64,000 bases of DNA from Macrostomum lignano. Lineage: Eukaryota. Below the pieces are notes generated by a model. It searched no databases. It saw nothing but the letters and a program-made list of their open reading frames with translations, and was not told the origin of the DNA. A program made the translations under genes and the position numbers. Positions within the stretch are counted from its first letter, which is position 1, and the number at the start of each line of letters is the position of its first letter. The DNA is taken from the NCBI GenBank assembly GCA_002269645.1, contig NIVC01001586.1, positions 18,076 to 82,075 of the forward strand, in the 5' to 3' direction. Shown piece by piece: positions 1 to 64,000 of this stretch.

Positions 1-305
1 TCCCCCTCTGAGCCATGGCATCTCAGCAACTCCCCCTCTGAGCCATGGCTTCTCAGCAACTCCCCCTCTGAGCCATGGCTTCTCAGCAACTCCCCCTCTG
101 AGCCCTGGCATCTCAGCAACTCCCCCTCTGAGCCCTGGCATCTCAGCAACTCCCCCCTCTGAGCCCTGGCATCTCAGAAACTCCCCTCTGAGCCTTGGCA
201 TCTCAGAAACTCCCCCCTGTGAGCCTTGGCATCTCAGCAACCCCCCCCCCCTCTGAGCCCTGGAATCTCAGAAACTCCCCTCTGAGCCTTGGCATCTCAG
301 CAATC
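1..305. repeat. ~30-bp minisatellite (TCCCCCTCTGAGCCNTGGCATCTCAGCAAC), about 10 units, in a Dishevelled intron; truncated by the window edge
   Basis: Tandem periodicity visible directly; same family as 61745-62003 on the opposite strand. Confidence 0.95.
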
Positions 306-488
306 CCTTCGAGTTAAAAGCAGAAACAGCTCCTTTTTGTTCAGTATGTACAGCAGTTCACAGTATTCTACAGGCCAGTTCAATAGTTCCCAGGCGAACT
401 CTGGACAGACTAGTCTCTTTTGGAGCAGTTAATAGTTAAAAGTACACTATTTGAAGTAATTGCCACTGCATGGCCGCACACCACCCAG

Positions 489-3400
489 CTGGTCACAGCG
501 GACGCGGAGGGCAGCGTCAATTCCGGCAGCAAGCTTGGCAGCGGCGGGGCAGCCGCTCTGCCAGCTGGCGGCAGCGGAGCATCCGGCACCGGCTCTGAGA
601 GCGAGTACAGTGCCCAGCAACAGGCTGGTAAGTTGGCTGGCCTATGGTCTCTAGCTAGAAATTTCACGTTGCAGAAAAGGCACCAGCGCAGGCTTTTCGT
701 TGCGTGTGTCCTTAATTTGGACCCCGGATGCTAAATTGGCCGCCTTGTTTCATATTTCAATTCATTATTGGAATTCTAGAATACAGGAATTCTATTTATT
801 GATAAATTTAAGTAGTCAGTAAACATGGAGTGTGCAGACTTCTGCAACTTCTGTCTGTCTTACTAATGTGTCTCGTGAAATTTTTGCAGATCGAGTGGCC
901 CCGCTACCCAGTTTCAACAATCGGCATCGCGGTACGTCATTTCAGTTTTAGATTATCAATTACTTATTGCTTTTATGTAGAATAGCTTAATTTGCACGTT
1001 TGGATAATCGTTTCCTGTCATATTAAACTTAGTTGGAATGGGTGTTTACAAGTTCAACTATGACTGTTTCCATCTTCAAGTCATGACAAACCGTAAATAA
1101 TAATATGCACTTTTCGATCAGACAGGCAGTTAAAAGCCAGTGAAGTTACACTATGTCTAGCCATGATGTATGATTTCTAAGATTGTCACCTTAATTGTAT
1201 AAGCTGTGCCTATACGATGATGTGCCTCGTAAGCTAGTACAGAGTGTACTGTGGGACCTGCACCATCTGTATGAGCTGTGCCTATTAGCTAGTACAGAGT
1301 GTACTGTGGGACCTGCACCATCTGTATGAGCTGTGCCTATTAGCTAGTACAGAGTGTACTGTGGGACCTGCACCATCTGTATGAGCTGTGCCTATTAGCT
1401 AGTACAGAGTGTACTGTGGGACCTGCACCATCTGTATGAGCTGTGCCTATTAGCTAGTACAGAGTGTACTGTGGGACCTGCACCATCTGTATGAGCTGTG
1501 CCTATTAGCTAGTATAGAGTGTACTGTGGGACCTGCACCATCTGTATGCGCCATCCGCACTTCAGGCCTCCGCCTTGGCGGGCCGGGTCGCCCGCATCGC
1601 CACAGCAAGCAGCAGCAGCCAACTTACGAGTCGGCTGGCAGCATGATGTCAAGCGATCTGGACTCGACCTCATTTCTTGACAGCGAAGATGACATCGAGA
1701 GCAGCCGGTTCAGCAGCGCCACCAACACTACCTACTCCGCCGCCGCTGCCAGGAAAAATCTGCAGAAACGGCATCATCGGCACAAAAAACGGGCACCGCA
1801 TATTAGCAGAGTGAGTAGCTAGATAACGAGGGCTGACCGTGTCTTATGTTTATTGGCTGGTGACAATCTGCATTATACTACTATTAGTAGCTTATTAGTA
1901 CTATCCATCCATCCAAAGCATCCATGTTGTAGTTTTTTCTTGTCTGTCTGTCTGTCTCAGTGTCTGTCTGTCTGTCTGTCCGTCTGTCTGTCTGTCGACG
2001 TCCCTGCTACTGTACGCGCTCATCGATATTCATAATTCATAATCCATTAATACATGTACTTCGCATGTCATCCGTCAGACATCTCTTAACTCTTCACGGT
2101 AAAATCAGCGGCCGCTGTCCTAAACCAACATCGCCAAACCGACATCTCAAACTGACACCCCTAAACCGACACCCCAAACCGACATCTCAAACCGAGACCC
2201 CCAAACATACCTCAGAACCGGCACCCTCAAACCCAACACCCCCAAACATACCTCAGAACCGGCACCCTCAAACCCAACACCCCCAAACATACCTCAGAAC
2301 CGGCACCCTCAAACCCAACACCCCCAAACATACCTCAGAACCGGCATCCTCAAACCCAACACCCCCAAACATACCTCAGAACCGGCACCCTCAAACCCAA
2401 CACCCCCAAACATACCTCAGAACCGGCACCCTCAAACCCAACACCCCCAAACATACCTCAGAACCGGCACCCTCAAACCCAACACCCCCAAACATACCTC
2501 AGAACCGGCACCCTCAAACCCAACACCCCCAAACATACCTCAGAACCGGCACCCTCAAACCCAACACCCCCAAACATACCTCAGAACCGGCACCCTCAAA
2601 CCCAACACCCCCAAACATACCTCAGAACCGGCACCCTCAAACCCAACACCCCCAGACGTCCTCGTTCAGCAGCGTGACTGAGTCGGCGGTGTCCCTGGAC
2701 GTGCGCACCGTGGAGCTGGACATGGACGCGGTGCAGTTCCTCGGCATCAGCATAGTAGGCCATCCGGCAGCCAACGGCGGCTCCGGCGGCATCTACGTCG
2801 GTTCAATCATGCGCGGCGGCGCCGTGGAACGCGAAGGCAGCATCCAGCCGGGCGACATGCTGCTCGAGGTTAACAATATCGCTTTTGAAAATCTTGAAAA
2901 CGACGAAGCCGTTCGAATATTACGCGATCAGGTGCAGAAGCCGGGCAAAATTCGTCTAGTAGTGGCCAAGTGCTGGGACTCGCGCGATTATCAGTTGCGC
3001 ACAATGCCGCGCGAGGAGCCGGTCAGGCCTATCGACCCGCGCGCCTGGGTGCTGCACACCAACGCTATGCGACAGGACCCGGACAGCGGCAGCGGCGGCA
3101 CTGGCACGCTTGGCGGCTCTCAGCAGATCGCACCGGCCGCTTCCTGTCTGGTTGGCGGCCTGCCTGAGAATGTTGATAGCCGGCTCACTGTCACAGGTGC
3201 GCCTGCGTCTTTAATTGCCTTTAATTGTTGTCCTAGCCCTGCTGCTTGAGAAAAATGCGTTTATCCATCCTAATTATCTTCTGGCTGGCCTTTAATTGCC
3301 CTCGGCAACTCGGTCGTCCTGCCTAAATATTGCACCAATACAGACTCTCCTCGCCAAGAATCGCCCCGATACCCCACCAAGAATCGCCCCGATACCTTAC

Positions 3401-6400
3401 CAAGAATCGCCCCTATACCCCACCGAGAATCGCCCCGATACTTTACCAAAAATCGTCCCGATACCCCACCGAGAATCGCCCCTATACCCCGCCAAGAATC
3501 GCCCCTATACCCCACCGAGAATCGCCCCTATACCCCACCGAGAATCACCCCTATACCCCACCGAGAATCGCCCCTATACCCCACCGAGAATCACCCCTAT
3601 ACCCCACCGAGAATCGCCCCTATACCCCACCGAGAATCGCCCCTATACCCCACCGAGAATCGCCCCTATACCCCACGAAGAATCGCCCCGATACCTTACC
3701 AAGAATCGCCCCTATACCCCTCCGAGAATCGCCCCGATACCTTACCAAAAATCGCCCAGATACCTCACTAAAAATCGCCCCTATACCCCACCGAGAATCG
3801 CCCCGATACTTTACCAAAAATCACCCCGATACCTCACCGATAATCGCCCCTATACCCCACCGAGAATCGTCCCGATACTTTACCAAAAATCACCCCGATG
3901 GCTCACTATGAATCGCTCCGATGCGCCGCCAAGAATCGCTCCGATGCGCCGCCAAGAATCGCTCCGATACTTTACCAAAAAATCACCCCGATACCTCACC
4001 TAGAATCGCCCCTATACCCCACCAAGAATCGCTCCGATACTTTACCAAAAATCACTCCGATACCTCACCAAGAATCGCCCCTATACCCCACCAAGAATCG
4101 CTCCGATACTTTACCAAAAATCACCCCGATACCTCACCTAGAATCGCCCCTATACCCCACGAAGAATCGCCCCGATACCTTACCAAAAATCACCCCGATA
4201 CCTCACCTAGAATCGCCCCTATACCCCACGAAGAATCGCCCCGATACCTTACCAAGAATCGCCCCTATACCTTACCAAAAATCGCCCCGATGGCCCACTA
4301 TGAATCGCTCCGATGCGCCGCCAAGAATCACTCGGATACCCCACCAAGAATCGCTCGGATACCCCACCGAGAATTGCCCCGATACCTTACCAAGAATCGC
4401 CCCGATACCTTACCAAGAATCGCCCCTATACCCCACCAAGAATCGCCCCGATACCCCACCAAGAATCGCCCCGATACCTTACCAAGAATCGCCCCTATAC
4501 CCCACCGAGAATCGCCCCGATACCTTACCAAAAATCGTCCCGATACCTTACCAAGAATCGCCCCTATACCCCACCGAGAATCGCTCCGATACCTTACCAA
4601 AAATCACCCCGATACCTCACCTAGAATCGCCCCTATACCCCACGAAGAATCGCCCCGATACCTTACCAAGAATCGCCCCTATACCCCACCGAGAATCGCC
4701 CCTATACCCCACCGAGAATCGCCCCGATACCTTACCAAAAATCGCCCAGATACTCCACCAAGAATCGCGTCGGATACCCCACCGAGAATCGCTCGGATAC
4801 CCCACCGAGAATCGCTCGGATACCCCACCGAGAATCGCTCGGATACCCCACCAAGAATCGCGTCGGATACCCCACCGAGAATCGCTCGGATACCCCACCG
4901 AGAATCACTCAGATACCCCACCGAGAATCGCTCGGATACCCCACCGAGAATCGCTCGGATACCCCACCGAGAATCGCTCAGATACCCCACCAAGAATCGC
5001 TCCGATACCCCACCAAGAATCGCTCGGATACCCCACCAAGAATCGCTCGGATACCCCACCATGAATCGCTCGGATACCCCACCATGAATCGCTCGGATAC
5101 CCCACCATGAATCAAATTATAAACCTTAGCAATTCCGCTCACCCTGTGCAGCCGCAAGCGTCAGCACGTCTTCCTGTTCCTTGCCCGAGTCGGAGCGCTA
5201 CACAGCCGAGGAGCTGATGCCGCCCCTCACTACTCAGACTGATCTGCACACCATTGCCAGCGCCATGGCTATGCCGGACTCCGGCTTGGAGGTGCGGGAT
5301 CGCACCTGGCTTAAAATACCTATCCCGAAGGCTTTCATTGGTAAGCTGGCGTTCAATTAATCATAATGAATAGAAAGTATGCTAAAACTCTACTTTTCCT
5401 ACTTTTAGTAGTTTATTTATCTCTGATTTTCAAATACGAGTATATTATAGTGTTTATCTCCACAAAAGTTTTACTTAATCAATAAAAAAGTGCGCGCTTG
5501 TGTCAAATCATGCGAATCAAATTAAGTGCCAAAGCATATCAATCAAAAGGGCGTTTTAACAATGGGCCTTGAGGTGTCTAAGGAGGCATTCAACGATTTA
5601 AAATCATGCGCACATACCGGCAGGCTCCGATCTAGTCGATTGGCTCTACACTCGAGTCGAAGGCTTCACTGAGCGTAAAGAGGCGCGCAAATGGGCAGCC
5701 GAGATGCTTCGCCAAGGCTGCATCCGGCACAAGGTTAACAAGGTGGGATTCTCCGAGCAGTGTTACTATGTGTTTGGCGACTGTGCTGTCGGCGGAGTCT
5801 CAGCAGCAGCTGACGTCCATCCACCGCCGCCTGCCCTACCGGTAGACATGTCGAAGCTTAACGTCGGCGGCGGCTTCGACTCCGGTGGCTCTGGTCGCCA
5901 ACAGCTGCCGCAGCCGCAGATGCCGCCGATAAACTGGGCGCCTCCAGGACCGCCGCCTAGCTACACAGGTGCGATGCCGCTGCCCTACTCCTTAGACCGA
6001 GCAGATAGCGTCAGCCAGTACAGCAGCTTGCAGGCGAAAACGCCTACACCGCTGGGCGCCATGCCGCCGGTTAATTCTGCCGCTGTTGGCAGCGACAACT
6101 CCAGTGAGTGCGGCTCTGTAGCTAATCCAGTTCTAACTGGGATTCTAATGGTCTAATCCAGTTCTAACTGGAATTCTAATGGTCTAATCCAGTTCTAACT
6201 GGGATTGTAATGGTCTAATCCAGTTCTAACTGGGATTGTAATGGTCTAATCCAGTTCTAACTGGGATTGTAATGGTCTAATCCAGTTCTAACTGGGATTG
6301 TAATAGTCTAATCCAGTTCTAACTGGGATTGTAATGGTCTAATCCAGTTCTAACTGGGATTCTAATGGTCTAATCAAATTCTGATGGTCTAGTCTAGATC

Positions 6401-6851
6401 CTAATAGTCTAATATAGAATCTAATTGAGGTTCTAATAGTCTAGTCCAAACTCTAATAACTGAGTTTCTAATTTTATTCAGATTTTAGCTGGGATTCTGA
6501 TAATCGAATTCCGATTCTAACTGGGATTCTGATGGTCTAATCCATTTCTGACTAAGATTGTAATGGTCTAATCCGGGATCTAACTCGGTTTTTAATGGCC
6601 TAAAATATTAGAATTTTAATTATCTAGTTCGCATTCTAACCGGGTTTCAGTAGTATAAAATCCAGATTCAAATAGTCTAATGCAGAGTTCTTATTTATAA
6701 GTGTTAGATGTAAAAAATTCCTGCAGCCGACTCCGTTGCCCTCCCCCCCCCCCTAGTCGGCAGCAGTTCGGCTTCATCCGGCAGCCTGCACCCAGCGGCC
6801 CCCGATACGCTGGGCGGCGGCAGCAAGCAGGGCTTCAGGCCAGGCGGCTAA
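489..6851 (+). CDS. dvl: Dishevelled (5'-partial; DIX exon(s) upstream of the window)
   Basis: Exons 489-627, 890-931, 1566-1810, 2656-3196 (or 2626-3196), 5152-5340, 5624-6103, 6757-6851, all AG/GT bounded with matching phases. Motifs: LVTADAEGS (end of DIX), [11 protein letters not shown], basic [11 protein letters not shown] (FLGISIVG...[13 protein letters not shown]...PGDMLLEVN...VVAKCWD), [13 protein letters not shown] ([27 protein letters not shown]...[11 protein letters not shown]). The last exon is the least certain. Confidence 0.95.
1232..1547. repeat. 55-bp minisatellite, ~5.7 near-identical copies, in a Dvl intron
   Basis: Unit AGCTAGTACAGAGTGTACTGTGGGACCTGCACCATCTGTATGAGCTGTGCCTATT recurs at 1232, 1287 and onward. 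Confidence 0.95.
2195..2655. repeat. 41-bp C/A-rich minisatellite, ~11 copies; the last unit forms the PDZ-exon acceptor
   Basis: Period 41 (GCACCCTCAA at 2221 and 2262); array ends ...CAACACCCCCAG|ACG. Confidence 0.95.
3345..5112. repeat. Compound ~21-bp minisatellite (GAATCGCCCCTATACCCCACC variants) filling a Dvl intron
   Basis: Produces RIAPIPH-type 7-aa periodic ORFs in several frames; lies between donor 3197 and acceptor 5151. Confidence 0.95.
6122..6375. repeat. 31-bp minisatellite with an internal near-palindrome
   Basis: Unit AATCCAGTTCTAACTGGGATTGTAATGGTCT, about 8 copies, then decays; starts 18 nt after donor 6104. Confidence 0.93.
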
Positions 6852-7839
6852 GCTGCAGAATGCATGCATTACAGTGCTGGGCACTTGCCTTAGTAATATG
6901 AATTGGTATGTCATTTTATAAGCTGCTATCTCTCCTGACTGGCGGTGTCTGGCATTGTGCTGTAGTACTCTATATGTAATAATTATCAATAATTTAAAAT
7001 CGTTTGTCTTCGCAATAAATCTTCTCAGTAGCAAATGCACACACCATACTGGCTATGCTGACAACATTCAGTGTTTAAAGTGTCTGTCTATCACTTTGAA
7101 TTGCATCAGACTCCATCATCTCATTCATTTTTTTGTTGTATAATCTTGTTGCGCCTGTGCTGGAGCAGCTCTCCACACATTTCACAACTACGTTTCACTG
7201 TTCAACTTGTGGTGATTTACATATATCAACGTGTAAAGAAAATGTTTCTTTTTCAAATGTATCCAAAGTTTATAGATTTCTACAAGATCGTGAGTGTCTG
7301 CATTGCAGTGTTTCTGTACGGGTAGGCATTCTCTGAATATTTACCACCGATCGGTGATCAATCCAATATGAATTTCTTCAAAATTATTACTTCGTTCCTG
7401 CAATATGCGCATAAGCTACTAAATGAAAAGTAGTTTACAAGCGTATTGCCTGTGCACTGATCAAGCGGAACAAATCTTGTTGATATCTATGGTCTGTTGG
7501 ATCTGTCTCCTTTCCTCACCATAGGTAGTTCTACTGTTAGGCTGTGTTTTACCTGCGTACCGGACCTCTCCCGACAGAAGGAAGTAGAGAATAATGCCTT
7601 CTATCTATTGCTTGCGAGGGCTGCGATTTTGCTTTTTATCTTCTGTTTTCGTTTTTGCGTGACAACGCTGCTTTCGTATGAATCAAAGCAAATTGCATCA
7701 GTGGAGTTCTGTTTCTTTCGCTGCTGCTGTTGTAGCTTTCCCAAGCTCTGTGCTTCATTGTCTGCTTCTTTTTGGCTCTCTGTCTCCGTCTTTTTATTTT
7801 GACGTGTTCAGCACTTGCTAGCGGCGATCCTCTTGTCTG

Positions 7840-8034
7840 CCCGTCTATCTGTCTATATGTGTATGTGTCTGTCTGTGTCCTGTACGCGTCTGTCTTAGTG
7901 TCTGTCTGTCTGTCTGTGTCCTGTACGCGTCTGTCTTAGTGTCTGTCTGTCTGTCTATCTGTCTATATGTGTATGTGTCTGTCTGTGTCCTGTACGCGTC
8001 TGTCTTGGTGTCTATCTGTCTGTCTGTCTGTCTA

Positions 8035-8125
<91 letters not shown>

Positions 8126-8335
8126 GTATGTGTCATGTGCGCGTCTGTCCTTCTGTCTTTCTTAGTGTCTGTCTGTCTATCTGTTTGTCTGTCTGTAGTC
8201 TGCTGCGTGTCTGTCTGTGTGCCTGTTTGTCTCTGCTTGTCTGTCTGTCTATCTGTCTGTCTGTCTGTAGTCTGCTGCGTGTCTGTGTGCCTGTTTGTCT
8301 CTGCTTGTCTGTCTGCCTTGCTGTCTGTCTATCCA
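7840..8335. repeat. Degenerate (GTCT)n microsatellite
   Basis: Direct periodicity; a short tract of the same repeat lies at 1940-1995. Confidence 0.93.
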
Positions 8336-9029
8336 TCTACATCGCCTTTATTCCCGTTCATAAGCATTTTCATAATAAAGTATACTCATGAAACAACTCT
8401 TGTGCAAGAGCAGTTTTTTAATTAAGAGTCGTAGCGGCGCTTTTCAGTATAGATTTTCAATATAGCATGTGTAATTAATAACTGTGCCCTGTCGGTTATT
8501 GTTTCTGTCCAATAGTACAATTGCAATAAATATTAGATATAATCGGCGCCTCCTACATTAAGATATGCTGTTCTCAGTCTCGGATGTGCTGTCCACGCGC
8601 CCTGCCAGATTGTATATGTTCGCTGGCTTTTCACTTGACAACTGATCACTCTTTAGACATTTCAGCTAATGTGATTTACAAAATCGCCGTGTTTATCCCA
8701 TAGTTGCTGTGTACTTTTACTATACGTGTATTAATATTTTTAGCCTGCTGCTATTCAAGCGTCAGTGATTTTAACAAAAAGAAAGTTTACTCTTCAGAGT
8801 TTTAGCCTGAGCTCTCTGCCCCTCTGCGTTCAGGAATAGAAATATAATTTCGCCTGTCCATTCAGTGTCGCTCCTGTAATCATATATATTAGCTTATGTC
8901 AGTTCTGCGTTGGGCATGGCAATTTCTTTGCCTGTAAGAAATCGTCTTGTTTGTCGGCGTCTTTGGTGTTACTTTCTTTATGCTGGTAATATCTCTGATC
9001 GAACTCCCTGCACTTCTGAGATTTTGTCC

Positions 9030-9772
9030 TCACCCTATGATGAGATTTTGTGTCTCAGCCCCACCCTATGATGAGATTTTGTGTCTCAGCCCCACCCTAT
9101 GATGAGATTTTGTGTCTCAGCCCCACCCTATGATGAGATTTTGTGTCTCAGCTCACCCTATGATGAGATTTTGTGTCTCAGCCCCACCCTATGATGAGAT
9201 TTTGTGTCTCAGCCCCACCCTATGATGAGATTTTGTGTCTCAGCTCACCCTATGATGAGAGTTTGTGTCTCAGCCCCACCCTATGATGAGATTTTGTGTC
9301 TCAGCTCACCCTATGATGAGAGTTTGTGTCTCAACCCCAGCCTATGATTAGATTTTGTGTCTTAACCCCAGCCTATGATGAGATTTTGTGTCTCAGCCCC
9401 AGCCTATGATGAGATTTTGTGTCTCAGCTCCACCCTATTATAAGATTTTGTGGCTCAACCCCATGATGAGAGTTTGTGGCTCAACCCCATGATGAGAGTT
9501 TGTGGCTCAACCCCATGATGAGAGTTTGTGGCTCAACCCCATGATGAGAGTTTGTGGGTCAACCCCATGATGAGAGTTTGTGGCTCAACCCCATGATGAG
9601 AGTTTGTGGCTCAACCCTATGATGAGAGTTTGTGGCTCAACCCCATGATGAGAGTTTGTGGCTCAACCCCATGATGAGAGTTTGTGGCTCAACCCTATGA
9701 TGAGAGTTTGTGGCTCAACCCCATGATGAGAGTTTGTGGCTCAACCCTATGATGAGAGTTTGTGGCTCAACC
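9030..9772. repeat. Minisatellite grading from a 31-bp to a 26-bp unit
   Basis: CCCCACCCTATGATGAGATTTTGTGTCTCAG on the left, CCCCATGATGAGAGTTTGTGGCTCAA on the right. Confidence 0.93.
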
Positions 9773-10102
9773 CCTCCCTTAGATGCGATTTTGCGTCTCA
9801 ACTTACAACGTTTTAACTTTGAAAGTACCTGCACCTAATGTTTATAATATACTATAAGTAATATTTGATTTTTGTAAATTTCTCAACCTCACACTGCACC
9901 GAAGACTTTAAAGTTCTCCCTCAGAATTTATCCAAATTACGCAGCTAATATTGCTGACCAGGAAGAGAGGAAAAAATGCAGGCCTTTAGAAGTCTTAGTT
10001 GCTAAACATGCAGCATTAAGTGACTTTCCATCTGTATAATCCGGCAATGGTCTTGTTTACAAGCAGCTCTCGCACTCGTGCCTGTGGAATCTCCGGACTC
10101 AC

Positions 10103-11038
10103 CTGATGCTGTAGATAAATGCCTCCTCCCGGCCTTCTCTGCCTGTCACTTGCGATAAAAATGTCAACGAGCTTCGTCTAGAAAACGAGTTTGCTTCACA
10201 GAGGTACATGTTGTCTAGTCCAAATAAAAGTACATCGAGTTTTGCGTTTACTCGCCGCAGCTCTGTGACTTCTTGATCCGGCCGGGTGTGGCACAAAGCT
10301 GCGCTAAGATGCGGTGGGCAGAACTGCCTGTATGAATTCAGCTGTGCTATTTCATACGATAATTCCATTGGGAAATCTCAGCTGTCCCAGAAATCCAACT
10401 TTCTAGCTGCCGGATGCAGGATGGAGGCTATTGAAGGGAGAGTACAGTCGAATCGGGTGCGCTCCGCGTGCAGATGATGATTATCTGATGAAGATGGAAA
10501 TCACAAGCACAATATACTCGTATAATTATAGCTCGTAGCAGATGTTCAGGGAAACGATTTAACACACGCAACAGGTCAAAATTCACTAACCTTCAACAAA
10601 CTTCTCACCGGATTCGAGTACAGCGTCCTTCTATAGTCTAGAAGTCCCAGACTCGCGTATACCTGCAGAGCCCGCCTCTGCAAATTGCCCAACCGTGTCC
10701 TGTGTATTAGAGAGCACCGGAACTGAGGGCTCAGTGGCGTGCAGTGCAGCACAAGGGAACGGAAGTAACACTGCGGGAGCCGCCTGTCGCCTCTGATTAG
10801 AAAATGATAGATCGGAGAAATGTTCCTTTGAACTTCTACATATAAATTACCCCCGCTGAATCCTACATGTACCTATCCCAGACAGTCTCACCTTAAAATT
10901 TTAATTGACCGGTCTGCACGACGTGCGAATCCTGCGATTGCACTAATTAAAGGCCGTGATATAGCTACATATATGATGGGTCTTCTATGATATCCTTTTG
11001 GCTTTTTATAAAGAGCAGGCGATGGTGGGCGCGCATGG
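10103..11038 (-). CDS. Candidate exons of an unidentified gene (possibly the 3' continuation of the 11.7-15.3 kb gene)
   Basis: Open exons 11038 (or 10931)-10892 and 10792-10591 join in phase 2; strong donors at 10891 (AAG|GTGAGA), 10590 (AAG|GTTAGT) and 10102 (CAG|GTGAGT). No recognisable domain; the chain could not be closed. Confidence 0.3.
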
Positions 11039-11039
11039 C

Positions 11040-11400
11040 TGAGGTTGGCGATGGGTGGGTGCATGGCTGGGGTTGGCGATGGGTGGGTGCATGGCTGGGG
11101 TTGGCGATGGGTGGGTGCATGCATGGCTGGGGTTGACGATGCAGGGTGGGTGCATGTATGGCTGGGGTTGGCGATGGGGTTGGCGCATGTTTTGGGTTGG
11201 CGATAGGGTGGGTGCATGGCTGGGGTTGGCGATGGGTGGGTGCATGCATGGCTGGGGTTGGCGATGGGTGGGTGCATGTATGGCTGGGGTTGGCGATGGG
11301 GTTGGCGCATGTTTTGGGTTGGCGATAGGGTGGGTGCATGGCTGGGGTTCGCGGCGGGGTGGGTGCATGTATGGCTGGGGTTGGCGATGGGTGGGTGCAG
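11040..11400. repeat. 28-bp G-rich minisatellite (GGCTGGGGTTGGCGATGGGTGGGTGCAT)
   Basis: Period 28 with internal variants. Confidence 0.92.
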
Positions 11401-11702
11401 ATCAGATGCTGCAGCGAGGACAACCGCGCACTCTGCGTTTCGTTAAGATTTTTTTGACTGTGTGCCATGTTTTGAGCCTAACAGACTCACTATTTGCCGT
11501 CTTTTGTTTTTCCCGCAATTAAATTTGTCCAGCAAAGACAATAATTATGTAATGCAAATTTATAGCTCGTTTGCTTGTTTTCTTGCCGTCTGCAATCACT
11601 TTCTTATTATAGAGGTTCCTTCCTCCATCTGTGAAATTTCCCAGTCATCGCAATTACTGCGACATCGGGTGCTGAGCCTTCCGCCTTCAAAATTGATCCA
11701 AT

Positions 11703-14700
11703 TTAGCGAATCGACGTTGACCGCCCATATAAAGAAGGCTTATTCCCATCTTCTATAGGATCAAAGAACGCCAAGTCTCGCCATAAATTGAAGCAATTAT
11801 CAATATACTCGTATAATGCGAAGCGTCTTTGAGCGTCTTTGGAAATAATCGCTTGCTGACGCAGAAAATCCGCTGTCTCAAGCTTCAAATTGACGAGGGC
11901 GTCCCTATAGTAGGGAGCGAATAAAAAATATAATTTCCCACCGATTTTAGAGAACTCCGAGCTTTAGGCCGCGTACGCGTCGTATTTTTGCACCTGGCTG
12001 TGCGTGCGTTTTAGTCGCTGAGAGTCGCTGAGAGAATTCAAATTCGTTCCTATACTAGCTACTGGGTAAGTTGAAGCAGCTTTTTGTCACTCACATGGCC
12101 CAGCTCTATAAATAGGAGTTCTAGCAAATTGGACTTTAAAATATGGCGCACTCAAAATGCTTTTACAGGCGGAAATTTACTAAATTGCAGAAAGTGTACG
12201 TGCCTGACGATTAGAAAGCCAGGGCCGCTGTGTACACCCTGAGCGCGTGCCTGTGTACACAGTATTGGCACTCTTGCATGTGCTCAGGAGTCATTGAAAT
12301 AGGCCGAATTGCCTCACCCCAGGTTGTGGAACGATGTCGCCGAAGGCATTGCGCCAGGGTGCAGCTGTCTCTAGATTTGATCATTTAAATATGATAGATG
12401 GCTGAGGGGGGCCGTAGCCCAGCGGTAGCGCAGCTGCTCTGGTGTGCCAGCGGCCCAGGCTCGATTCCAAGTGCAGTCACATTAATTTGGGGCTGAATTG
12501 GAATCTCGGCTTGGCTCTGCTCGTGCAATTAACGGCCTTGAGAGCCAACCCCCCAAGGCACAGTGAAGTGTACATGCCTAACGATCAAATAAAGTTAGGG
12601 CCGCTGTACACTCCTGTGTGAGTGTGTGCCTGTGCGTGTGACTGCGTACGTATCCGCGCGCTTGTGTGCCTGCTCAGGGGAGTCGGCGGAATGGGCAGTA
12701 ATGCCTCTCGCCGGTTGTGTGCCTATGTCGCTTAAAGTGCGCCAGGGTGCACACAACCCCCCTGCCTCTAATAAAAAAATGATAGATGGCTGATTTTTTT
12801 TACTTTATCCAACTCCACATGTCAATCGAGCAGTGCCAAGCTTTCCGGTGCACCCAGTCCAACAGCAGGACAAAGTGGAACTGTGCCAGCGTATCGCCCC
12901 TGCGGAACACCAGCCCCTGCACGCCTGCCCCGATGCATGGACAATCGCATGTAATCATAGATTTGGCGACATCAAAAGTGGCTGCTGTGTCCTGAATAGG
13001 AAATGATCATGCAAGTTGATTTAATTTCAGACGCAGTCTTGAAGAGTAGCAATCAAAGTTAGTGAGCTGTTCTGGCTGAGCGTCTCTTGACTAGTGATTT
13101 CCTGTCTAACACAACTATTGATTAGCAGACTAGTTTTACAGAGATACAAAGCTAAACGGAGGGAAATGAGAACTTGTTCAAGAGACTTCAGGCCCATCAA
13201 GAGAATCTAGTCTAGACATACATGTAGGTAAATTCATCAGCTCGTTGTGCAGCTGTACTGTGTTGCTGCGCTCGAACCAGTGTGTCTACCGCTTAAATTT
13301 CATTTCTGTTATCTGTTTTTTTGGTCTATTGGCAAATGACTAATGAATAAGCTGGAGGCATATATGTAAAAGCATAAATTGTTTTTAGAGTTTTTTGGTC
13401 CACTGACTTACGCTTGCCGCAGTGGGCTGAAACAGTGGGCAGAAGGACAACTCAAGTAGGACGCGAAAGCTCGTTTCTCGGAAATTTTATTAGGCAGGTT
13501 TTTCCAAAAAATACACTACAGAGATACGAGTACATTTAGGAAGATTTCATTTTTTTTCAACACAAAAATTGTTATTGCTTTCCAATGTTTGGAGGCAGAC
13601 CCAATGTTCATCTTTTAATATGTTGTGCCATTCTTATAGCTTTATTGATATTTATAAAGCTTTTCGTTTAGAAAATTAGGATTCTAATGTCTGCGTCAAC
13701 TGACTGTTCACTCGTTTTAACGCTCGGACAGTCATTGAGTTCGGAGTTCTGACTGGTAAATCAACAGTCAGCTACTTATGAAAATCTGAGATACCTGGTA
13801 CGTTCTAAACAAATTAGAAGCCCCATCAATATAGGCAGTGCGTGTGAGGGTGTTCGGGAGGTCTGAGAGAGAACAGCAACAGACCACACTCGATGCCGTG
13901 ACAAAGTACAGCAGGGCTCACTTTCGTTGAGCTCGCGTGAGGCCTTGACGGCAAATCTGTAAACTATTTTATGACCTTCTTTGCCATTACAAAAAGCTTT
14001 TGTGATTTTTTATTCACAAATTTGTTCTTATTAAGGCAACCAAAACTTTTCGGATAGCCGTCAAAACACTAAGATTTTATAGAATTTTAAGTTCAAATTT
14101 TATATTGAAACCTACAGTAAGTTTTAAGTATTTCCTGTTTGCACGATATTAGAAATGGTGAGTATTTTTAATACGCTTGGCTTCAGACCCTTGGCCGTTA
14201 GGAACTATAGGCATGATGAAGCTATATATGCAAAAATGAATTCCAGAAGTAACTTCAGACTTTGATCTACGAGAAAAAGTTTAATCTAGCAGTTTTCAGG
14301 ACAGAGAAAGGCTTTTACAGGGCTGGGATGCAGAGTTTGAGGCAGGGGACAGCGATAAAAGATAGGGGATCTCAGCTGGCTGGGATTAACTGGGCGGCAA
14401 TTCGATTAATTCAATCCCGATTCAGGTGGCAAAGATTTACTAGCTGAACTGCCAGTTCAATTCTCCCAATGTCGGAGCGACTGACTTCCGGCATTGAAAT
14501 ATAAAATATCGATTCAATTCAACCTTATCACTGAAGGCGGTTGTCTCAAGATGCTTGCGAGATGGTTGACTCCGCGCTGGTCCATGCTAGGTCAGAGAAG
14601 GCACACAGAAAAGTATTAAATAAAATAAGCCAAAGTTGCCTAGTCGTATTTACACAGTACTCAGTTTTATTTGTACGAAATAGCAAAACTTATGAGTCTA

Positions 14701-15254
14701 TGAGAATTTCCCACCGAGGTTTTCCCGCAGGGTTTTTACAGTCGGAATTTCAAGTCAAATCCAATTGGATTTTAAATCTAGTCTAGTCTAGTCTAGTCTA
14801 GTCTAGTCTAGTCTAGTCTAGTCTAGTCTAGTCTAGTCTAGTCTAGTCTAGTCTAGTCTAGATTAGTTGGTTAGTTCAAATTTAGTCCAGCACTGTCTAT
14901 AGACAGGATTTGACTTGAAATTCCGACTGTAAAAACCCTGCGGGAGATTCTCGTGCTCCCAAATTTATTAATACCTTTAATAATAATACGAGCGTACTTA
15001 ATAACGCCAGTTCCCCTGAACCCCCCCCCCCAGCACGGATAGATACGCAGGCACACGCTCACACAGGGTGTACTTTCTCAGTTACTCAAAGAGGTTAAAG
15101 TAGTAACTTCATCATCATAATTTGACTTTATTGATTCATCAAATTATTCATTAATGAGCTAATATGGCTTACCTTAAAACTAAAATGCCACCTTCAATCA
15201 GTAGCACCGTTAAATGGAATAAATTGATTAGCTTTGACGTCAAGAGTGACAAAT
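11703..15254 (-). CDS. Probable multi-exon gene of unknown function (partial)
   Basis: Phase-consistent chain 15254-15173, 14586-14524, 13956-13922, 13862-13795, 13426-13412 (15-nt micro-exon), possibly two more exons in ~13280-13035, then 12991-12804 and 11904-~11703. Reads DLSLLTSKLINLFHLTVLLIEGGILVLSMDQRGVNHLASILRQPPSVIRFAVKASRELNENLPNTLTRTAYIDGASNLFRTYQPTAAS...DTAATFDVAKSMITCDCPC...DWVHRKAWHC...WIKDALVNLKLETADFLRQQ...RFALYEYIDNCFNLWRDLAFFDP. No family recognised. Confidence 0.45.
12190..12390 (+). mobile_element. Older, 5'-truncated SINE copy
   Basis: Aligns by eye with 12566-12760 (GTGTAC.TGCCT.ACGA ... GGGCCGCTGT ... TGCGCCAGGGTGCA). Confidence 0.65.
12406..12778 (+). mobile_element. 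Full-length tRNA-derived SINE with 15-bp target-site duplication
   Basis: A box TAGCCCAGCGG at 12415-12425, B-box-like GGCTCGATTCC at 12458-12468, A-rich tail; ATGATAGATGGCTGA duplicated at 12391-12405 and 12779-12793. Confidence 0.85.
14723..14960. mobile_element. MITE-like element: perfect 40-bp inverted repeats around an (AGTCT)n microsatellite
   Basis: 14723-14762 is the exact reverse complement of 14906-14945; microsatellite at ~14776-14861; terminal ATTCTCGTGCTCCC is also found at 36830-36843. Confidence 0.7.
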
Positions 15255-15500
15255 CTGCTCACAATTCCAATGCACCTCCCAACCCATGGACAGGCTGCGA
15301 TGCACAGAACGGCTAGTGGACATTCCGTCCCCTGCGCCTGCGATTGGTCGAGGGCTGCAAAATCACCGGCAGGACTCGAAGCTCCGCCCGACCCTCTCCG
15401 CGCCTCGTCCATCTCTATATATGAACCGGCAGCTGGCGAACTCCTTCAGCCACTTCCCTTCCCGACTCGACTGGCCACCGGACAACAAGAGGCAACAGCG

Positions 15501-17470
15501 ATGAACTCCGCCCAGGCTGCCGAATCGCTGGCCGCGATCTGCAACGGCACCGAGGCGATGGCCGCCTGCATCGAGGAGGCAATCTACAGCGTCACGGTCG
15601 AGACCAAGCTGTCCGAGAGCTTCTACCAGGCTGCCGCAGCCGGCTACATCGCGGTTCTGCTGTGCGCGGTGCTGGCCAACAGCCTCATGCTGTACGCCAT
15701 CCTGTCAACCTGGCGCGAGAGCCGGGCATCGAATTATCGCTGCTTCTATTTGAATTTGATCGTCTGCGACCTGCTGTCGGCGCTGCTGATCCTGCCGGCT
15801 AGCGGCCGCGACCAGATCGACGACCGCTGGCTGTTGGGCGAGGCCGGCTGCAAGGCGGTGCACGCGCTCAGCGTCTGCCTCATGTGCAGCAGCGTGCTGA
15901 CCCTCACCGGCGTCAGCTGGCTGCGCTGCCTCGGCGCCGGCCGGCTGACCTTCAACTGGATTGACAGGCGGCGCAGCCTCGGCCGCGAGCTGGCCGCCAT
16001 CGGTGCCATCTGGCTGCTGGCCGGCCTGGCCGCCTTGCCCGCTGGCGCGGTGTCCGAGCTGCAGGAGCAGTACGACGGCATCTCCGGCCACCTCGCGGAC
16101 AAACTGGACCGGCCAATCAGCTGGCCGGTGTGCCGAGAAAACTGGGGCAACCAGTCGGCGACAGAGGCCGACGCGGAGGGGCAGCGGCAGTTCAACGCCA
16201 GCTTCTGGTGAGCTCAGGCTGTTGCGCAACTTAAGCTCAAATTCAGATTGAGTTCGAACTTTTGCCCGCTGCAGAGAACTGGGGACATCAGAGTGCTGAA
16301 GTAGCAAAACTGTAGGCGGGCTGCGGCAGAGCACTAAGAGGGTAGGGACAGAGGGTAGTACAGAGGGTAGGGGCAGAGGGTAGCGACAGAGGGTAGGGAC
16401 AGAGGGTAGGGACAGAGGGTAGCGACAGAGGGTTAGGGATAGAGGGTAGGGACAGAGGGTAGGGACAGAGGGTAGGGACAGAGGGTTAGAGACAGAGGGT
16501 GGGACAGAGAGTAGGGACAGAGGGTAGGGACAGAGGGTAGGGACAGAGGGTGGGACAGAGGGTCGGAACAGAGGGTTAGAGACAGAGGGTGGGACAGAGA
16601 GTAGGGACAGAGGGTAGGGACAGAGGGTGGGACAGAGGGTAGGGACAGAGGTAGGGACAGAGCACAAAGGCAGACGCTGAGCATACCCATTAACCCACGG
16701 CCTGCAGGTACGGCCTGGCCATCCTATGCTTGGCCTTCCTCCTGCCGCTGCTCAGCCTGGCTGCCGCCTATTGCCGCATCTGCCGCGTCATCTACCTGTC
16801 CAACCGCATTCTGAACGCGCATCGTCGCTGGCAGGAGATGGTCAGCGCTGGCTACCGCGGTGCTGCGGACACGACCCTCGTACGGCTCAGCAGCCTGCAG
16901 CAGCGCCAGCAGCAGCAACAGCAGCAACAACAACAGAAGCAGCAGCAGCGCCAGCAGCAGCGGCGGCACCAGGCCACTCCGCCGCTGCCGCCATCCACCT
17001 GCAATGCCATCAGCCAGCGTCGCCGGCTGGCAACCTCTCGCCGAATGTTCCTCCTAGCCGTAGCCCTAGTGGTGATTTTCGCCGTCACCTGGCTGCCAAT
17101 CCAGTGCTTTCAGCTCATCCGGGCCCGCCCGGACTCCAGGGTGTGGAACGCTGAACTGTCGCACAAGTTGGCCTTCGTATTCCACCTGCTGGCGCTGTCG
17201 AACTGCCTCGTGAACCCCTGCTTCCTGGTGGCCACGCATTCGCCATACAGGCGCCGGCTTCGCCGTCTGGTTCGCAACTTCTACAGGCGCCGACGCCGGC
17301 ACGGCTGCTGCGTCTGTTGCCTGCTCTGCTTGTGCAACATCTTCGGCTCCTGTTGCGACTGTTGCTGCTGTGGCGGTCGCGACGGCAGAGACGGCTGCAA
17401 CACGTGCTGGCTGTGCCCGTTCCGGAAGCGAGCCGGGGACCGGCAGTTCGAGCTGAACGATCTCAGTTGA
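15501..17470 (+). CDS. Rhodopsin-family (class A) GPCR, NPY/NPF-type neuropeptide-receptor-like, 489 aa
   Basis: Exons 15501-16207 and 16708-17470 (phase-2 intron, TG|GTGAGC...CTGCAG|G), 1470 nt total. TM1 AN, TM2 NLIVCD, ECL1 WLLGEAGCK, TM4 W, ECL2 Cys, TM6 FAVTWLP, TM7 HLLALSNCLVNP. Confidence 0.92.
16335..16660 (+). repeat. 13-bp G-rich minisatellite (AGAGGGTAGGGAC)n in the GPCR intron
   Basis: About 24 units with two GGG runs each. Confidence 0.93.
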
Positions 17471-18526
17471 ACTTTGATGCCCGCGAAAGACGTTGATTGT
17501 AACAGTGAAGAAAGTCAAATTCGATGAACAGAAAGTCAAGAGTCTATTTTTTATGTTTGTCCACGAGTGCAGCTCTGTATGGTGAATTCCATCTCACAGA
17601 ATTTTGTCTTGTGAATGTATAAGTGAATTTTCTGTCTCTCTAAACTGTTTCCAGTTTGTTTAAAGTCGCGCCCCCTCTCCCTAAGTGTGCCCACCTCCGA
17701 CTTGACTGTTCTGCACGCTGGTCATGAAATATAATAGCCCTATAAAACATGCAAAAATGTGTTCAATTCTGCATACAGCCCGCAGTAAACCACTGTAGTA
17801 AAAAGCATTGGAAATTTCGATTAAGGAAATGAGAAAAACACAGAGCTAGCAGGATGGGATTTCACATCGGTTCCCAATCCGTCTGCACTTCGGTCTGCGG
17901 CAAAGCCATCCCAAAAAGCGGCCCATTGTGCAAGTTAGTAAAAACATCACGCGTACATCCGCACCTGCACTGACTAATAAACCAGCCCGTGTCTCACTGC
18001 AGACAATCAACACGTGACAATTTGCCAAATGAAACCAGCCTGACCGCCTTGTTTCTGGACCCGACCGAGGAGGAGGCTCTCAGGTGTGCTCAGGCGAACT
18101 CGAGAAAAACAACTCGACCATATGGTGACTTGCTTTCTGATGGGGATGGCCTGCTGCAGCTGGGAAGCTTCTTGATAACCCTTGTGCGAATTTGCTGGAC
18201 AAGGTGCTTGAAAATATAAGCCAGATGAGGCACAAGTGTTTATCCCTGCCTCCGCGTGAACCTTGGCGCAGCATTCCTAATTTGCAGTTCCTATGTTATA
18301 ATGCATGTTCTTCTTCAAATAAATATACACAGCATCTGGTTCCTGCTCACGCACTCACGTTTCTTGACCTTAAAAAACAGGTCTTCGAGCTTATCAATAG
18401 CGATCGGAAATGCTGCTCAGCATCCTTCATCTTGATCGAATTTCACTAAGTTCAGTCTAACTGCAAACACGAGCCCGCGCATGCCTTAAATGTGTAACAG
18501 AGAGGGGGGAGCAGCCCAATTGCAAA

Positions 18527-19977
18527 CCAGATCCTAGATCCCAGATCCTAGATCCCAGATCCTAGATCCCAGATCCTAGATCCCAGATCCTAGATCCCAG
18601 ATCCTAGATCCCAGATCCTAGATCCCAGATCCTAGATCCCAGATCCTAGATCCCAGATCCTAGATCCCAGATCCTAGATCCCAGATCCTAGATCCCAGAT
18701 CCTAGATCCCAGATCCTAGATCCCAGATCCTAGATCCCAGATCCTAGATCCCAGATCCTAGATCCCAGATCCTAGATCCCAGATCCTAGATCCCAGATCC
18801 TAGATCCCAGATCCTAGATCCCAGATCCTAGATCCCAGATCCTAGATCCCAGATCCTAGATCCCAGATCCTAGATCCCAGATCCTAGATCCCAGATCCTA
18901 GATCCCAGATCCTAGATCCCAGATCCTAGATCCCAGATCCTAGATCCCAGATCCTAGATCCCAGATCCTAGATCCCAGATCCTAGATCCCAGATCCTAGA
19001 TCCCAGATCCTAGATCCCAGATCCTAGATCCCAGATCCTAGATCCCAGATCCTAGATCCCAGATCCTAGATCCCAGATCCTAGATCCCAGATCCTAGATC
19101 CCAGATCCTAGATCCCAGATCCTAGATCCCAGATCCTAGATCCCAGATCCTAGATCCCAGATCCTAGATCCCAGATCCTAGATCCCAGATCCTAGATCCC
19201 AGATCCTAGATCCCAGATCCTAGATCCCAGATCCTAGATCCCAGATCCTAGATCCCAGATCCTAGATCCCAGATCCTAGATCCCAGATCCTAGATCCCAG
19301 ATCCTAGATCCCAGATCCTAGATCCCAGATCCTAGATCCCAGATCCTAGATCCCAGATCCTAGATCCCAGATCCTAGATCCCAGATCCTAGATCCCAGAT
19401 CCTAGATCCCAGATCCTAGATCCCAGATCCTAGATCCCAGATCCTAGATCCCAGATCCTAGATCCCAGATCCTAGATCCCAGATCCTAGATCCCAGATCC
19501 TAGATCCCAGATCCTAGATCCCAGATCCTAGATCCCAGATCCTAGATCCCAGATCCTAGATCCCAGATCCTAGATCCCAGATCCTAGATCCCAGATCCTA
19601 GATCCCAGATCCTAGATCCCAGATCCTAGATCCCAGATCCTAGATCCCAGATCCTAGATCCCAGATCCTAGATCCCAGATCCTAGATCCCAGATCCTAGA
19701 TCCCAGATCCTAGATCCCAGATCCTAGATCCCAGATCCTAGATCCCAGATCCTAGATCCCAGATCCTAGATCCCAGATCCTAGATCCCAGATCCTAGATC
19801 CCAGATCCTAGATCCCAGATCCTAGATCCCAGATCCTAGATCCCAGATCCTAGATCCCAGATCCTAGATCCCAGATCCTAGATCCCAGATCCTAGATCCC
19901 AGATCCTAGATCCCAGATCCTAGATCCCAGATCCTAGATCCCAGATCCTAGATCCCAGATCTCAGATCCTAGATCCC
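18527..19977. repeat. Homogeneous 14-bp tandem repeat (GATCCTAGATCCCA)n, ~103 copies
   Basis: Strict alternation of the heptamers GATCCTA and GATCCCA; no variant seen until the last unit. Confidence 0.98.
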
Positions 19978-20844
19978 CACATAGTCTGACATTTAAGTTT
20001 TATAATTTCAACAGTGACTTTGAAAATTGACTTAAAATTGAATCAATTTTGTTCTCGTCTTGCACATTTTTCCTCAAAATATCTGAAAAAAACACAAAGC
20101 ATCAGCAATGACGCTTGAAATGCGTGAAAATATGCTAAAAATAAGTTTAGACCAAATAAAGTCTAGCGATGTGAGCGTGCAGTCCTGATGCTCAAGTTTT
20201 GCATGCCCAGCTCGAACAGAAGAAAAGACGGAAGCGCGGTGACGCAGCAACAAAATCAGTCAAAGACAACTTTGCCTAATTTGTAGCAAACTTTTCTTTT
20301 TAGAAGAGGTTTCTCTGGCTAGGTTTCCAGCAGGCCCTATCGCTAACGTGACCAGAGCTGAAAAGCGGTCGCTCGGCTGTTTTTCTCTTTGGAATTTTCA
20401 ACACGCTCCCCGACTCACTGGCCTGGCGTGTCGGCTCCAGATTCTCTCGAAACTCTTATTAAGACTTCATTAGCCGGCGAATGTTTAAACATCACGAGGG
20501 GACAGCCAGGTGATCCGGTTGGCTTGCGCTTGGCAACTCCCACAGGTGGCCCGCACAGACTTACCTGGGAGCAAATTAATTGGGCGGGAGAAAGTCTAAA
20601 GGCAGGCACGCAATGCCGGTGTCAGGAGGTAGACAAGTGAATTGAAGATTCAAGAGTCACGAAAAGGTGACCAGATTTGTTTATTATTAAGGAATTAAGT
20701 GCGCAACCTTTGGTTTTCCAAGGATTGCTAAAATCTCTAAAACACAACCTGCTGAAAAATCTGTTCCATAGTCAAAACAGAAATTCAAATCAGGAGAGGC
20801 AGAAATAACAGTGACTCGCTGGCAGCCTGACCTGCAGCGTCTTC

Positions 20845-21712
20845 AGCTAGCCCAGTAGGTTGCCAGCTACCCCAATAGGTTGTCAGTTCTCCCGGTAGGT
20901 TGTCAGCTAGCCCAGTAGATTGCCAGCTACCCCAATAGGTTGTCAGTTCTCCCGGTAGGTTGTCAGCTAGCCTGGTAGATTGTCAGCTACCCCAATAGGT
21001 TGTCAGTTCTCCCGGTAGGTTGTCAGCTAGCCTGGTAGGTTGCCAGCTACCCCAATAGGTTGTCAGTTCTCCCGGTAGGTTGTCAGCTAGCCTGGTAGAT
21101 TGTCAGCTACCCCAATAGGTTGTCAGTTCTCCCGGTAGGTTGTCAGCTAGCCTGGTAGATTGTCAGCTACCCCAATAGGTTGTCAGTTCTCCCGGTAGGT
21201 TGTCAGCTAGCCCAGTAGATTGCCAGCTACCCCAATAGGTTGTCAGTTCTCCCGGTAGGTTGTCAGCTAGCCTGGTAGATTGTCAGCTAGCTCGGTAGTT
21301 TGTCAGCTAGCCCAGTAGGTTGCCAGCTCTCCCGGTAGGTTTTAAGTTCTCCCGGTAGGTTGTCAGCTCTCCCGGTAGGTTGTCAGCTCTCCCGGTAGGT
21401 TGTCAGCTAGCTCGGTAAGGTTGCCACCTAGCTCGGTAAGGTTGCCAGCTAGCTCAGAGGTTGTCAGCTAGCCCGGTTGGTTGTCAGCTAACCCGGTTGG
21501 TTGTCAGCTAGCTCGGTAGATTGTCAGCTAGCTCGGTAGGTTGTCAACTAGCCCGGTAGGTTTTCAGCTCTCCCAGTAGGTTGTCAGCTCTCCCGGTAGG
21601 TTTTCAGCTCTCCCGGTAGGTTTTCAGCTAGCTCGGTTAGGTTGCCAGCTAGCTCAGAGGTTGTCAGCTAACCCGGTTGGCTGTCAGCTAGCTTGGTTGG
21701 TTTTCAGCTACC
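20845..21712. repeat. 20-bp minisatellite (GTTGTCAGCTAGCCCGGTAG) with 60-bp higher-order structure in its left half
   Basis: Three variant 20-mers recur every 60 bp over ~20860-21290. Confidence 0.93.
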
Positions 21713-22599
21713 TGCATAAATCCTACCGTTTTAAGCCCATTTTAAGCTACCTGAGCCTCCCCTGTTAAAAGCCTCCATTTCTGTCAGTCGCACGATGCAG
21801 TTCACAAAATCCCCCGTGAAATTCTTAGCTAATCTCTGCCGCTTCCTTGGTTTCAAATTACAGTCGACATTAAAAGATCCCGGGCACTACGGCAGCTCAC
21901 GTGGCATTGTCACTCGCTGTTGTTACCCGCACCATCGAGCAATCATTTTTAAAAATCTGTCAAGAAATCCAGTCATTCGCGTGCCCTGTTGAACAGATGG
22001 ATTGACTAATGTCGCTAATATTAACCTTGCTTTAATCTCCTTGGTTTGTCTAATTAGAGATTATCAAATTGACAGGCTGCTCGCACTGCCCGCCCTTCGA
22101 TCAGGTTGAGCAGGCTGGAGTCTATCGCGAGACAGTATAAATCCCCCATCAGCTTATCCCGCCGTTCAGGTTGCTTAAAAATAGTCTCAGCTCTTAATCC
22201 CGCACGGAGACGGGCGCTCAGTTCAGTCAGAGAGAGCCAGCTTCACAAGTGACTCTGCCACCATAGCGAGTAGGTCGCGAATTTTCGCGAATTAGTGAGA
22301 AAGTGATGGCTAATGCTCCACAGCCGCCGTCTTGTTTCCTAATATGCGAGGACATTAATCCGAACTTTTAGGTTGCAATATTCGAAATATTCAGATCACT
22401 TTTCAAATAGTGCTCAAGGCGTACTGACTGTCTGCAAAAACTAAATCGCGAATTTAAGCCTTCTTGCTTTTAGGTTTATATGAGCCAGACGAAAGATAGA
22501 TTGAATTATTCATGGTTTGATAAAGCTTTATAAAGAAAAGGTTGTCTAATCGTCCCCTCATTACATAGCAGTGCATTGTTAGCCGGCAGATGCAAGATT

Positions 22600-22795
22600 G
22601 TTAGCTAGTTTATAGATTGTTATAGATTGTTTATAGATTGTTATAGATATTTGGCAGATTGTTATAGATTGTTTATAGATTGTTATAGATATTTGGCAGA
22701 TTGTTATAGATTGTTTATAGATTGTTATAGATATTTGGCAGATTGTTATAGATAGTTTATAGATTGTTATAGATATTTGGCAGATTGTTATAGAT
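22600..22795. repeat. 42-bp unit built from TTATAGATTG subunits
   Basis: 14-aa periodic antisense ORF (ITICQISITIYKQS). Confidence 0.88.
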
Positions 22796-23401
22796 AATAA
22801 GTAGATCGTTAGTAGATCTCCAGCCAAGGACTTCATCATTGCATTGTCTTCAGCCAGCCAATTGAAGCCAACAAATGTTTCAGACTGCCAGCAAGTCATT
22901 AAATAAATTTTCCAACTACTCGAAGCTTACGTCAGCGGGTGCTAGCATCTAAATAATCTCATTACCGTTAGAAAGCTAATATGTCTGACTGTGGGCATAA
23001 TAAAAGTTGTCAATTAGAAGCCACTATTTTATTACGATTGCGCCAGACATGCAAAGGCACGCCCGACCGACCGTTTCTTAGGTTGCCATCCAGGGTCTTC
23101 GGAGAGAACAGGTGATGCGCGGAGGACAAGCGATTTCACTGCAGCATGCAGTGACGCAGCATTAGCAGCGCCTGTGAAATCTGGCATTATTATATTTCCA
23201 CCTGCTGGTCGCTACACCGCAGCTTTACGAGGAGGAATAATTGCTGCGAGATTACGGCAAAGGGAGCTCAACCTCGTCTGTCTCCTGTAGTTCCAGAGTT
23301 GTGCCTGTTCGGAAGTTTCTCCAGCTTGAAGTTCGTCCGACCGTCTATTGCCCGCATTACAGTTCAAGTGGGTTGTGTTGTCTATCTTAGATAGATAGAT
23401 C

Positions 23402-24076
<675 letters not shown>

Positions 24077-24481
24077 AGCCCGTGCAGTTTTCACCCCGTT
24101 GAAACAATGGTGCAGAAAAGTCCAAGCCATGAAATCCTTTCCGCCTCTTTAAAGAGGCTTGCAGACAGAAATGGGAAATTTGGAGAACAAAGAGGCGAAC
24201 GTTTAGGGAGCCATATTTGGAGGGAAAATCTAACAAAATCAGTATTTCTAATTAAATAGACAGACCTGCAGCATCAGTAAAAAGAGGCTTCATATATGGT
24301 ACAACAGAAATTTGGCCCTTTTAAATAATTAGCTCGTATAGAAAAGTGAGAAGTAGATTTTGTTCGAGTTGTCTAGTTTCGGTGCTGGGAGGGCTGAATA
24401 AGCGCGCCTGAGATAAGCGCGCATGTGTATTCTTTACGATTTGACATAGATAGCGCGCACAGGCAGAAGCGCGCAAACGCG

Positions 24482-24550
24482 GCAGTGACACAAGTGCGCA
24501 GACAATTTTGACGGTAGTGACACAAGAGCGCAGACCATTTCGACGGTAGT
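24482..24550. repeat. 32-bp minisatellite, left remnant, split by the LTR element
   Basis: GTAGTGACACAAGAGCGCAGACCATTTCGACG units; continues at 28919. Confidence 0.88.
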
Positions 24551-27500
24551 TGTTGTGGGTTGATGGCTTTGCCATAGACATTTTTGTTACGCGACTGCGT
24601 TGATGAATTGAACCATGCTATTGAGTTATGAAATAAATGATAGACGCGTCAGAGGTCAACAGACCGCTAGACTGACAATTGCCAAAGGCTAAAGCCAAAA
24701 GCACAACAGTGGCGTCGGCAAGCATAGGCTACGAAAATGCCTGGAAGTACGCCAGCATCGCCAACTAAAGGAATTGGTAAAACGGTTTCGAGCGACAAAG
24801 CACCACCGCTTGCGATCTCGTCGAAATCAGTCCAAGCGACAAAGTTGCAACAGCGACAGCGCAGAATCCAAGCGCACAAGTATCGAGAGGACAGCAAGTT
24901 GACATCGAAAAACTCGATGAAAGTTCGAACTTCCAGAGGTGGTTGGACCGATTCACACTGTGCAGCGAACTCAACGGCTGGCAGGACGACACGAAAAACA
25001 AGCTGCTGCTGATGAAGCTCAGCACCAAGCTGTACGACGCATTGGCAGATCGAGCCGCTCCCAAGAAGCCGGGAGAAAAGAGCTTCGATGAACTGACCAA
25101 ACTACTGGCCAGCATCCTGGAACCAAAGACGTTCGTCATGGCTGAGAGATTCAATTTCCAGCATATCACTGGCACGGCATCAATGAGCATTCGTGAGTAT
25201 GCACAGCAACTCTGCATGCAAGCAGACAAGTGTCAGTTTGGCCTATCCAGAGATGAGAGACTGAGAGATCAGCTCGTATTCGGTTTGAATGACAAGGTGG
25301 CCATCAGCAAGTTATTGGAACAGGACTTCAGCACCCTCACGTTTGAGACAGCTATCAACATCGCTGAGGCGCACCAGAACGTATCACAAACGCAAATACT
25401 AAAGGGTTGCACCAGTCAGCCGCAGTCTTCTGAAGTAATGAAAATTTCAGCATCGGTGGCCAGAGGCTCCCACTCTACAAGCTCCAAGTGTGGCAGATGT
25501 GGCACAATGCATGGCTCCAATGGAGGGTGTCCTGCGAAAGGAAAAACGTGCAACAAACGTGGCATGCAAAACCACTTCGCAACAGTTTGCAAAACGAAAT
25601 CAACTGGTTTTGGCAAAGGCCGAAAATCGTTCAAAAGCCCGTCAGCATCTGGTCAATTTAGGCGAGCTGCAGTGTGGCCAAGGACCACAAGCTTTGTAGA
25701 TGCAAGCGAAGCTGAACAGGAGGATTGTTTTCATATTCGACATCCCGTTGATAGCTACACCGTGCCTGTTAGGCTCAGACACACGAGCGGGTCGATGCTT
25801 AGCGTGAACGCACAAATCGATACTGGGGCAGGAGTTTCGGTAATGTCAAAAACGATCTGGAAACGATTGGGTTGTCCAAAGCTGACACCTACAGACACTG
25901 TTCTGACAACATACGCTGATACGCAAATGAAGGTCTTTGGAACACACGAAACTGAGTTGGAGTACAATGACGAGTTCATTCCAATCACATTCTTCATTGT
26001 GGAATCGCAGAGGAACTTTGCTCTGGTTGGCCGAGACAAGCTCAATTTCACGCTAAACGCTGTAGACAACAACTGCACATCGGCAACCCAGTCATGCGAA
26101 TTTCCACCAGTAACTCTTAAGATCAAGGAAGGAACCACTCCAATTCATTGCAAACCCAGGCCGCTACCCTTCGCACTCAGACAGGGAGTCAAGGATGAAA
26201 TCGATCGGTTGCTTGAAGAAGACACCATCAAGCCCGTCAAGTTCAGTGAATGGGCCTCACCAATTGTCGTGGTCAAGAAACCTTCTGGAAAGCTCAGACT
26301 TTGCGTCGACTACAAGGTGACAATCAATTCTCATCTTATCAACGATTCATATCCGATGCCTGCACCTGACGAAGTGATTGCAACTGCTGCTGGCAGCCGG
26401 ATATACACTCGTCTAGACCTCAGCTTATCACTAAGAAAGTGAAAGCTTAACACTTTCACTTAAAAGCTTATCACCAGAAAGCTTATCACCAGATCCCACT
26501 AGATGAAGCTTCCAAAGAGCTGACAGTAATGTCAACACCATTTGGGATGTTCGCTTTCAACAAGCTTCCGTTCGGAGTGAAAACAGCACCTGCGATCTTC
26601 CAGCGGTACATTAGCCAAGTCCTACAAGGAATTCCTGGCGTCATTGCCTACGTAGACGACATATTGATATGCGGCAAAGGCGTAGAACAATTGGCAGTTC
26701 GCGAGACGGAAGTATTGCATCGACTAAACCAGCAAGGATTGAAGATCAACACGGCGAAAAGTGAATTCCGCAAGACTTCGATCAAGTTTCTAGGCTACTT
26801 ATTGGAAGGAGATCAGCTCAAGCCGGACCCAGCCAAAGTGAAGGCAATCCAGGACATGACACCACCGCAGAACGTTGGCGAGCTTGAATCCTTCCTGGGT
26901 CTCGTAAATTTTAGCGGCAAGTTCATCAGAAACCTAGCTGCACTGACCAAGCCTCTCAATCGACTAAGAAAGAAAAATGAGGACTTCGTGTGGACAAAGG
27001 AGTGTCAAATAGCATTTGACAAAATCAAGGTCACTCTCTCTGATCAATCGAGTCTTCAAATATTTGATCCGGAGAAGCCCATTGAACTGGAATGCGACAG
27101 TTCTCAGCGAGCTCTGGGCGGAGTGTTGACACAAAGCGGTCAAGTCGTGCTGTACATGAGCAAGACTCTGTCTGACGCCGAAACAAAATATTCGCAAATA
27201 GAGCGTGAAGGCCTGGCACTGGTTTGGTGCATTCAAAGATGCCATCGGTTCTTGGATGGCCGGAGGTTCACACTGATAACTGATCACCGGCCCCTCACAT
27301 ACATATTCGCGCCAGACAAACAGCTGCCCACCAGAGTTTCAGCTCGACTACAACGATGGGCAATCATACTAGCTGCTTATGACTTTGACATACAGTGTCG
27401 ACCATCAAAGCTAATGCTGTCGGATGCGCTATCTCGACTGGTGCCCGCTAAGCCGAATGCACAGACAGCATCGATCGGACTCCTCGAAGCTGACAACCCG

Positions 27501-28918
27501 GGAGTAATTCAGCTGGATCGCATTGCACACGCAACCAGAGAGGACCCGGAGTTCAGATGCCTGGGCGCAGCCATAATTAACAATAATCTATTTGACGACC
27601 CACACCTACTCAGCTACTCAAAGGTTCAAGATGAGCTAACTGTCAATGATGGAATTATTTACAGAATGAACAGAATTGTATTGCCTCGTGTCCTGAGAGA
27701 AAGTGCCCTGGCAGCTGTACACTCAACGCACCTTGGGGTGGAAAAGTCAAAGTCGATTTTGAGGGAACAGTTCTGGTGGCCACAGATGGACCGTGACATC
27801 GCTGACTACATTGGACGATGCAACGTGTGCAACCCGTACAAGCCCAGAAATAAGAACTTTCGGCACTCGTGGCCAGAACCTGACAACCCCTGGGAGCGAG
27901 TGCACATTGATTTTGCCGGTCCGATAGAGGGCAAGTACCTACTCATCATTGTGGATGCGCACTCGAGCTACCCGGAAGTCTTCATCACGAGCGACATGAA
28001 GGCCGACACAGTCATTTCCAGACTTAGAAGATTGTTCTCACAACAGGGGGTGCCCAAGTGTCTCGTGTCAGACAACGGCCCAGTTTTGTGAGCGAAGCGG
28101 TGACCGGCTGGCTCACCCAGATTGGCTGTTCGCACATCACAACGCCCGCCTACCATCCACAGAGCAACGGCATTGCAGAGCGAATGGTGCGAACCGTCAA
28201 AGAGACAATCAAGACCAATGGTTTATCCCAAAGAAGTATTGACAGATTTCTACTGTTCTACAGAGCTGCCAAAGGGAAGCAGCAAGCATCACCGTCCGAG
28301 TTGTTGAACGGCAGACAAATAAGACTCCCCATCTCGGAGAGCAGCACTCAGTCCAAGTGGATCCCAGGAGAATCACTCATCTACCGTGCATCGAGTTCTC
28401 ATGAGCCACGAACTGTGAGATTCGCCAAAATGCTTGGCAGCAACACAGCAGTCGTCACCACAGAGACTGGACGAAATCTAAAGACCCACCTCGATCAACT
28501 ACGAATCGGTGAGGTACCTGAGGCTCACGGAACTACGGAAATGGGGGATTCCAAGCCCGGTGGCAGCAGTCCAAGTGACGACGGCCAACAGACGCGTCCG
28601 TCATCGACAGACACTGAGATACTACCGGGAACAGAACAAGCTGAGAGAGCACAACAGCAACAGACTGAGGTTGGAGTGACGCGAACGCTTGGCCAAGAAA
28701 ACTAGAATTTTTTATCGCACCTGAGTGATAATTGTACACCTACCTATAGAAGAGGGAGGGTGTTGTGGGTTGATGGCTTTGCCAAAGACATTTTTGTTAC
28801 GCGACTGCGTTGATGAATTGAACCATGCTATTGAGTTATGGAATAAATGATAGACGCGTCAGAGGTCAACAGACCGCTAGACTGACAATTTCCAAAGGCT
28901 AAAGCCAAAAGCACAACA
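24551..28918 (+). mobile_element. Full-length Ty3/Gypsy LTR retrotransposon (4368 bp), disabled
   Basis: LTRs 24551-24708 and 28761-28918 (158 bp, TGTTGTG...CACAACA, 3 differences seen); GTAGT duplicated at 24546-24550 and 28919-28923; PBS-like GTGGCGTCGG after the 5' LTR; PPT AGAAGAGGGAGGG; domain order gag-PR-RT-RH-IN. Confidence 0.97.
24737..28705 (+). pseudogene. gag-pol of the Gypsy element, broken into three or four frames
   Basis: CCHC knuckle CGRCGTMH...C, protease IDTGA, RT LRLCVDY and YVDD, RNase H ECDSS and YSQIEREGLA, integrase H..HLG...C..C, HIDFAGP, SDNG, PQSNGIAER. Insertion with stop at ~26423-26478, frameshift at ~28082, no in-frame gag ATG. Confidence 0.93.
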
Positions 28919-29370
28919 GTAGTGACACAAGAGCGCAGATCATTTTGACGGTAGTGACACAAGAGCGCAGACCATTTTGACGGTAGTGACACAAGAGCGC
29001 AGATCATTTTGACGGTAGTGACACAAGAGCGCAGACCATTTTGACGGTAGTGACACAAGAGCGCAGACCATTTCGACGGTAGTGACACAAGAGCGCAGAC
29101 CATTTCGACGGTAGTGACACAAGAGCGCAGACCATTTCGACGGTAGTGACACAAGAGCGCAGACCATTTCGACGGTAGTGACACAAGAGCGCAGACCATT
29201 TCGACGGTAGTGACACAAGAGCGCAGACCATTTTGACGGTAGCTTAAACCGTGTCTATTTGTGTAAAGAAACTGACTACGTGCAGAATACAAGTGTACGG
29301 AAGCAGTGTCACAAGAGCGCAGACCATTTCGATGGAAGTGTCACAAAAGCGCAGACCATTTCGACGGTAG
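28919..29370. repeat. 32-bp minisatellite, right part (~10 copies to 29240, then diverged units)
   Basis: Period 32 (GTAGT at 29111 and 29143). Confidence 0.93.
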
Positions 29371-30579
29371 AAAAAGAGAAAAAAATGCATTAACAGGCAT
29401 GCGAAACGAGTCGTAAATATATTTTTGTACGAAATACAAAGACGAGTAATTAAAAGTAAAATAATAAAATAATTTGCAACTGCGAGTCCATACATGTAGT
29501 TACCTGGTGCCACGTAATGAAGGTCCAGATCAGAAGCTCCGCCTGGGTGAAGGCCAGTGACCAACGAAGTCAGAGCTGATGCAGACCCATGTGATCCACG
29601 TGCTGATGAAATTTGGAGGCTTGGCAAGGCTGCACTGAGGCGCAGTGCTGATTGGCACACAGGGATGTATTGAAGACACTACAGAATAAAATTGACCTCC
29701 GGTTGAATCTTCGAATGTCTTGACGGTCCAGAGGGCTGGCAACTTGATTCTTGTTTGAGAAGGTGCGCACCAAAAAGTTATAACCCGTATTCTTGCATTT
29801 CGAATGCCTGCGTTGCTCCGTTCGGGTGCAGAAAAAACAATTGTCAAAAAATGTCTCTAAGTTCGATGGGCGGAAAATGGCTTTGTATTTCTACTGTTTC
29901 AAGCCTCGTAAATCAATTCTTGCTTTAAAGAAGCTCTTTTAAAGTTTTAACCATTTAAAATCAATTCATTTGATTTAAATTTCGTAAATTGACAATTCAA
30001 ACCTATCGGGCAGCTCTTTGTTAAAATTGGTTCGATTAAAAAAATTATAAGAATCAGTGGCATTTTTCTAGGAAAGTGAACAAACTTTTCAGAATGAGTT
30101 AGCTCGTATATTATTATATTAAAGTAGGTTTTATGCATTATCCATTACATAGCAAAATACAGAATACAGGATAGCTACACGATATGACTGAAATGTCCTG
30201 TATTGAAAAAGCTTGAAACTCGACAAAACGCTTTTTAGATATGAAACTCGGTCTAAGTCGAGTTGAAACTCGAAGAGTCGAGCACACACCGAAACCTATT
30301 CTAGAGAGATGGCTGTTCAATTTTAAGTATCATTCGTCACCGTCAATGCCATTTGCAGTTTTTTAAGCGATTTGAGTATTGAGCGGCAAAGTACATTATT
30401 GAGATCTGGCTTTGGGTCCATACGACGTGCCAATCACCAGGATTTCTGAAGTCCAGGTGCACCAATAGTAAGCAAACTGAGTAGTAATGAAAAAGAGCAA
30501 TAAACTTCAGCAATTCACAGATCCTCTGATAACTGCGGATGCGTTTTAATGCATTTCAAGACAAGAATCATTTATTGGC

Positions 30580-30843
30580 CCTCTGACCACTAGCTGAACC
30601 CCTCCGACTAAACCCCTTCGCCTTTCCACACAAAATCTCTGCCCCCATTTTTATTGCCCTCCTCGGTGTTGCAGCCTAAAGCTGGCATGTACATTCTCAG
30701 TTGCACTGACTGGCCTAATGTACATTATAGCTGCACCAATAGCCAGTTGTTTGCGTCTGCGAGTCACTCCAACTGCTGCCTGTCTTTTCATAGAATAGCT
30801 TACACATCCTTCCTTACTACTGAGCTGGAAGTAGAGAAACTGT
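30580..30843 (+). repeat. Dispersed ~260-bp repeat, copy 1
   Basis: Collinear with 48235-48483; shared block includes CTGCACCAATAGCCAGTTGTTTGCGTCTGCGAGTCACTCCAACT. Confidence 0.85.
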
Positions 30844-31343
30844 TATGCCAATTACACGCCTGCCTAAGTGGTTCATCTACGGTTGCCCAGCCTGTTCAAA
30901 CAGCGTGTGCTCTCTAGCGTTGCTAGAGTCATTAATAATATTAACGGTAGCTATATAGATAGTATGTGTTTTGGATAACCAATCAAGAATAATGTTGTGT
31001 ACTTAAGAGGCATAGAGGCGAGTTCGAGCGAAAGATCAAAAGTCCGTCTACTCGTAGACAGCTTCATTAGGATAGATGAGGAGCTTCAATTTGGCTAATT
31101 ATTAATCTAATTATTAATGTTCCTTTACGTAATACTGTTAAAACTAATGACGCATCGGATGCACAATATTGACACAGCGACAACCTAAAGAAGCTATATT
31201 AAATTTAGAGTCTCAGTAGATTTTTGTGGGTGCTTGCAATTATCTGACCGACGTATTTTCAGAATTAGAAGCACACCCAGCATGCTCCGTGGCTTTATAT
31301 TGTAAAATCGAAATCCAATTTTATTCAGTACCTAATTGCTCGC

Positions 31344-34300
31344 CTACTCATCATACTCATTCACAAGTACACTAGTGGAGCCTTCAGGAGTCGATACATT
31401 CGCCAGCAGGTCGTACTCATCCTCAACTACTCCAAAGTAAGTTGCAGGAGTCGATGCACTCGCCAGCAGGTCGTACTCATCCTCAACTACTCCAATGTGA
31501 GTTGTAGGAGTCGATGCACTCGCCAGCAGGTCGTACTCATCCTCAACTACTCCAACGTGAGTTGCAGGAGTCGATACATTCGCCAGCAGGTCGTACTCAT
31601 CCTCAACTACTCCAATGTGAGTTGTAGGAGTCGATGCACTCGCCAGCAGGTCGTACTCATCCTCAACTACTCCAAAGTAAGTTGCAGGAGTCGATGCACT
31701 CGCCAGCAGGTCGTACTCATCCTCAACTACTCCAACGTGAGTTGCAGGATTCGATGCACTCGCCAGCAGGTCGTACTCATTCTCAACTACTCCAACGTGA
31801 GTTGCAGGAGTCGATGCACTCGCCAGCACGTCGTACTCATTCTCAACTACTCCAACGTGAGTTGCAGGAGTCGATGCACTCGCCAGCACGTCGTACTCAT
31901 TCTCAACTACTCCGGAGTGTGGCTTGACAATTGGAGGAGTACCACTCCCGCGGTGGCATGAATGCCCGTCAACAACCGCTCTCGGGGATTTCTGGGACAG
32001 TTTGGACAGAGCAATGAATTTGCTGTTACATATGCCATCCGCATCAGCTTTGACAGGTAGCTCTTTCGCTGCATTGCGACGACAGCAGAGCAATCTAAAC
32101 GAGACGCAGAGACCAGAAAAAACCAACAAGCTGCCCAGAATGAAGCTCGTTAGAAACTGCGGCAAGCCAAAACCTCCCGGATTGTCGTCTTCTGCAATGG
32201 TTTCGGCATTCAAATACATGCCTAATGTGTTAAATAAAAGTGGTCACCCAGTCAGTCAGTGGTCAACCATGTAGATGACCTGTTTGTACAATATACTTCG
32301 TACAAGCTTAGAGACTAAATGTATAGACTCGTTCAGACCATATTCAAATGAGACTGCAGTTTTGGAATGATCATGCGGCTTATACATATTTTTCGTGGCT
32401 ATGCAAACCAGGAGTGACAATGTTCGTTTGATTCATCATGATTCACGAAGACCATTCTCACCTTGCGATGGCCTGCGAAGTGTCGAACTAACAGTGTCCA
32501 GGATGAGCCCTGACTGATTCACCAGACACTGGACGGACGCCGAATCAGCCCACTCCTTCGGAACAATCAGCGAAAACGTGCTGCTTGTGTTACTCGACTG
32601 AAAGTGGTGCAGTTTTATATTTCTTATTAGTATGAACGCAAAGATAGCTATTTGAATTTTTAGCAAACGAGCCATCCTATACTTGAAGTAGATTATCCTG
32701 CAATTGTTCTTTTCGACAAAGAGAATTTTCAACTACTTAAGCTATAGAATGGATCCCGAAGCCGACTAAAACAACTAGAATGGGACCTAGATGAGATGTC
32801 TTGGCGTTTCTAGTCGATTGTTCTGATAAGTTATCAATTGCAGCTTTGCTTCTATAGCTTAATTTGTCATCCTCTTTGTAGTGATCCGCTAGTTTGGTGT
32901 TAGGCGTCGCACTATTGTCAGCGGCTTCCCTCGCCCTCGCCCTCGCCCTAAGTCGCTGTCTGCCGCTGGTCAGCCTCCCTCCCTTTTTTTCTGCCTGTTC
33001 TCTGTCGCCCCCCACCTCTTCTCTGGGCTCTTGCTTGCAGCCACGAGCTTCTCTGCTGTGGCCTGCTCTGCGTTTCGTTCCTGTCCTGAGGTCAAGCTGG
33101 CGGCCTGTTTCCCTTGTCAGGTGAGCAAGTCACTTGACAAGTCTTGTTTTCTCGAAGTCCTAAAGTGCAGTAGACATGTTTACTGTACTTGTTGGTCCAT
33201 GTTTACAGGAGGAATCACGTGCTTCAGGGCCCTTGTCTTCTCTAAGGTAATAGGTGACTCATGTTTCTAAAAATAGATAATGAGTCATGCGGCCCTGTGC
33301 ACTTTACCCGCAGACCCTGCCTTCTCTAAGGCACGAGGTCCGGCGCACACTGGCGCAGCGGGGATTCCCCTATAAATACGTGCCCCTCACCCTTGGTTCA
33401 GTCAAGGAGTGCTTCTTTAGTCTAGTTTTCCAGACTTCGTTCAGTTGCCCATTTAACCATTTGGAAGCCAAAGGCCTGCACTGCAGGCCATACCGAAACG
33501 GTCCAGAAACCCAGAGATTGAAAAATGTCTATGGCATCAAAAACCATCTCCCAATCACTAAAGCAAGTGCCCAGTATGGCCTGCTGTGCAGGCCATGACT
33601 GATTTAAAGACGTCCATTATGCATTTCCATTGTGTTTTCACTCAAATGGGAAATGTTAAAGGGGAAATAAAGCGTGGATGAATTAGCATGGATCTGGACA
33701 GAGACCAGGATTTCCGGGACATTGGCTGCAGCAAAATACTGTCTTCTTAGCTGGAACGTCAGGTTTCAAATTCGGAATCGTTTGCTTGGGCGAGTCTGGG
33801 CTTCCGTTGCTGGGAGTCGTCCGTGTATATGTGGTATCCTTCGCCCAGCACTTCGCGACTAAGCTCAGCAACAACTCTCGCTCTCTTCCTCGCCATTTTC
33901 TGCACTCTCCTGCTGGAACTCCCTGACTGCCAACCACATTCGCTCATTAGTCCATGTGACAAGACTGTGGTGAGAAACTCTTCAGTCAGGATCAATTTCT
34001 GGATCCATGCCTTCCGACTCCGTTTCTGACTCAAAAACCGTCGAGTCATTGCTTGATAAAGCGTCTTCCGAATCGGAATCGAGTCCCAGTCTACGCAAGG
34101 CGTCACTTTTAGCTGTCCTATTCGGCCGAGTAAAAGCCATTTGTGGGTAGGAAGGTTTGAACAGGAGCTAGCTGAAAAACTATGTGATATACTTTACTTC
34201 TGGGCTTCTAGGGTGTGCACTCGATTCAGCAAAAAAGACAAATTTGTCTATGGACTGCTCTGCAGGCCTTTGGGCTTTTAAGCCATCTTACAGAACCAAG

Positions 34301-37300
34301 CTTGGGCGCGAAGTGGTTAAGCTATCTGTAATTGGCCTGACTAAACTTAGACGCCCAAGCCTAAGGGAGGCTAACACTGCCTTCTCAGCCACCCGCTGAG
34401 CCCGGCGGGATCTGCTGAACAGGACCAGGACGCCTTGTTCATTAATCTGCAGATCTGCACGCTGTGCTGAGTTCGTTGACTTGTTTATTTCGTTCCGACG
34501 GGAAGCTCACCTCACCGAAGGCCGAGACATGAAGGAACTGGTGGCAGCACTACCGACGCTACTAAGAGCTAATAAGAAAGCTTCCGAGAGAAGAGGCTCG
34601 AGACTTAAGGTAAAGCTTAAGTGACTAAATCGGGAAGCAAAAAGCGATCTACTTCGTTGGTGGCAGCGGTGGGATTCAAAGACCTACCATGCCACCTTGA
34701 GACAACCCTAAGTACTTCATCTTTTATCAATAGTGCACTTTCAGACTTGAGGAAGGGTAGCTGTGGTACACTGTCGGACCTGAGGAAGGGTAGCTGTGGT
34801 GCACTGTCGGACCTGAGGGAGGGTAGCTGTGGTACACTGTCGGACCTGAGGAAGGGTAGCTGTGGTGCACTGTCGGACCTGAGGGAGGGTAGCTGTGGTG
34901 CGCTGTCGGATCTGAGGAAGGGTAGCTGTGGTGCACTGTCGGACCTGAGGAAGGGTAGCTGTGGTGCGCTATCGGACCTGAGGGAGGGTAGCTGTGGTGC
35001 ACTGTCGGACCTGAGGGAGGGTAGCTGTGGTGCGCTATCGGACCTGAGGGAGGGTAGCTGTGGTGCACTGTCGGACCTGAGGGAGGGTAGCTGTGGTGCA
35101 CTGTCGGACCTGAGGGAGGGTAGCTGTGGTGCACTGTCGGACCTGAGGGAGGGTAGCTGTGGTGCACTGTCGGACCTGAGGGAGGGTAGCTGTGGTGCAC
35201 TGTCGGACCTGAGGGAGGGTAGCTGTGGTGCACTGTCGGACCTGAGGGAGGGTAGCTGTGGTGCACTGTCGGACCTGAGGGAGGGTGGCGCACACCTCAA
35301 AAGACAAATTAGTCGCTTACAGACACAGATGGCAGACGACTCCGCCCATGCCTATGCTTTAGGTGGCAGGTGTGGGTTGTAGCCAAACAACTTCTGCTCC
35401 GAAGAGTTGGAATCGTGCTCACAGTGAATGTGAATGTGAAGCCAGGCCGCCAATCAGTTTCTGGCGGCTGATTGAACAGCGTTTTGCACGGATCTGCGGG
35501 AGATTGTGGAGACGGTACTTGCACTATCTAGTGGCTATATCTGGACTCGAACCTGTGTCCTTCGGTGCAAGAGAGCAATGCAGGGCACTCGCCCTCTATA
35601 AAAAACTGAACGATACACAAAAGGCTGAGTGCTATGCAGTTTCACAGTGAGCGCGCACAAATCAACTTCGGTATGCTCTCGGTTATTTGCGACTCCTCCG
35701 AAGTTCTCTCCAGAGAGTAGGCGCACGAAATGCTCCCGCCGACCATCGACTCGTTGACTCGTAGGCTGAACGTGCTGCTGCGAAATTCCAGTCCGTCACC
35801 CACGTCAGTCAACTGCGGGATTCAGTGAATTGAATGTATTGAAGTGCACTTAAGTGTGGTTCATTGTCTTGGGTTGCAATTGGAGTCGACTGGAATGCAT
35901 TGGAGTGTGTTGCAGTGCAGCCCAAACTACCTCTTCTGCACCCCAACGAACCACAAAGAGCTGAGGATAAAGTCCCATCCCACTCAACATAAAAACCCCC
36001 GACTCGAACATTGTCATGCTTGGTCTCCAAGATCAGCTTCGGCGAGCCAGCTCGATCAATCAGCAGGCAGTGGTGCAGCGGCCTTGGAAACGCCGGCTCG
36101 GTACTGAAGGTCACCAGCGCTTCGGTCCCCACGACCCACACGGATCCGCCCATGTCCAGATGGACAGCTTTCGGCTTTGCTGCGGAGTATTTTGAGTAAA
36201 AATTATTTACTTTTTACTTATGCTTCTGCTGCCCACAATGACTCTTAAGACGCATAAAGGATCATGAGCAAACAAATCGCTCAAGAAGAATTCTGTACTC
36301 GCAAATCGTGTAATTTTTACTGCAGAATACATTAGCTAGATAGGGCTTCGGAGTTTCCTTGACATTAAAAAGATGTCAAGCTTCAGAGAAACTATATTTG
36401 TTAATTTTATAGAGTAGTAGAACAGACAGTGTCAACGAGATTTGCCCGCAATGCTTTTTTCCTGCAGCGCATTTTTTCACGTCGCAGATTTTGTCTGCAC
36501 TGCCTCCCCAATGCTTAGTAAGTCTTATTAAAGAGATTTGGGGAACAAAGCGACATGGAATATGCATGAATTAATAGATGCATGTATATACAGAACTGAG
36601 TGCCTACAAGAAAAATATAAATTTGATATGCAGTTACTATCAAAGCGTTTTGATCGGATAAATCTCTTTATTAAGACTTAATAAGCATTAGGGGGCATGC
36701 AAAATATAGCTGTCACGTGACTAAATGCGCCGCAAGAAAAAAAGCATTTCGGGCAAATCTCGGCGGGAAAAATCTCGGCGAGCAATTCACTCGCGGGCAA
36801 ATTCCACTGCGGGCAAAGCTCGGCGGGCAATTCTCGTGCTCCCGAACAGAAGACTCAGAAATTCACCTAAAACTCGTTGTTCTAGAACTGGTTGTTAAAT
36901 AATGAAGCAGTGAAGCACAGCTACCCTCCCTCACGTCCGACATTGCACCACTCCCACAGCTACAATCCCTCAGGTCCGACAGTGCACCACAGCTACCCTT
37001 CCTCAGGTCCGACAGTGCACCACAGCTACCCTTCCTCAGGTCCGACAGTGCACCACAGCTACCCTTCCTCAGGTCCGACAGTGCACCACAGCTACCCTTC
37101 CTCAGGTCTGACAGTGCACCACAGCTACCCTTCCTCAGGTCCGACAGTGCACCACAGCTACCCTTCCTCAGGTCCGACAGTGCACCACAGCTACCCTTCC
37201 TCAGGTCGACAGCGCACTACAGCTACCCTCCCTCAGGTCGACAGCGCACTACAGCTACCCTACTTAACGTAGGAAAATTAACGATTTGAAAGTGCAGCGA

Positions 37301-40300
37301 ACTTCTTTTTTGCTTGATTTTCTATTGTAGAAGCACGAATGCATGTACAGAAGAACCGGGCTGCCTACAGATGAACCCGATCGTCCTATTGAATCGGCCA
37401 CTGGCTCCGCTGGCGCACCGGAAGCTGCAGTCCAATTGACTGTTGCGAAATCGGCCGTTGATCGTCAGCAGGTAGGCCGCCGCACTGCCTGCGGCTTCCT
37501 AAAAATATTGTAAAAGTCATTCACGTGTACCACTGAAAACTGCTTTTTTAGGAAGCCAGTTCCTCTTTTCTCGTTCTGTTTACTGTTTTATAGCTTTTTT
37601 TTCTTTTCGTGCCATCCTAAGGGAGCGCTCCTCCTTTCTGGAGACCTCCCTTTGTGCGCCAGTCACGTGGTGGCCGTACTCCCTCTACATGCATCTCGTA
37701 CCAGTTACGCTCGTAGGTTGGTGCCGCTTGATAAACTCCTGCAAACAGCCTTCGACAAGCAAACATCCTGCAAGCAAACATCCTGCAAACAAACATCCTG
37801 CAAACAAGCATCCTGCAAGCAAACATCCTGCAAACAAACATACTGCAAGCAAACATCCTGCAAGCAAACATCCTGCAAACAAACATCCTGCAAGCAAACA
37901 TCCTGCAAGCAAACATACTGCAAACAAACATCCTGCAAGCAAACTTCCAGCAAAGAAGCATCCTGCAAACAAACATCCTGCAAACAAGCATCCTGAAAGC
38001 AAACATCCTGCAAGCAAACATCCTGCAAACAAACATCCTGCAAGCAAACATCCTGCAAACAAACATCCTGCAAGCAAACATCCTGCAAGCAAACATCCTG
38101 CAAGCAAACATCCTGCAAACAAACATCCTGCAAGCAAACTTCCACCAAACAAGCATCCTGCAAGCAAACATCCTGCAAGCAAACATCCTGCAAACAAGCA
38201 TCCTGCAAGCAAACATCCTGCAAGCAAACATCCTGCAAGCAAACATCCTGCAAGCAAACATCCTGCAAGCAAACATCCTGCAAACAAGCATCCTGCAAGC
38301 AAACATCCTGCAAGAAAACATCCTGCAAGCAAACATCCTGCAAGCAAACATACTGCAAACAAACATCCTGCAAGCAAACATCCTGCAAACAAGCATTCTG
38401 CAACCAAACATCCTGCAAGCAAACATCCTGCAAGCAAACATCCTGCAAACAAGCATCCTGCAAGCAAACATTCTGCAAACAAACATCCTGCAAGCAAACA
38501 TCCTGCAAGCAAACATCCTGCAAGCAAACATCCTGCAAGCAAACATCCTGCAAGCAAACATCCTGCAAGCAAGCATGCTGCAAGCAAACATTCTGCAAAC
38601 AAACATCCTGCAAGCAAACATCCTGCAAGCAAACATCCTGCAAGCAAACATCCTGCAAGCAAACATCCTGCAAACAAACATCCTGCAAACAAACATCCTG
38701 CAAACAAACATCCTGCAAACAAACATCCTGCAAGCAAACATCCTGCAAACAAACATCCTGCAAACAAGCATCCTGCAAGCAAACATCCTGCAAGCAAACA
38801 TCCTGCAACCAAACATCCTGCAAGCAAACATCCTGCAAACAAGCATCCTGCAAACAAGCATCCTGCAAGCAAACATCCTGCAAGCAAACATCCTGCAAAC
38901 AAACATCCTGCAAACAAGCATCCTGCAAGCAAACATCCTGCAAGCAAACATCCTGCAACCAAACATCCTGCAAGCAAACATCCTGCAAGCAAACATCCTG
39001 CAAGCAAACATCCTGCAAGCAAACATCCTGCAAACAAGCATCCTGCAAGCAAACATCCTGCAAGAAAACATCCTGCAAGCAAACATCCTGCAAGCAAACA
39101 TACTGCAAACAAACATCCTGCAAACAAACATCCTGCAAACAAGCATCCTGCAAACAAGCATCCTGCAAGCAAACATTCTGCAAACAAACATCCTGCAAGC
39201 AAACATCCTGCAAGCAAACATCCTGCAAGCAAACATTCTGCAAACAAACATCCTGCAAGCAAACATCCTGCAAGCAAACATCCTGCAAGCAAACATCCTG
39301 CAAACAAACATCCTGCAAACAAACATCCTTCAAGCAAACATCCTGCAAGCAAACATCCTGCAAGCAAACATCCTGCAAGCAAGCATGCTGCAAGCAAACA
39401 TTCTGCAAGCAAACATCCTGCAAACAAACATCCTGCAAGCAAACATCCTTTAAGCAAACATCCTGCAAACAAACATCCTGCAAACAAACATTCTGCAAAA
39501 AAACATCCTGCAAGCAAACATCCTGCAAACAAACATCCTGCAAGCAAACATCCTGCAAGCAAATATCCTGCAAGCAAACATTCTGCAAGCAAATATCCTG
39601 CAAGCAAACATCCTGCAAGCAAATATCCTGCAAGCAAACATCCTGCAAACAAGCATCCTGCAAGCAAACATTCTGCAAACAAACATCCTGAAAGCAAACA
39701 TCCTGCAAGCAAACATCCTGCAAGCAAACATCCTGCAAGCAAACGCAAGCAAACATCCTGCAAACAAGCATCCTGCAAGCAAACATCCTGCAAACAAGCA
39801 TCCTGCAAGCAAACATCCTGCAAACAAGCATCCTGCAAGCAAACATCCTGCAAACAAGCATCCTGCAAGCAAACATCCTGCAAACAAGCATCCTGCAAGC
39901 AAACATCCTGCAAACAAGCATCCTGCAAGCAAACATCCTGCAAACAAGCATCCTGCAAGCAAACATCCTGCAAACAAGCATCCTGCAAGCAAACATTCTG
40001 CAAACAAACGTCCTGCAAACAAACATCCTGCAAACAAACATTCGGCAGAAAACATCCTGCAAGCAAACATCCTGCAAACAAACATTCGGCAGAAAACATC
40101 CTGCAAACAAACATCCTGCAAACAAACATTCGGCAGAAAACATCTGGCTCTCATAAGAAACTAATAAATGTTTCGCCCCTTTTGCTGGCAAGTATGCAAC
40201 GAATTGTGAGCTTGTCCTTACTAACAAGAATATCTTAAACCGTTATTAATTTACTGCAACTCACAAACTTGAAATTGCCCACGAGTGGTTGGAGGCTGCA

Positions 40301-42830
40301 CAGCGGAGTCTTCAGAGTCTGGCAGGGCAGGCAGGCCACCAGCATGGTGCCAGGCCGAAGGCGGTCCAGGCCGACCGCTGAACAGACCGACTGGCTGCTG
40401 CGGCTGACCAGCTGAACAGCTGCATCATCTGAGAGAGAGAGAGCGCGCACACAGCGCAGTTGATTAGCGGACTCATCATCATATTCTTTTGAATTCTTTA
40501 CTCGCCCATTACTTAATATGTTTTCAATTATCACTTCGGTCCCCTGGCCATTCCACTCTCTCACTCGGTGCCATTCCCTCTTCTCTCACTCGGTGCCATT
40601 CCCTCTTCTCTCACTCGGTGCCATTCCCTCTGGTGGATACAACGGAAAGTTGTCACGCGATGACATGACCTCTTTGCAATCACTGGTAACTGGCTTACCA
40701 AAATTGATTTGTAATCCAGCGAACTCCAGCCGCTTATCAGTTTCATTCTGCACAAATCTTCTCAGAAGAATAAAGCGAGTCGGCTGCAAATATTGATTTA
40801 ATTCAAGGTTACGCATTTAGATTGATAGTTCTGAAGTTAATTTAATAGAGACACGAAAACTTCATTTTGGCGCCAAAGCTCCCAATATTTATTGATAACT
40901 AAAAAAAATAAATATGGGATCTGTGGAATGGGATCGGGATGGGACGGGGATGGACCGGGAGGGGACCTGTGGAATGGGACCTGGAGATGGAACCCTGTGG
41001 AATGGAATCGGGATGGGACCTGTGGAATGGGATCGGGATGGGACCTGTGGAATGGGATCGGGATGGGACCTGTGGAATGGGATCGGGATGGGACCTGTGG
41101 AATGGGACCGGGATGGGACCTGTGGAATGGGACCAGGAGGGGACCTGTGGAATGGGACCTGGAGATGGAACCCTGTGGAATGGGATCGGGATGGGACCTG
41201 TGGAATGGGACCTGGAGATGGAACCCTGTGGAATGGGATCGGGATGGGACCTGTGGAATGGGATCGGGATGGGACCTGTGGAATGGGACCGGGATGGGAC
41301 CTGTGGAATGGGATCGGGATTGGTCCTCTTGAGTGTATATCACACAAACGCTAAGTCAGCATTCCGAGCGTGAACTCCCAAAACTAAAGTGGCGCGTGAG
41401 ATTAGTTCAGAAAAGGGAGAATTTTCCCAATATTAGGAAGTGAATTTTTTTGCTAATAGCACGAAGGCTCAATTCCATGGACAGCAGCTGACCTTTGGGC
41501 ACACCGGGCCGCACACGAGTCCGCACTTCACCTGCTGGCGCAGCGGTCCAGAAGGCCGGGCAGCGGCGGTACGGCCGCAAGTAGAAAATTTGTCCACAGC
41601 CACAGTGGCTTTGCAGGAGCCTGACACGGGCTTTAACTGGATTGATTCCGACTGCTCATCGCTGATTAGCACCTCCAAGTTGCTTGCTCTCACCGGAGCT
41701 GCTTGTTAGGGGATATGAGATTGGAGCGAAATTATAGCAGCAGACCGGAGAGAAAACATTGGATTTCCAGGCTAATCTGACTTGACACTATATAGCTACC
41801 CTGACCCAACACCACCCTGACAACCACCCTGACACAACACCATTCTGACTCAACACCACCCTGACAACCAACCCCTGACCCAGAACAAACCGTCAGGCTG
41901 GGCGTGAACCGTCACGGACTGAAGATGAACAGCTCTGGACAGACGGAGCAGCAGCCATTGGTACCCGAATTCGTCCGGCGCGTTGCCCGAACGGAACGAC
42001 ACGGCGGTCGTGTCGGCCACGGCTCGAACCGAGGCGCTGTAGCATCGCTCCTCAAATGTGGACGACTGCCAGGCTTCGATCATGTTCAGATTTGAGTGAC
42101 TGGCACCGGCGCCTGTGCAGGATATTGACGGCGCAGAAAAGAAATGTAATACTCGTATATATGCTGCCGTATATATTTAGATAAGACAATTTTAAGATAC
42201 TATTGATTTTACGCTTTTTAGGGTGAAGTAGCCACCCATGAATCACTGGATATGGATACAGTACGGAGTTAAGCTTGTGTTCAGAGGGAGATTTGTGCGG
42301 ATTTTAGGCCAGGACATGTGGAGCTCGCACCAACATCGATCAACTTCTAATCAAAGATGAGATATATTGCCACTTAATTTGTGCTGCAGTTCATGTCACC
42401 AACACAGAGCCAAATAAAATGGTACAAAAGTACATGTAGTCCATTTCTAGCTACTTAATATAACTAGCGATCCCTATTATGGATCAAGAAATGCAACCTA
42501 CCGTTGAATAGCTGCACCAGCTGGATGCCAATAACTGCTAGCACTTGTGCATTGGCAATTAAACAGTTAAGAGAAATGCAAACCTGCAACCAAGATCTCG
42601 GCTGCATCACAATAGCGCTTAACAGAATAACTACGAAGACTTTAGGCCCAAACGCTCACGGCTAGAAGATACGGGTAATAAATAACGTTTCTATCAGAAT
42701 TTAACTTTTGTTTTAACAAACATTTTCTGCACCCGATACTGTACCAACAGCATGGTCAGCTGACTTACGCAACCAAACAGATGCGCAGGTGTGCAAGCGT
42801 CAGAAAGAGAACTTTCAAGTCAGCCCACAG
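31344..42830 (-). CDS. Type I membrane receptor: signal peptide, F-type-lectin (FTP/F5-8C)-like domain, two Ig-like domains, TM helix, nine tandem acidic YDxL motifs (~690 aa)
   Basis: Exons ?-42769, 42630-42584, 42112-41891, 41698-41532, 40783-40699, 40428-40265, 37498-37369, 36179-36010, 32597-32462, 32221-31344; all AG/GT bounded, with junction phases 2,1,1,0,1,0,1,0,1 joining into one stop-free frame. Start codon not located; domain names are motif-based inference. Confidence 0.8.
31385..31915 (-). repeat. Coding 60-bp minisatellite, 9 units, encoding GVVE(D/N)EYD(L/V)LASASTP..
   Basis: Lies in the last exon downstream of the TM segment; 20-aa period. Confidence 0.95.
33453..34281 (-). 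mobile_element. Internally deleted, non-autonomous piggyBac element
   Basis: TTAA at 33453-33456 and 34278-34281; imperfect inverted termini (AAAGGCCTGCACTGCAGGCCATA and TATGGACTGCTCTGCAGGCCTTT); acidic N-terminal fragment DSDSEDALSSNDSTVFESETE; C-terminal Cys-rich motif KKTVFCCSQCPGNPGLCPDPC. Confidence 0.65.
34741..35287 (+). repeat. 33-bp minisatellite, ~16.5 copies
   Basis: Unit CTGTCGGACCTGAGGGAGGGTAGCTGTGGTGCA. Confidence 0.96.
36436..36843. mobile_element. MITE-like palindromic element with subterminal short repeats
   Basis: 36436-36474 pairs with ~36723-36761 (about 4 mismatches); inner AAGTCTTATTAAAGAGATTT and AAATCTCTTTATTAAGACTT pair; ends in ATTCTCGTGCTCCC like 14947-14960. Confidence 0.6.
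36912..37261 (-). repeat. 33-bp minisatellite, inverted copy of the 34741-35287 array (~10 units)
   Basis: AGTGCACCACAGCTACCCTTCCTCAGGTCCGAC is the reverse complement of the GAGGAAGGG variant unit. Confidence 0.95.
37757..40145. repeat. 15-bp minisatellite (AAACATCCTGCAAGC)n, ~155 copies, intronic
   Basis: Source of the 570-850-aa KHPAS / CRMFA / LQDVC ORFs. Confidence 0.97.
40550..40630. repeat. 25-bp triple repeat next to a donor site
   Basis: TCACTCGGTG at 40561, 40586 and 40611. Confidence 0.85.
40915..41322. repeat. ~25-bp G-rich minisatellite (GGGATGGGACCTGTGGAATGGGATC)
   Basis: Direct periodicity with a 35-bp variant unit. Confidence 0.93.
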
Positions 42831-43439
42831 GCTTGCAGATTGTATAAGATAATCAAGCTGGTAGCAATTGCTTTAGCTGTGCATGCCTGGCGTGTGAAAG
42901 TGGCCAAGACAAGATTTACTCATGGTTTATAGTTTATCACTAGGAGCCGAAAACGCACTTGGAAGATAGTAAAGCTATCAGTAACACGACACTTTAGCCA
43001 GTCTATGTTCGAGGCAGAAAAAGGTAAACCACCCACATCAATTAGAATTATATTTACCAAGACAAAATCATCAACTGTAAGTCATTCTTTGCAAGACAAT
43101 ATAGTTATTCAAGTATTTAAAAAATCTTGCTAACTCGTCAGATCAGGCCTAAATATCGATCTCATACGATACTCTGTGTATGGATAAAATCAATTATCAA
43201 CAATGATGTCTAATTAAGTTATATTGACTGAGCAAAGTGGACAGTCTGGCCATACCAAGAAGCGAATGACATTTGGGAGATGAAATCAGATTGCATATTA
43301 GTCTGCTTGTCATTAATTAACCGTAGGGAATTGTAGATATTGAATAAAGTTATTAATACAGCAATTAAATAACCTTACTATCGTTAGCGAGTGCTTAATA
43401 ACTTAATTAGAGTGGAGCTCTGTTCTCGGGACGCTAAAA

Positions 43440-44700
43440 CTGGATCCAGTCACGTGATTGGACACCGCACGAATAGAAATCACGAAATGTAACGAGATTG
43501 GAAACCACGAGACTCGAAATGGAAAAAATTGGATACCACGTGACTGAAAATCATGCAACTGGAAATCACCCGATGATGATATCACGTGACTGGAAATCCC
43601 CCGATCGGATATCCCGTGACTTACCCGATTGGAAGTCACGTGACTGGAAATTTTTCGGATAAGAAATCTCGTGACTGAAAATTACCCGATTGGAAATCAC
43701 ATGACTGGAAATTACCCGATTGGAAATCACATGACTGGAAATTACCCGATTGGAAATCACATGACTGGAAATTACCCGATTGGAAATCACATGACTGGAA
43801 ATTACCCGATTGGAAATCATGTGACTGGAAATTACCCGATTGGAAGTCACGTGACTGGAGATTACCCGATTAGAAATCACGTAACTGGAAATTACCCGAT
43901 TGGAAATCACGTGACTGAAAATTACCAATTAAAATTCACGTGACTGGAAATTACCCAATTGGAAATCACGTGACTGAAAATTACCAATTAAAAGTTACGT
44001 GACTGGAAATTACCCAATTAGAAGTCACATGATTGGAAATTACCCAATTAGAAGTCACGTGACTGGAAATTACCCAATTAAGTCACGTGACTGGAAATTA
44101 ACCGATTAGAAATCACCCTATGGGATATCACGTGACTGGAAATTACCCGATTAAAAATCACCCTATGGGATATCACATTACTAGAAATTACCCGATTAGA
44201 AATCACCCTATGGGATATCACGTGACTGGAAATTACCCGATTAAAAATCACCCTATGGGATATCACATTACTAGAAATTACCCGATTAGAAATCACCCGA
44301 TGGGATATCACATTACTAGAAATTACCCGATTAGAAATCACCCTATGGGATATCACGTGACTGGAAATTACCCGATTAAAAATCACCCTATGGGATATCA
44401 CGTGACTGGAAATTACCCGATTAAAAATCACCCGATGGAATATCACATTACTAGAAATTACCCGATTAAAAATCACCCGATGGAATATCACATTACTAGA
44501 AATTACCCGATTAGAAATCACCCTATGGGATATCACGTGACTGGAAATTACCCGATTAGAAATCACCCTATGGGATATCACGTGACTGGAAATTACCCGA
44601 TTAGAAATCACCCTATGGGATATCACGTGACTGGAAATTACCCGATTAAAAATCACCCGATGGAATATCACATTACTAGAAATTAACCGATTAGAAATTA
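43440..44700. repeat. Minisatellite with 30-bp then 45-bp units carrying TCACGTGA and TGGAAATTACCC
   Basis: Period 30 over 43660-44090 and period 45 over 44100-44690. Confidence 0.93.
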
Positions 44701-45399
44701 CCCGTTATGAATCATCTGATAGGCATAATATCACTAGAACTCCAATCACATGTTCGCTGCTAAAAATGACAACACATTTTAAATTTCGCACAAGCCCAGC
44801 GCACCATTCAGATTCCCCACCCCCCTAACCTAACACAGCTGACTACTGACTAAACCAGCTAGGCATTGTTCCAGAAACCTCCGATTCCAAATCATACGCG
44901 CAAACATTGTAATAATCGAAATTTGATAAACACAGGGATAATCAACTAACCAATAAAGATAACACACAAAAAAGCGATAAACTGAATGGACAGTTAAGCG
45001 CCACATCAATTTAAAAATCATAGCCGCATCAAACAGAGGTCAGCGAGGCCCATAGAGACAAAAACTTGTGCGCGAATGCAGAATTTGGTTGGCTCATTAA
45101 CTTTGGCAACTTTAGTCGGTCAAATATGAGCAAATCTATTCTCATTTATCATAATCAATTGGGCTGAATGAAGAATATTACAACTGACTTACAAAGCAGA
45201 TCAGTCACTTCCGACGAGGGCGGATTATAGAAATACTGTGTACGAATCGAATGAAAACTTATTGTAAAAATGAAAAAGCTTTGATAGGCTTTCAGTAGTT
45301 TGAATTTTTCTTATTTTTTATCATGAAAGCTAGTCGCAAACTGCTACTATTAGTAATTTGAAGGAGCATGTTTATTAGATCGGCTTTGTTAACTAGATG

Positions 45400-45790
45400 G
45401 GTGTTCTGGTGGGTTCATTTTGCAGGTTGGGGTTCCGGTGGGTTCATTTTGCAGGTTGGGGTGTTCCGGTGGGTTTATTTTGCAGGTTGGGGAGTTCCGG
45501 TGGGTTCATTTTGCAGGTTGGGGTTCCGGTGGGTTCATTTTGCAGGTTGGGGAGTTCCGGTGGGTTCATTTTGCAGGTTGGGGTTCCGGTGGGTTCATTT
45601 TGCAGGTTGGGGTGTTCCGGTGGGTTCATTTTGCAGGTTGGGGTTCCGGTGGGTTCATTTTGCAGGTTGGGGTGTTCCGGTGGGTTCATTTTGCAGGTTG
45701 GGGTGTTCCGGTGGGTTCATTTTGCAGGTTGGAGTATTCCGGTGGGTTCATTTTGCAGGTTGGGGTGTTCCGGTGGGTTCATTTTGTAGG
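45400..45790. repeat. 29-32-bp minisatellite (GGTGGGTTCATTTTGCAGGTTGGGGTTCC)
   Basis: About 12 copies downstream of MGAT1. Confidence 0.93.
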
Positions 45791-46146
45791 ATGTCTCGAT
45801 GATTAATTCTACAATGTTTAAGCTGACTAACTTTTTTAATTAATAATATAAACAGATTGTATATCCTATTTTAATGAACCAGTATATCAGCTTAAAGCCT
45901 ACCGTTAGCATGCACAAAGCACAGCTGAAAGTCAATGAACTAACATAGCGCATTATGAGTTTAAAAGCATCAAACGCAGTATTCGCTAAGAGAAATGGAA
46001 AATAAGAAATCAGTAATAACTGCGAGAGACCAGAAATAGGCAATTTTTTAAAACACTAATTTCATAGCCGGTTACAGACACTCGGATAATAAAGGCAAGC
46101 CAATGAGATTAATTGAGGCAAATCTAAAAACAACAAAGCAAATCAA

Positions 46147-49100
46147 TCACTTCCAAGTTACATCGTAGCCCTTCCACGGCCGGCCGGGCGCCAGGTGGAT
46201 CCGGCGGCCGGATTTGAACACGGGCACAACGCCGCTATAGGCGCAGCGGGCCACGCCGTCTTTGAAGTCCGGCATGATGTCCAGCCGCTTGGCCATGGCA
46301 ACGAACTCTTTTGGCCCGTTGTACTGGACACGAACCTCGGCTGGCGCGCCGGATCCGACTCCCAGAGCAATGTCCAGCGTCACCGATGGCAGTTTGTACA
46401 CCCGGTCCAGGTAATAGGAATCGTAATTAGATTTCAACAGGTAGCTCAGATCCATAGCAGCGTAGTTAACCGGCCGTTTGCTCAGCTCAATGAAGCGCAG
46501 GTATTTATCAAAATACAGGCCGTTGCTGACTCCCACCCGGCCGAATGTGTAGCTGCGGGACACCTCGGGGCGGAGGCAGGCTCGGCCGCGCCGGACGCCG
46601 GCCTTGCGCATGTGATCGTCCCAGTAGGCAGCCGGCCAGCCTGTCCGCAACTCCAGCCAGGTTGGCCGGAGCAGCATCCAGCCCAGGCCGGGGAAGAAGT
46701 CGGTCCGGTAGAACAGGTCGGATCGGGCCGTGTCGATCAGGTTGGACTTGCCGTTGTCGTTCCAGGCCGACACGCACCACACGGTGGGGTCCTGGGCCAT
46801 CACGCGGCCCAGATGGATAAAATAGTCGAAAAAGTCTGGCGCTATGTCCAAATCGTCTTCGACAACAATAGCGGCTGTGTAGTTCATTGTAAGGAATACC
46901 TTGATTGGGGAACAGTGAAAGTCATTTAACATAGTTGCTAGGCAATTAGCATCTGCTATAACTACGAAGGTAGGATTCTAACCTATATTTTGTGCGTCAG
47001 AGTGCCAATATAATTGATGCGTCACATGACTCATACCAATGCATTGCATAACGATTCTGTGATTGGAATTTACGAATTTGAGCTTAAACAGACTTTTATA
47101 AATGCTGTTATGTTTTAAAAATTTAAAGTTTATTAATCTGCTAAAAAAATTAAACTACTACCTTTAATTATAATTCTACCACTATTCAGCCGCGTTGCGT
47201 ACTAACCGCTACCAACTATGCTTAACTCACAGCGTTGGCGGATAATACGCTAACCCACTTAGCTAAGGGGTTCCAATATACTGGTCCATTACATTCGACT
47301 GCCTGACCCTACTTAACCTAAACCTAAATCATGGCAAGTCAAATGGATGGCGGTCAGCTACGCAAAGACAAACAAGAAAATGTATTGTTCTCACTTGATC
47401 AAACGCCCATCGAAAGTGCCTGGATATGTAATAATAACCAACAAGAGCTCTCTCCTTGGCCGGCACACTGATTGGGCTCAGGTCTGGCTGGCGAATGTGC
47501 ACCAGCTTGTTACCGTAGGACTGAATAACGCTAGCCGTTTCAGCGTGCCCGCAGTCCTGTGACACTATAACGTGAAACTGGTGCGGCCCGGAGGTCGGCA
47601 TGTACTTGAATATCTGGTCCAGGCTTCTGCGCACAGTTGGCCGATTGCAGGCGATCACCAGCACGGCGATGCTGGCTGGCAGGCTGTCCGCTGGGCTCAG
47701 CTTGGCCATCACCGGCCTGGGCGAAGTCGGCTCACCGATGCCACCGGCTACAAGATTAACAGAGAAATGTACGTAGAAGGTGAAACCCGATGAAAACGGT
47801 GCCTAGACAAAGAAGCGTCCCAGATTCGTTGCAGGTAGCACAGGTAAAATAGGAAAGAAGTGACTCTGGACGACTCTAAAAGTCGTTCTAAGAGTCAATT
47901 TGAGGCGCTGTATTTTCTGCGACTCTAAAACTCTGGGGCTGTAGACTTGTATCTGAGGCGTGATAGAGTCGCTGTAGAATCACATTTTGCATTTATAACA
48001 ACTCCATTTAGTCTAATTGAGTTAGTAGAAAGTTGAGCGCTAACACGACTCTTGGACGACTTTGCGACTCTTTTACGATTCTGCAACTCACGTGATGCTC
48101 TCGTGAATAATTAAGGCATTAAGCCATAGTAAAATAACTACGGCCAACTCAGCATTTTTTGTGTAAGCTACTTTCAGTAGTGAGCTTAAAAAGAAGCATT
48201 TTAACGTATTTTAGGACAGGACTCATTTTTTGGTCCTCTGACCCCCATCTGAACCCCTTCACCCGCGTCTTTCGACACAGAATCTCTGCCCCAATTTTTA
48301 TTGCCCTCCTCGGTGTTGCGGCCTAACGCTGGCATGTACATTCTCAGTGGCTTTGGCTTGGCTAATGTACATCACGGCTGCACCAATAGCCAGTTGTTTG
48401 CGTCTGCGAGTCACTCCAACTACCGGTCTTCATAAAATAGCTTACGCATTCTTCCTCACTACTGAGCTGAAAGTAGAGAAACTTTTAAAAGGATTTAGCA
48501 CTGCCAATGAGTGACTGTAAGGATTAGCACTGCCAATGAGTGACTGTAAGGATTAGCACTGCCAATGAGTGACTGTAAGGATTAGCACTGCCAATGAGTG
48601 ACTGTAAGGATTAGCACTGCCAATGAGTGACTGCAAGGATTAGCACTGCCAATGAGTGACTGCAAGAATTAGCACTGCCAATGAGTGACTGTAAGGATTA
48701 GCACTGCCAATGAGTGACTGTAAGGATTAGCACTGCCAATGAGTGACTGCAAGGATTAGCACTGCCAATGAGTGACTGCAAGAATTAGCACTGCCAATGA
48801 GTGACTGTAAGGATTAGCACTGCCAATGAGTGACTGTAAGGATTAGCACTGCCAATGAGTGACTGTAAGGATTAGCACTGCCAATGAGTGACTGTAAGGA
48901 TTAGCACTGCCAATGAGTGACTGTAAGGATTAGCACTGCCAATGAGTGACTGTAAGGATTAGCACTGCCAATGAGTGACTGTAAGGATTAGCACTGCCAA
49001 TGAGTGACTGTAAGAATTAGCACTGCCAATGAGTGACTGTAAGGATTAGCACTGCCAATAAGTGACTGTAAGGATTAGCACTGCCAATGAGTGACTGCAA

Positions 49101-50181
49101 GGATTAGCACTGCCAATGAGTGACTGCAAGAATTAGCACTGCCAATGAGTGACTGTAAGGATTAGCACTGCCAATGAGTGACTGTAAGGATTAGCACTGC
49201 CAATGAGTGACTGCAAGGATTAGCACTGCCAATGAGTGACTGCAAGAATTAGCACTGCCAATGAGTGACTGTAAGGATTAGCACTGCCAATGAGTGACTG
49301 TAAGGATTAGCACTGCCAATGAGTGACTGTAAGAATTAGCACTGCCAATGAGTGACTGTAAGGATTAGCACTGCCAATAAGTGACTGTAAGGATTAGCAC
49401 TGCCAATGAGTGACTGCAAGGATTAGCACTGCCAATGAGTGACTGCAAGAATTAGCACTGCCAATGAGTGACTGTAAGGATTAGCACTGCCAATGAGTGA
49501 CTGTAAGGATTAGCACTGCCAATGAGTGACTGCAAGGATTAGCACTGCCAATGAGTGACTGCAAGAATTAGCACTGCCAATGAGTGACTGTAAGGATTAG
49601 CACTGCCAATGAGTGACTGTAAGGATTAGCACTGCCAATGAGTGACTGTAAGGATTAGCACTGCCAATGAGTGACTGTAAGGATTAGCACTGCCAATGAG
49701 TGACTGCAAGGATTAGCACTGCCAATGAGTGACTGTAAGGATTAGCACTGCCAATGAGTGACTGTAAGGATTAGCACTGCTAATGAGTGACTGTAGGGAT
49801 TAGCACTCCAATTAACAATCCAACAATGGCCGAGTGGTTTAGCACTTATAAACGAATGACTTCAGAAGCTCAAACTAAAAAAAACAATGATAATTAATCA
49901 CCTTTATTGCCCCCAATGCTGCTCTGAGCTCGCAATGCCTCAGCAAGCTGACGACTTTCCACTAGCAGCTGTTGCAGTTCCTTCTGTTGCTGCTCAACCC
50001 TATTGATGAACTCTGCTGCCAGAAATCTGCTATTGGGCGGCTGGCCAGCAGCATGGCTATCGGACTCCGCTGCTGAAGGTGCCAAGCGTCGATTGAGCAG
50101 CAGAATGAAGGCCACCAGCCACAGCAGGAATGCAACAGAGAAAGCCAAGCGAGTCTTTGACCTGACTGGCAGTAGCGCCAT
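46147..50181 (-). CDS. MGAT1: Alpha-1,3-mannosyl-glycoprotein 2-beta-N-acetylglucosaminyltransferase (GnT-I, GT13), 461 aa
   Basis: Exons 50181-49902, 47747-47395, 46899-46147 (1386 nt, phases 1 and 0). N-terminal type II TM and coiled stem; VLVIACNRP, VIVSQDCGH, YYYISRHFRWAFDQVF, VVEDDLDIAPDFF, WCVSAWNDNG, RTDFFPGLGWML, YWDD, RPEVSRS.TFG. Confidence 0.96.
48235..48483 (+). repeat. Dispersed ~260-bp repeat, copy 2
   Basis: Collinear with 30580-30843. Confidence 0.85.
48492..49808. repeat. 29-bp minisatellite (GGATTAGCACTGCCAATGAGTGACTGTAA), ~45 copies, in MGAT1 intron 1
   Basis: Period 29 with only a few recurring point variants. Confidence 0.97.
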
Positions 50182-52496
50182 GAGGCCTCTGTAGCTGTCT
50201 GGTGCTGCTGACTTTTTGGGTTAGTGCTATATAATTGGGACTACTGTAAGCAATTAGGGAAATGGCAATTGAAAATACACATTAGTATCAAACACCTTTT
50301 TGAGAGCTAGGCCTAACGTGATGTAAATAAGACTTTTTATTGGCCTATTTATTTCTTTATGATTAAAAGGTAATTTCTACCAAATTGACAATTGAAGGCA
50401 CTGCACATACATTGAAGGCACTACACTAGTAACACATATTTTTACTAGTGTTCCATCATAAGGGGGGTCTATATGCCATAGCTATAGCTGTAAGCAAAAC
50501 TTATGGCTTATTCCAATTCTCCATATTCCATAGCTATAGGGATCACAATATTATCATATTCACATAATTCCCATAGCTGAAGCCATAGTTTTGATATAAA
50601 TTCTAGGAAATGAAATGCCTTGAATCAGGAAGATAACATAGTACTTAAACAACTGCAAATTAAGGTAGAAACTTAAACAAACACTGTGACAGTGGAGTTA
50701 GTGGAAAATGTCTATGTATTTACTTTTATTTTTACTATCAGTAGACTACGTAAGTGTATCATATTTCATATGAATTGTGTACATTCATTGCAGTGGCTTT
50801 TATATGTTGGCAAGTGATGAATTTTTAAAAAATCAATAATTTTGCTCAGTGCCCATTGTGACTATTAGCCAATCACAATTCACTGTATCATCTATCATTT
50901 TGATCTATTATATTAACTGATTGTTTTTCGTCACTACTCAAAAAATATAATAAACTTGGCTAACTAAGCAAGCAAAAATATATCAGTTTAATTGCATATT
51001 GGACTGCGCCACTACTTGCATTTTTCTGTTCTCTGTTTGGTCTTGTTCTGTCAAGGACTGCTATGTTGCGCTAGATTAAATTCGTCATACACTTAATAGC
51101 CTCTATAAGATTATATTTCCATCTATCTTGCAAAGAGTAACAATACTTAATCACTACTGAAAGTATTGCTACTAAACTTTTTATATTAATAAAAGTTAGA
51201 ATTTGGTAGGCCTAGTGTTTTATTGTATTTTATTCAGTATAATTTATAAGTTTTTTAATCTATACTACAGTTTACCAAAGTATATTTTTTATTCTACCTA
51301 TTTTTTAATTTATAACAACAGCTATAGCCTATAGGAAACTATAGAATATAACTGCAACTACTATATTTCTACAGATATAGCAATAAGAGCAGCTATCTAT
51401 ATAAGCATTTCAATATATAGGCATTGCATGTTTATAGCCCATTCTGCCAACTTTTCTAAGTAGGCATATATCATAGTCTATATAGGCATAGACATAGGCA
51501 TATATCTATATATCATAGTATATAGATATGTAGCTATATATAAGATATAGGTATATATATATATATATATATGATCAACTGACCAAATAAGCATAAAATT
51601 TAAGGGATACATAGGCTTAAACAAAGTTTTCTAATTGCTTCCCATAGTTATTTTGTTACCACAATTCTAATTTCTTTCTTCATTCTAGCCATAAACTACA
51701 TATAGCACTATACTTAAATTCTTAGGCTTACTTAATGAAGTAAGAGATTCTAGCTTTTGACTAAATTGTTTGAAGTTTTAAATTTGTCCATTTGATTAAG
51801 TCTTTAATTTGAAAACTATTGTTATAAAAAGATATTAAAATTTTTACAAATAAGTATAAAGCCTAGGTTTTATTCAAAATTTTATAGAAGGCACTGCATT
51901 TGGGGCAAGGATATTTTTTTAGAAATATTTAATTTGGCAAATGACCACGACTGCCACAGTGCCATATGCATATACCAAGACTGCCACAGCTATTACTGGT
52001 TCCGGTATTGAGGGGGAGCTACCAATCTTCTAGTAGGGGGCCTATTCATTGCTATTCCTTTCATAAATCATAGGTTTCTCTCTTTCAGCTTTGTCCTACT
52101 AGCTCTCTTACATACTTATCTCCTCTCTAGCACCATCTAATAACACATTGAGTCAAATTCCTCCCCTAGCTCCCCCAAGTATGGTGGTCTTAGTGTGTGG
52201 TATTCTTGTCCTATACCTTTAATTTGACCAAGTTTCCAGGTATCCTATGAGAGTGTTGGAAGATGTGCCTGAAAACGTGTTGCAGTGTTGATGAAAGTTA
52301 TACAGGTCCTAGACATTAGACTTACTGGCATAGTTCTAGTTTACTTCGCGATATTATTTCATAGGTCTACTTTACTTTGCAATATTATTTTTGTGTTTTT
52401 TTTGCATTTACATAGCATATTCTGCATCTGTACCCAAACCACAACCCTTTCAGCTTAATCTGCACAATGGCCAGCTGCCCAGCTGCCCCGACATTT

Positions 52497-52673
52497 ATTG
52501 TCCACACAAACCATATCGAGGGCACCTGGGCCCTTGCCAAGAGGCACCTGCGTGCAATACACAGTATAAGCAATGCACTCTTCGAGAGTCATCTCTTGTT
52601 TGAGCGCCGCCTATACCCGAACAATGTATTCGGCGCCATGCTTTACTGGGCTTTCGTGTATTATCCTGTTTAA
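52497..52673 (+). mobile_element. Merlin (IS1016/ISXO2-like) transposase C-terminal fragment
   Basis: HTNHIEGTWALAKRHLR...LFESHLLFERR...NVFGAML....YYP resembles the Merlin HTQ.IES.W...KR signature; possible VDES fragment near 52287. Confidence 0.55.
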
Positions 52674-53056
52674 GTGACTCGGCAACTTTAACTGACTGTT
52701 TTTCTGACTTGTGACACTTAAGCTGAACCTGGAAAGTGACAAAAACAGGGTGAAATAATTTAGCGAAAGGCAAAATAATACCGCAAAGTAAACTAGAACT
52801 AGAACTATGCTAACTTACTTATTACTAGGCCTAACCATTGTGTTGACTGTTGTATTTATTGGGAGGCAAATTTGGATTTTTCATTCAATTTAATCTAGAG
52901 GCCAGGCTAGACTCATGAATAAATGAGCCTCATATTATGAGCCTTGACAAGATTCATATGAATTAATTTTTTGAGTGGAACTGCCACACTAAACCAGGTT
53001 TTATGTAAATTAATAGTAGGCTATACCAAGCAATTTTTGATACAAGAATGTCGAAT

Positions 53057-53207
53057 ATATACACAGCAACAGTCAAAAGTTCCACCTGTACAAATCAGGC
53101 GTAGTTAGAGAGAAAATTTTTCATTTAAAGTGCACAGTAAAAAGTGAGTAAAAATATTCTTGCTTCGTGGGTCAGTGGGTGGAACTTTTGACTGTTGTTT
53201 GGTGTAT
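53057..53207. mobile_element. Small MITE-like element
   Basis: Perfect 20-bp inverted repeat 53067-53086 and 53178-53197, extending imperfectly to TATACAC...GTGTATA. Confidence 0.6.
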
Positions 53208-54929
53208 ATCACTGATGGCGACTTGCTAAGTTGTTTTTCGCAGGAGGGTGCACAAGCACAAGATAGTTTTTTTATTAAATTATTGAATTTTGTGCGGTTC
53301 CGTTAATCCGCTCCGCCTCCCGACATGTCCGAAGCAGCAAAAAATTGTTGAAGGACGAGTTGATGGCAGCGAGATGCCGGACATCTCATCTCTTCTCACC
53401 TGATGCAATTAATTTACAGGAAAGCGGTTCGAATTTAAAAATAAAGGCGAACGTCATTATTAATATTAAATAAACAAATAAATGCAAAATTTCACATCGA
53501 ACTTGTACAGCCATTGCAAAGCCTATTTTCTTTTCCGAAGTAGACGTCACTTCTATAGTGATTGAAGTAGGAATTAATTTAAACTTCAACATTCTTCATA
53601 ACGCCTTCACAGACCTAGCTGTTTTTCATTTTACCAAATATAGCCTCGAGGCTTGAGTTGCTGAATAGAAGTGGACACGTATAGTTTTATTTAGGGTTAA
53701 AAAAATAAAAACATAGAATAAAAATGCCCGGATAAATTATTCACTGTATATACGAATAAAATTATGTAACTTGGATCCGTTACTTTTCTGAGGGCGATTT
53801 GCCCACCGAAGTTTTACTGCCGACTCGAAGACATTTGCCGGCTGAAATTTTACTGTTTAAAGTTTTGTAATTGCTCCTCACAGTTATCATGCTGTCGTAA
53901 TTCTATACTTCCTTTTTCGTTCCGGCCATGCACGGACGATCGACTATATACTTAAAGTTACTTCCTAGCTACGACTTAATTGAGTAAAAAATAGATTCTG
54001 GCTCTTTTGACTAAATTGTTTGATTTTCGAAGCAAAGAAGTCATGTGATTTGTTAATGAAGAAAGCAGCCCATCGCAATGTTGATCCCTAATTTTGAACC
54101 ATGAGCGTCAAATTCAAATTCATGTCAAAAACATGCCTTGGTCAACTGGAAAATTAACGCAGGAAAATATTAGAGTAGCCCATGCAGTATACGTAGAATA
54201 CATGTATATACAGCAAACTGTTTAGAGACTGGCATGGATGGAATGAGAGCGGAGATGGGGGCAATAAATGGGGTTGGAATGATTGGGTTTGGGGGCTGAG
54301 CGCGCATGGCCTAGGACTTTACAGTATATCTAAATCATTTTCATACTAACTGTTGCGAGAAGATCGAATATAGAAGCCTAAAAAGATTCTATAGATTTAT
54401 AAGAAAAAATAACACTAACTAATACTGTATCTCATGCACATCGGTCGTATGTGCTTCTATAGGGATGCTTCTATAGGGGATCAGACATTTTTCTCATATA
54501 CGCTATATATTACATATGCGGTCCGCTATATACGAAAGAAATCACACCCGTAGCCCGTACCTACCTACTGACAAACCATTTATTTTAGTAATAGCTAGTG
54601 GATAAAAATTATTATTAATTGCTGGATTGTTGGCACGGGACGGACCTTAGAAGACGCCGTCCCACAACCAAATCTTGGCATCTTCTAATCTCGGAAAACT
54701 TTTACAATACCTGTAACAACTAACTCGAAAACAAAATACACATACCAGTAGCGTAAGAGCTTCGGATAGAAGCTGAAGCGCTAGTACTTATCAAAGTAAA
54801 AAGTAAAAAATCTTGGCATCAGCGCAATTTTTGTCATTCTGTCAGTTCCGTTGACTCCCTACCACATACAAGAGCGCGGATATTGTACGCATACACATAG
54901 CACACATAGCACTTACACATAGCCGTGTA

Positions 54930-55015
54930 CATGTACATGCCTGACGACTAGAAAGTACACCCTAGGTACTGTACACCCTATGTGAGCATGTGCATGAGTG
55001 CGCGCCCTCATGCAG
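54930..55015 (+). mobile_element. Fragment of the SINE body family
   Basis: GTACATGCCTGACGACTAGAAAG...TGTACACCCT matches 12196-12240 and 12569-12610. Confidence 0.5.
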
Positions 55016-57379
55016 GAACCGAAGGTGAGATGCTTGTTGGATAAAGCATTTCGCGGCAACAGCCACGCGACTCTGGTAGAATTTGTATGACTTTCGAGTA
55101 TAACGCGTCAATCATTTATACTTTAGCTGTAAAAAAACACACACTTTAGAAAACCTACACGACCTAGCTCGCAAAAGTTTCTATATTCAGCGCTACTGCT
55201 GTAAGCTAAAGCAAACCGATACCCAAGAGCTTCATTCGCGATCTTTTTACCATCACTTTTTGTCTCTTACGAGTAATTTTGATACAGTTCATAAAACCGA
55301 ATATTTAACTACTTGGCAAAGCAGACACGCAAAGGCGCGACCTTTAGAGTTAATAATTTATAACATTAGATTAGCCAAACGCTCAGACAATTCGCAAGCC
55401 ACGTCTGTATAAGAGAACCCGATTTCAACTAACTTTACTTGAATTGGACATGCATGCACATGTCCAATGCACATGCACATAATGCATGCTTAATTAGCCT
55501 TAAAACATGCTCACCCCGCTACGCACGTACCTCAAAACATCACAGAAAGGGTGTTGCAGTGATTAGACGAAATTCAGCATTTCTGTGCTTATCCTGCTCC
55601 ACTGTACTAACTTGCATCAACTGCTTCTTTCAGACGTATAATTTCATGCTTTATTAGCATAACTGAGCGTGTGTTCTTCTACAAGTAGATCAGGCAGCAA
55701 AACAATAGGGAAATTTCTGGACAAATATCATTCCCAGCCAATATGCAGACTTTCACTTACTTTGTACTCGTGCTGCTAGAACAGTGGAGCTTTTCGATTT
55801 AATTGGCCTTAATCCCATTTAATTTGCAGCCGACAATTAGGGCTAAATTAAATTGAAATTTAATGAAGTGGCAAATTGTTCTGCTGAGAAGTGGAGTGCC
55901 AATTAAATTGATTTATTCATGCCAGTACTCGGATTTGAAAAAAGTTACCTTTTGAGTTAGGCCAAAGCAATACGCGAACATAGCAACTCTCGCATGCAGT
56001 GAGCTGAGCTCATATTGGGTGGCCTTCGGTGAGTTCGCAATCATCACCCGAAGAACATGCAGAGCCAGGGGTGCTTTGTCTTGTTATTTCAGACCCTGCT
56101 GCTGTCATTGTTTTTAAAAGCAATTGTCAATTATTTCTATCTGTTTTCACGAGTGATTGCATATAGACCTGTTCACTGTTCACCTGTTCGCTTCATCAGC
56201 TAGTGCATGACAAGCCATTGTTATCGCGTTTTCCCATACTTTTTCTAATGTCCAATACAAGTAACGGTATTTAAATTGGATAAGACGAGTTTTTAAACAC
56301 ATTTGTTACCGAATTTTCATCTTCAGATATTCTTTAGTCATAGTTAATGATCGGATATTCATTTTTCGTTTCAGATTGTTTTATTCTGAGAATTTAGCTC
56401 TAGTTTAAAAAAATTCAAGCAGGTTTTAAACAATAAAATATAGATAGATACAACGATTTCCCATTATTCCCAGACATTATTTCCATTTCAGTGATTTTAT
56501 CTGATGGTTAGATTCAAATACCAGTATAATCCCGGAAACTCGTTATGTTTATGTTTCACAATAGATTATAAGGTTGCATTTGAGATATCATTTTATAAAA
56601 ATCCCAAGGAGCCGAGGGCCGAAGCGAGCATTTTTTATAGTCTAACATAATTTTATCAGATGCTGTATATGCACCTATACCTATACGTACTGATCTTGTT
56701 AACTTTCGTAATCAGATTTGAAAAACTGTCGACAGCAAGACTGATAGACAGTCTGTAGACAATAAACAGTACACTTCTACTGTAGACTATCTAGAATTTT
56801 AAAAAGCCAACCTAAAGTTTTGCGTCAATAATACAGTTATTACTTTGGTAACGATCGAATCAGTAGACTCAAATCAGTAGCTTATCTCCGCTACCACAGA
56901 CACAGGAATTCTTTATTGGTATCAACGCATTATACACGTTCAATTTGAACTGTTTAATGTAGCCAATAACAAGTAACATCAAAACATGATGAATCAGTAA
57001 ATAGTTAGATCCACGCTGAAGTCACAGTACAGTATACCATAACACACCGAGGTGAACTTGGTGAAGCAAAAATTCGTTGGACCGTAGAAATTTAACGCCA
57101 GCGCGCCCCATTCCTGATGCAGAGACACAGCGCAGGCCTTCTACACTTAAGAAGCTTTTGACCATATACTATATGCAGAGATACAGGGAGCGGTGATTAA
57201 TTTCTCCACCGGAGATGAACTCGTGCTAAATATAAATCCATCGAGGCTCACAGTCAGTGGTGAAAATTAGAATTGAAGCGAAATCTCCCCGTTTCAGTGT
57301 GTTTTCTGTATTAAATTTCCAAGAATACACAGTGTGGTCCTTTAGAACTTGAACTAGAACTTGAGAGCTTGAGACTCGC

Positions 57380-57931
<552 letters not shown>

Positions 57932-60900
57932 GGCTAATAGATCCGCTACCCGGGGCTCGAATCAAATGCGATTTTTCCAAACAGGATACAATTTACAGAT
58001 GTGTGTTTTTCTGAACGCGTAGCATAGCTAGAGACAAGGATTTTTATGCGGTTTCTCTCCATAAAACGCTTCAGCGCCTCAACATAGCTGCAAGTTTAGT
58101 TATCAGCTGGAAATTCCATCTCGTGAGCTTCACAAGGAATGCAAACTAGACTCGTATGCCATTTAAGGAGGCTGGCTGCTGTCGATCCGCCTCTGCGAAA
58201 CAGTTGATAGCGAGCTTAATTGGTAACAAAAATGTCAGCTATGTCTGTCTGAGATGTCTGACCCAAGAACATGTTGACGTAAGTGAGAGAATATCCAGCA
58301 CATATCTATGGATATAGCATATACGAGCGTACTAGTGTTAACACAGTATAGCATACTATTACTTCTAGAACTGCAGTTTTGCTACAATTCGTAACGGTTT
58401 CAACGAAAAACCGGAACTGCTGCATTGCACTCTGCCGGCGCCGTCGGGGATCGCCGAACAACTAAGCGCCAGCGAAACCTGCGAATGCGATGGCGATGTA
58501 GCGCTGAGTCAGGAATCTTTTCAAAGATTGGATGGCCCAGACGTGGCTTGCCCCGTTGCAATGGATCGGATCGAAGTGGAAGAAGTCATGCTGTGTACAT
58601 TGGTGGCTACACGCTGCGAACAGTCACGACCTTTAACTGCAGTGCGTGGAAAAGTCAGTTGCTGTCCGAAGTCTGACACAGCTTTAACCTTTCATGTCAT
58701 GTCAGCCGTTGGGAATCAGCATCGCTGTATTTGATGAAGTGGAGCTTTATTTCGCTACGAGACGTCTGCAACTCGCTGCTGCACTGACGTGATGGCATGC
58801 ATCCTGATATAAGCATTTCTGGAGTTAGTCTACCCTGCTGTGAAGAACATGTTAAATAGTCTGCAACTACCTACCATGAGACTGTACTCATGGGTTCGTC
58901 GGCATCATTGGTGCAGGCTGAGAATGCGCAGGTTTAGCGGAGAAAAGGAGCGCACTGCTGCAAGAAGAAGGCTGCAGAAGCTCCTATAAGCCGAATCTTG
59001 CGTAGCCATACATAGCCATGTTTATGTACGAACAATGAAGATGAAACTGTTAGTTTAGTTTCCAATATTCTAGAATTCTCACGGAGATATTGTTAGAATA
59101 TACAGATTATTACTGTAGTCCATTGTTCTCACTGATGCTACCGGTATTGTTAACATTCTTGTACATGTATTCGCATATAAATTTTAATTGGTATACTGTA
59201 TGCTCATAATTTGCTTGTTGGTTAATCCCACATTGAAAGAGCATTTAAACTAGGAAAGAGCCCTTTATTGAATAGCATTGTAACGAAATTTTAATAACGC
59301 AAATAATCATTTAGGTAAAAATATTTACCCAGAAAATCCTGCTTTTAGTGTAAAGTAAACGGAACGGACCGCTATAGCTAGGCTTGGGAGAGTTTGAAAG
59401 TGAGATTTTTTCGGTGAGAGTTTGCAATTACTCAATAGTACATGTGTTGATGTCGCCTAGTATGCTTTTAGTAAATCAACGTAGCGAGCCGTCACTATCT
59501 GCTTCAAACAGACTTTGCTCAACACTAGGGACAGGAAACGACAAAAGTTGGAGGTTGATCTATTAATAACTCAGTCCTCGAAAAAGCATTGCTTGAATAG
59601 GTTTTTTACCACAGACACAAATTCACTGTCACCTTAATGGAAAGCACTAAGAAGATAGAAGCTTATTCACGTCCCTAGTATTGAGTGGTTCTTGATTTAA
59701 AATTAGCAACATAGCCGGATCTGCCATAACCAAGAAAACAAATTTAGCCTAGTCGTCTCTATGCACTAAAAAATAAAACAGGATCAGGAAGACCGTTCTA
59801 GTTTAGAGAGTAAATTACTCACAAGACACCACTTCCAAGTCATAAAATTGATGAATTGGAACAAACAATGTCTAAAATATAAGCTAGATACCTTTTATTT
59901 TTCTAAGAACACGATATAGCCACGCGCGCACCGTTAAATGCGAATAATGAGACTACAGAGAAGCTGACAGAGGGCTTTCATCGAAATAATTTTATTCAGC
60001 TAATACAATTAAGCAGATGGTAATAGTGTTAGTCCTGTATACTAAAAGTGAAAATTGAAGCTAAAAATACGCTTTATTCATATTTTCCAACACAAGTCTG
60101 TCAAATGAACTCTTTTTCTACCGTTAGTTGCCAAAGCGAGGATATTTCTAACTGAAGTCATGAAAATTTATTGAAAGTCCAAATAATTCTAAATGTGTAT
60201 GTATAATTATTCACCCATAAAGTTTGCAGGCAGCCCACTAAAATACTCCAGCGAGCGCTAAAATTTCCTGGCGCAAGAAGGCACAGAATCCGTATACTAA
60301 AAATGGTCTTTCAACACTAAAATCCAGACTGCAGTTCGAGACAAGACGCTGCAACAACAACAGTATAGATAAGAAACTTTCTCCGTAGCCTGCGGCTTAA
60401 AGTGTCGCTAGAGTGTAGTAGTACATGTACTCCTTAATTACGGGGTGTTTCGATGGGGACAATGCTCGAATCCCGCTCCGACTAATCTTAGGCCGTCCCT
60501 TTCGAGCACTGTCAAAAAGCCTAATATACGAGCTAGTGATGTTTCAGCGACTCATAAAGCTACCTCTGCAAGATGCTACTCTACGGTATTTGTACCTTTT
60601 GCTCTGAACTGTGGCCTCGACTCCGGAGCCCCGGATTCTGTCGGTCTGCTATGGAAAATTCCAGACTTGGGGTAGAGAGGGGAGTTTTCTCTGAAACTAG
60701 ACTCTAATTCTGACTGACGCTTTCTATTAGAATAAAAGCTTCGAATTCTCAGCCCCTGTATACTCACTAATAGTTCGATCGTGATCGTAATCTGCGCTGG
60801 ATTCCTAAATTTACAATACGATGGACTGCGATTTTCATCCTTAGCAGGCTTTATTGTCAGAGTTATCCGGCAAATGGCTAATCAAATTAAATAGATTGCA

Positions 60901-60991
60901 AAGAAACTATTTGACCGCAACCTACAGATTACAGATTCTGTAATAACCAGTATTGCGGTGTGTGTATTAGCCTAACTACATGTACAACCAG

Positions 60992-63031
60992 CTAGTTTTC
61001 GACCTCGCTCAGCAGGCTGTGATAGGCCACTGTCGGTGACTCATCGCGCCGTCTGCCAAGCCAGCTGCGCAGCCAGAAAAAATGAACAGCAGCTAGCAGC
61101 AGGATGACTGATGGCAGCGCCACGGCTACGGCAATGAGAATTCTAGTAATAGTTGAGTCCAAGGACACGGCTTGGCCAGTGCCATCGTGTCCCGAGTCGC
61201 CGAGGCAGAGGCTGCGGAACTGGCCGGGGCTGAGGCGGCAGCCGGCCAGCAGCGCAGCCAGTCGGTGCAGCGGACAGGCAAGGCCGGAGCCGCAGCCGGG
61301 GACCCGGATGGGCAGCGGCTCCGCCTGGCTGTCATTCCTGTAGAAGATTTTCACCTCGGCCAGCGAGCCGTTCCCGGCTGCAGTTGCGTGCAGCTCGAAC
61401 ATCAGGCAGGCGGCGTAGTTCGGCCACACCGAGTAGTCCTTGTTGCCAAGGGCGGCTAGAAGCGGCACCAGGGTCACATCGTGGCCAGAGTAGATCATCA
61501 GGCGTCGGCCTCGGCCAGCGGCCGCGTCCTCCATGCCGGACAGGAGGTCGTCTATCAGGACGCCGCTTCGCATTTGTCGCAGCTCCGCGGTGCTGGCGAA
61601 TTCCGACCAGGAGAACCGGCCGAGCTGGCGCAGGCGAAGCTGAGTGTCCGGCACCAGGGCCCAGGCTGGCAGGCTGAGATTGGCTGTGCGAAGCACCATC
61701 AGAGTGTCAATCACCTGTCAAGGTGGGGCGGCAAGATGCTCTCAATGATTGCTGAAATGTCAAGGCTTACTGGGGAATTGCTGAGATGTCAAGGCTTATT
61801 GGGGGGATTGCTGAGATGTCAAGGCTTACTGGGACGATTGCTGAGATGTCAAGGCTTACTGGGGGAATTGCTGAGATGTCAAGGCTTACTGGGGGGGGAT
61901 TGCTGAGATGTCAAGGCTTACTGGGGAATCGTTGAGATGTCAAGGCTTACTGGGGAATTGCTGAGATGTCAAGGCTTACTGGGGAATTGCTAAGAAGTCA
62001 AGGCAAATAGGATTCACGTAAATAATTTCCGTCCCTTGCTAACGGGGCGCCCGAAGGGGGGACAAGATTGCAAGTTACTCTCTAAAATTAATTAATAATT
62101 ATGATAAATGCTTATGTAAGGCCCTTTTATTGGAGATGAACAAATCCGTATAGTTTTTATTGAGCGATTAATAAAGTCTATCAATCCTATCCATCATCCC
62201 ATCTTATCCAGAGTTCACCTCTCGAAGTAAAAAATCTTGGCCTGGAACCCCCCCCCCCCAAAGTTTCTCGTGTCTTTCGACTTCTGGACTCGGTGCCTGT
62301 AACAGCTGCACTGTGCCATAAAAACCAATGACAGAAGTTCATGAAGAACGTTAATGTCTAGTCGTATAAAAATTACGACAGTAAGTGCATGTGACAATGC
62401 CATGCATCCTTTAATTAAAGGAATCTGCCTCCCTAAGTCTGCTGATCCAATCGAAGGTCCCTAACAGGAACTGGGACGATGCAGACGACGCGTGATGCAA
62501 ATTCATTAGATTTCCGACTCAAAAATGAGTTGGAGCCAATACAATTAGCGCTGCTGGGGCGAAACTGGCTCAGCTCCTGACGGGCAGCGCCTCCATGTGG
62601 CAACGGTGGTGTACAATTAGCTACCGTATGTCGGGGCACAACGGAAAGCAAGGCTACAACAATGGCAACATCCGCGGCTTACCTTGTAGACATTGTTGAG
62701 CGTAATTGACCCGCGTCCCGAGCCGGCCTCGGCCGACAGGCGGCGCAGAAAGCCGGCCATCTCAACTTCTAAGCGTCGCCGCTCCGACGAGTTGCGACGA
62801 GCCTCCGTCGTTAGTTGGACAAATCGCTGTCTGCAGCCTTCGAAATCGCTGGGCAGCAGCATCGGGTCCGCGCTGCTAGCCACCGTGTGTACCGGAATCG
62901 GCTGCCAGCTGAGGCCCGCCTGCCACACCTGGTCGCCAGTTGGCGGGAACAGGCCCGCCAGGCAGGCCTGCGCGCTCATCAGCGTGCGGTCGATGTCGCT
63001 GGATCGGACGCGGTGCTCGCTGCTGTTGTAC
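60992..63031 (-). CDS. Histidine acid phosphatase, lysosomal ACP2/prostatic ACPP-like (3'-partial gene model; RHG exon outside the window)
   Basis: Exons 63031-62683 and 61714-60992. [36 protein letters not shown] (catalytic HD), WPNYAAC..FEL, C-terminal TM helix and YHSL sorting-type motif. Confidence 0.92.
61745..62003. repeat. 29-30-bp minisatellite (GGGGAATTGCTGAGATGTCAAGGCTTACT), ~9 copies
   Basis: Reverse complement of the family at 1-305; lies next to the acceptor at 61715. Confidence 0.93.
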
Positions 63032-63577
63032 CTGGCAAGTCAGTGCAGTAGACTGGGGCTGTTAAGCAGAATGCCGCACAAGTAAATCATGCAAATGGGG
63101 ATGTCAAGTTAAGCAACGGGATGGATCCCGAAGTAAAGCTCCAAACCAAATCGGTAGCAAAAAGCTCTACATCTAGACAATGCATTACGAAAGCCTGTTA
63201 CGAAATTACCTTATTTTTTCAGAGTTAAATTGGTTTGCAGGGAAGAAAATAGGCAATAGCGCTTATTCATGCTCGCTAGGATCCCTACTCTACTCAGAAT
63301 AGGTAATCCTAGGTAAACGAGACTTCCCGCTCTTTAATTAGCGCTGCATAGAGATAGACTGAGCAATTAATTTTCTAAAAAGAAAATATAATTAAATTAT
63401 TGGGTTTGGATAATTGGGTTAAAGCAAAAAATAAGAAATCACTCTCTCTATTCAGTGACCAATAAAACTGAAAGGCTTAATGAATGCAAAATCGGAAGCA
63501 GATTTTTCGATGCATTTCCTTATTGATTTTGATTCTAAAAACTGAGTGCAGTTGATAAAGGGCCAGACGAGTAGTTT

Positions 63578-63700
63578 GGGGCAGATCGGCTCAGCGGTAA
63601 ACGCGCCTGACTCTCACGCTACGGCTGTTGGTTCGATTCCTCGATTCCCTGTGCAGTCTCATTAATTGAAAGCTTGCACTTGTAAGCTTTACACCCTGTG
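63578..63700 (+). mobile_element. tRNA-like SINE head
   Basis: GGCTCAGCGG (A-box-like, 63588-63597), GGTTCGATTCC (B box, 63630-63640), followed by GTGCAGTCTCATTAATT as in the 12406 SINE. Confidence 0.55.
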
Positions 63701-63715
63701 TGAACACCGGCGCCC

Positions 63716-63853
63716 GGCGCTCCCACCGGCGCTCCCACCGGCGCTCCCACCGGCGCTCCCACCGGCGCTCCCACCGGCGCTCCCACCGGCGCTCCCACCG
63801 GCGCTCCCACCGGCGCTCCCACCGGCGCTCCCACCGGCGCTCCCACCGGCGCC
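63716..63853. repeat. 12-bp GC-rich tandem repeat (ACCGGCGCTCCC)n, ~11 copies
   Basis: Direct periodicity. Confidence 0.95.
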
Positions 63854-64000
63854 CCGGATGTCAGCCTCAAGCCATGAGGCGCACCATGCCACGCTGCTCT
63901 CACTTCAAGACAAACTGAATTTTAATTGTTCCTTTCGCTGTTGTTTCAACCCTATAGCTATACTACTACACTTTCATCTTGCTTGAGTGCTTGAACATTG

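Follow-up and report, generated by a model that had tools for sequence, protein, structure and literature searches.

LAT, PAG/Cbp and NTAL are membrane proteins with one transmembrane helix, juxtamembrane cysteines and a long multi-tyrosine scaffold tail, in which the Tyr motifs are diverse and not arranged in tandem, and their ectodomains are very short. Repeat units that lie within the ORF, have a length that is a multiple of three and carry one docking or phosphorylation motif each are found in the DRD4 exon-3 48-bp VNTR, the PER3 54-bp VNTR and the EPIYA repeats of CagA, and in all three the copy number is documented to be polymorphic and to have a dose effect. Membrane-anchored receptors of selective autophagy with acidic LIRs (LC3-interacting regions), such as FAM134B (DDFELL) and RTN3 (several LIRs), can bear several LIRs per tail; they belong to the reticulon type of ER proteins and have no Ig-like ectodomain, and Tyr is the least common aromatic residue of LIRs. 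The hemITAM receptors (CLEC-2, Dectin-1 and CLEC9A) are type II C-type lectins with one near-N-terminal YxxL after three acids, which are required at -2 to -4 for the Tyr to be phosphorylated (PMC3576117). HGAL/GCSAM, a small lipid-anchored vertebrate adaptor, carries a 'modified ITAM' of two acidic Tyr-x-x-Leu motifs with the tyrosines 20 residues apart, and these paired motifs (pY128/pY148) bind SYK (PMC11518702).

The window analysed in this study is a stretch of 64,000 nucleotides from the flatworm Macrostomum lignano (contig NIVC01001586.1), in which an MGAT1 exon, apart from the gene described below, matches BOX15_Mlig029797g1 of this species at 100% identity. On the minus strand of this window lies a gene of which the last exon carries an acidic YxxL motif in tandem (Table 1). 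We know of no endogenous receptor tail in which a YxxL motif has been amplified in such a manner. As in LAT, PAG/Cbp and NTAL, one transmembrane helix and juxtamembrane cysteines are followed by a long multi-tyrosine tail, with a partial Ig-like domain here instead of a very short ectodomain; in Pfam, the flatworm ORF has no sequence similarity to these three proteins. With DRD4, PER3 and CagA the flatworm array shares a unit length divisible by three and a single candidate docking motif per unit. The best explanation, for which we estimate a probability of roughly 0.35 when the whole statement, phosphotyrosine step included, is taken together, is that a minisatellite of recent origin, coding for part of an Ig-like single-pass protein of a lineage-specific M. 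lignano gene, provides a multivalent phosphotyrosine docking tail.

Table 1. Features of the Tyr-motif gene, in window positions
Feature	Position	Strand	Remarks
AATAAA poly(A)-signal hexamer	31320..31325	-	18 nt 3' of stop
Degenerate tenth copy SVLVNEYDE and TAG stop	31344..31373	-	in register; last 30 nt
Last coding exon including stop	31344..32191	-	stub, TM helix, CC-RRN, linker, array, degenerate unit, TAG
Nine 60-nt units	31374..31913	-	coding register; 20 aa each, one acidic YxxL per unit
Non-repeat linker, 53 aa, AAKELPVKADADGICNSKF...PPIVKPHS	31914..32072	-	AlphaFold2 pLDDT <50, ORF residues 46-100
Juxtamembrane CC then RRN	32073..32087	-	read from sequence
Transmembrane segment FLTSFILGSLLVFSGLCVSF	32097..32156	-	Kyte-Doolittle maximum of the protein (19-residue windows), 2.05
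Intron, 270 nt	32192..32461	-	GT (32461-32460) to AG (32193-32192); GC 39%
Penultimate coding exon, 136 nt, SSNTSSTFSLIVPKEWADSASVQCLVNQSGLILDTVSSTLRRPSQ	32462..32597	-	UniRef100_A0A1I8HFT5 residues 1-45, 2 mismatches

The exon structure is supported by A0A1I8HFT5 ('Ig-like domain-containing protein', UniProt, M. lignano), a 99-aa fragment from an automatic model that ends 43 residues before the array. Its residues 46-99 are 100% identical to the translation of 32192-32031, so that the model spans the junction and the first 54 residues of the last exon, and the junction ...RPSQ/EDDNPGG requires exactly the GT/AG sites listed in Table 1. The penultimate exon, flanked by tttcag on its 5' side and by GTGAGA on its 3' side, includes two NxS/T sites, and its E-F strand pattern (FSLxV...DSASVQC) resembles that of an Ig-like domain in its C-terminal half; UniProt labels the partial model Ig-like, Pfam gives no Ig match for this exon, and DSASVQC resembles an F strand. 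The GC content of this exon is 54%, as against 32% in the 100 nt upstream, and that of the exons 51-54%, as against 32-40% in the flanks. The frame stays open for about 93 codons of unique sequence 5' of the array, up to the canonical acceptor used by A0A1I8HFT5, and the chance of at least one AATAAA in 40 nt is about 3% at the hexamer frequency of the window. The 291-aa ORF (31344-32219) was rejected as the product, since its ATG at 32219 is located within the intron; an exact look-up of this ORF found nothing. The repeat and its reading frame, the GT/AG splicing that the independent model implies, the hydrophobic helix with CC-RRN, and the stop and poly(A) hexamer after the array are all seen at this locus.

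In the AlphaFold2 model a helix covers ORF residues 20-51. The CC may represent a palmitoylation pair and the RRN a positive-inside signal, which would place the very acidic tail of 245 aa (net charge -31) in the cytoplasm. Coding status and a cytoplasmic location are both very probable for the array: it lies 3' of a transmembrane helix and a basic stop-transfer signal, in the final exon of a gene that also has an Ig-like exon, and the independent UniProt model spans the junction and the first 54 residues of that final exon. An unlikely alternative is that the array is outside any functional protein, the frame being held open by the minisatellite in the remains of a gene that has decayed or is not expressed, or in a prediction artefact. 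Codon usage of the non-repeat part (log-odds -0.14, GC3 0.53) is consistent with this alternative, being indistinguishable from random ORFs of the window (-0.25 +/- 0.24) and unlike the neighbouring genes (+0.4), the non-coding arrays of the window give ORFs of up to 849 aa, the UniProt entry is only a fragment from an automatic model, and the protein is absent from the NCBI set. Such an origin is opposed by the open unique codons up to the acceptor of the independent model, the transmembrane helix with CC-RRN, the stop directly after the array, the AATAAA and the change in GC content where the exons begin and end; that the gene is not in GenBank is accounted for by the annotation of Mlig_3_7, from which transcripts overlapping repeat annotations were excluded (PMC5730564).

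Also in line with a gene fragment, the upstream exons and the signal peptide were not found in the regions searched. An exon for the first half of the Ig domain was not detected in 32590-46150 by Pfam (applied to minus-strand ORFs of 32220-46150), by pattern scans or by reading the three frames by eye, and neither the 5' end of the gene nor a signal peptide was found in the upstream region examined. Two candidates were considered. The ORF at 35645-35821 shares SSTFSLxV...C with the Ig-like exon at E 0.05, and is more likely a part of a repeat element since a 33-bp array lies on either side of it, the two being inverted relative to each other. As a signal peptide, MARLLKIQIAIFAFILI, which is in frame 5' of the Ig-like exon, was rejected: the stretch is 32% GC, leads into the tttcag acceptor and has no acceptable cleavage site.

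An exhaustive search of 1.84 billion representative proteins gave A0A1I8HFT5 as the sole true relative and none with a similar tail; the other 37 matches were unrelated S/T/A-rich repeats of roughly similar period, sharing at most 'STPATH' and lacking the acidic Tyr motif. Of two word-indexed protein searches, one with the whole ORF, where low-complexity candidates crowded the output, and one with the non-repeat part after splicing, neither gave anything, a result of low weight since A0A1I8HFT5 was missed as well. A metagenome scan for the repeat unit gave 0 matches, and the motif strings were not found in a literature search.

The array itself was recognised by TRF as a single tract (31385-31913; period 60, 8.8 copies, 95% matches, 0% indels, score 932), and the 30-nt core of the unit, with up to 2 mismatches allowed, occurs nine times in the array, nowhere outside it and not at all in dinucleotide shuffles. 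The unit is translated as GVVE(D/N)EYD(L/V)LA(S/N)(A/V)S(T/N)P(A/T)T(H/Y)(V/I/F), or in the short form of the 20-aa unit as VVE(D/N)EYD(L/V)LASASTPATHVG, with ENEYD(V/L)L in units 1-3 and EDEYDLL in units 4-9. The Tyr, the Leu at +3, the Glu at -1 and -3 and the Asp at +1 are invariant in all nine units, and units 4 and 8 include a second Tyr (YDLL-x8-YFGV). The proposed minus frame is one of two among the six that remain open through the array, the other being antisense, and over 540 nt it is interrupted by neither indel nor stop; with a period of 60, a multiple of three, within a coding exon and in a frame that runs on from the spliced exon to the stop, the array has the layout of a coding minisatellite.

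Identity among the units is 93-100%, and several are identical: units 1 and 2, units 4 and 8 (TYF), units 5 and 7 (TTHI), and, over 48 nt, units 6 and 9 (ANV). TRF and translation agree with an earlier note on this DNA, which had described nine 20-aa units with an acidic YxxL and a terminal NEYDE, and the TYF, THI and ANV variants do recur as it had noticed. Units 4 to 9 follow the order c-d-e-d-c-e, which does not reduce to a simple higher-order repeat; two or more events of exchange or conversion are needed to produce it. The tenth copy is identical to unit 1 at 20 of 30 nt, and within its NEYD core only TAC>TAT and GAC>GAT differ, both synonymous. Since a single unit was amplified into all nine motifs, their weight as evidence is about that of one independent observation, to which the older terminal copy may be added.

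Sequence turnover in the array was analysed from the differences between the units. All nine are non-synonymous, where 27-37% synonymous changes are expected (p about 0.03-0.06, by arithmetic from those fractions), and with 0/9 synonymous there is no sign of purifying selection on the array. Of the expectation that changes would favour synonymous sites and spare the Tyr codon, only the second half holds: the Tyr codon was never changed. The motif core (27 nt) received 2 of the 9 changes and the spacer (33 nt) the other 7, which is not significant (p about 0.15, binomial). NEYD has been kept through synonymous changes only in the old terminal copy. In the window as a whole, 38 tandem arrays make up 27.5% of the sequence, and the seven neighbouring arrays shared with a contig of the Mlig_3_7 assembly all differ from it in copy number (7/7), which bears out the earlier description of the genome as minisatellite-prone; this comparison reaches window position ~37046, its locus ending about 5 kb short of the Tyr-motif array.

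These observations also fit a reading to which we give a rather low probability: a coding tail in which the array expanded recently and neutrally, slippage being tolerated because the tail is disordered and the copy number having no tuned role. The ancestral single C-terminal NEYD may be functional in this reading. The abundance and copy-number turnover of arrays in the window, the near-identity of the units, the lack of synonymous differences, the confinement of synonymous-only motif change to the terminal copy and the lack of any similar-tailed relative among the proteins searched are all as such an expansion would predict. The intact frame over 540 nt is opposed to it, and so is the lower number of changes in the core than in the spacer, although this trend is not significant.

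As a test of the motif against known classes, pattern scans were carried out on the spliced protein. The two YxxL/I of a canonical ITAM are present, nine YxxL being located at positions 145 to 305, but the gap of 16 residues is beyond the canonical spacing of 6-12, as had been pointed out before, and Yxx[LI]x6-12Yxx[LI] gave 0 matches; the YDLL-x8-YFGV of units 4 and 8 has a gap in the ITAM range but Val, not Leu/Ile, at +3. The hemITAM pattern [DE][DE][DE]xYxx[LI] also gave 0 matches. Six units have their acids at -1 to -3 and the other three at only -1 and -3, as opposed to -2 to -4 in hemITAM receptors, and the nine tandem motifs occupy a tail C-terminal to the transmembrane segment of a protein with an Ig-like ectodomain exon, in contrast to the single motif in the N-terminal tail of a type II C-type lectin; the likeness to hemITAM proposed in the earlier note extends to the run of acids before YxxL and not to their position. 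ITIM/ITSM patterns ([SIVL]xYxx[IVL] or TxYxx[VI]) gave 0 matches, Asp or Asn being present at -2.

In Pfam, the whole ORF matched HGAL (PF15666) with 45.2 bits, in 3 stretches and at profile positions 53-86 of 88 only. The profile aligns to a pair of units, for which the score is 13.1 bits (E 0.11), below the cut-off of 27, the 45-bit total representing summed repeats with the rest of the profile unmatched; single-unit, Tyr>Phe, altered-spacing and N/V-variant peptides gave no match, indicating that both the Tyr and the spacing are required. A score above the gathering threshold over most of the profile, as expected of an HGAL/GCSAM family member, was not obtained, and the flatworm protein is transmembrane and lacks an N-terminal lipidation segment. 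Judging from these alignments, the Pfam match is a repeat-inflated motif likeness, and the resemblance to HGAL is at the motif level and not one of homology.

Patterns for non-phosphorylated readers apply equally to this tail. With the LIR patterns of PMC5119064, six of the nine units (EDEYDLL) are candidate LIRs by both patterns and the three ENEYD units by neither, so that a third of the units depart from LIRs of the FAM134B/RTN3 type. Putative adaptor-protein sorting signals were found as YxxPhi in 9/9 units and as [DE]xxxL[LI] in 6/9; the YxxPhi scan gave 11 matches in total, nine core motifs plus the two YFGV sites of the TYF units. It is a possibility of some standing, though we do not favour it, that the tail is coding and its motif, EDEYDLL, is read unphosphorylated, either as tandem LIRs by Atg8 in selective autophagy or as YxxPhi/[DE]xxxL[LI] signals by which adaptor proteins would drive endocytosis or lysosomal delivery. 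The pattern counts agree with this, and the acidic flanks and the low predicted confidence in the linker would suit short linear motifs; the LIR of the ER-phagy receptor FAM134B, which we take to be DDFELL, is a further point in its favour. The N-terminal units 1-3 (ENEYD[V/L]L), however, fail both the LIR and the dileucine patterns, the Ig-like ectodomain and its N-glycosylation sites point to a receptor at the cell surface and not to one for autophagy of an organelle, regular expressions commonly match motifs of this kind by chance, and nine sorting signals in tandem are known to us from no other protein.

The fold of the repeats was also considered. Single-sequence AlphaFold2 predicted two strands per 20-aa unit (pLDDT 70-85, pTM 0.58), from which a beta-hairpin stack or beta-solenoid could be proposed in place of a disordered motif array. 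This is highly improbable: the model was built without an alignment, near-perfect repeats often yield such models as an artefact, the search of PDB gave no significant match (best E 0.8, TM at most 0.33, generic beta-helices and curli-type amyloids), and with the net charge of -31 an E or D would be placed on every strand. The predicted beta-stack is therefore a probable artefact of the repeat.

With the array taken as a disordered cytoplasmic tail, phosphotyrosine-dependent docking is the leading reading. Slippage or unequal exchange would have converted a single C-terminal NEYD into ten acidic Tyr-x-x-Leu short linear motifs, and the tail would then serve as a multivalent docking platform, on which EDEYDLL would be the substrate of a tyrosine kinase with a preference for acidic sites, and SH2 proteins reading pYxxL would bind with an avidity increasing with unit number. 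The putative order of Ig-like exon, transmembrane segment and Tyr-motif tail points to this reading, as does the loss of the HGAL match upon Tyr>Phe replacement or alteration of the Tyr-Tyr spacing of 20 residues, which suggests likeness to the SYK-binding pair of HGAL. Three acids before YxxL promote phosphorylation in hemITAM receptors (PMC3576117), which we count on the same side. Against it stand the low score of two units with HGAL, the unmatched ITAM spacing, hemITAM acids and ITIM/ITSM patterns, and a motif that would suit non-phospho readers equally; in addition, the schistosome Syk SmTK4 reportedly lacks the conserved ITAM-binding SH2 sequence (PMC2820527). The random-ORF-like codon usage, the 0/9 synonymous differences and the upstream exons not found in the regions searched weigh against the best explanation as a whole, as does the fact that the UniProt model ends short of the array and that no transcript, peptide or orthologue spanning it was found.

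Of the 'signalling tail' proposed in the earlier note, the coding, cytoplasmic part thus stands as very probable, and the signalling part is weakened, since it depends on a short motif that fails the hemITAM, ITIM and ITSM patterns and fits LIR and dileucine signals equally. By its sequence, the motif would suit a reader in phosphotyrosine signalling, in sorting or in autophagy. The idea that copy number acts as a heritable rheostat of signal strength is speculation, and its specific form, in which unit number varies between individuals or homeologous copies and sets SH2 avidity as a germline-heritable gain control on an Ig-like receptor, is very improbable.

Since repeat-overlapping transcripts were dropped from the GenBank annotation (PMC5730564), this gene is missing from the NCBI proteins and genes with coding minisatellites are systematically absent from the protein sets of this genome; transgenesis exists in M. 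lignano (PMC5730564). If the array is only a neutral expansion, it would be an ordinary by-product of a repeat-rich genome. To our knowledge, almost nothing is known of immunoreceptor-type signalling in lophotrochozoans, and repeat-number gain control has been described for injected bacterial effectors and for no endogenous animal receptor. The preferred reading, if true, would add an ITAM-like system in a lophotrochozoan, and, given expression of the tail and its recognition by SH2 proteins, an endogenous receptor in which the number of docking motifs would be set by an unstable coding repeat.

The repeat was recovered by Tandem Repeats Finder as one real array (period 60, 8.8 copies, 95% matches, no indels) inside a minus-strand open frame of 291 codons (31344-32219). 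In this frame the nine 20-aa units of the earlier note read GVVE(D/N)EYD(L/V)LA(S/N)(A/V)S(T/N)P(A/T)T(H/Y)(V/I/F), followed in register by a degenerate tenth copy, SVLVNEYDE, and a TAG stop. The 30-nt unit core occurs nine times in the window, always within the array (none expected from shuffles), and the nine motif copies are to be counted as one amplified unit, not as nine independent occurrences. The recurrence of the TYF, THI and ANV sub-variants, also claimed before, is real, since units 1 and 2, 4 and 8, 5 and 7, and 6 and 9 (coding direction) are identical; arranged as c-d-e-d-c-e, they do not make up a simple higher-order repeat. Two linked changes, CAC>TAC and GTT>TTT, mark the TYF units; they create a second Tyr and with it YDLL-x8-YFGV. 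Nowhere else in the tail is the spacing ITAM-like, and position +3 here holds Val.

An open frame is weak evidence of coding here, because non-coding arrays of the window yield ORFs as long as 849 aa and the 60-bp array is open in one antisense frame too; the case for coding comes from the array flanks. Searched exhaustively with HMMER, 1.84 billion representative proteins yielded one true relative, the 99-aa M. lignano fragment UniRef100_A0A1I8HFT5, a partial gene model named 'Ig-like domain-containing protein' in UniProt. The translation of 32192-32031 is 100% identical to residues 46-99 of this fragment, and that of 32597-32463 agrees with residues 1-45 save for two substitutions. The GT donor (32461-32460) and AG acceptor (32193-32192) demanded by the junction of RPSQ with EDDNPGG are both present, so that the real last exon is that of the table and the intron includes the ATG at 32219. 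GC content is 51-54% in the two exons against 32-40% in the intron and flanks, the hydrophobic helix FLTSFILGSLLVFSGLCVSF is the top hydropathy window of the protein and is also helical in the AlphaFold2 model, and an AATAAA hexamer (about 3% by chance) lies 18 nt beyond the stop. Against coding stand the codon usage of the non-repeat part, which is indistinguishable from random ORFs and unlike that of neighbouring genes, the end of the UniProt model 43 residues short of the array, and the failure of searches for a signal peptide and, in 32590-46150, for an exon with the N-terminal half of the Ig-like domain. A signal-peptide look-alike directly upstream of the Ig-like exon (32598-32675, minus strand; in-frame ATG and MARLLKIQIAIFAFILI) was rejected as more likely intron, because of its low GC content (32%) and the tttcag acceptor at its end. 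Taken together, the array is very probably coding, and we put at about three in four the probability that it encodes the cytoplasmic tail of a single-pass membrane protein. A word-indexed protein search missed A0A1I8HFT5 despite 54 identical residues in the query, and its negatives for this locus are therefore unreliable.

Features of the window (L001, the same locus in the Mlig_3_7 contig NIVC01001989.1)
Feature	Position	Strand	Remark
DEP-domain exon (Dishevelled-like)	5602-6153	+	
Rhodopsin-family GPCR, two ORF blocks	15228-17467	+	7tm_1 match
CAG run in GPCR	16888-16972		poly-Gln between halves of 7tm_1 match
Ty3/gypsy-type retrotransposon pol	24943-28705		aspartyl protease, RT, RNase H, integrase over three ORFs
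32-bp-unit arrays	24480-24550, 28919-29242		direct orientation, 31/32 identity
60-bp array	31385-31913	-	
TYF unit 8	31434-31493	-	
TYF unit 4	31674-31733	-	
Last exon	32191-31344	-	short stub, hydrophobic helix, RLLCC-RRN, 53-aa linker, array, stop
33-bp arrays	34733-35286, 36908-37261		reverse complements, units 32/33 identical
15-mer array	37756-40144		159.8 copies; L001 107.8
25-mer array	40557-40631		3 copies; L001 6
25-mer array	40914-41327		16.4 copies; L001 79.4
30-mer array	43558-44704		36.9 copies; L001 14.8
31-mer array	45398-45790		12.9 copies; L001 23.8
GlcNAc-transferase I gene, three exons	46150-50181	-	first intron with 1.3-kb 29-bp minisatellite
29-mer array (MGAT1 intron)	48489-49812		45.7 copies; L001 34.7
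ACTT array	57380-57807		107 copies; L001 55
Histidine acid phosphatase exons	60995-63039	-	

The units differ at eight columns by nine changes, all at codon position 1 or 2. The prediction that changes between units should favour synonymous sites therefore fails, none of the nine being synonymous where 27% (all changes) or 37% (transitions) is expected (p about 0.03-0.06 by our own arithmetic from these fractions). The array shows itself to be young, and purifying selection on the spacers is not seen; a reading of it as a neutral expansion competes with a signalling reading of the tail. Across all nine units the core V-V-E-x-E-Y-D-x-L is invariant, with two conservative changes, D/N at -2 and L/V at +2. 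In the terminal copy 10 of 30 nt depart from unit 1, and its NEYD carries just TAC>TAT and GAC>GAT, both synonymous, a small hint from this older copy that the motif itself is constrained. Because the terminal copy and the three units at the 5' end all have Asn at -2, ENEYD is probably ancestral and EDEYDLL the variant that spread.

The spliced protein was scanned with explicit patterns. Canonical ITAM (allowed gap 6-12) gave no match, bearing out the earlier judgement that the gap of 16 is too long; nor did hemITAM, whose acids lie at -2 to -4 (PMC3576117) and here at -1 to -3, or ITIM, ITSM, YxN, YxxM, YDx[PV] and NPxY. Of the proposed likeness to ITAM and hemITAM, the acidic YxxL motif is real and signalling plausible, but ITAM, hemITAM and ITIM as strictly defined do not fit, and what speaks for signalling is motif resemblance only. 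Readings of the motif as a LIR or a sorting signal compete with it: canonical LIR and xLIR patterns (PMC5119064) and [DE]xxxL[LI] match six of the nine units each, and YxxPhi all nine. The Pfam HGAL profile (PF15666) matched the whole ORF at 45 bits, but two units alone scored 13.1 bits (E 0.11; cut-off 27), and one unit, Tyr>Phe, shorter or longer spacers, or the N/V variant gave no match; by these peptide controls we rejected family membership for a repeat-inflated motif match. The SYK-binding pair of HGAL, Y128/Y148, has the same 20-residue spacing as the units (PMC11518702), so that the long gap alone does not exclude a tandem-SH2 reader. The schistosome Syk SmTK4 is reported to lack the conserved ITAM-binding SH2 sequence (PMC2820527), which speaks against flatworms having a Syk-ITAM axis. 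The single-sequence AlphaFold2 model places, after the TM helix and a low-confidence linker, a beta-hairpin stack over the repeats at pLDDT 70-85; such a fold is favoured by these values but of low probability, the stack being a probable repeat artefact because the net charge is -31 and no alignment stands behind the model, with which Foldseek found no significant match in PDB.

The view that minisatellites turn over readily in this genome gained support from L001, whose unique sequence is 97-99.8% identical to the window. Its alignment ends at about window position 37046, before the 60-bp array, and covers seven neighbouring arrays, all seven of which differ in copy number, reflecting either haplotype or homeolog length polymorphism or assembly collapse. 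A heritable rheostat set by the number of 60-bp units, as the earlier note proposed, would be speculative. The 38 tandem arrays make up 27.5% of the 64-kb window; simple and tandem repeats genome-wide amount to 15% (PMC5730564). The CAG run of the GPCR is a second repeat within coding sequence, the 32-bp minisatellites on both sides of the Ty3/gypsy element probably lie within its LTRs, and the 33-bp arrays flank 35287-36907 in inverted orientation, possibly as a foldback-type element, the internal ORFs of which had no Pfam match. The exon at 46150-46977 (minus) is 100% identical to the M. lignano GlcNAc-transferase I protein BOX15_Mlig029797g1.

The GenBank annotation of Mlig_3_7 left out transcripts overlapping repeat annotations (PMC5730564), and the gene is for this reason missing from NCBI proteins. 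Very probably, the array is a young coding minisatellite that has multiplied an acidic Tyr-x-x-Leu motif, and the tail so built belongs to a single-pass membrane protein, Ig-like and lineage-specific, whose gene standard annotation missed.

Follow-up and report, generated by a model that had tools for sequence, protein, structure and literature searches.

The locus described here raises a simple question: do ten short open stretches, scattered along the minus strand of a repeat-rich region of the Macrostomum lignano genome, belong to one gene, and what kind of protein would that gene encode? A first-pass annotation of the window (the whole stretch of DNA that was analysed, 64,000 nt) had spliced them into a receptor with an F-type-lectin-like domain, two Ig-like domains, a transmembrane helix and nine tandem phosphotyrosine motifs. 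We conclude that the locus is an intact M. lignano gene; it covers ~11.3 kb, has 9 or 10 coding exons and encodes a type I membrane protein of ~700 aa. Judged from the sequence, the predicted gene and its architecture are very probably real. For the whole statement, which adds a function as a cell-surface recognition receptor, we estimate a probability of roughly 0.6.

Little is understood of innate recognition in flatworms, and M. lignano offers a genetically tractable system for research on regeneration and stem cells. A lineage-specific family combining a jelly roll, Ig-like modules and a tyrosine-rich tail would be a candidate for the sensing of glycans, self or microbes, and would exemplify the independent assembly of a receptor logic of lectin head, Ig stalk and tyrosine tail. 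The value of the finding is limited in that the function is wholly inferred; hypothetical proteins of the family were deposited before, and the minisatellite that forms the tail may be neutral. Kilobase minisatellites separate the exons, which is why a complete gene for ~700 aa is represented in protein databases only by a 94-aa fragment; genes with exons scattered in this way can be recovered by exon-level homology searching.

Gene model and the evidence for exons 3–10

Rebuilding the ten-exon chain base by base gave 2142 nt, or 713 codons, with zero stops. All nine introns are GT...AG, the acceptors are all CAG or TAG, and the phases are consistent, so the single frame claimed in the annotation was recovered along with every landmark quoted for it: VLFLTLAHLRICLVA/YSVK (a slash marks a splice junction throughout), AWQSSTFE, YQWLLLRL, TRFILL...LEFAGLQI, a transmembrane helix followed by CCRR, and the nine tyrosine repeats (Table 1). 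Phase-1 introns enter at exons 3, 6, 8 and 10, which are the module boundaries, and phase 0 is found inside each module pair; the 1-0-1 split described for both beta-type modules is thus correct. Modules of metazoan mosaic extracellular proteins are flanked by phase-1 introns (the 1-1 rule), and both this gene and that of its paralogue PAA49974.1 follow this rule.

Table 1. Coordinates of the exons, protein features and intronic repeats of the gene within the window
Feature	Position	Strand	Details
First-pass exon 1	42769-42872	minus	leader ...KVLFLTLAHLRICLVA; donor GC/GTAAGT; in-frame ATG absent
First-pass exon 2	42584-42630	minus	YSVKRYCDAAEILVAG; weak donor CAG/GTTTGC
Proposed alternative first coding exon	42502-42607	minus	106 nt, phase 1 out; MQPRSWLQVCISLNCLIANAQVLAVIGIQLVQLFN(G); donor ACG/GTAGGT
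Exon 3, lectin-like domain exon 1/3	41891-42112	minus	phase 1 in; AWQSST...YQWLLLRL...SVTVHAQPD
Exon 4, lectin-like domain exon 2/3	41532-41698	minus	phase 1 in; APVRASNLEVLISD...CGRT...RQQ
Exon 5, lectin-like domain exon 3/3	40699-40783	minus	85 nt, phase 0 in; PTRFILLRRFVQNETDKRLEFAGLQINF
Exon 6, Cys-rich module, first half	40265-40428	minus	phase 1 in; DDAAVQ...ACLPCQ...NFKF
Exon 7, Cys-rich module, second half	37369-37498	minus	phase 0 in, 1 out; EAAGS...LDCSFRCAS...TIGFI
Exon 8, Ig-like (C2-type) module, first half	35989-36179	minus	phase 1 in; KPKAVHL...EALVTFSTEPAFPRPLHHCLLI...
Exon 9, Ig-like module, second half	35659-35812	minus	phase 0 in, 1 out; ...STFSLRVNESMVGGSISCAYS...PKLI
Exon 10, last exon	31344-32221	minus	phase 1 in; juxtamembrane, TM helix, CCRR (basic, stop-transfer), cytoplasmic tail, TAG stop
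Transmembrane helix FLTSFILGSLLVFSGLCVSFRLLCC	32082-32156	minus	only 19-mer hydrophobic peak (Kyte-Doolittle ~2.0) besides the N-terminus
Nine 20-aa Tyr repeats and degenerate tenth copy VLVNEYDE	31347-31916	minus	60-bp tandem repeat
33-bp minisatellite, intron 9	34733-35286		inverted relative to intron 7 array
33-bp minisatellite, intron 7	36908-37261		with intron 9 array brackets the Ig-like module exons

The exons had been picked for their openness, and the M. lignano genome is one of hidden polyploidy (PMC10468722); the chain could therefore be non-functional, either open stretches lined up by chance or a duplicate in decay. Further points in favour of that reading are the UniProt entry A0A1I8JMH0 (P0125), which corresponds to a near-identical locus with its reading frames jumbled, and the absence of the full-length protein from a collection of 15 billion proteins, in which exact look-ups of the exon-10 ORF, of the 698-aa model and of a variant starting with M found nothing. 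Against it stand eight exons that are intact, with zero stops or frameshifts, and codon usage resembling that of neighbouring genes. Exons 3, 4, 6, 7, 8 and 9 each lie within the top 0–5% of 349 control open stretches (exon 3 in the top 1%), and their pooled codon score is 0.176 versus -0.395 +/- 0.105 for the controls; exons 1, 2, 5 and 10 are indistinguishable from the controls.

Homology also speaks against a non-functional locus. A phmmer search of 1.84 billion proteins with exon 3 alone retrieved M. lignano homologues at 43% identity, as well as a 56%-identical frame-mixed copy. Three other matches to exon 3 (P0121, P0122 and P0124) consist of numerous short repetitive segments and were rejected as spurious; P0124 is made of repeats based on 'SYxYQWLLCN'. 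The spliced product is collinear with PAA49974.1 (804 aa) through exons 3–9, and all seven alignable intron positions coincide, phases included, with those of the PAA49974.1 gene on NIVC01003746.1. Exon 3 corresponds to a 228-nt phase-1 exon of that gene, exon 5 has the same length and phase as its exon 4, and exon 10 has the layout and phase of its last exon. Exon 4 is collinear with the homologues P0128, P0123 and P0127; it has the invariant RA..E..L, C and CG, and its intron position and phase are conserved. The residues invariant across the family are retained. In addition, the 94-aa UniProt fragment A0A1I8JHL6, for which no contig is on record, is 100% identical and spans the exon 5–6 junction. 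The chain of exons 3–10 is more than chance, and for these exons the non-functional reading is close to refuted. The annotation's view of a gene for a type I membrane protein, obscured by the minisatellites around its exons, is supported.

The 5' end is a different matter. The annotation had proposed a leader split over two exons, which has no start codon and does not match the single signal-peptide exon of the paralogue. Its exon 1 has a TAA directly upstream and an ordinary codon score; we found no homology support for exon 1 or exon 2, and a counterpart of exon 2 is absent from the PAA49974.1 gene. Exon 2 overlaps, in another frame, an alternative first exon (42607–42502) that is the most hydrophobic among the ATG-started, stop-free, phase-1 candidates in the upstream 4 kb. 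This exon agrees with the paralogue layout of a single signal-peptide exon ending in phase 1 and would splice straight to the exon at 42112, although its donor departs from the species motif GT[GA]AG (PMC8629364). We regard it as a candidate that fits the paralogue layout better than the two-exon leader.

Retaining exon 1 would require an upstream exon or an ATG supplied by the spliced leader, which in M. lignano ends in ATG (PMC8629364). A start of the latter kind at the in-frame TACCAG/CTT within exon 1 is possible but unsupported, since this site differs from the trans-splice motif [TC]TNCAG (PMC8629364). Joining exon 1 straight to exon 3 was rejected: the phase is wrong, and the alternative frame is non-hydrophobic and has no ATG start.

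The lectin-like head and the membrane-proximal modules

The annotation expected FTP/F5_F8 and Ig folds, and Pfam did not recognize them in this protein. The whole spliced protein matched nothing in Pfam at E<=10, with the FTP/F5_F8_type_C and Ig models below threshold, and domain-wise Pfam searches returned spurious DUF matches only. A word-indexed search of 5.8 billion proteins with the whole spliced protein gave nothing at E<=1 among 8000 candidates, a number that is probably an upper limit of the search, and the single spliced sequence had no match in the PDB. In the paralogues, F5_F8_type_C (PF00754) and F5_F8_type_C_2 (PF22633) score below threshold at E ~0.01, with 16–17 bits against cutoffs of ~28. 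A family profile searched against the PDB had as its best match the F-lectin FBP32 (E=1.7e-4, both FBP32 domains matched; 2J1R E=1.1), and F-type lectins were its sole jelly-roll matches at the sequence level. These scores indicate remote homology of the head to F-type lectins, short of membership by curated thresholds.

We built an AlphaFold2 model of the PAA49974.1 N-domain from an 8-row alignment that included exons 3–5 of this gene as separate rows (pLDDT 65, pTM 0.69); a single-sequence model of PAA49974.1 was uninformative (pLDDT 35). The top Foldseek matches of the N-domain model in the PDB are all galactose-binding jelly rolls, including CBM32, SUN, lectinolysin, AAA and FBP32, with 1K12, 3CQO, 3LEK and 2J1R among them (E 4e-5 to 1e-3, TM 0.4–0.6). 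The fold match alone does not prove membership of the F-type lectin domains (FTLDs), because CBM32, discoidin and SUN share the fold. Modelling and profile searches together show the ~170-aa N-domain as a predicted galactose-binding-type jelly roll, with F-type lectins as its nearest solved relatives by sequence. The F-type-lectin-like assignment stands at the level of fold and superfamily, the structural check on the paralogue domain giving a fold that is shared with CBM32 and SUN; it does not stand at the level of Pfam thresholds or of the fucose-binding residues.

With the F-type lectins AAA (1K12), FBP32 (3CQO), lectinolysin and S. pneumoniae SP2159 the family shares the jelly-roll fold, an 'A.QSS' start, a W..(V/L)DL-type strand, an 'R.....R..G.E(I/V).(I/L)' strand and a C-terminal (F/Y)(I/V).(I/L)......L...E(V/I) strand. 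It differs from them in falling under every curated threshold and in its binding site. FTLDs carry a fucose triad, His52/Arg79/Arg86, in the motif H-X26-R-X-D-X4-R/K (PMC5712786). In the HMMER alignment to FBP32, the triad-aligned positions read R/Q/R in this copy versus H/R/R, with SFRSG replacing His by Arg and HAQPDAPVRA replacing the first Arg by Gln and keeping the second. In the paralogues the Arg pair aligns to R...R (e.g. YGRAAEPSRA), a conserved YFH is found close to the His position, and the spacing is H-X30-R-X5-R, unlike that of FTLDs. The Asp at +2 and the vicinal Cys-Cys are absent from every family member.

These substitutions raise the possibility that the protein serves in adhesion or self-recognition, with a jelly-roll head that has lost sugar binding and instead binds a protein ligand. 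SUN, muskelin, discoidin and XRCC1-N domains have the same fold and bind proteins, Foldseek ranks SUN2, muskelin and XRCC1 amid the carbohydrate binders, and this copy differs at two of the three triad-aligned residues where the paralogues keep H/R/R; it also has neither an FTLD Ca-site nor a vicinal Cys-Cys. We nevertheless consider this unlikely, as F-type lectins are the only jelly-roll matches by sequence in the PDB and, across the family as a whole, basic residues occupy the triad-aligned positions.

The two membrane-proximal modules, both called Ig-like in the annotation, fared differently. In the first (exons 6–7) no Ig signal is detectable: its profile (A5) has no match in the PDB at E<=10, there is no Pfam match, and hhalign against the profile of the Ig-like module gives 3% probability. 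It resembles the Ig-like modules solely in size and in its 1-0-1 exon phases. The LPC and C positions are conserved with the homologues P0128 and P0133, and the profile comparisons show a conserved ~100-aa Cys-rich module apparently without a detectable fold relative.

The Ig-like assignment of the second module (exons 8–9) was upheld. It aligns with nine paralogue modules, with conserved intron positions, and a profile of these ten family modules (A4) yielded 103 PDB matches at E<=10; the best 60 of the 103 are all Ig-superfamily chains, led by nectin-4 C2 (E=0.0024). Scores of the Ig-like modules taken individually are marginal; for a sister module in homologue P0127 the Pfam C2-set_2 model reaches 21.0 bits, which is exactly its cutoff. 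The canonical Ig Cys-Cys and Trp are not all present in exons 8–9: F/V stands in place of the B-strand Cys (ALVTFS), an invariant Cys preceded by His takes the position of the C-strand Trp (HHCLL), and the F-strand Cys is retained (SISCAY). By profile, this module is an atypical Ig-like C2-type variant.

The tyrosine-repeat tail and its possible outputs

Only two segments of the protein are hydrophobic, and its three NxS/T sites all lie in the ectodomain. Its cytoplasmic tail is ~250 aa long, and the last ~190 aa are shown to be a recently expanded, in-frame 60-bp minisatellite (TRF: period 60, 8.8 copies, 95% identity). The unit GVVE[DN]EYD[LV]LASASTPATH gives nine E[DN]EYD[LV]L motifs and a terminal NEYDE, so the nine tandem tyrosine motifs of the annotation do exist. 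Units 1–2 read NEYDVL, and seven of the nine read VEDEYDLL.

Could the array lack a function of its own? It may be a young coding minisatellite (VNTR), produced when slippage multiplied a single ancestral NEYD-type motif at the C-terminus, and tolerated since. Unit by unit, it differs from the consensus at 27 sites, none synonymous, distributed 16/9/2 over the codon positions with the third least variable, and therefore shows no sign of selection maintaining it. Variants are shared between units in a higher-order pattern, two plus-strand frames are likewise open across the array, and the introns of the same gene hold 15-, 25- and 33-bp arrays. Tandem repeats make up 27.5% of the window, so that the tail may be just another minisatellite, one whose copy number would be predicted to differ between lines. 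Set against this, the array maintains the reading frame up to a proper stop codon, the degenerate last copy, which is older, keeps the Y and D of E-Y-D through two synonymous changes, and expansion multiplies a plausible motif whatever its origin. We regard an array without function as rather unlikely. That reading concerns origin and selection, and it is compatible with our main explanation.

The tyrosines are spaced exactly 20 residues apart, which leaves 16 residues between each YxxL and the next Tyr; the ITAM pattern YxxL/I-x6-8-YxxL/I is not found in the tail. Neither ITIM ([SIVL]xYxx[ILV]) nor ITSM (TxYxx[VI]) fits, position -2 being D or N in all nine units. The hemITAM of CLEC-2 and Dectin-1, DEDxYxxL, has an acidic cluster upstream of a single YxxL. 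VEDEYDLL has the cluster and the YxxL, without the spacer residue and in a type I rather than a type II protein, a resemblance of pattern. Multi-tyrosine scaffolds include the p130Cas substrate domain (15 YxxP), the nephrin YDxV triplet, which is bound by Nck, and the CD3-zeta ITAM array. By analogy, the tail would share with them many close, acid-preceded tyrosines for multivalent SH2 docking, and with nephrin a Y-D-x-hydrophobic core; it differs in copies that are 95% identical in DNA, exactly 20 aa apart and without ITAM spacing.

Our proposal, held tentatively, is that the protein would act as a cell-surface recognition receptor with a tyrosine-based output. The jelly-roll head would bind a ligand, either a glycan or, because this copy departs from the triad at two of its three positions, possibly a protein, and the two membrane-proximal modules would serve as a stalk. 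The acidic YxxL array would provide a multivalent output, either through phosphorylation by Src/Syk-type kinases and docking of SH2 proteins, or through YxxPhi and acidic di-leucine sorting signals that lead to uptake. Tyrosine-based signalling is the likelier currency of the family because PAA49974.1 ends in an ITIM-like VVYAQV and an ITSM-like TEYTEI.

Alternatively, the protein could be an endocytic, scavenger-type lectin receptor, the nine tail copies acting as sorting signals for constitutive uptake and not as SH2 docking sites. YDLL fits YxxPhi (AP-2 mu2) and DEYDLL fits the acidic di-leucine consensus [DE]xxxL[LI], with the seven VEDEYDLL units satisfying both, and endocytic lectins, DC-SIGN for example, likewise join a lectin head to a tail with tyrosine and di-leucine signals. 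However, the first two units fit YxxPhi alone, sorting signals usually occur once or twice rather than nine times, and the tail of the paralogue resembles ITIM/ITSM signalling, not sorting. We therefore think an endocytic receptor improbable, if worth keeping in mind.

Family members and comparable receptors

By homology, the gene is one of a small family that has so far come to light in Macrostomum lignano alone. The other members include BOX15_Mlig012130g1 and Mlig034318g1,3,4 (PAA49974.1 etc., 804 aa), together with A0A1I8GPA9, A0A1I8HM06, A0A1I8J6H5 and A0A1I8HXW3 in UniProt. They are deposited as hypothetical proteins, three of them named 'Ig-like domain-containing' in UniProt. The annotation knew this domain combination from no described family; paralogues with the same layout had in fact already been deposited, and the architecture is interesting yet not unique because a small, uncharacterised flatworm family shares it. 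In the literature searched we found no description of paralogues with this layout and no paper linking F-type lectins or ITIM-type receptors to Macrostomum.

The paralogues share the N-domain with its invariant WQSS, PD..G.QWLL..L, RA..E..L and LLR..V....DK...F, the Cys-rich and Ig-like modules, and identical intron positions and phases, at ~30% overall identity to this gene. PAA49974.1, the sole full-length member, also shares the transmembrane helix and a Tyr-bearing tail. It differs in having four membrane-proximal modules versus two here, in keeping H/R/R at the triad-aligned positions, and in a non-repetitive tail without the nine-fold EYDLL array.

FTLDs combine with transmembrane segments and other modules (PMC5712786), and Drosophila Furrowed is an example of a membrane-bound mosaic F-type lectin; a combination of FTLD, Ig-like modules and a tyrosine-motif tail is not listed in the reviews PMC5712786 and PMC12221842. 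Mollusc FREPs/VIgLs pair IgSF with fibrinogen, C-type lectin or galectin domains, as far as the account of Dheilly et al. 2015 cited in PMC11999971 goes. They too are a lineage-specific invertebrate family joining Ig-like modules to a lectin-type domain, for non-self recognition, but they are secreted, with Ig N-terminal and lectin C-terminal, and are not homologous to this family. The Hydractinia Alr allorecognition receptors of the IgSF are likewise lineage-specific and carry tyrosine motifs; they differ in having no lectin domain and are not homologous.

A functional analogy may be drawn with Siglecs (CD33-related) and other lectin-plus-IgSF immunoreceptors, which have a distal sugar-binding-type head, an Ig C2-type stalk, one transmembrane segment and a tyrosine tail. 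The order VVYAQV...TEYTEI in PAA49974.1 mimics the ITIM-then-ITSM arrangement of Siglecs and PD-1. In Siglecs the head is a V-set Ig domain with a sialic-acid arginine, as opposed to the jelly roll here, and there is no homology; nor are the motifs of this gene of the ITIM or ITSM type. It is a speculation, to which we give little weight, that the family forms an immunoreceptor system specific to flatworms and convergent with Siglecs, with a head derived from F-type lectins, an IgSF stalk and opposite tyrosine outputs. The PAA49974.1 clade would then be inhibitory (ITIM and ITSM) and the nine-fold acidic YxxL array of this gene a high-gain activating or phagocytic arm, its head having diverged to a new ligand, and the inverted minisatellites could add isoforms by skipping of the Ig module.

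Within the window, no paralogues were found elsewhere and an Rfam search returned nothing. The inverted 33-bp arrays of introns 7 and 9 have arms of up to 254 nt that are 94–96% complementary.

Exon chain, independent evidence and the 5′ end

The ten minus-strand exons that the first-pass annotation had placed in one stop-free frame were rebuilt from the window (see the table below), and the spliced product comprises 713 stop-free codons. Junctions are GT...AG throughout, with CAG or TAG acceptors in every case and compatible phases, and every peptide landmark quoted earlier was located in the chain. Tandem repeats make up 27.5% of the window, and the introns of the gene are packed with minisatellites (15 bp × 160 copies, 25 bp and two 33-bp arrays).

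Positions of the receptor-gene exons and of other features (window coordinates unless a contig is named)
Feature	Position (nt)	Strand	Remark
Exon 1 (first-pass)	42872-42769	-	rebuilt chain
Exon 2 (first-pass)	42630-42584	-	rebuilt chain
Alternative first exon	42607-42502	-	candidate
Exon 3	42112-41891	-	rebuilt chain
Exon 4	41698-41532	-	rebuilt chain
Exon 5	40783-40699	-	rebuilt chain
Exon 6	40428-40265	-	rebuilt chain
Exon 7	37498-37369	-	rebuilt chain
Exon 8	36179-35989	-	rebuilt chain
Exon 9	35812-35659	-	rebuilt chain
Exon 10	32221-31344	-	rebuilt chain, ends with TAG
PAA49974.1 tail-motif region	NIVC01003746.1 15509-15966
A0A1I8JMH0 match	40265-42100
15-bp array, intron 6	37756-40144
33-bp array, intron 7	36908-37261
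33-bp array, intron 9	34733-35286
PDZ-domain exon	1960-6156	+
Second open stretch	5704-6156	+	no Pfam match
Rhodopsin-family GPCR	15234-17470	+	two large exons
Ty3/gypsy-type pol region	24943-28705	+
MGAT1 exon	46147-46932	-
His_Phos_2 exons	60992-61714, 62620-63039	-

Because an open spliced chain chosen by eye proves little, independent evidence was sought. A codon model was trained on neighbouring exons (the Dishevelled-like PDZ exon and the open stretch downstream on the same strand, the GPCR, MGAT1 and the acid phosphatase), with 349 open stretches of the same window as controls. Exons 3, 4, 6, 7, 8 and 9 each fall within the top 0-5% of these controls, and their pooled score is 0.176 versus -0.395 +/- 0.105; exons 1, 2, 5 and 10 are indistinguishable from the controls by this model.

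The whole spliced protein has no match in Pfam, in a word-indexed search of 5.8 billion proteins or in the PDB. Exon 3 alone (73 aa), searched against 1.84 billion representatives, retrieves five true relatives at 43-56% identity, all from Macrostomum lignano and labelled ‘hypothetical’, ‘Ig-like domain-containing’ or with other automatic names. The spliced model aligns collinearly, from exon 3 to exon 9, with the 804-aa paralogue PAA49974.1, whose gene has 13 exons when mapped on NIVC01003746.1 (GCA_002269645.1). All seven introns alignable between the two genes share position and phase, and one exon has the same length, 85 nt, in both. Finally, the 94-aa UniProt fragment A0A1I8JHL6 matches the window at 100% identity: after 11 residues encoded by intron sequence, it runs through exons 5 and 6, fused at exactly the junction originally proposed. 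Codon usage, relatives, shared introns and this identity together indicate that exons 3-10 are a real, intact gene, and that the window comes from M. lignano itself or one of its very close relatives.

The gene is present in protein databases as fragments only. One further UniProt entry, A0A1I8JMH0 (218 aa, M. lignano), combines pieces of exons 3, 4 and 6 in three reading frames with intron read-through that includes the 25-bp repeat. It derives, with its frames jumbled, from a locus near-identical to this one and represents either an older assembly full of indels or a decaying homeologous copy.

The leader had been assigned to exons 1 and 2, an assignment that we question: exon 1 lacks an in-frame ATG and has TAA directly upstream, and neither exon has a counterpart in the PAA49974.1 gene. 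There, a single 79-nt exon supplies the start codon and signal peptide, leaves in phase 1 and directly precedes the first lectin-like exon. We searched 4 kb, as far as the MGAT1 stop, for exons that begin with ATG, lack stops and end in phase 1. The candidate of highest hydrophobicity, encoding MQPRSWLQVCISLNCLIANAQVLAVIGIQLVQLFN(G), overlaps exon 2 in a different frame and yields a complete 698-aa ORF with the layout of PAA49974.1; its donor, GTAGGT, mismatches the species motif GT[GA]AG. In M. lignano the spliced leader carries a terminal ATG and 30% of genes undergo trans-splicing (PMC8629364), so this leader may donate a start codon to exon 1. We lean slightly towards the single-exon start.

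Extracellular modules

The N-terminal domain (exons 3-5) had been described as F-type-lectin-like, which holds for fold and superfamily but fails stricter tests of family membership. Its family alignment has the invariants W-Q-S-S, C, F, P-D, G.QWLL..L, V.V, R-A...E..L, C, C-G and L-L-R..V....D-K...F. Against 177,635 PDB sequences, the first match of the family profile is the striped-bass F-type lectin FBP32 (E=1.7e-4, both FTLDs) and the fifth is a pneumococcal fucolectin module (2J1R, E=1.1); no jelly-roll family apart from F-type lectins was matched. Pfam F5_F8_type_C and F5_F8_type_C_2 are sub-threshold in two paralogues (E about 0.01). For the PAA49974.1 N-domain, an AF2 model from an alignment of eight rows that includes exons 3-5 of the window gene reached pLDDT 65 and pTM 0.69, and its Foldseek matches are all galactose-binding-type jelly rolls (CBM32, SUN, the GnT-IVa lectin domain, lectinolysin, AAA 1K12, FBP32 and muskelin). 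The structural statements rest on this paralogue model and shallow alignments. These results point to an F-type-lectin-like fold and superfamily, with F-lectins nearest to it in sequence.

In the stricter tests, no curated F-type lectin model reaches threshold on the receptor N-domain, and the vicinal Cys-Cys of F-type lectins is absent. The F-type lectin fucose triad is His52/Arg79/Arg86 (PMC5712786). Aligned residues read H/R/R in paralogues, with altered spacing; they read R/Q/R in the window protein, which makes sugar binding by this copy doubtful.

Both of the following beta modules are split in phase 1-0-1, as first annotated, and module boundaries are all phase 1. Of the two Ig-like modules proposed, exons 8-9 stand, whereas exons 6-7 lack support. 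The profile of the former, aligned with nine sister modules of paralogues, gave 103 PDB matches at E<=10, of which the best 60 are all immunoglobulin-superfamily chains; those listed include nectin-4 C2 (E=0.0024), B7-H3, antibody constant domains, titin, SIRP-alpha, CD22 and Kit. With the strand-B Cys substituted and an invariant H-x-C in place of the strand-C Trp, it is an atypical Ig-like domain. The exon 6-7 module has a conserved, Cys-rich pattern (LPC, C, L.C...C); its profile has no match in the PDB and an hhalign probability of just 3% against the Ig-like profile.

The closest known proteins are the uncharacterised M. lignano paralogues, followed, for the head, by F-type lectins. Functional parallels are seen with lectin-plus-IgSF receptors such as Siglecs, with the FREPs and VIgLs of molluscs and with Alr proteins of Hydractinia, the function of the gene itself being inferred throughout. 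Reviewed FTLD partners are CTLD, pentraxin, CCP, FA58C and TM; Ig-like modules with tyrosine-motif tails are not among them (PMC5712786, PMC12221842), and our literature search found no paper connecting such receptors with Macrostomum. At first pass the combination was not known from any described family; the gene is a real member of a lineage-specific family whose architecture is unusual yet already deposited, in those paralogues.

Membrane anchor and tyrosine tail

The single TM helix was recovered: besides the leader, FLTSFILGSLLVFSGLCVSFRLLCC is the only hydrophobic segment, followed by RR, and the three ectodomain NxS/T sites are compatible with type I topology.

The nine tail units are a 60-bp tandem repeat of 95% identity. 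They show 27 differences from the consensus, none synonymous (codon positions 16/9/2), and the units share variants in a higher-order pattern; the array is thus young or homogenised, without a footprint of purifying selection. Slippage is the default origin in so minisatellite-rich a genome. In the degenerate terminal copy, VLVNEYDE, two changes are synonymous and leave Y and D intact, which hints faintly that the EYD motif was of importance ancestrally.

For the unit motif E[DN]EYD[LV]L, an ITAM reading is ruled out by the 20-residue spacing and an ITIM/ITSM reading by D or N at position -2. It is an acid-preceded YxxL and plausibly a Src/Syk-type substrate; seven units also fit a YxxPhi plus [DE]xxxLL sorting pattern. 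The PAA49974.1 tail is non-repetitive and ends (residues ~750-804) in VVYAQV (ITIM pattern) and, ~30 residues on, TEYTEI (ITSM pattern), the order found in Siglec- and PD-1-type inhibitory receptors. This ending lends plausibility to tyrosine-based signalling in the family, and the tails hint that members may differ in output.

Intron repeats and neighbouring genes

Introns 9 and 7 carry one 33-bp minisatellite in mutually inverted arrays (arms up to 254 nt, 94-96% complementarity) that flank exactly exons 8-9, whose 345 nt encode the Ig-like module in frame, with phase 1-1. If the arrays pair in the pre-mRNA, this module could be skipped or back-spliced. Most of intron 6 is a 2.4-kb array with 90% matches, in which a 15-bp unit recurs about 160 times. 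Several frames on each strand stay open across it and give 800-aa pseudo-ORFs.

On the same strand, 3.3 kb upstream, lies a large MGAT1 (GnT-I, PF03071) exon. Its best database match, M. lignano MGAT1, has only 57% identity, which suggests either a second, divergent copy or a local copy missing from protein databases. The Ty3/gypsy-type pol region encodes aspartyl protease, RT, RNase H and integrase zinc finger plus core; being split over three ORFs, the element is probably inactive. The PDZ-domain exon, read as Dishevelled-like, is broken by long proline-rich tandem repeats open in several frames, and the GPCR has a poly-Q/poly-A insert in the third intracellular loop region. The last histidine acid phosphatase exon has a TM helix at its end, similar to membrane-bound acid phosphatases of lysosomal or prostatic type.
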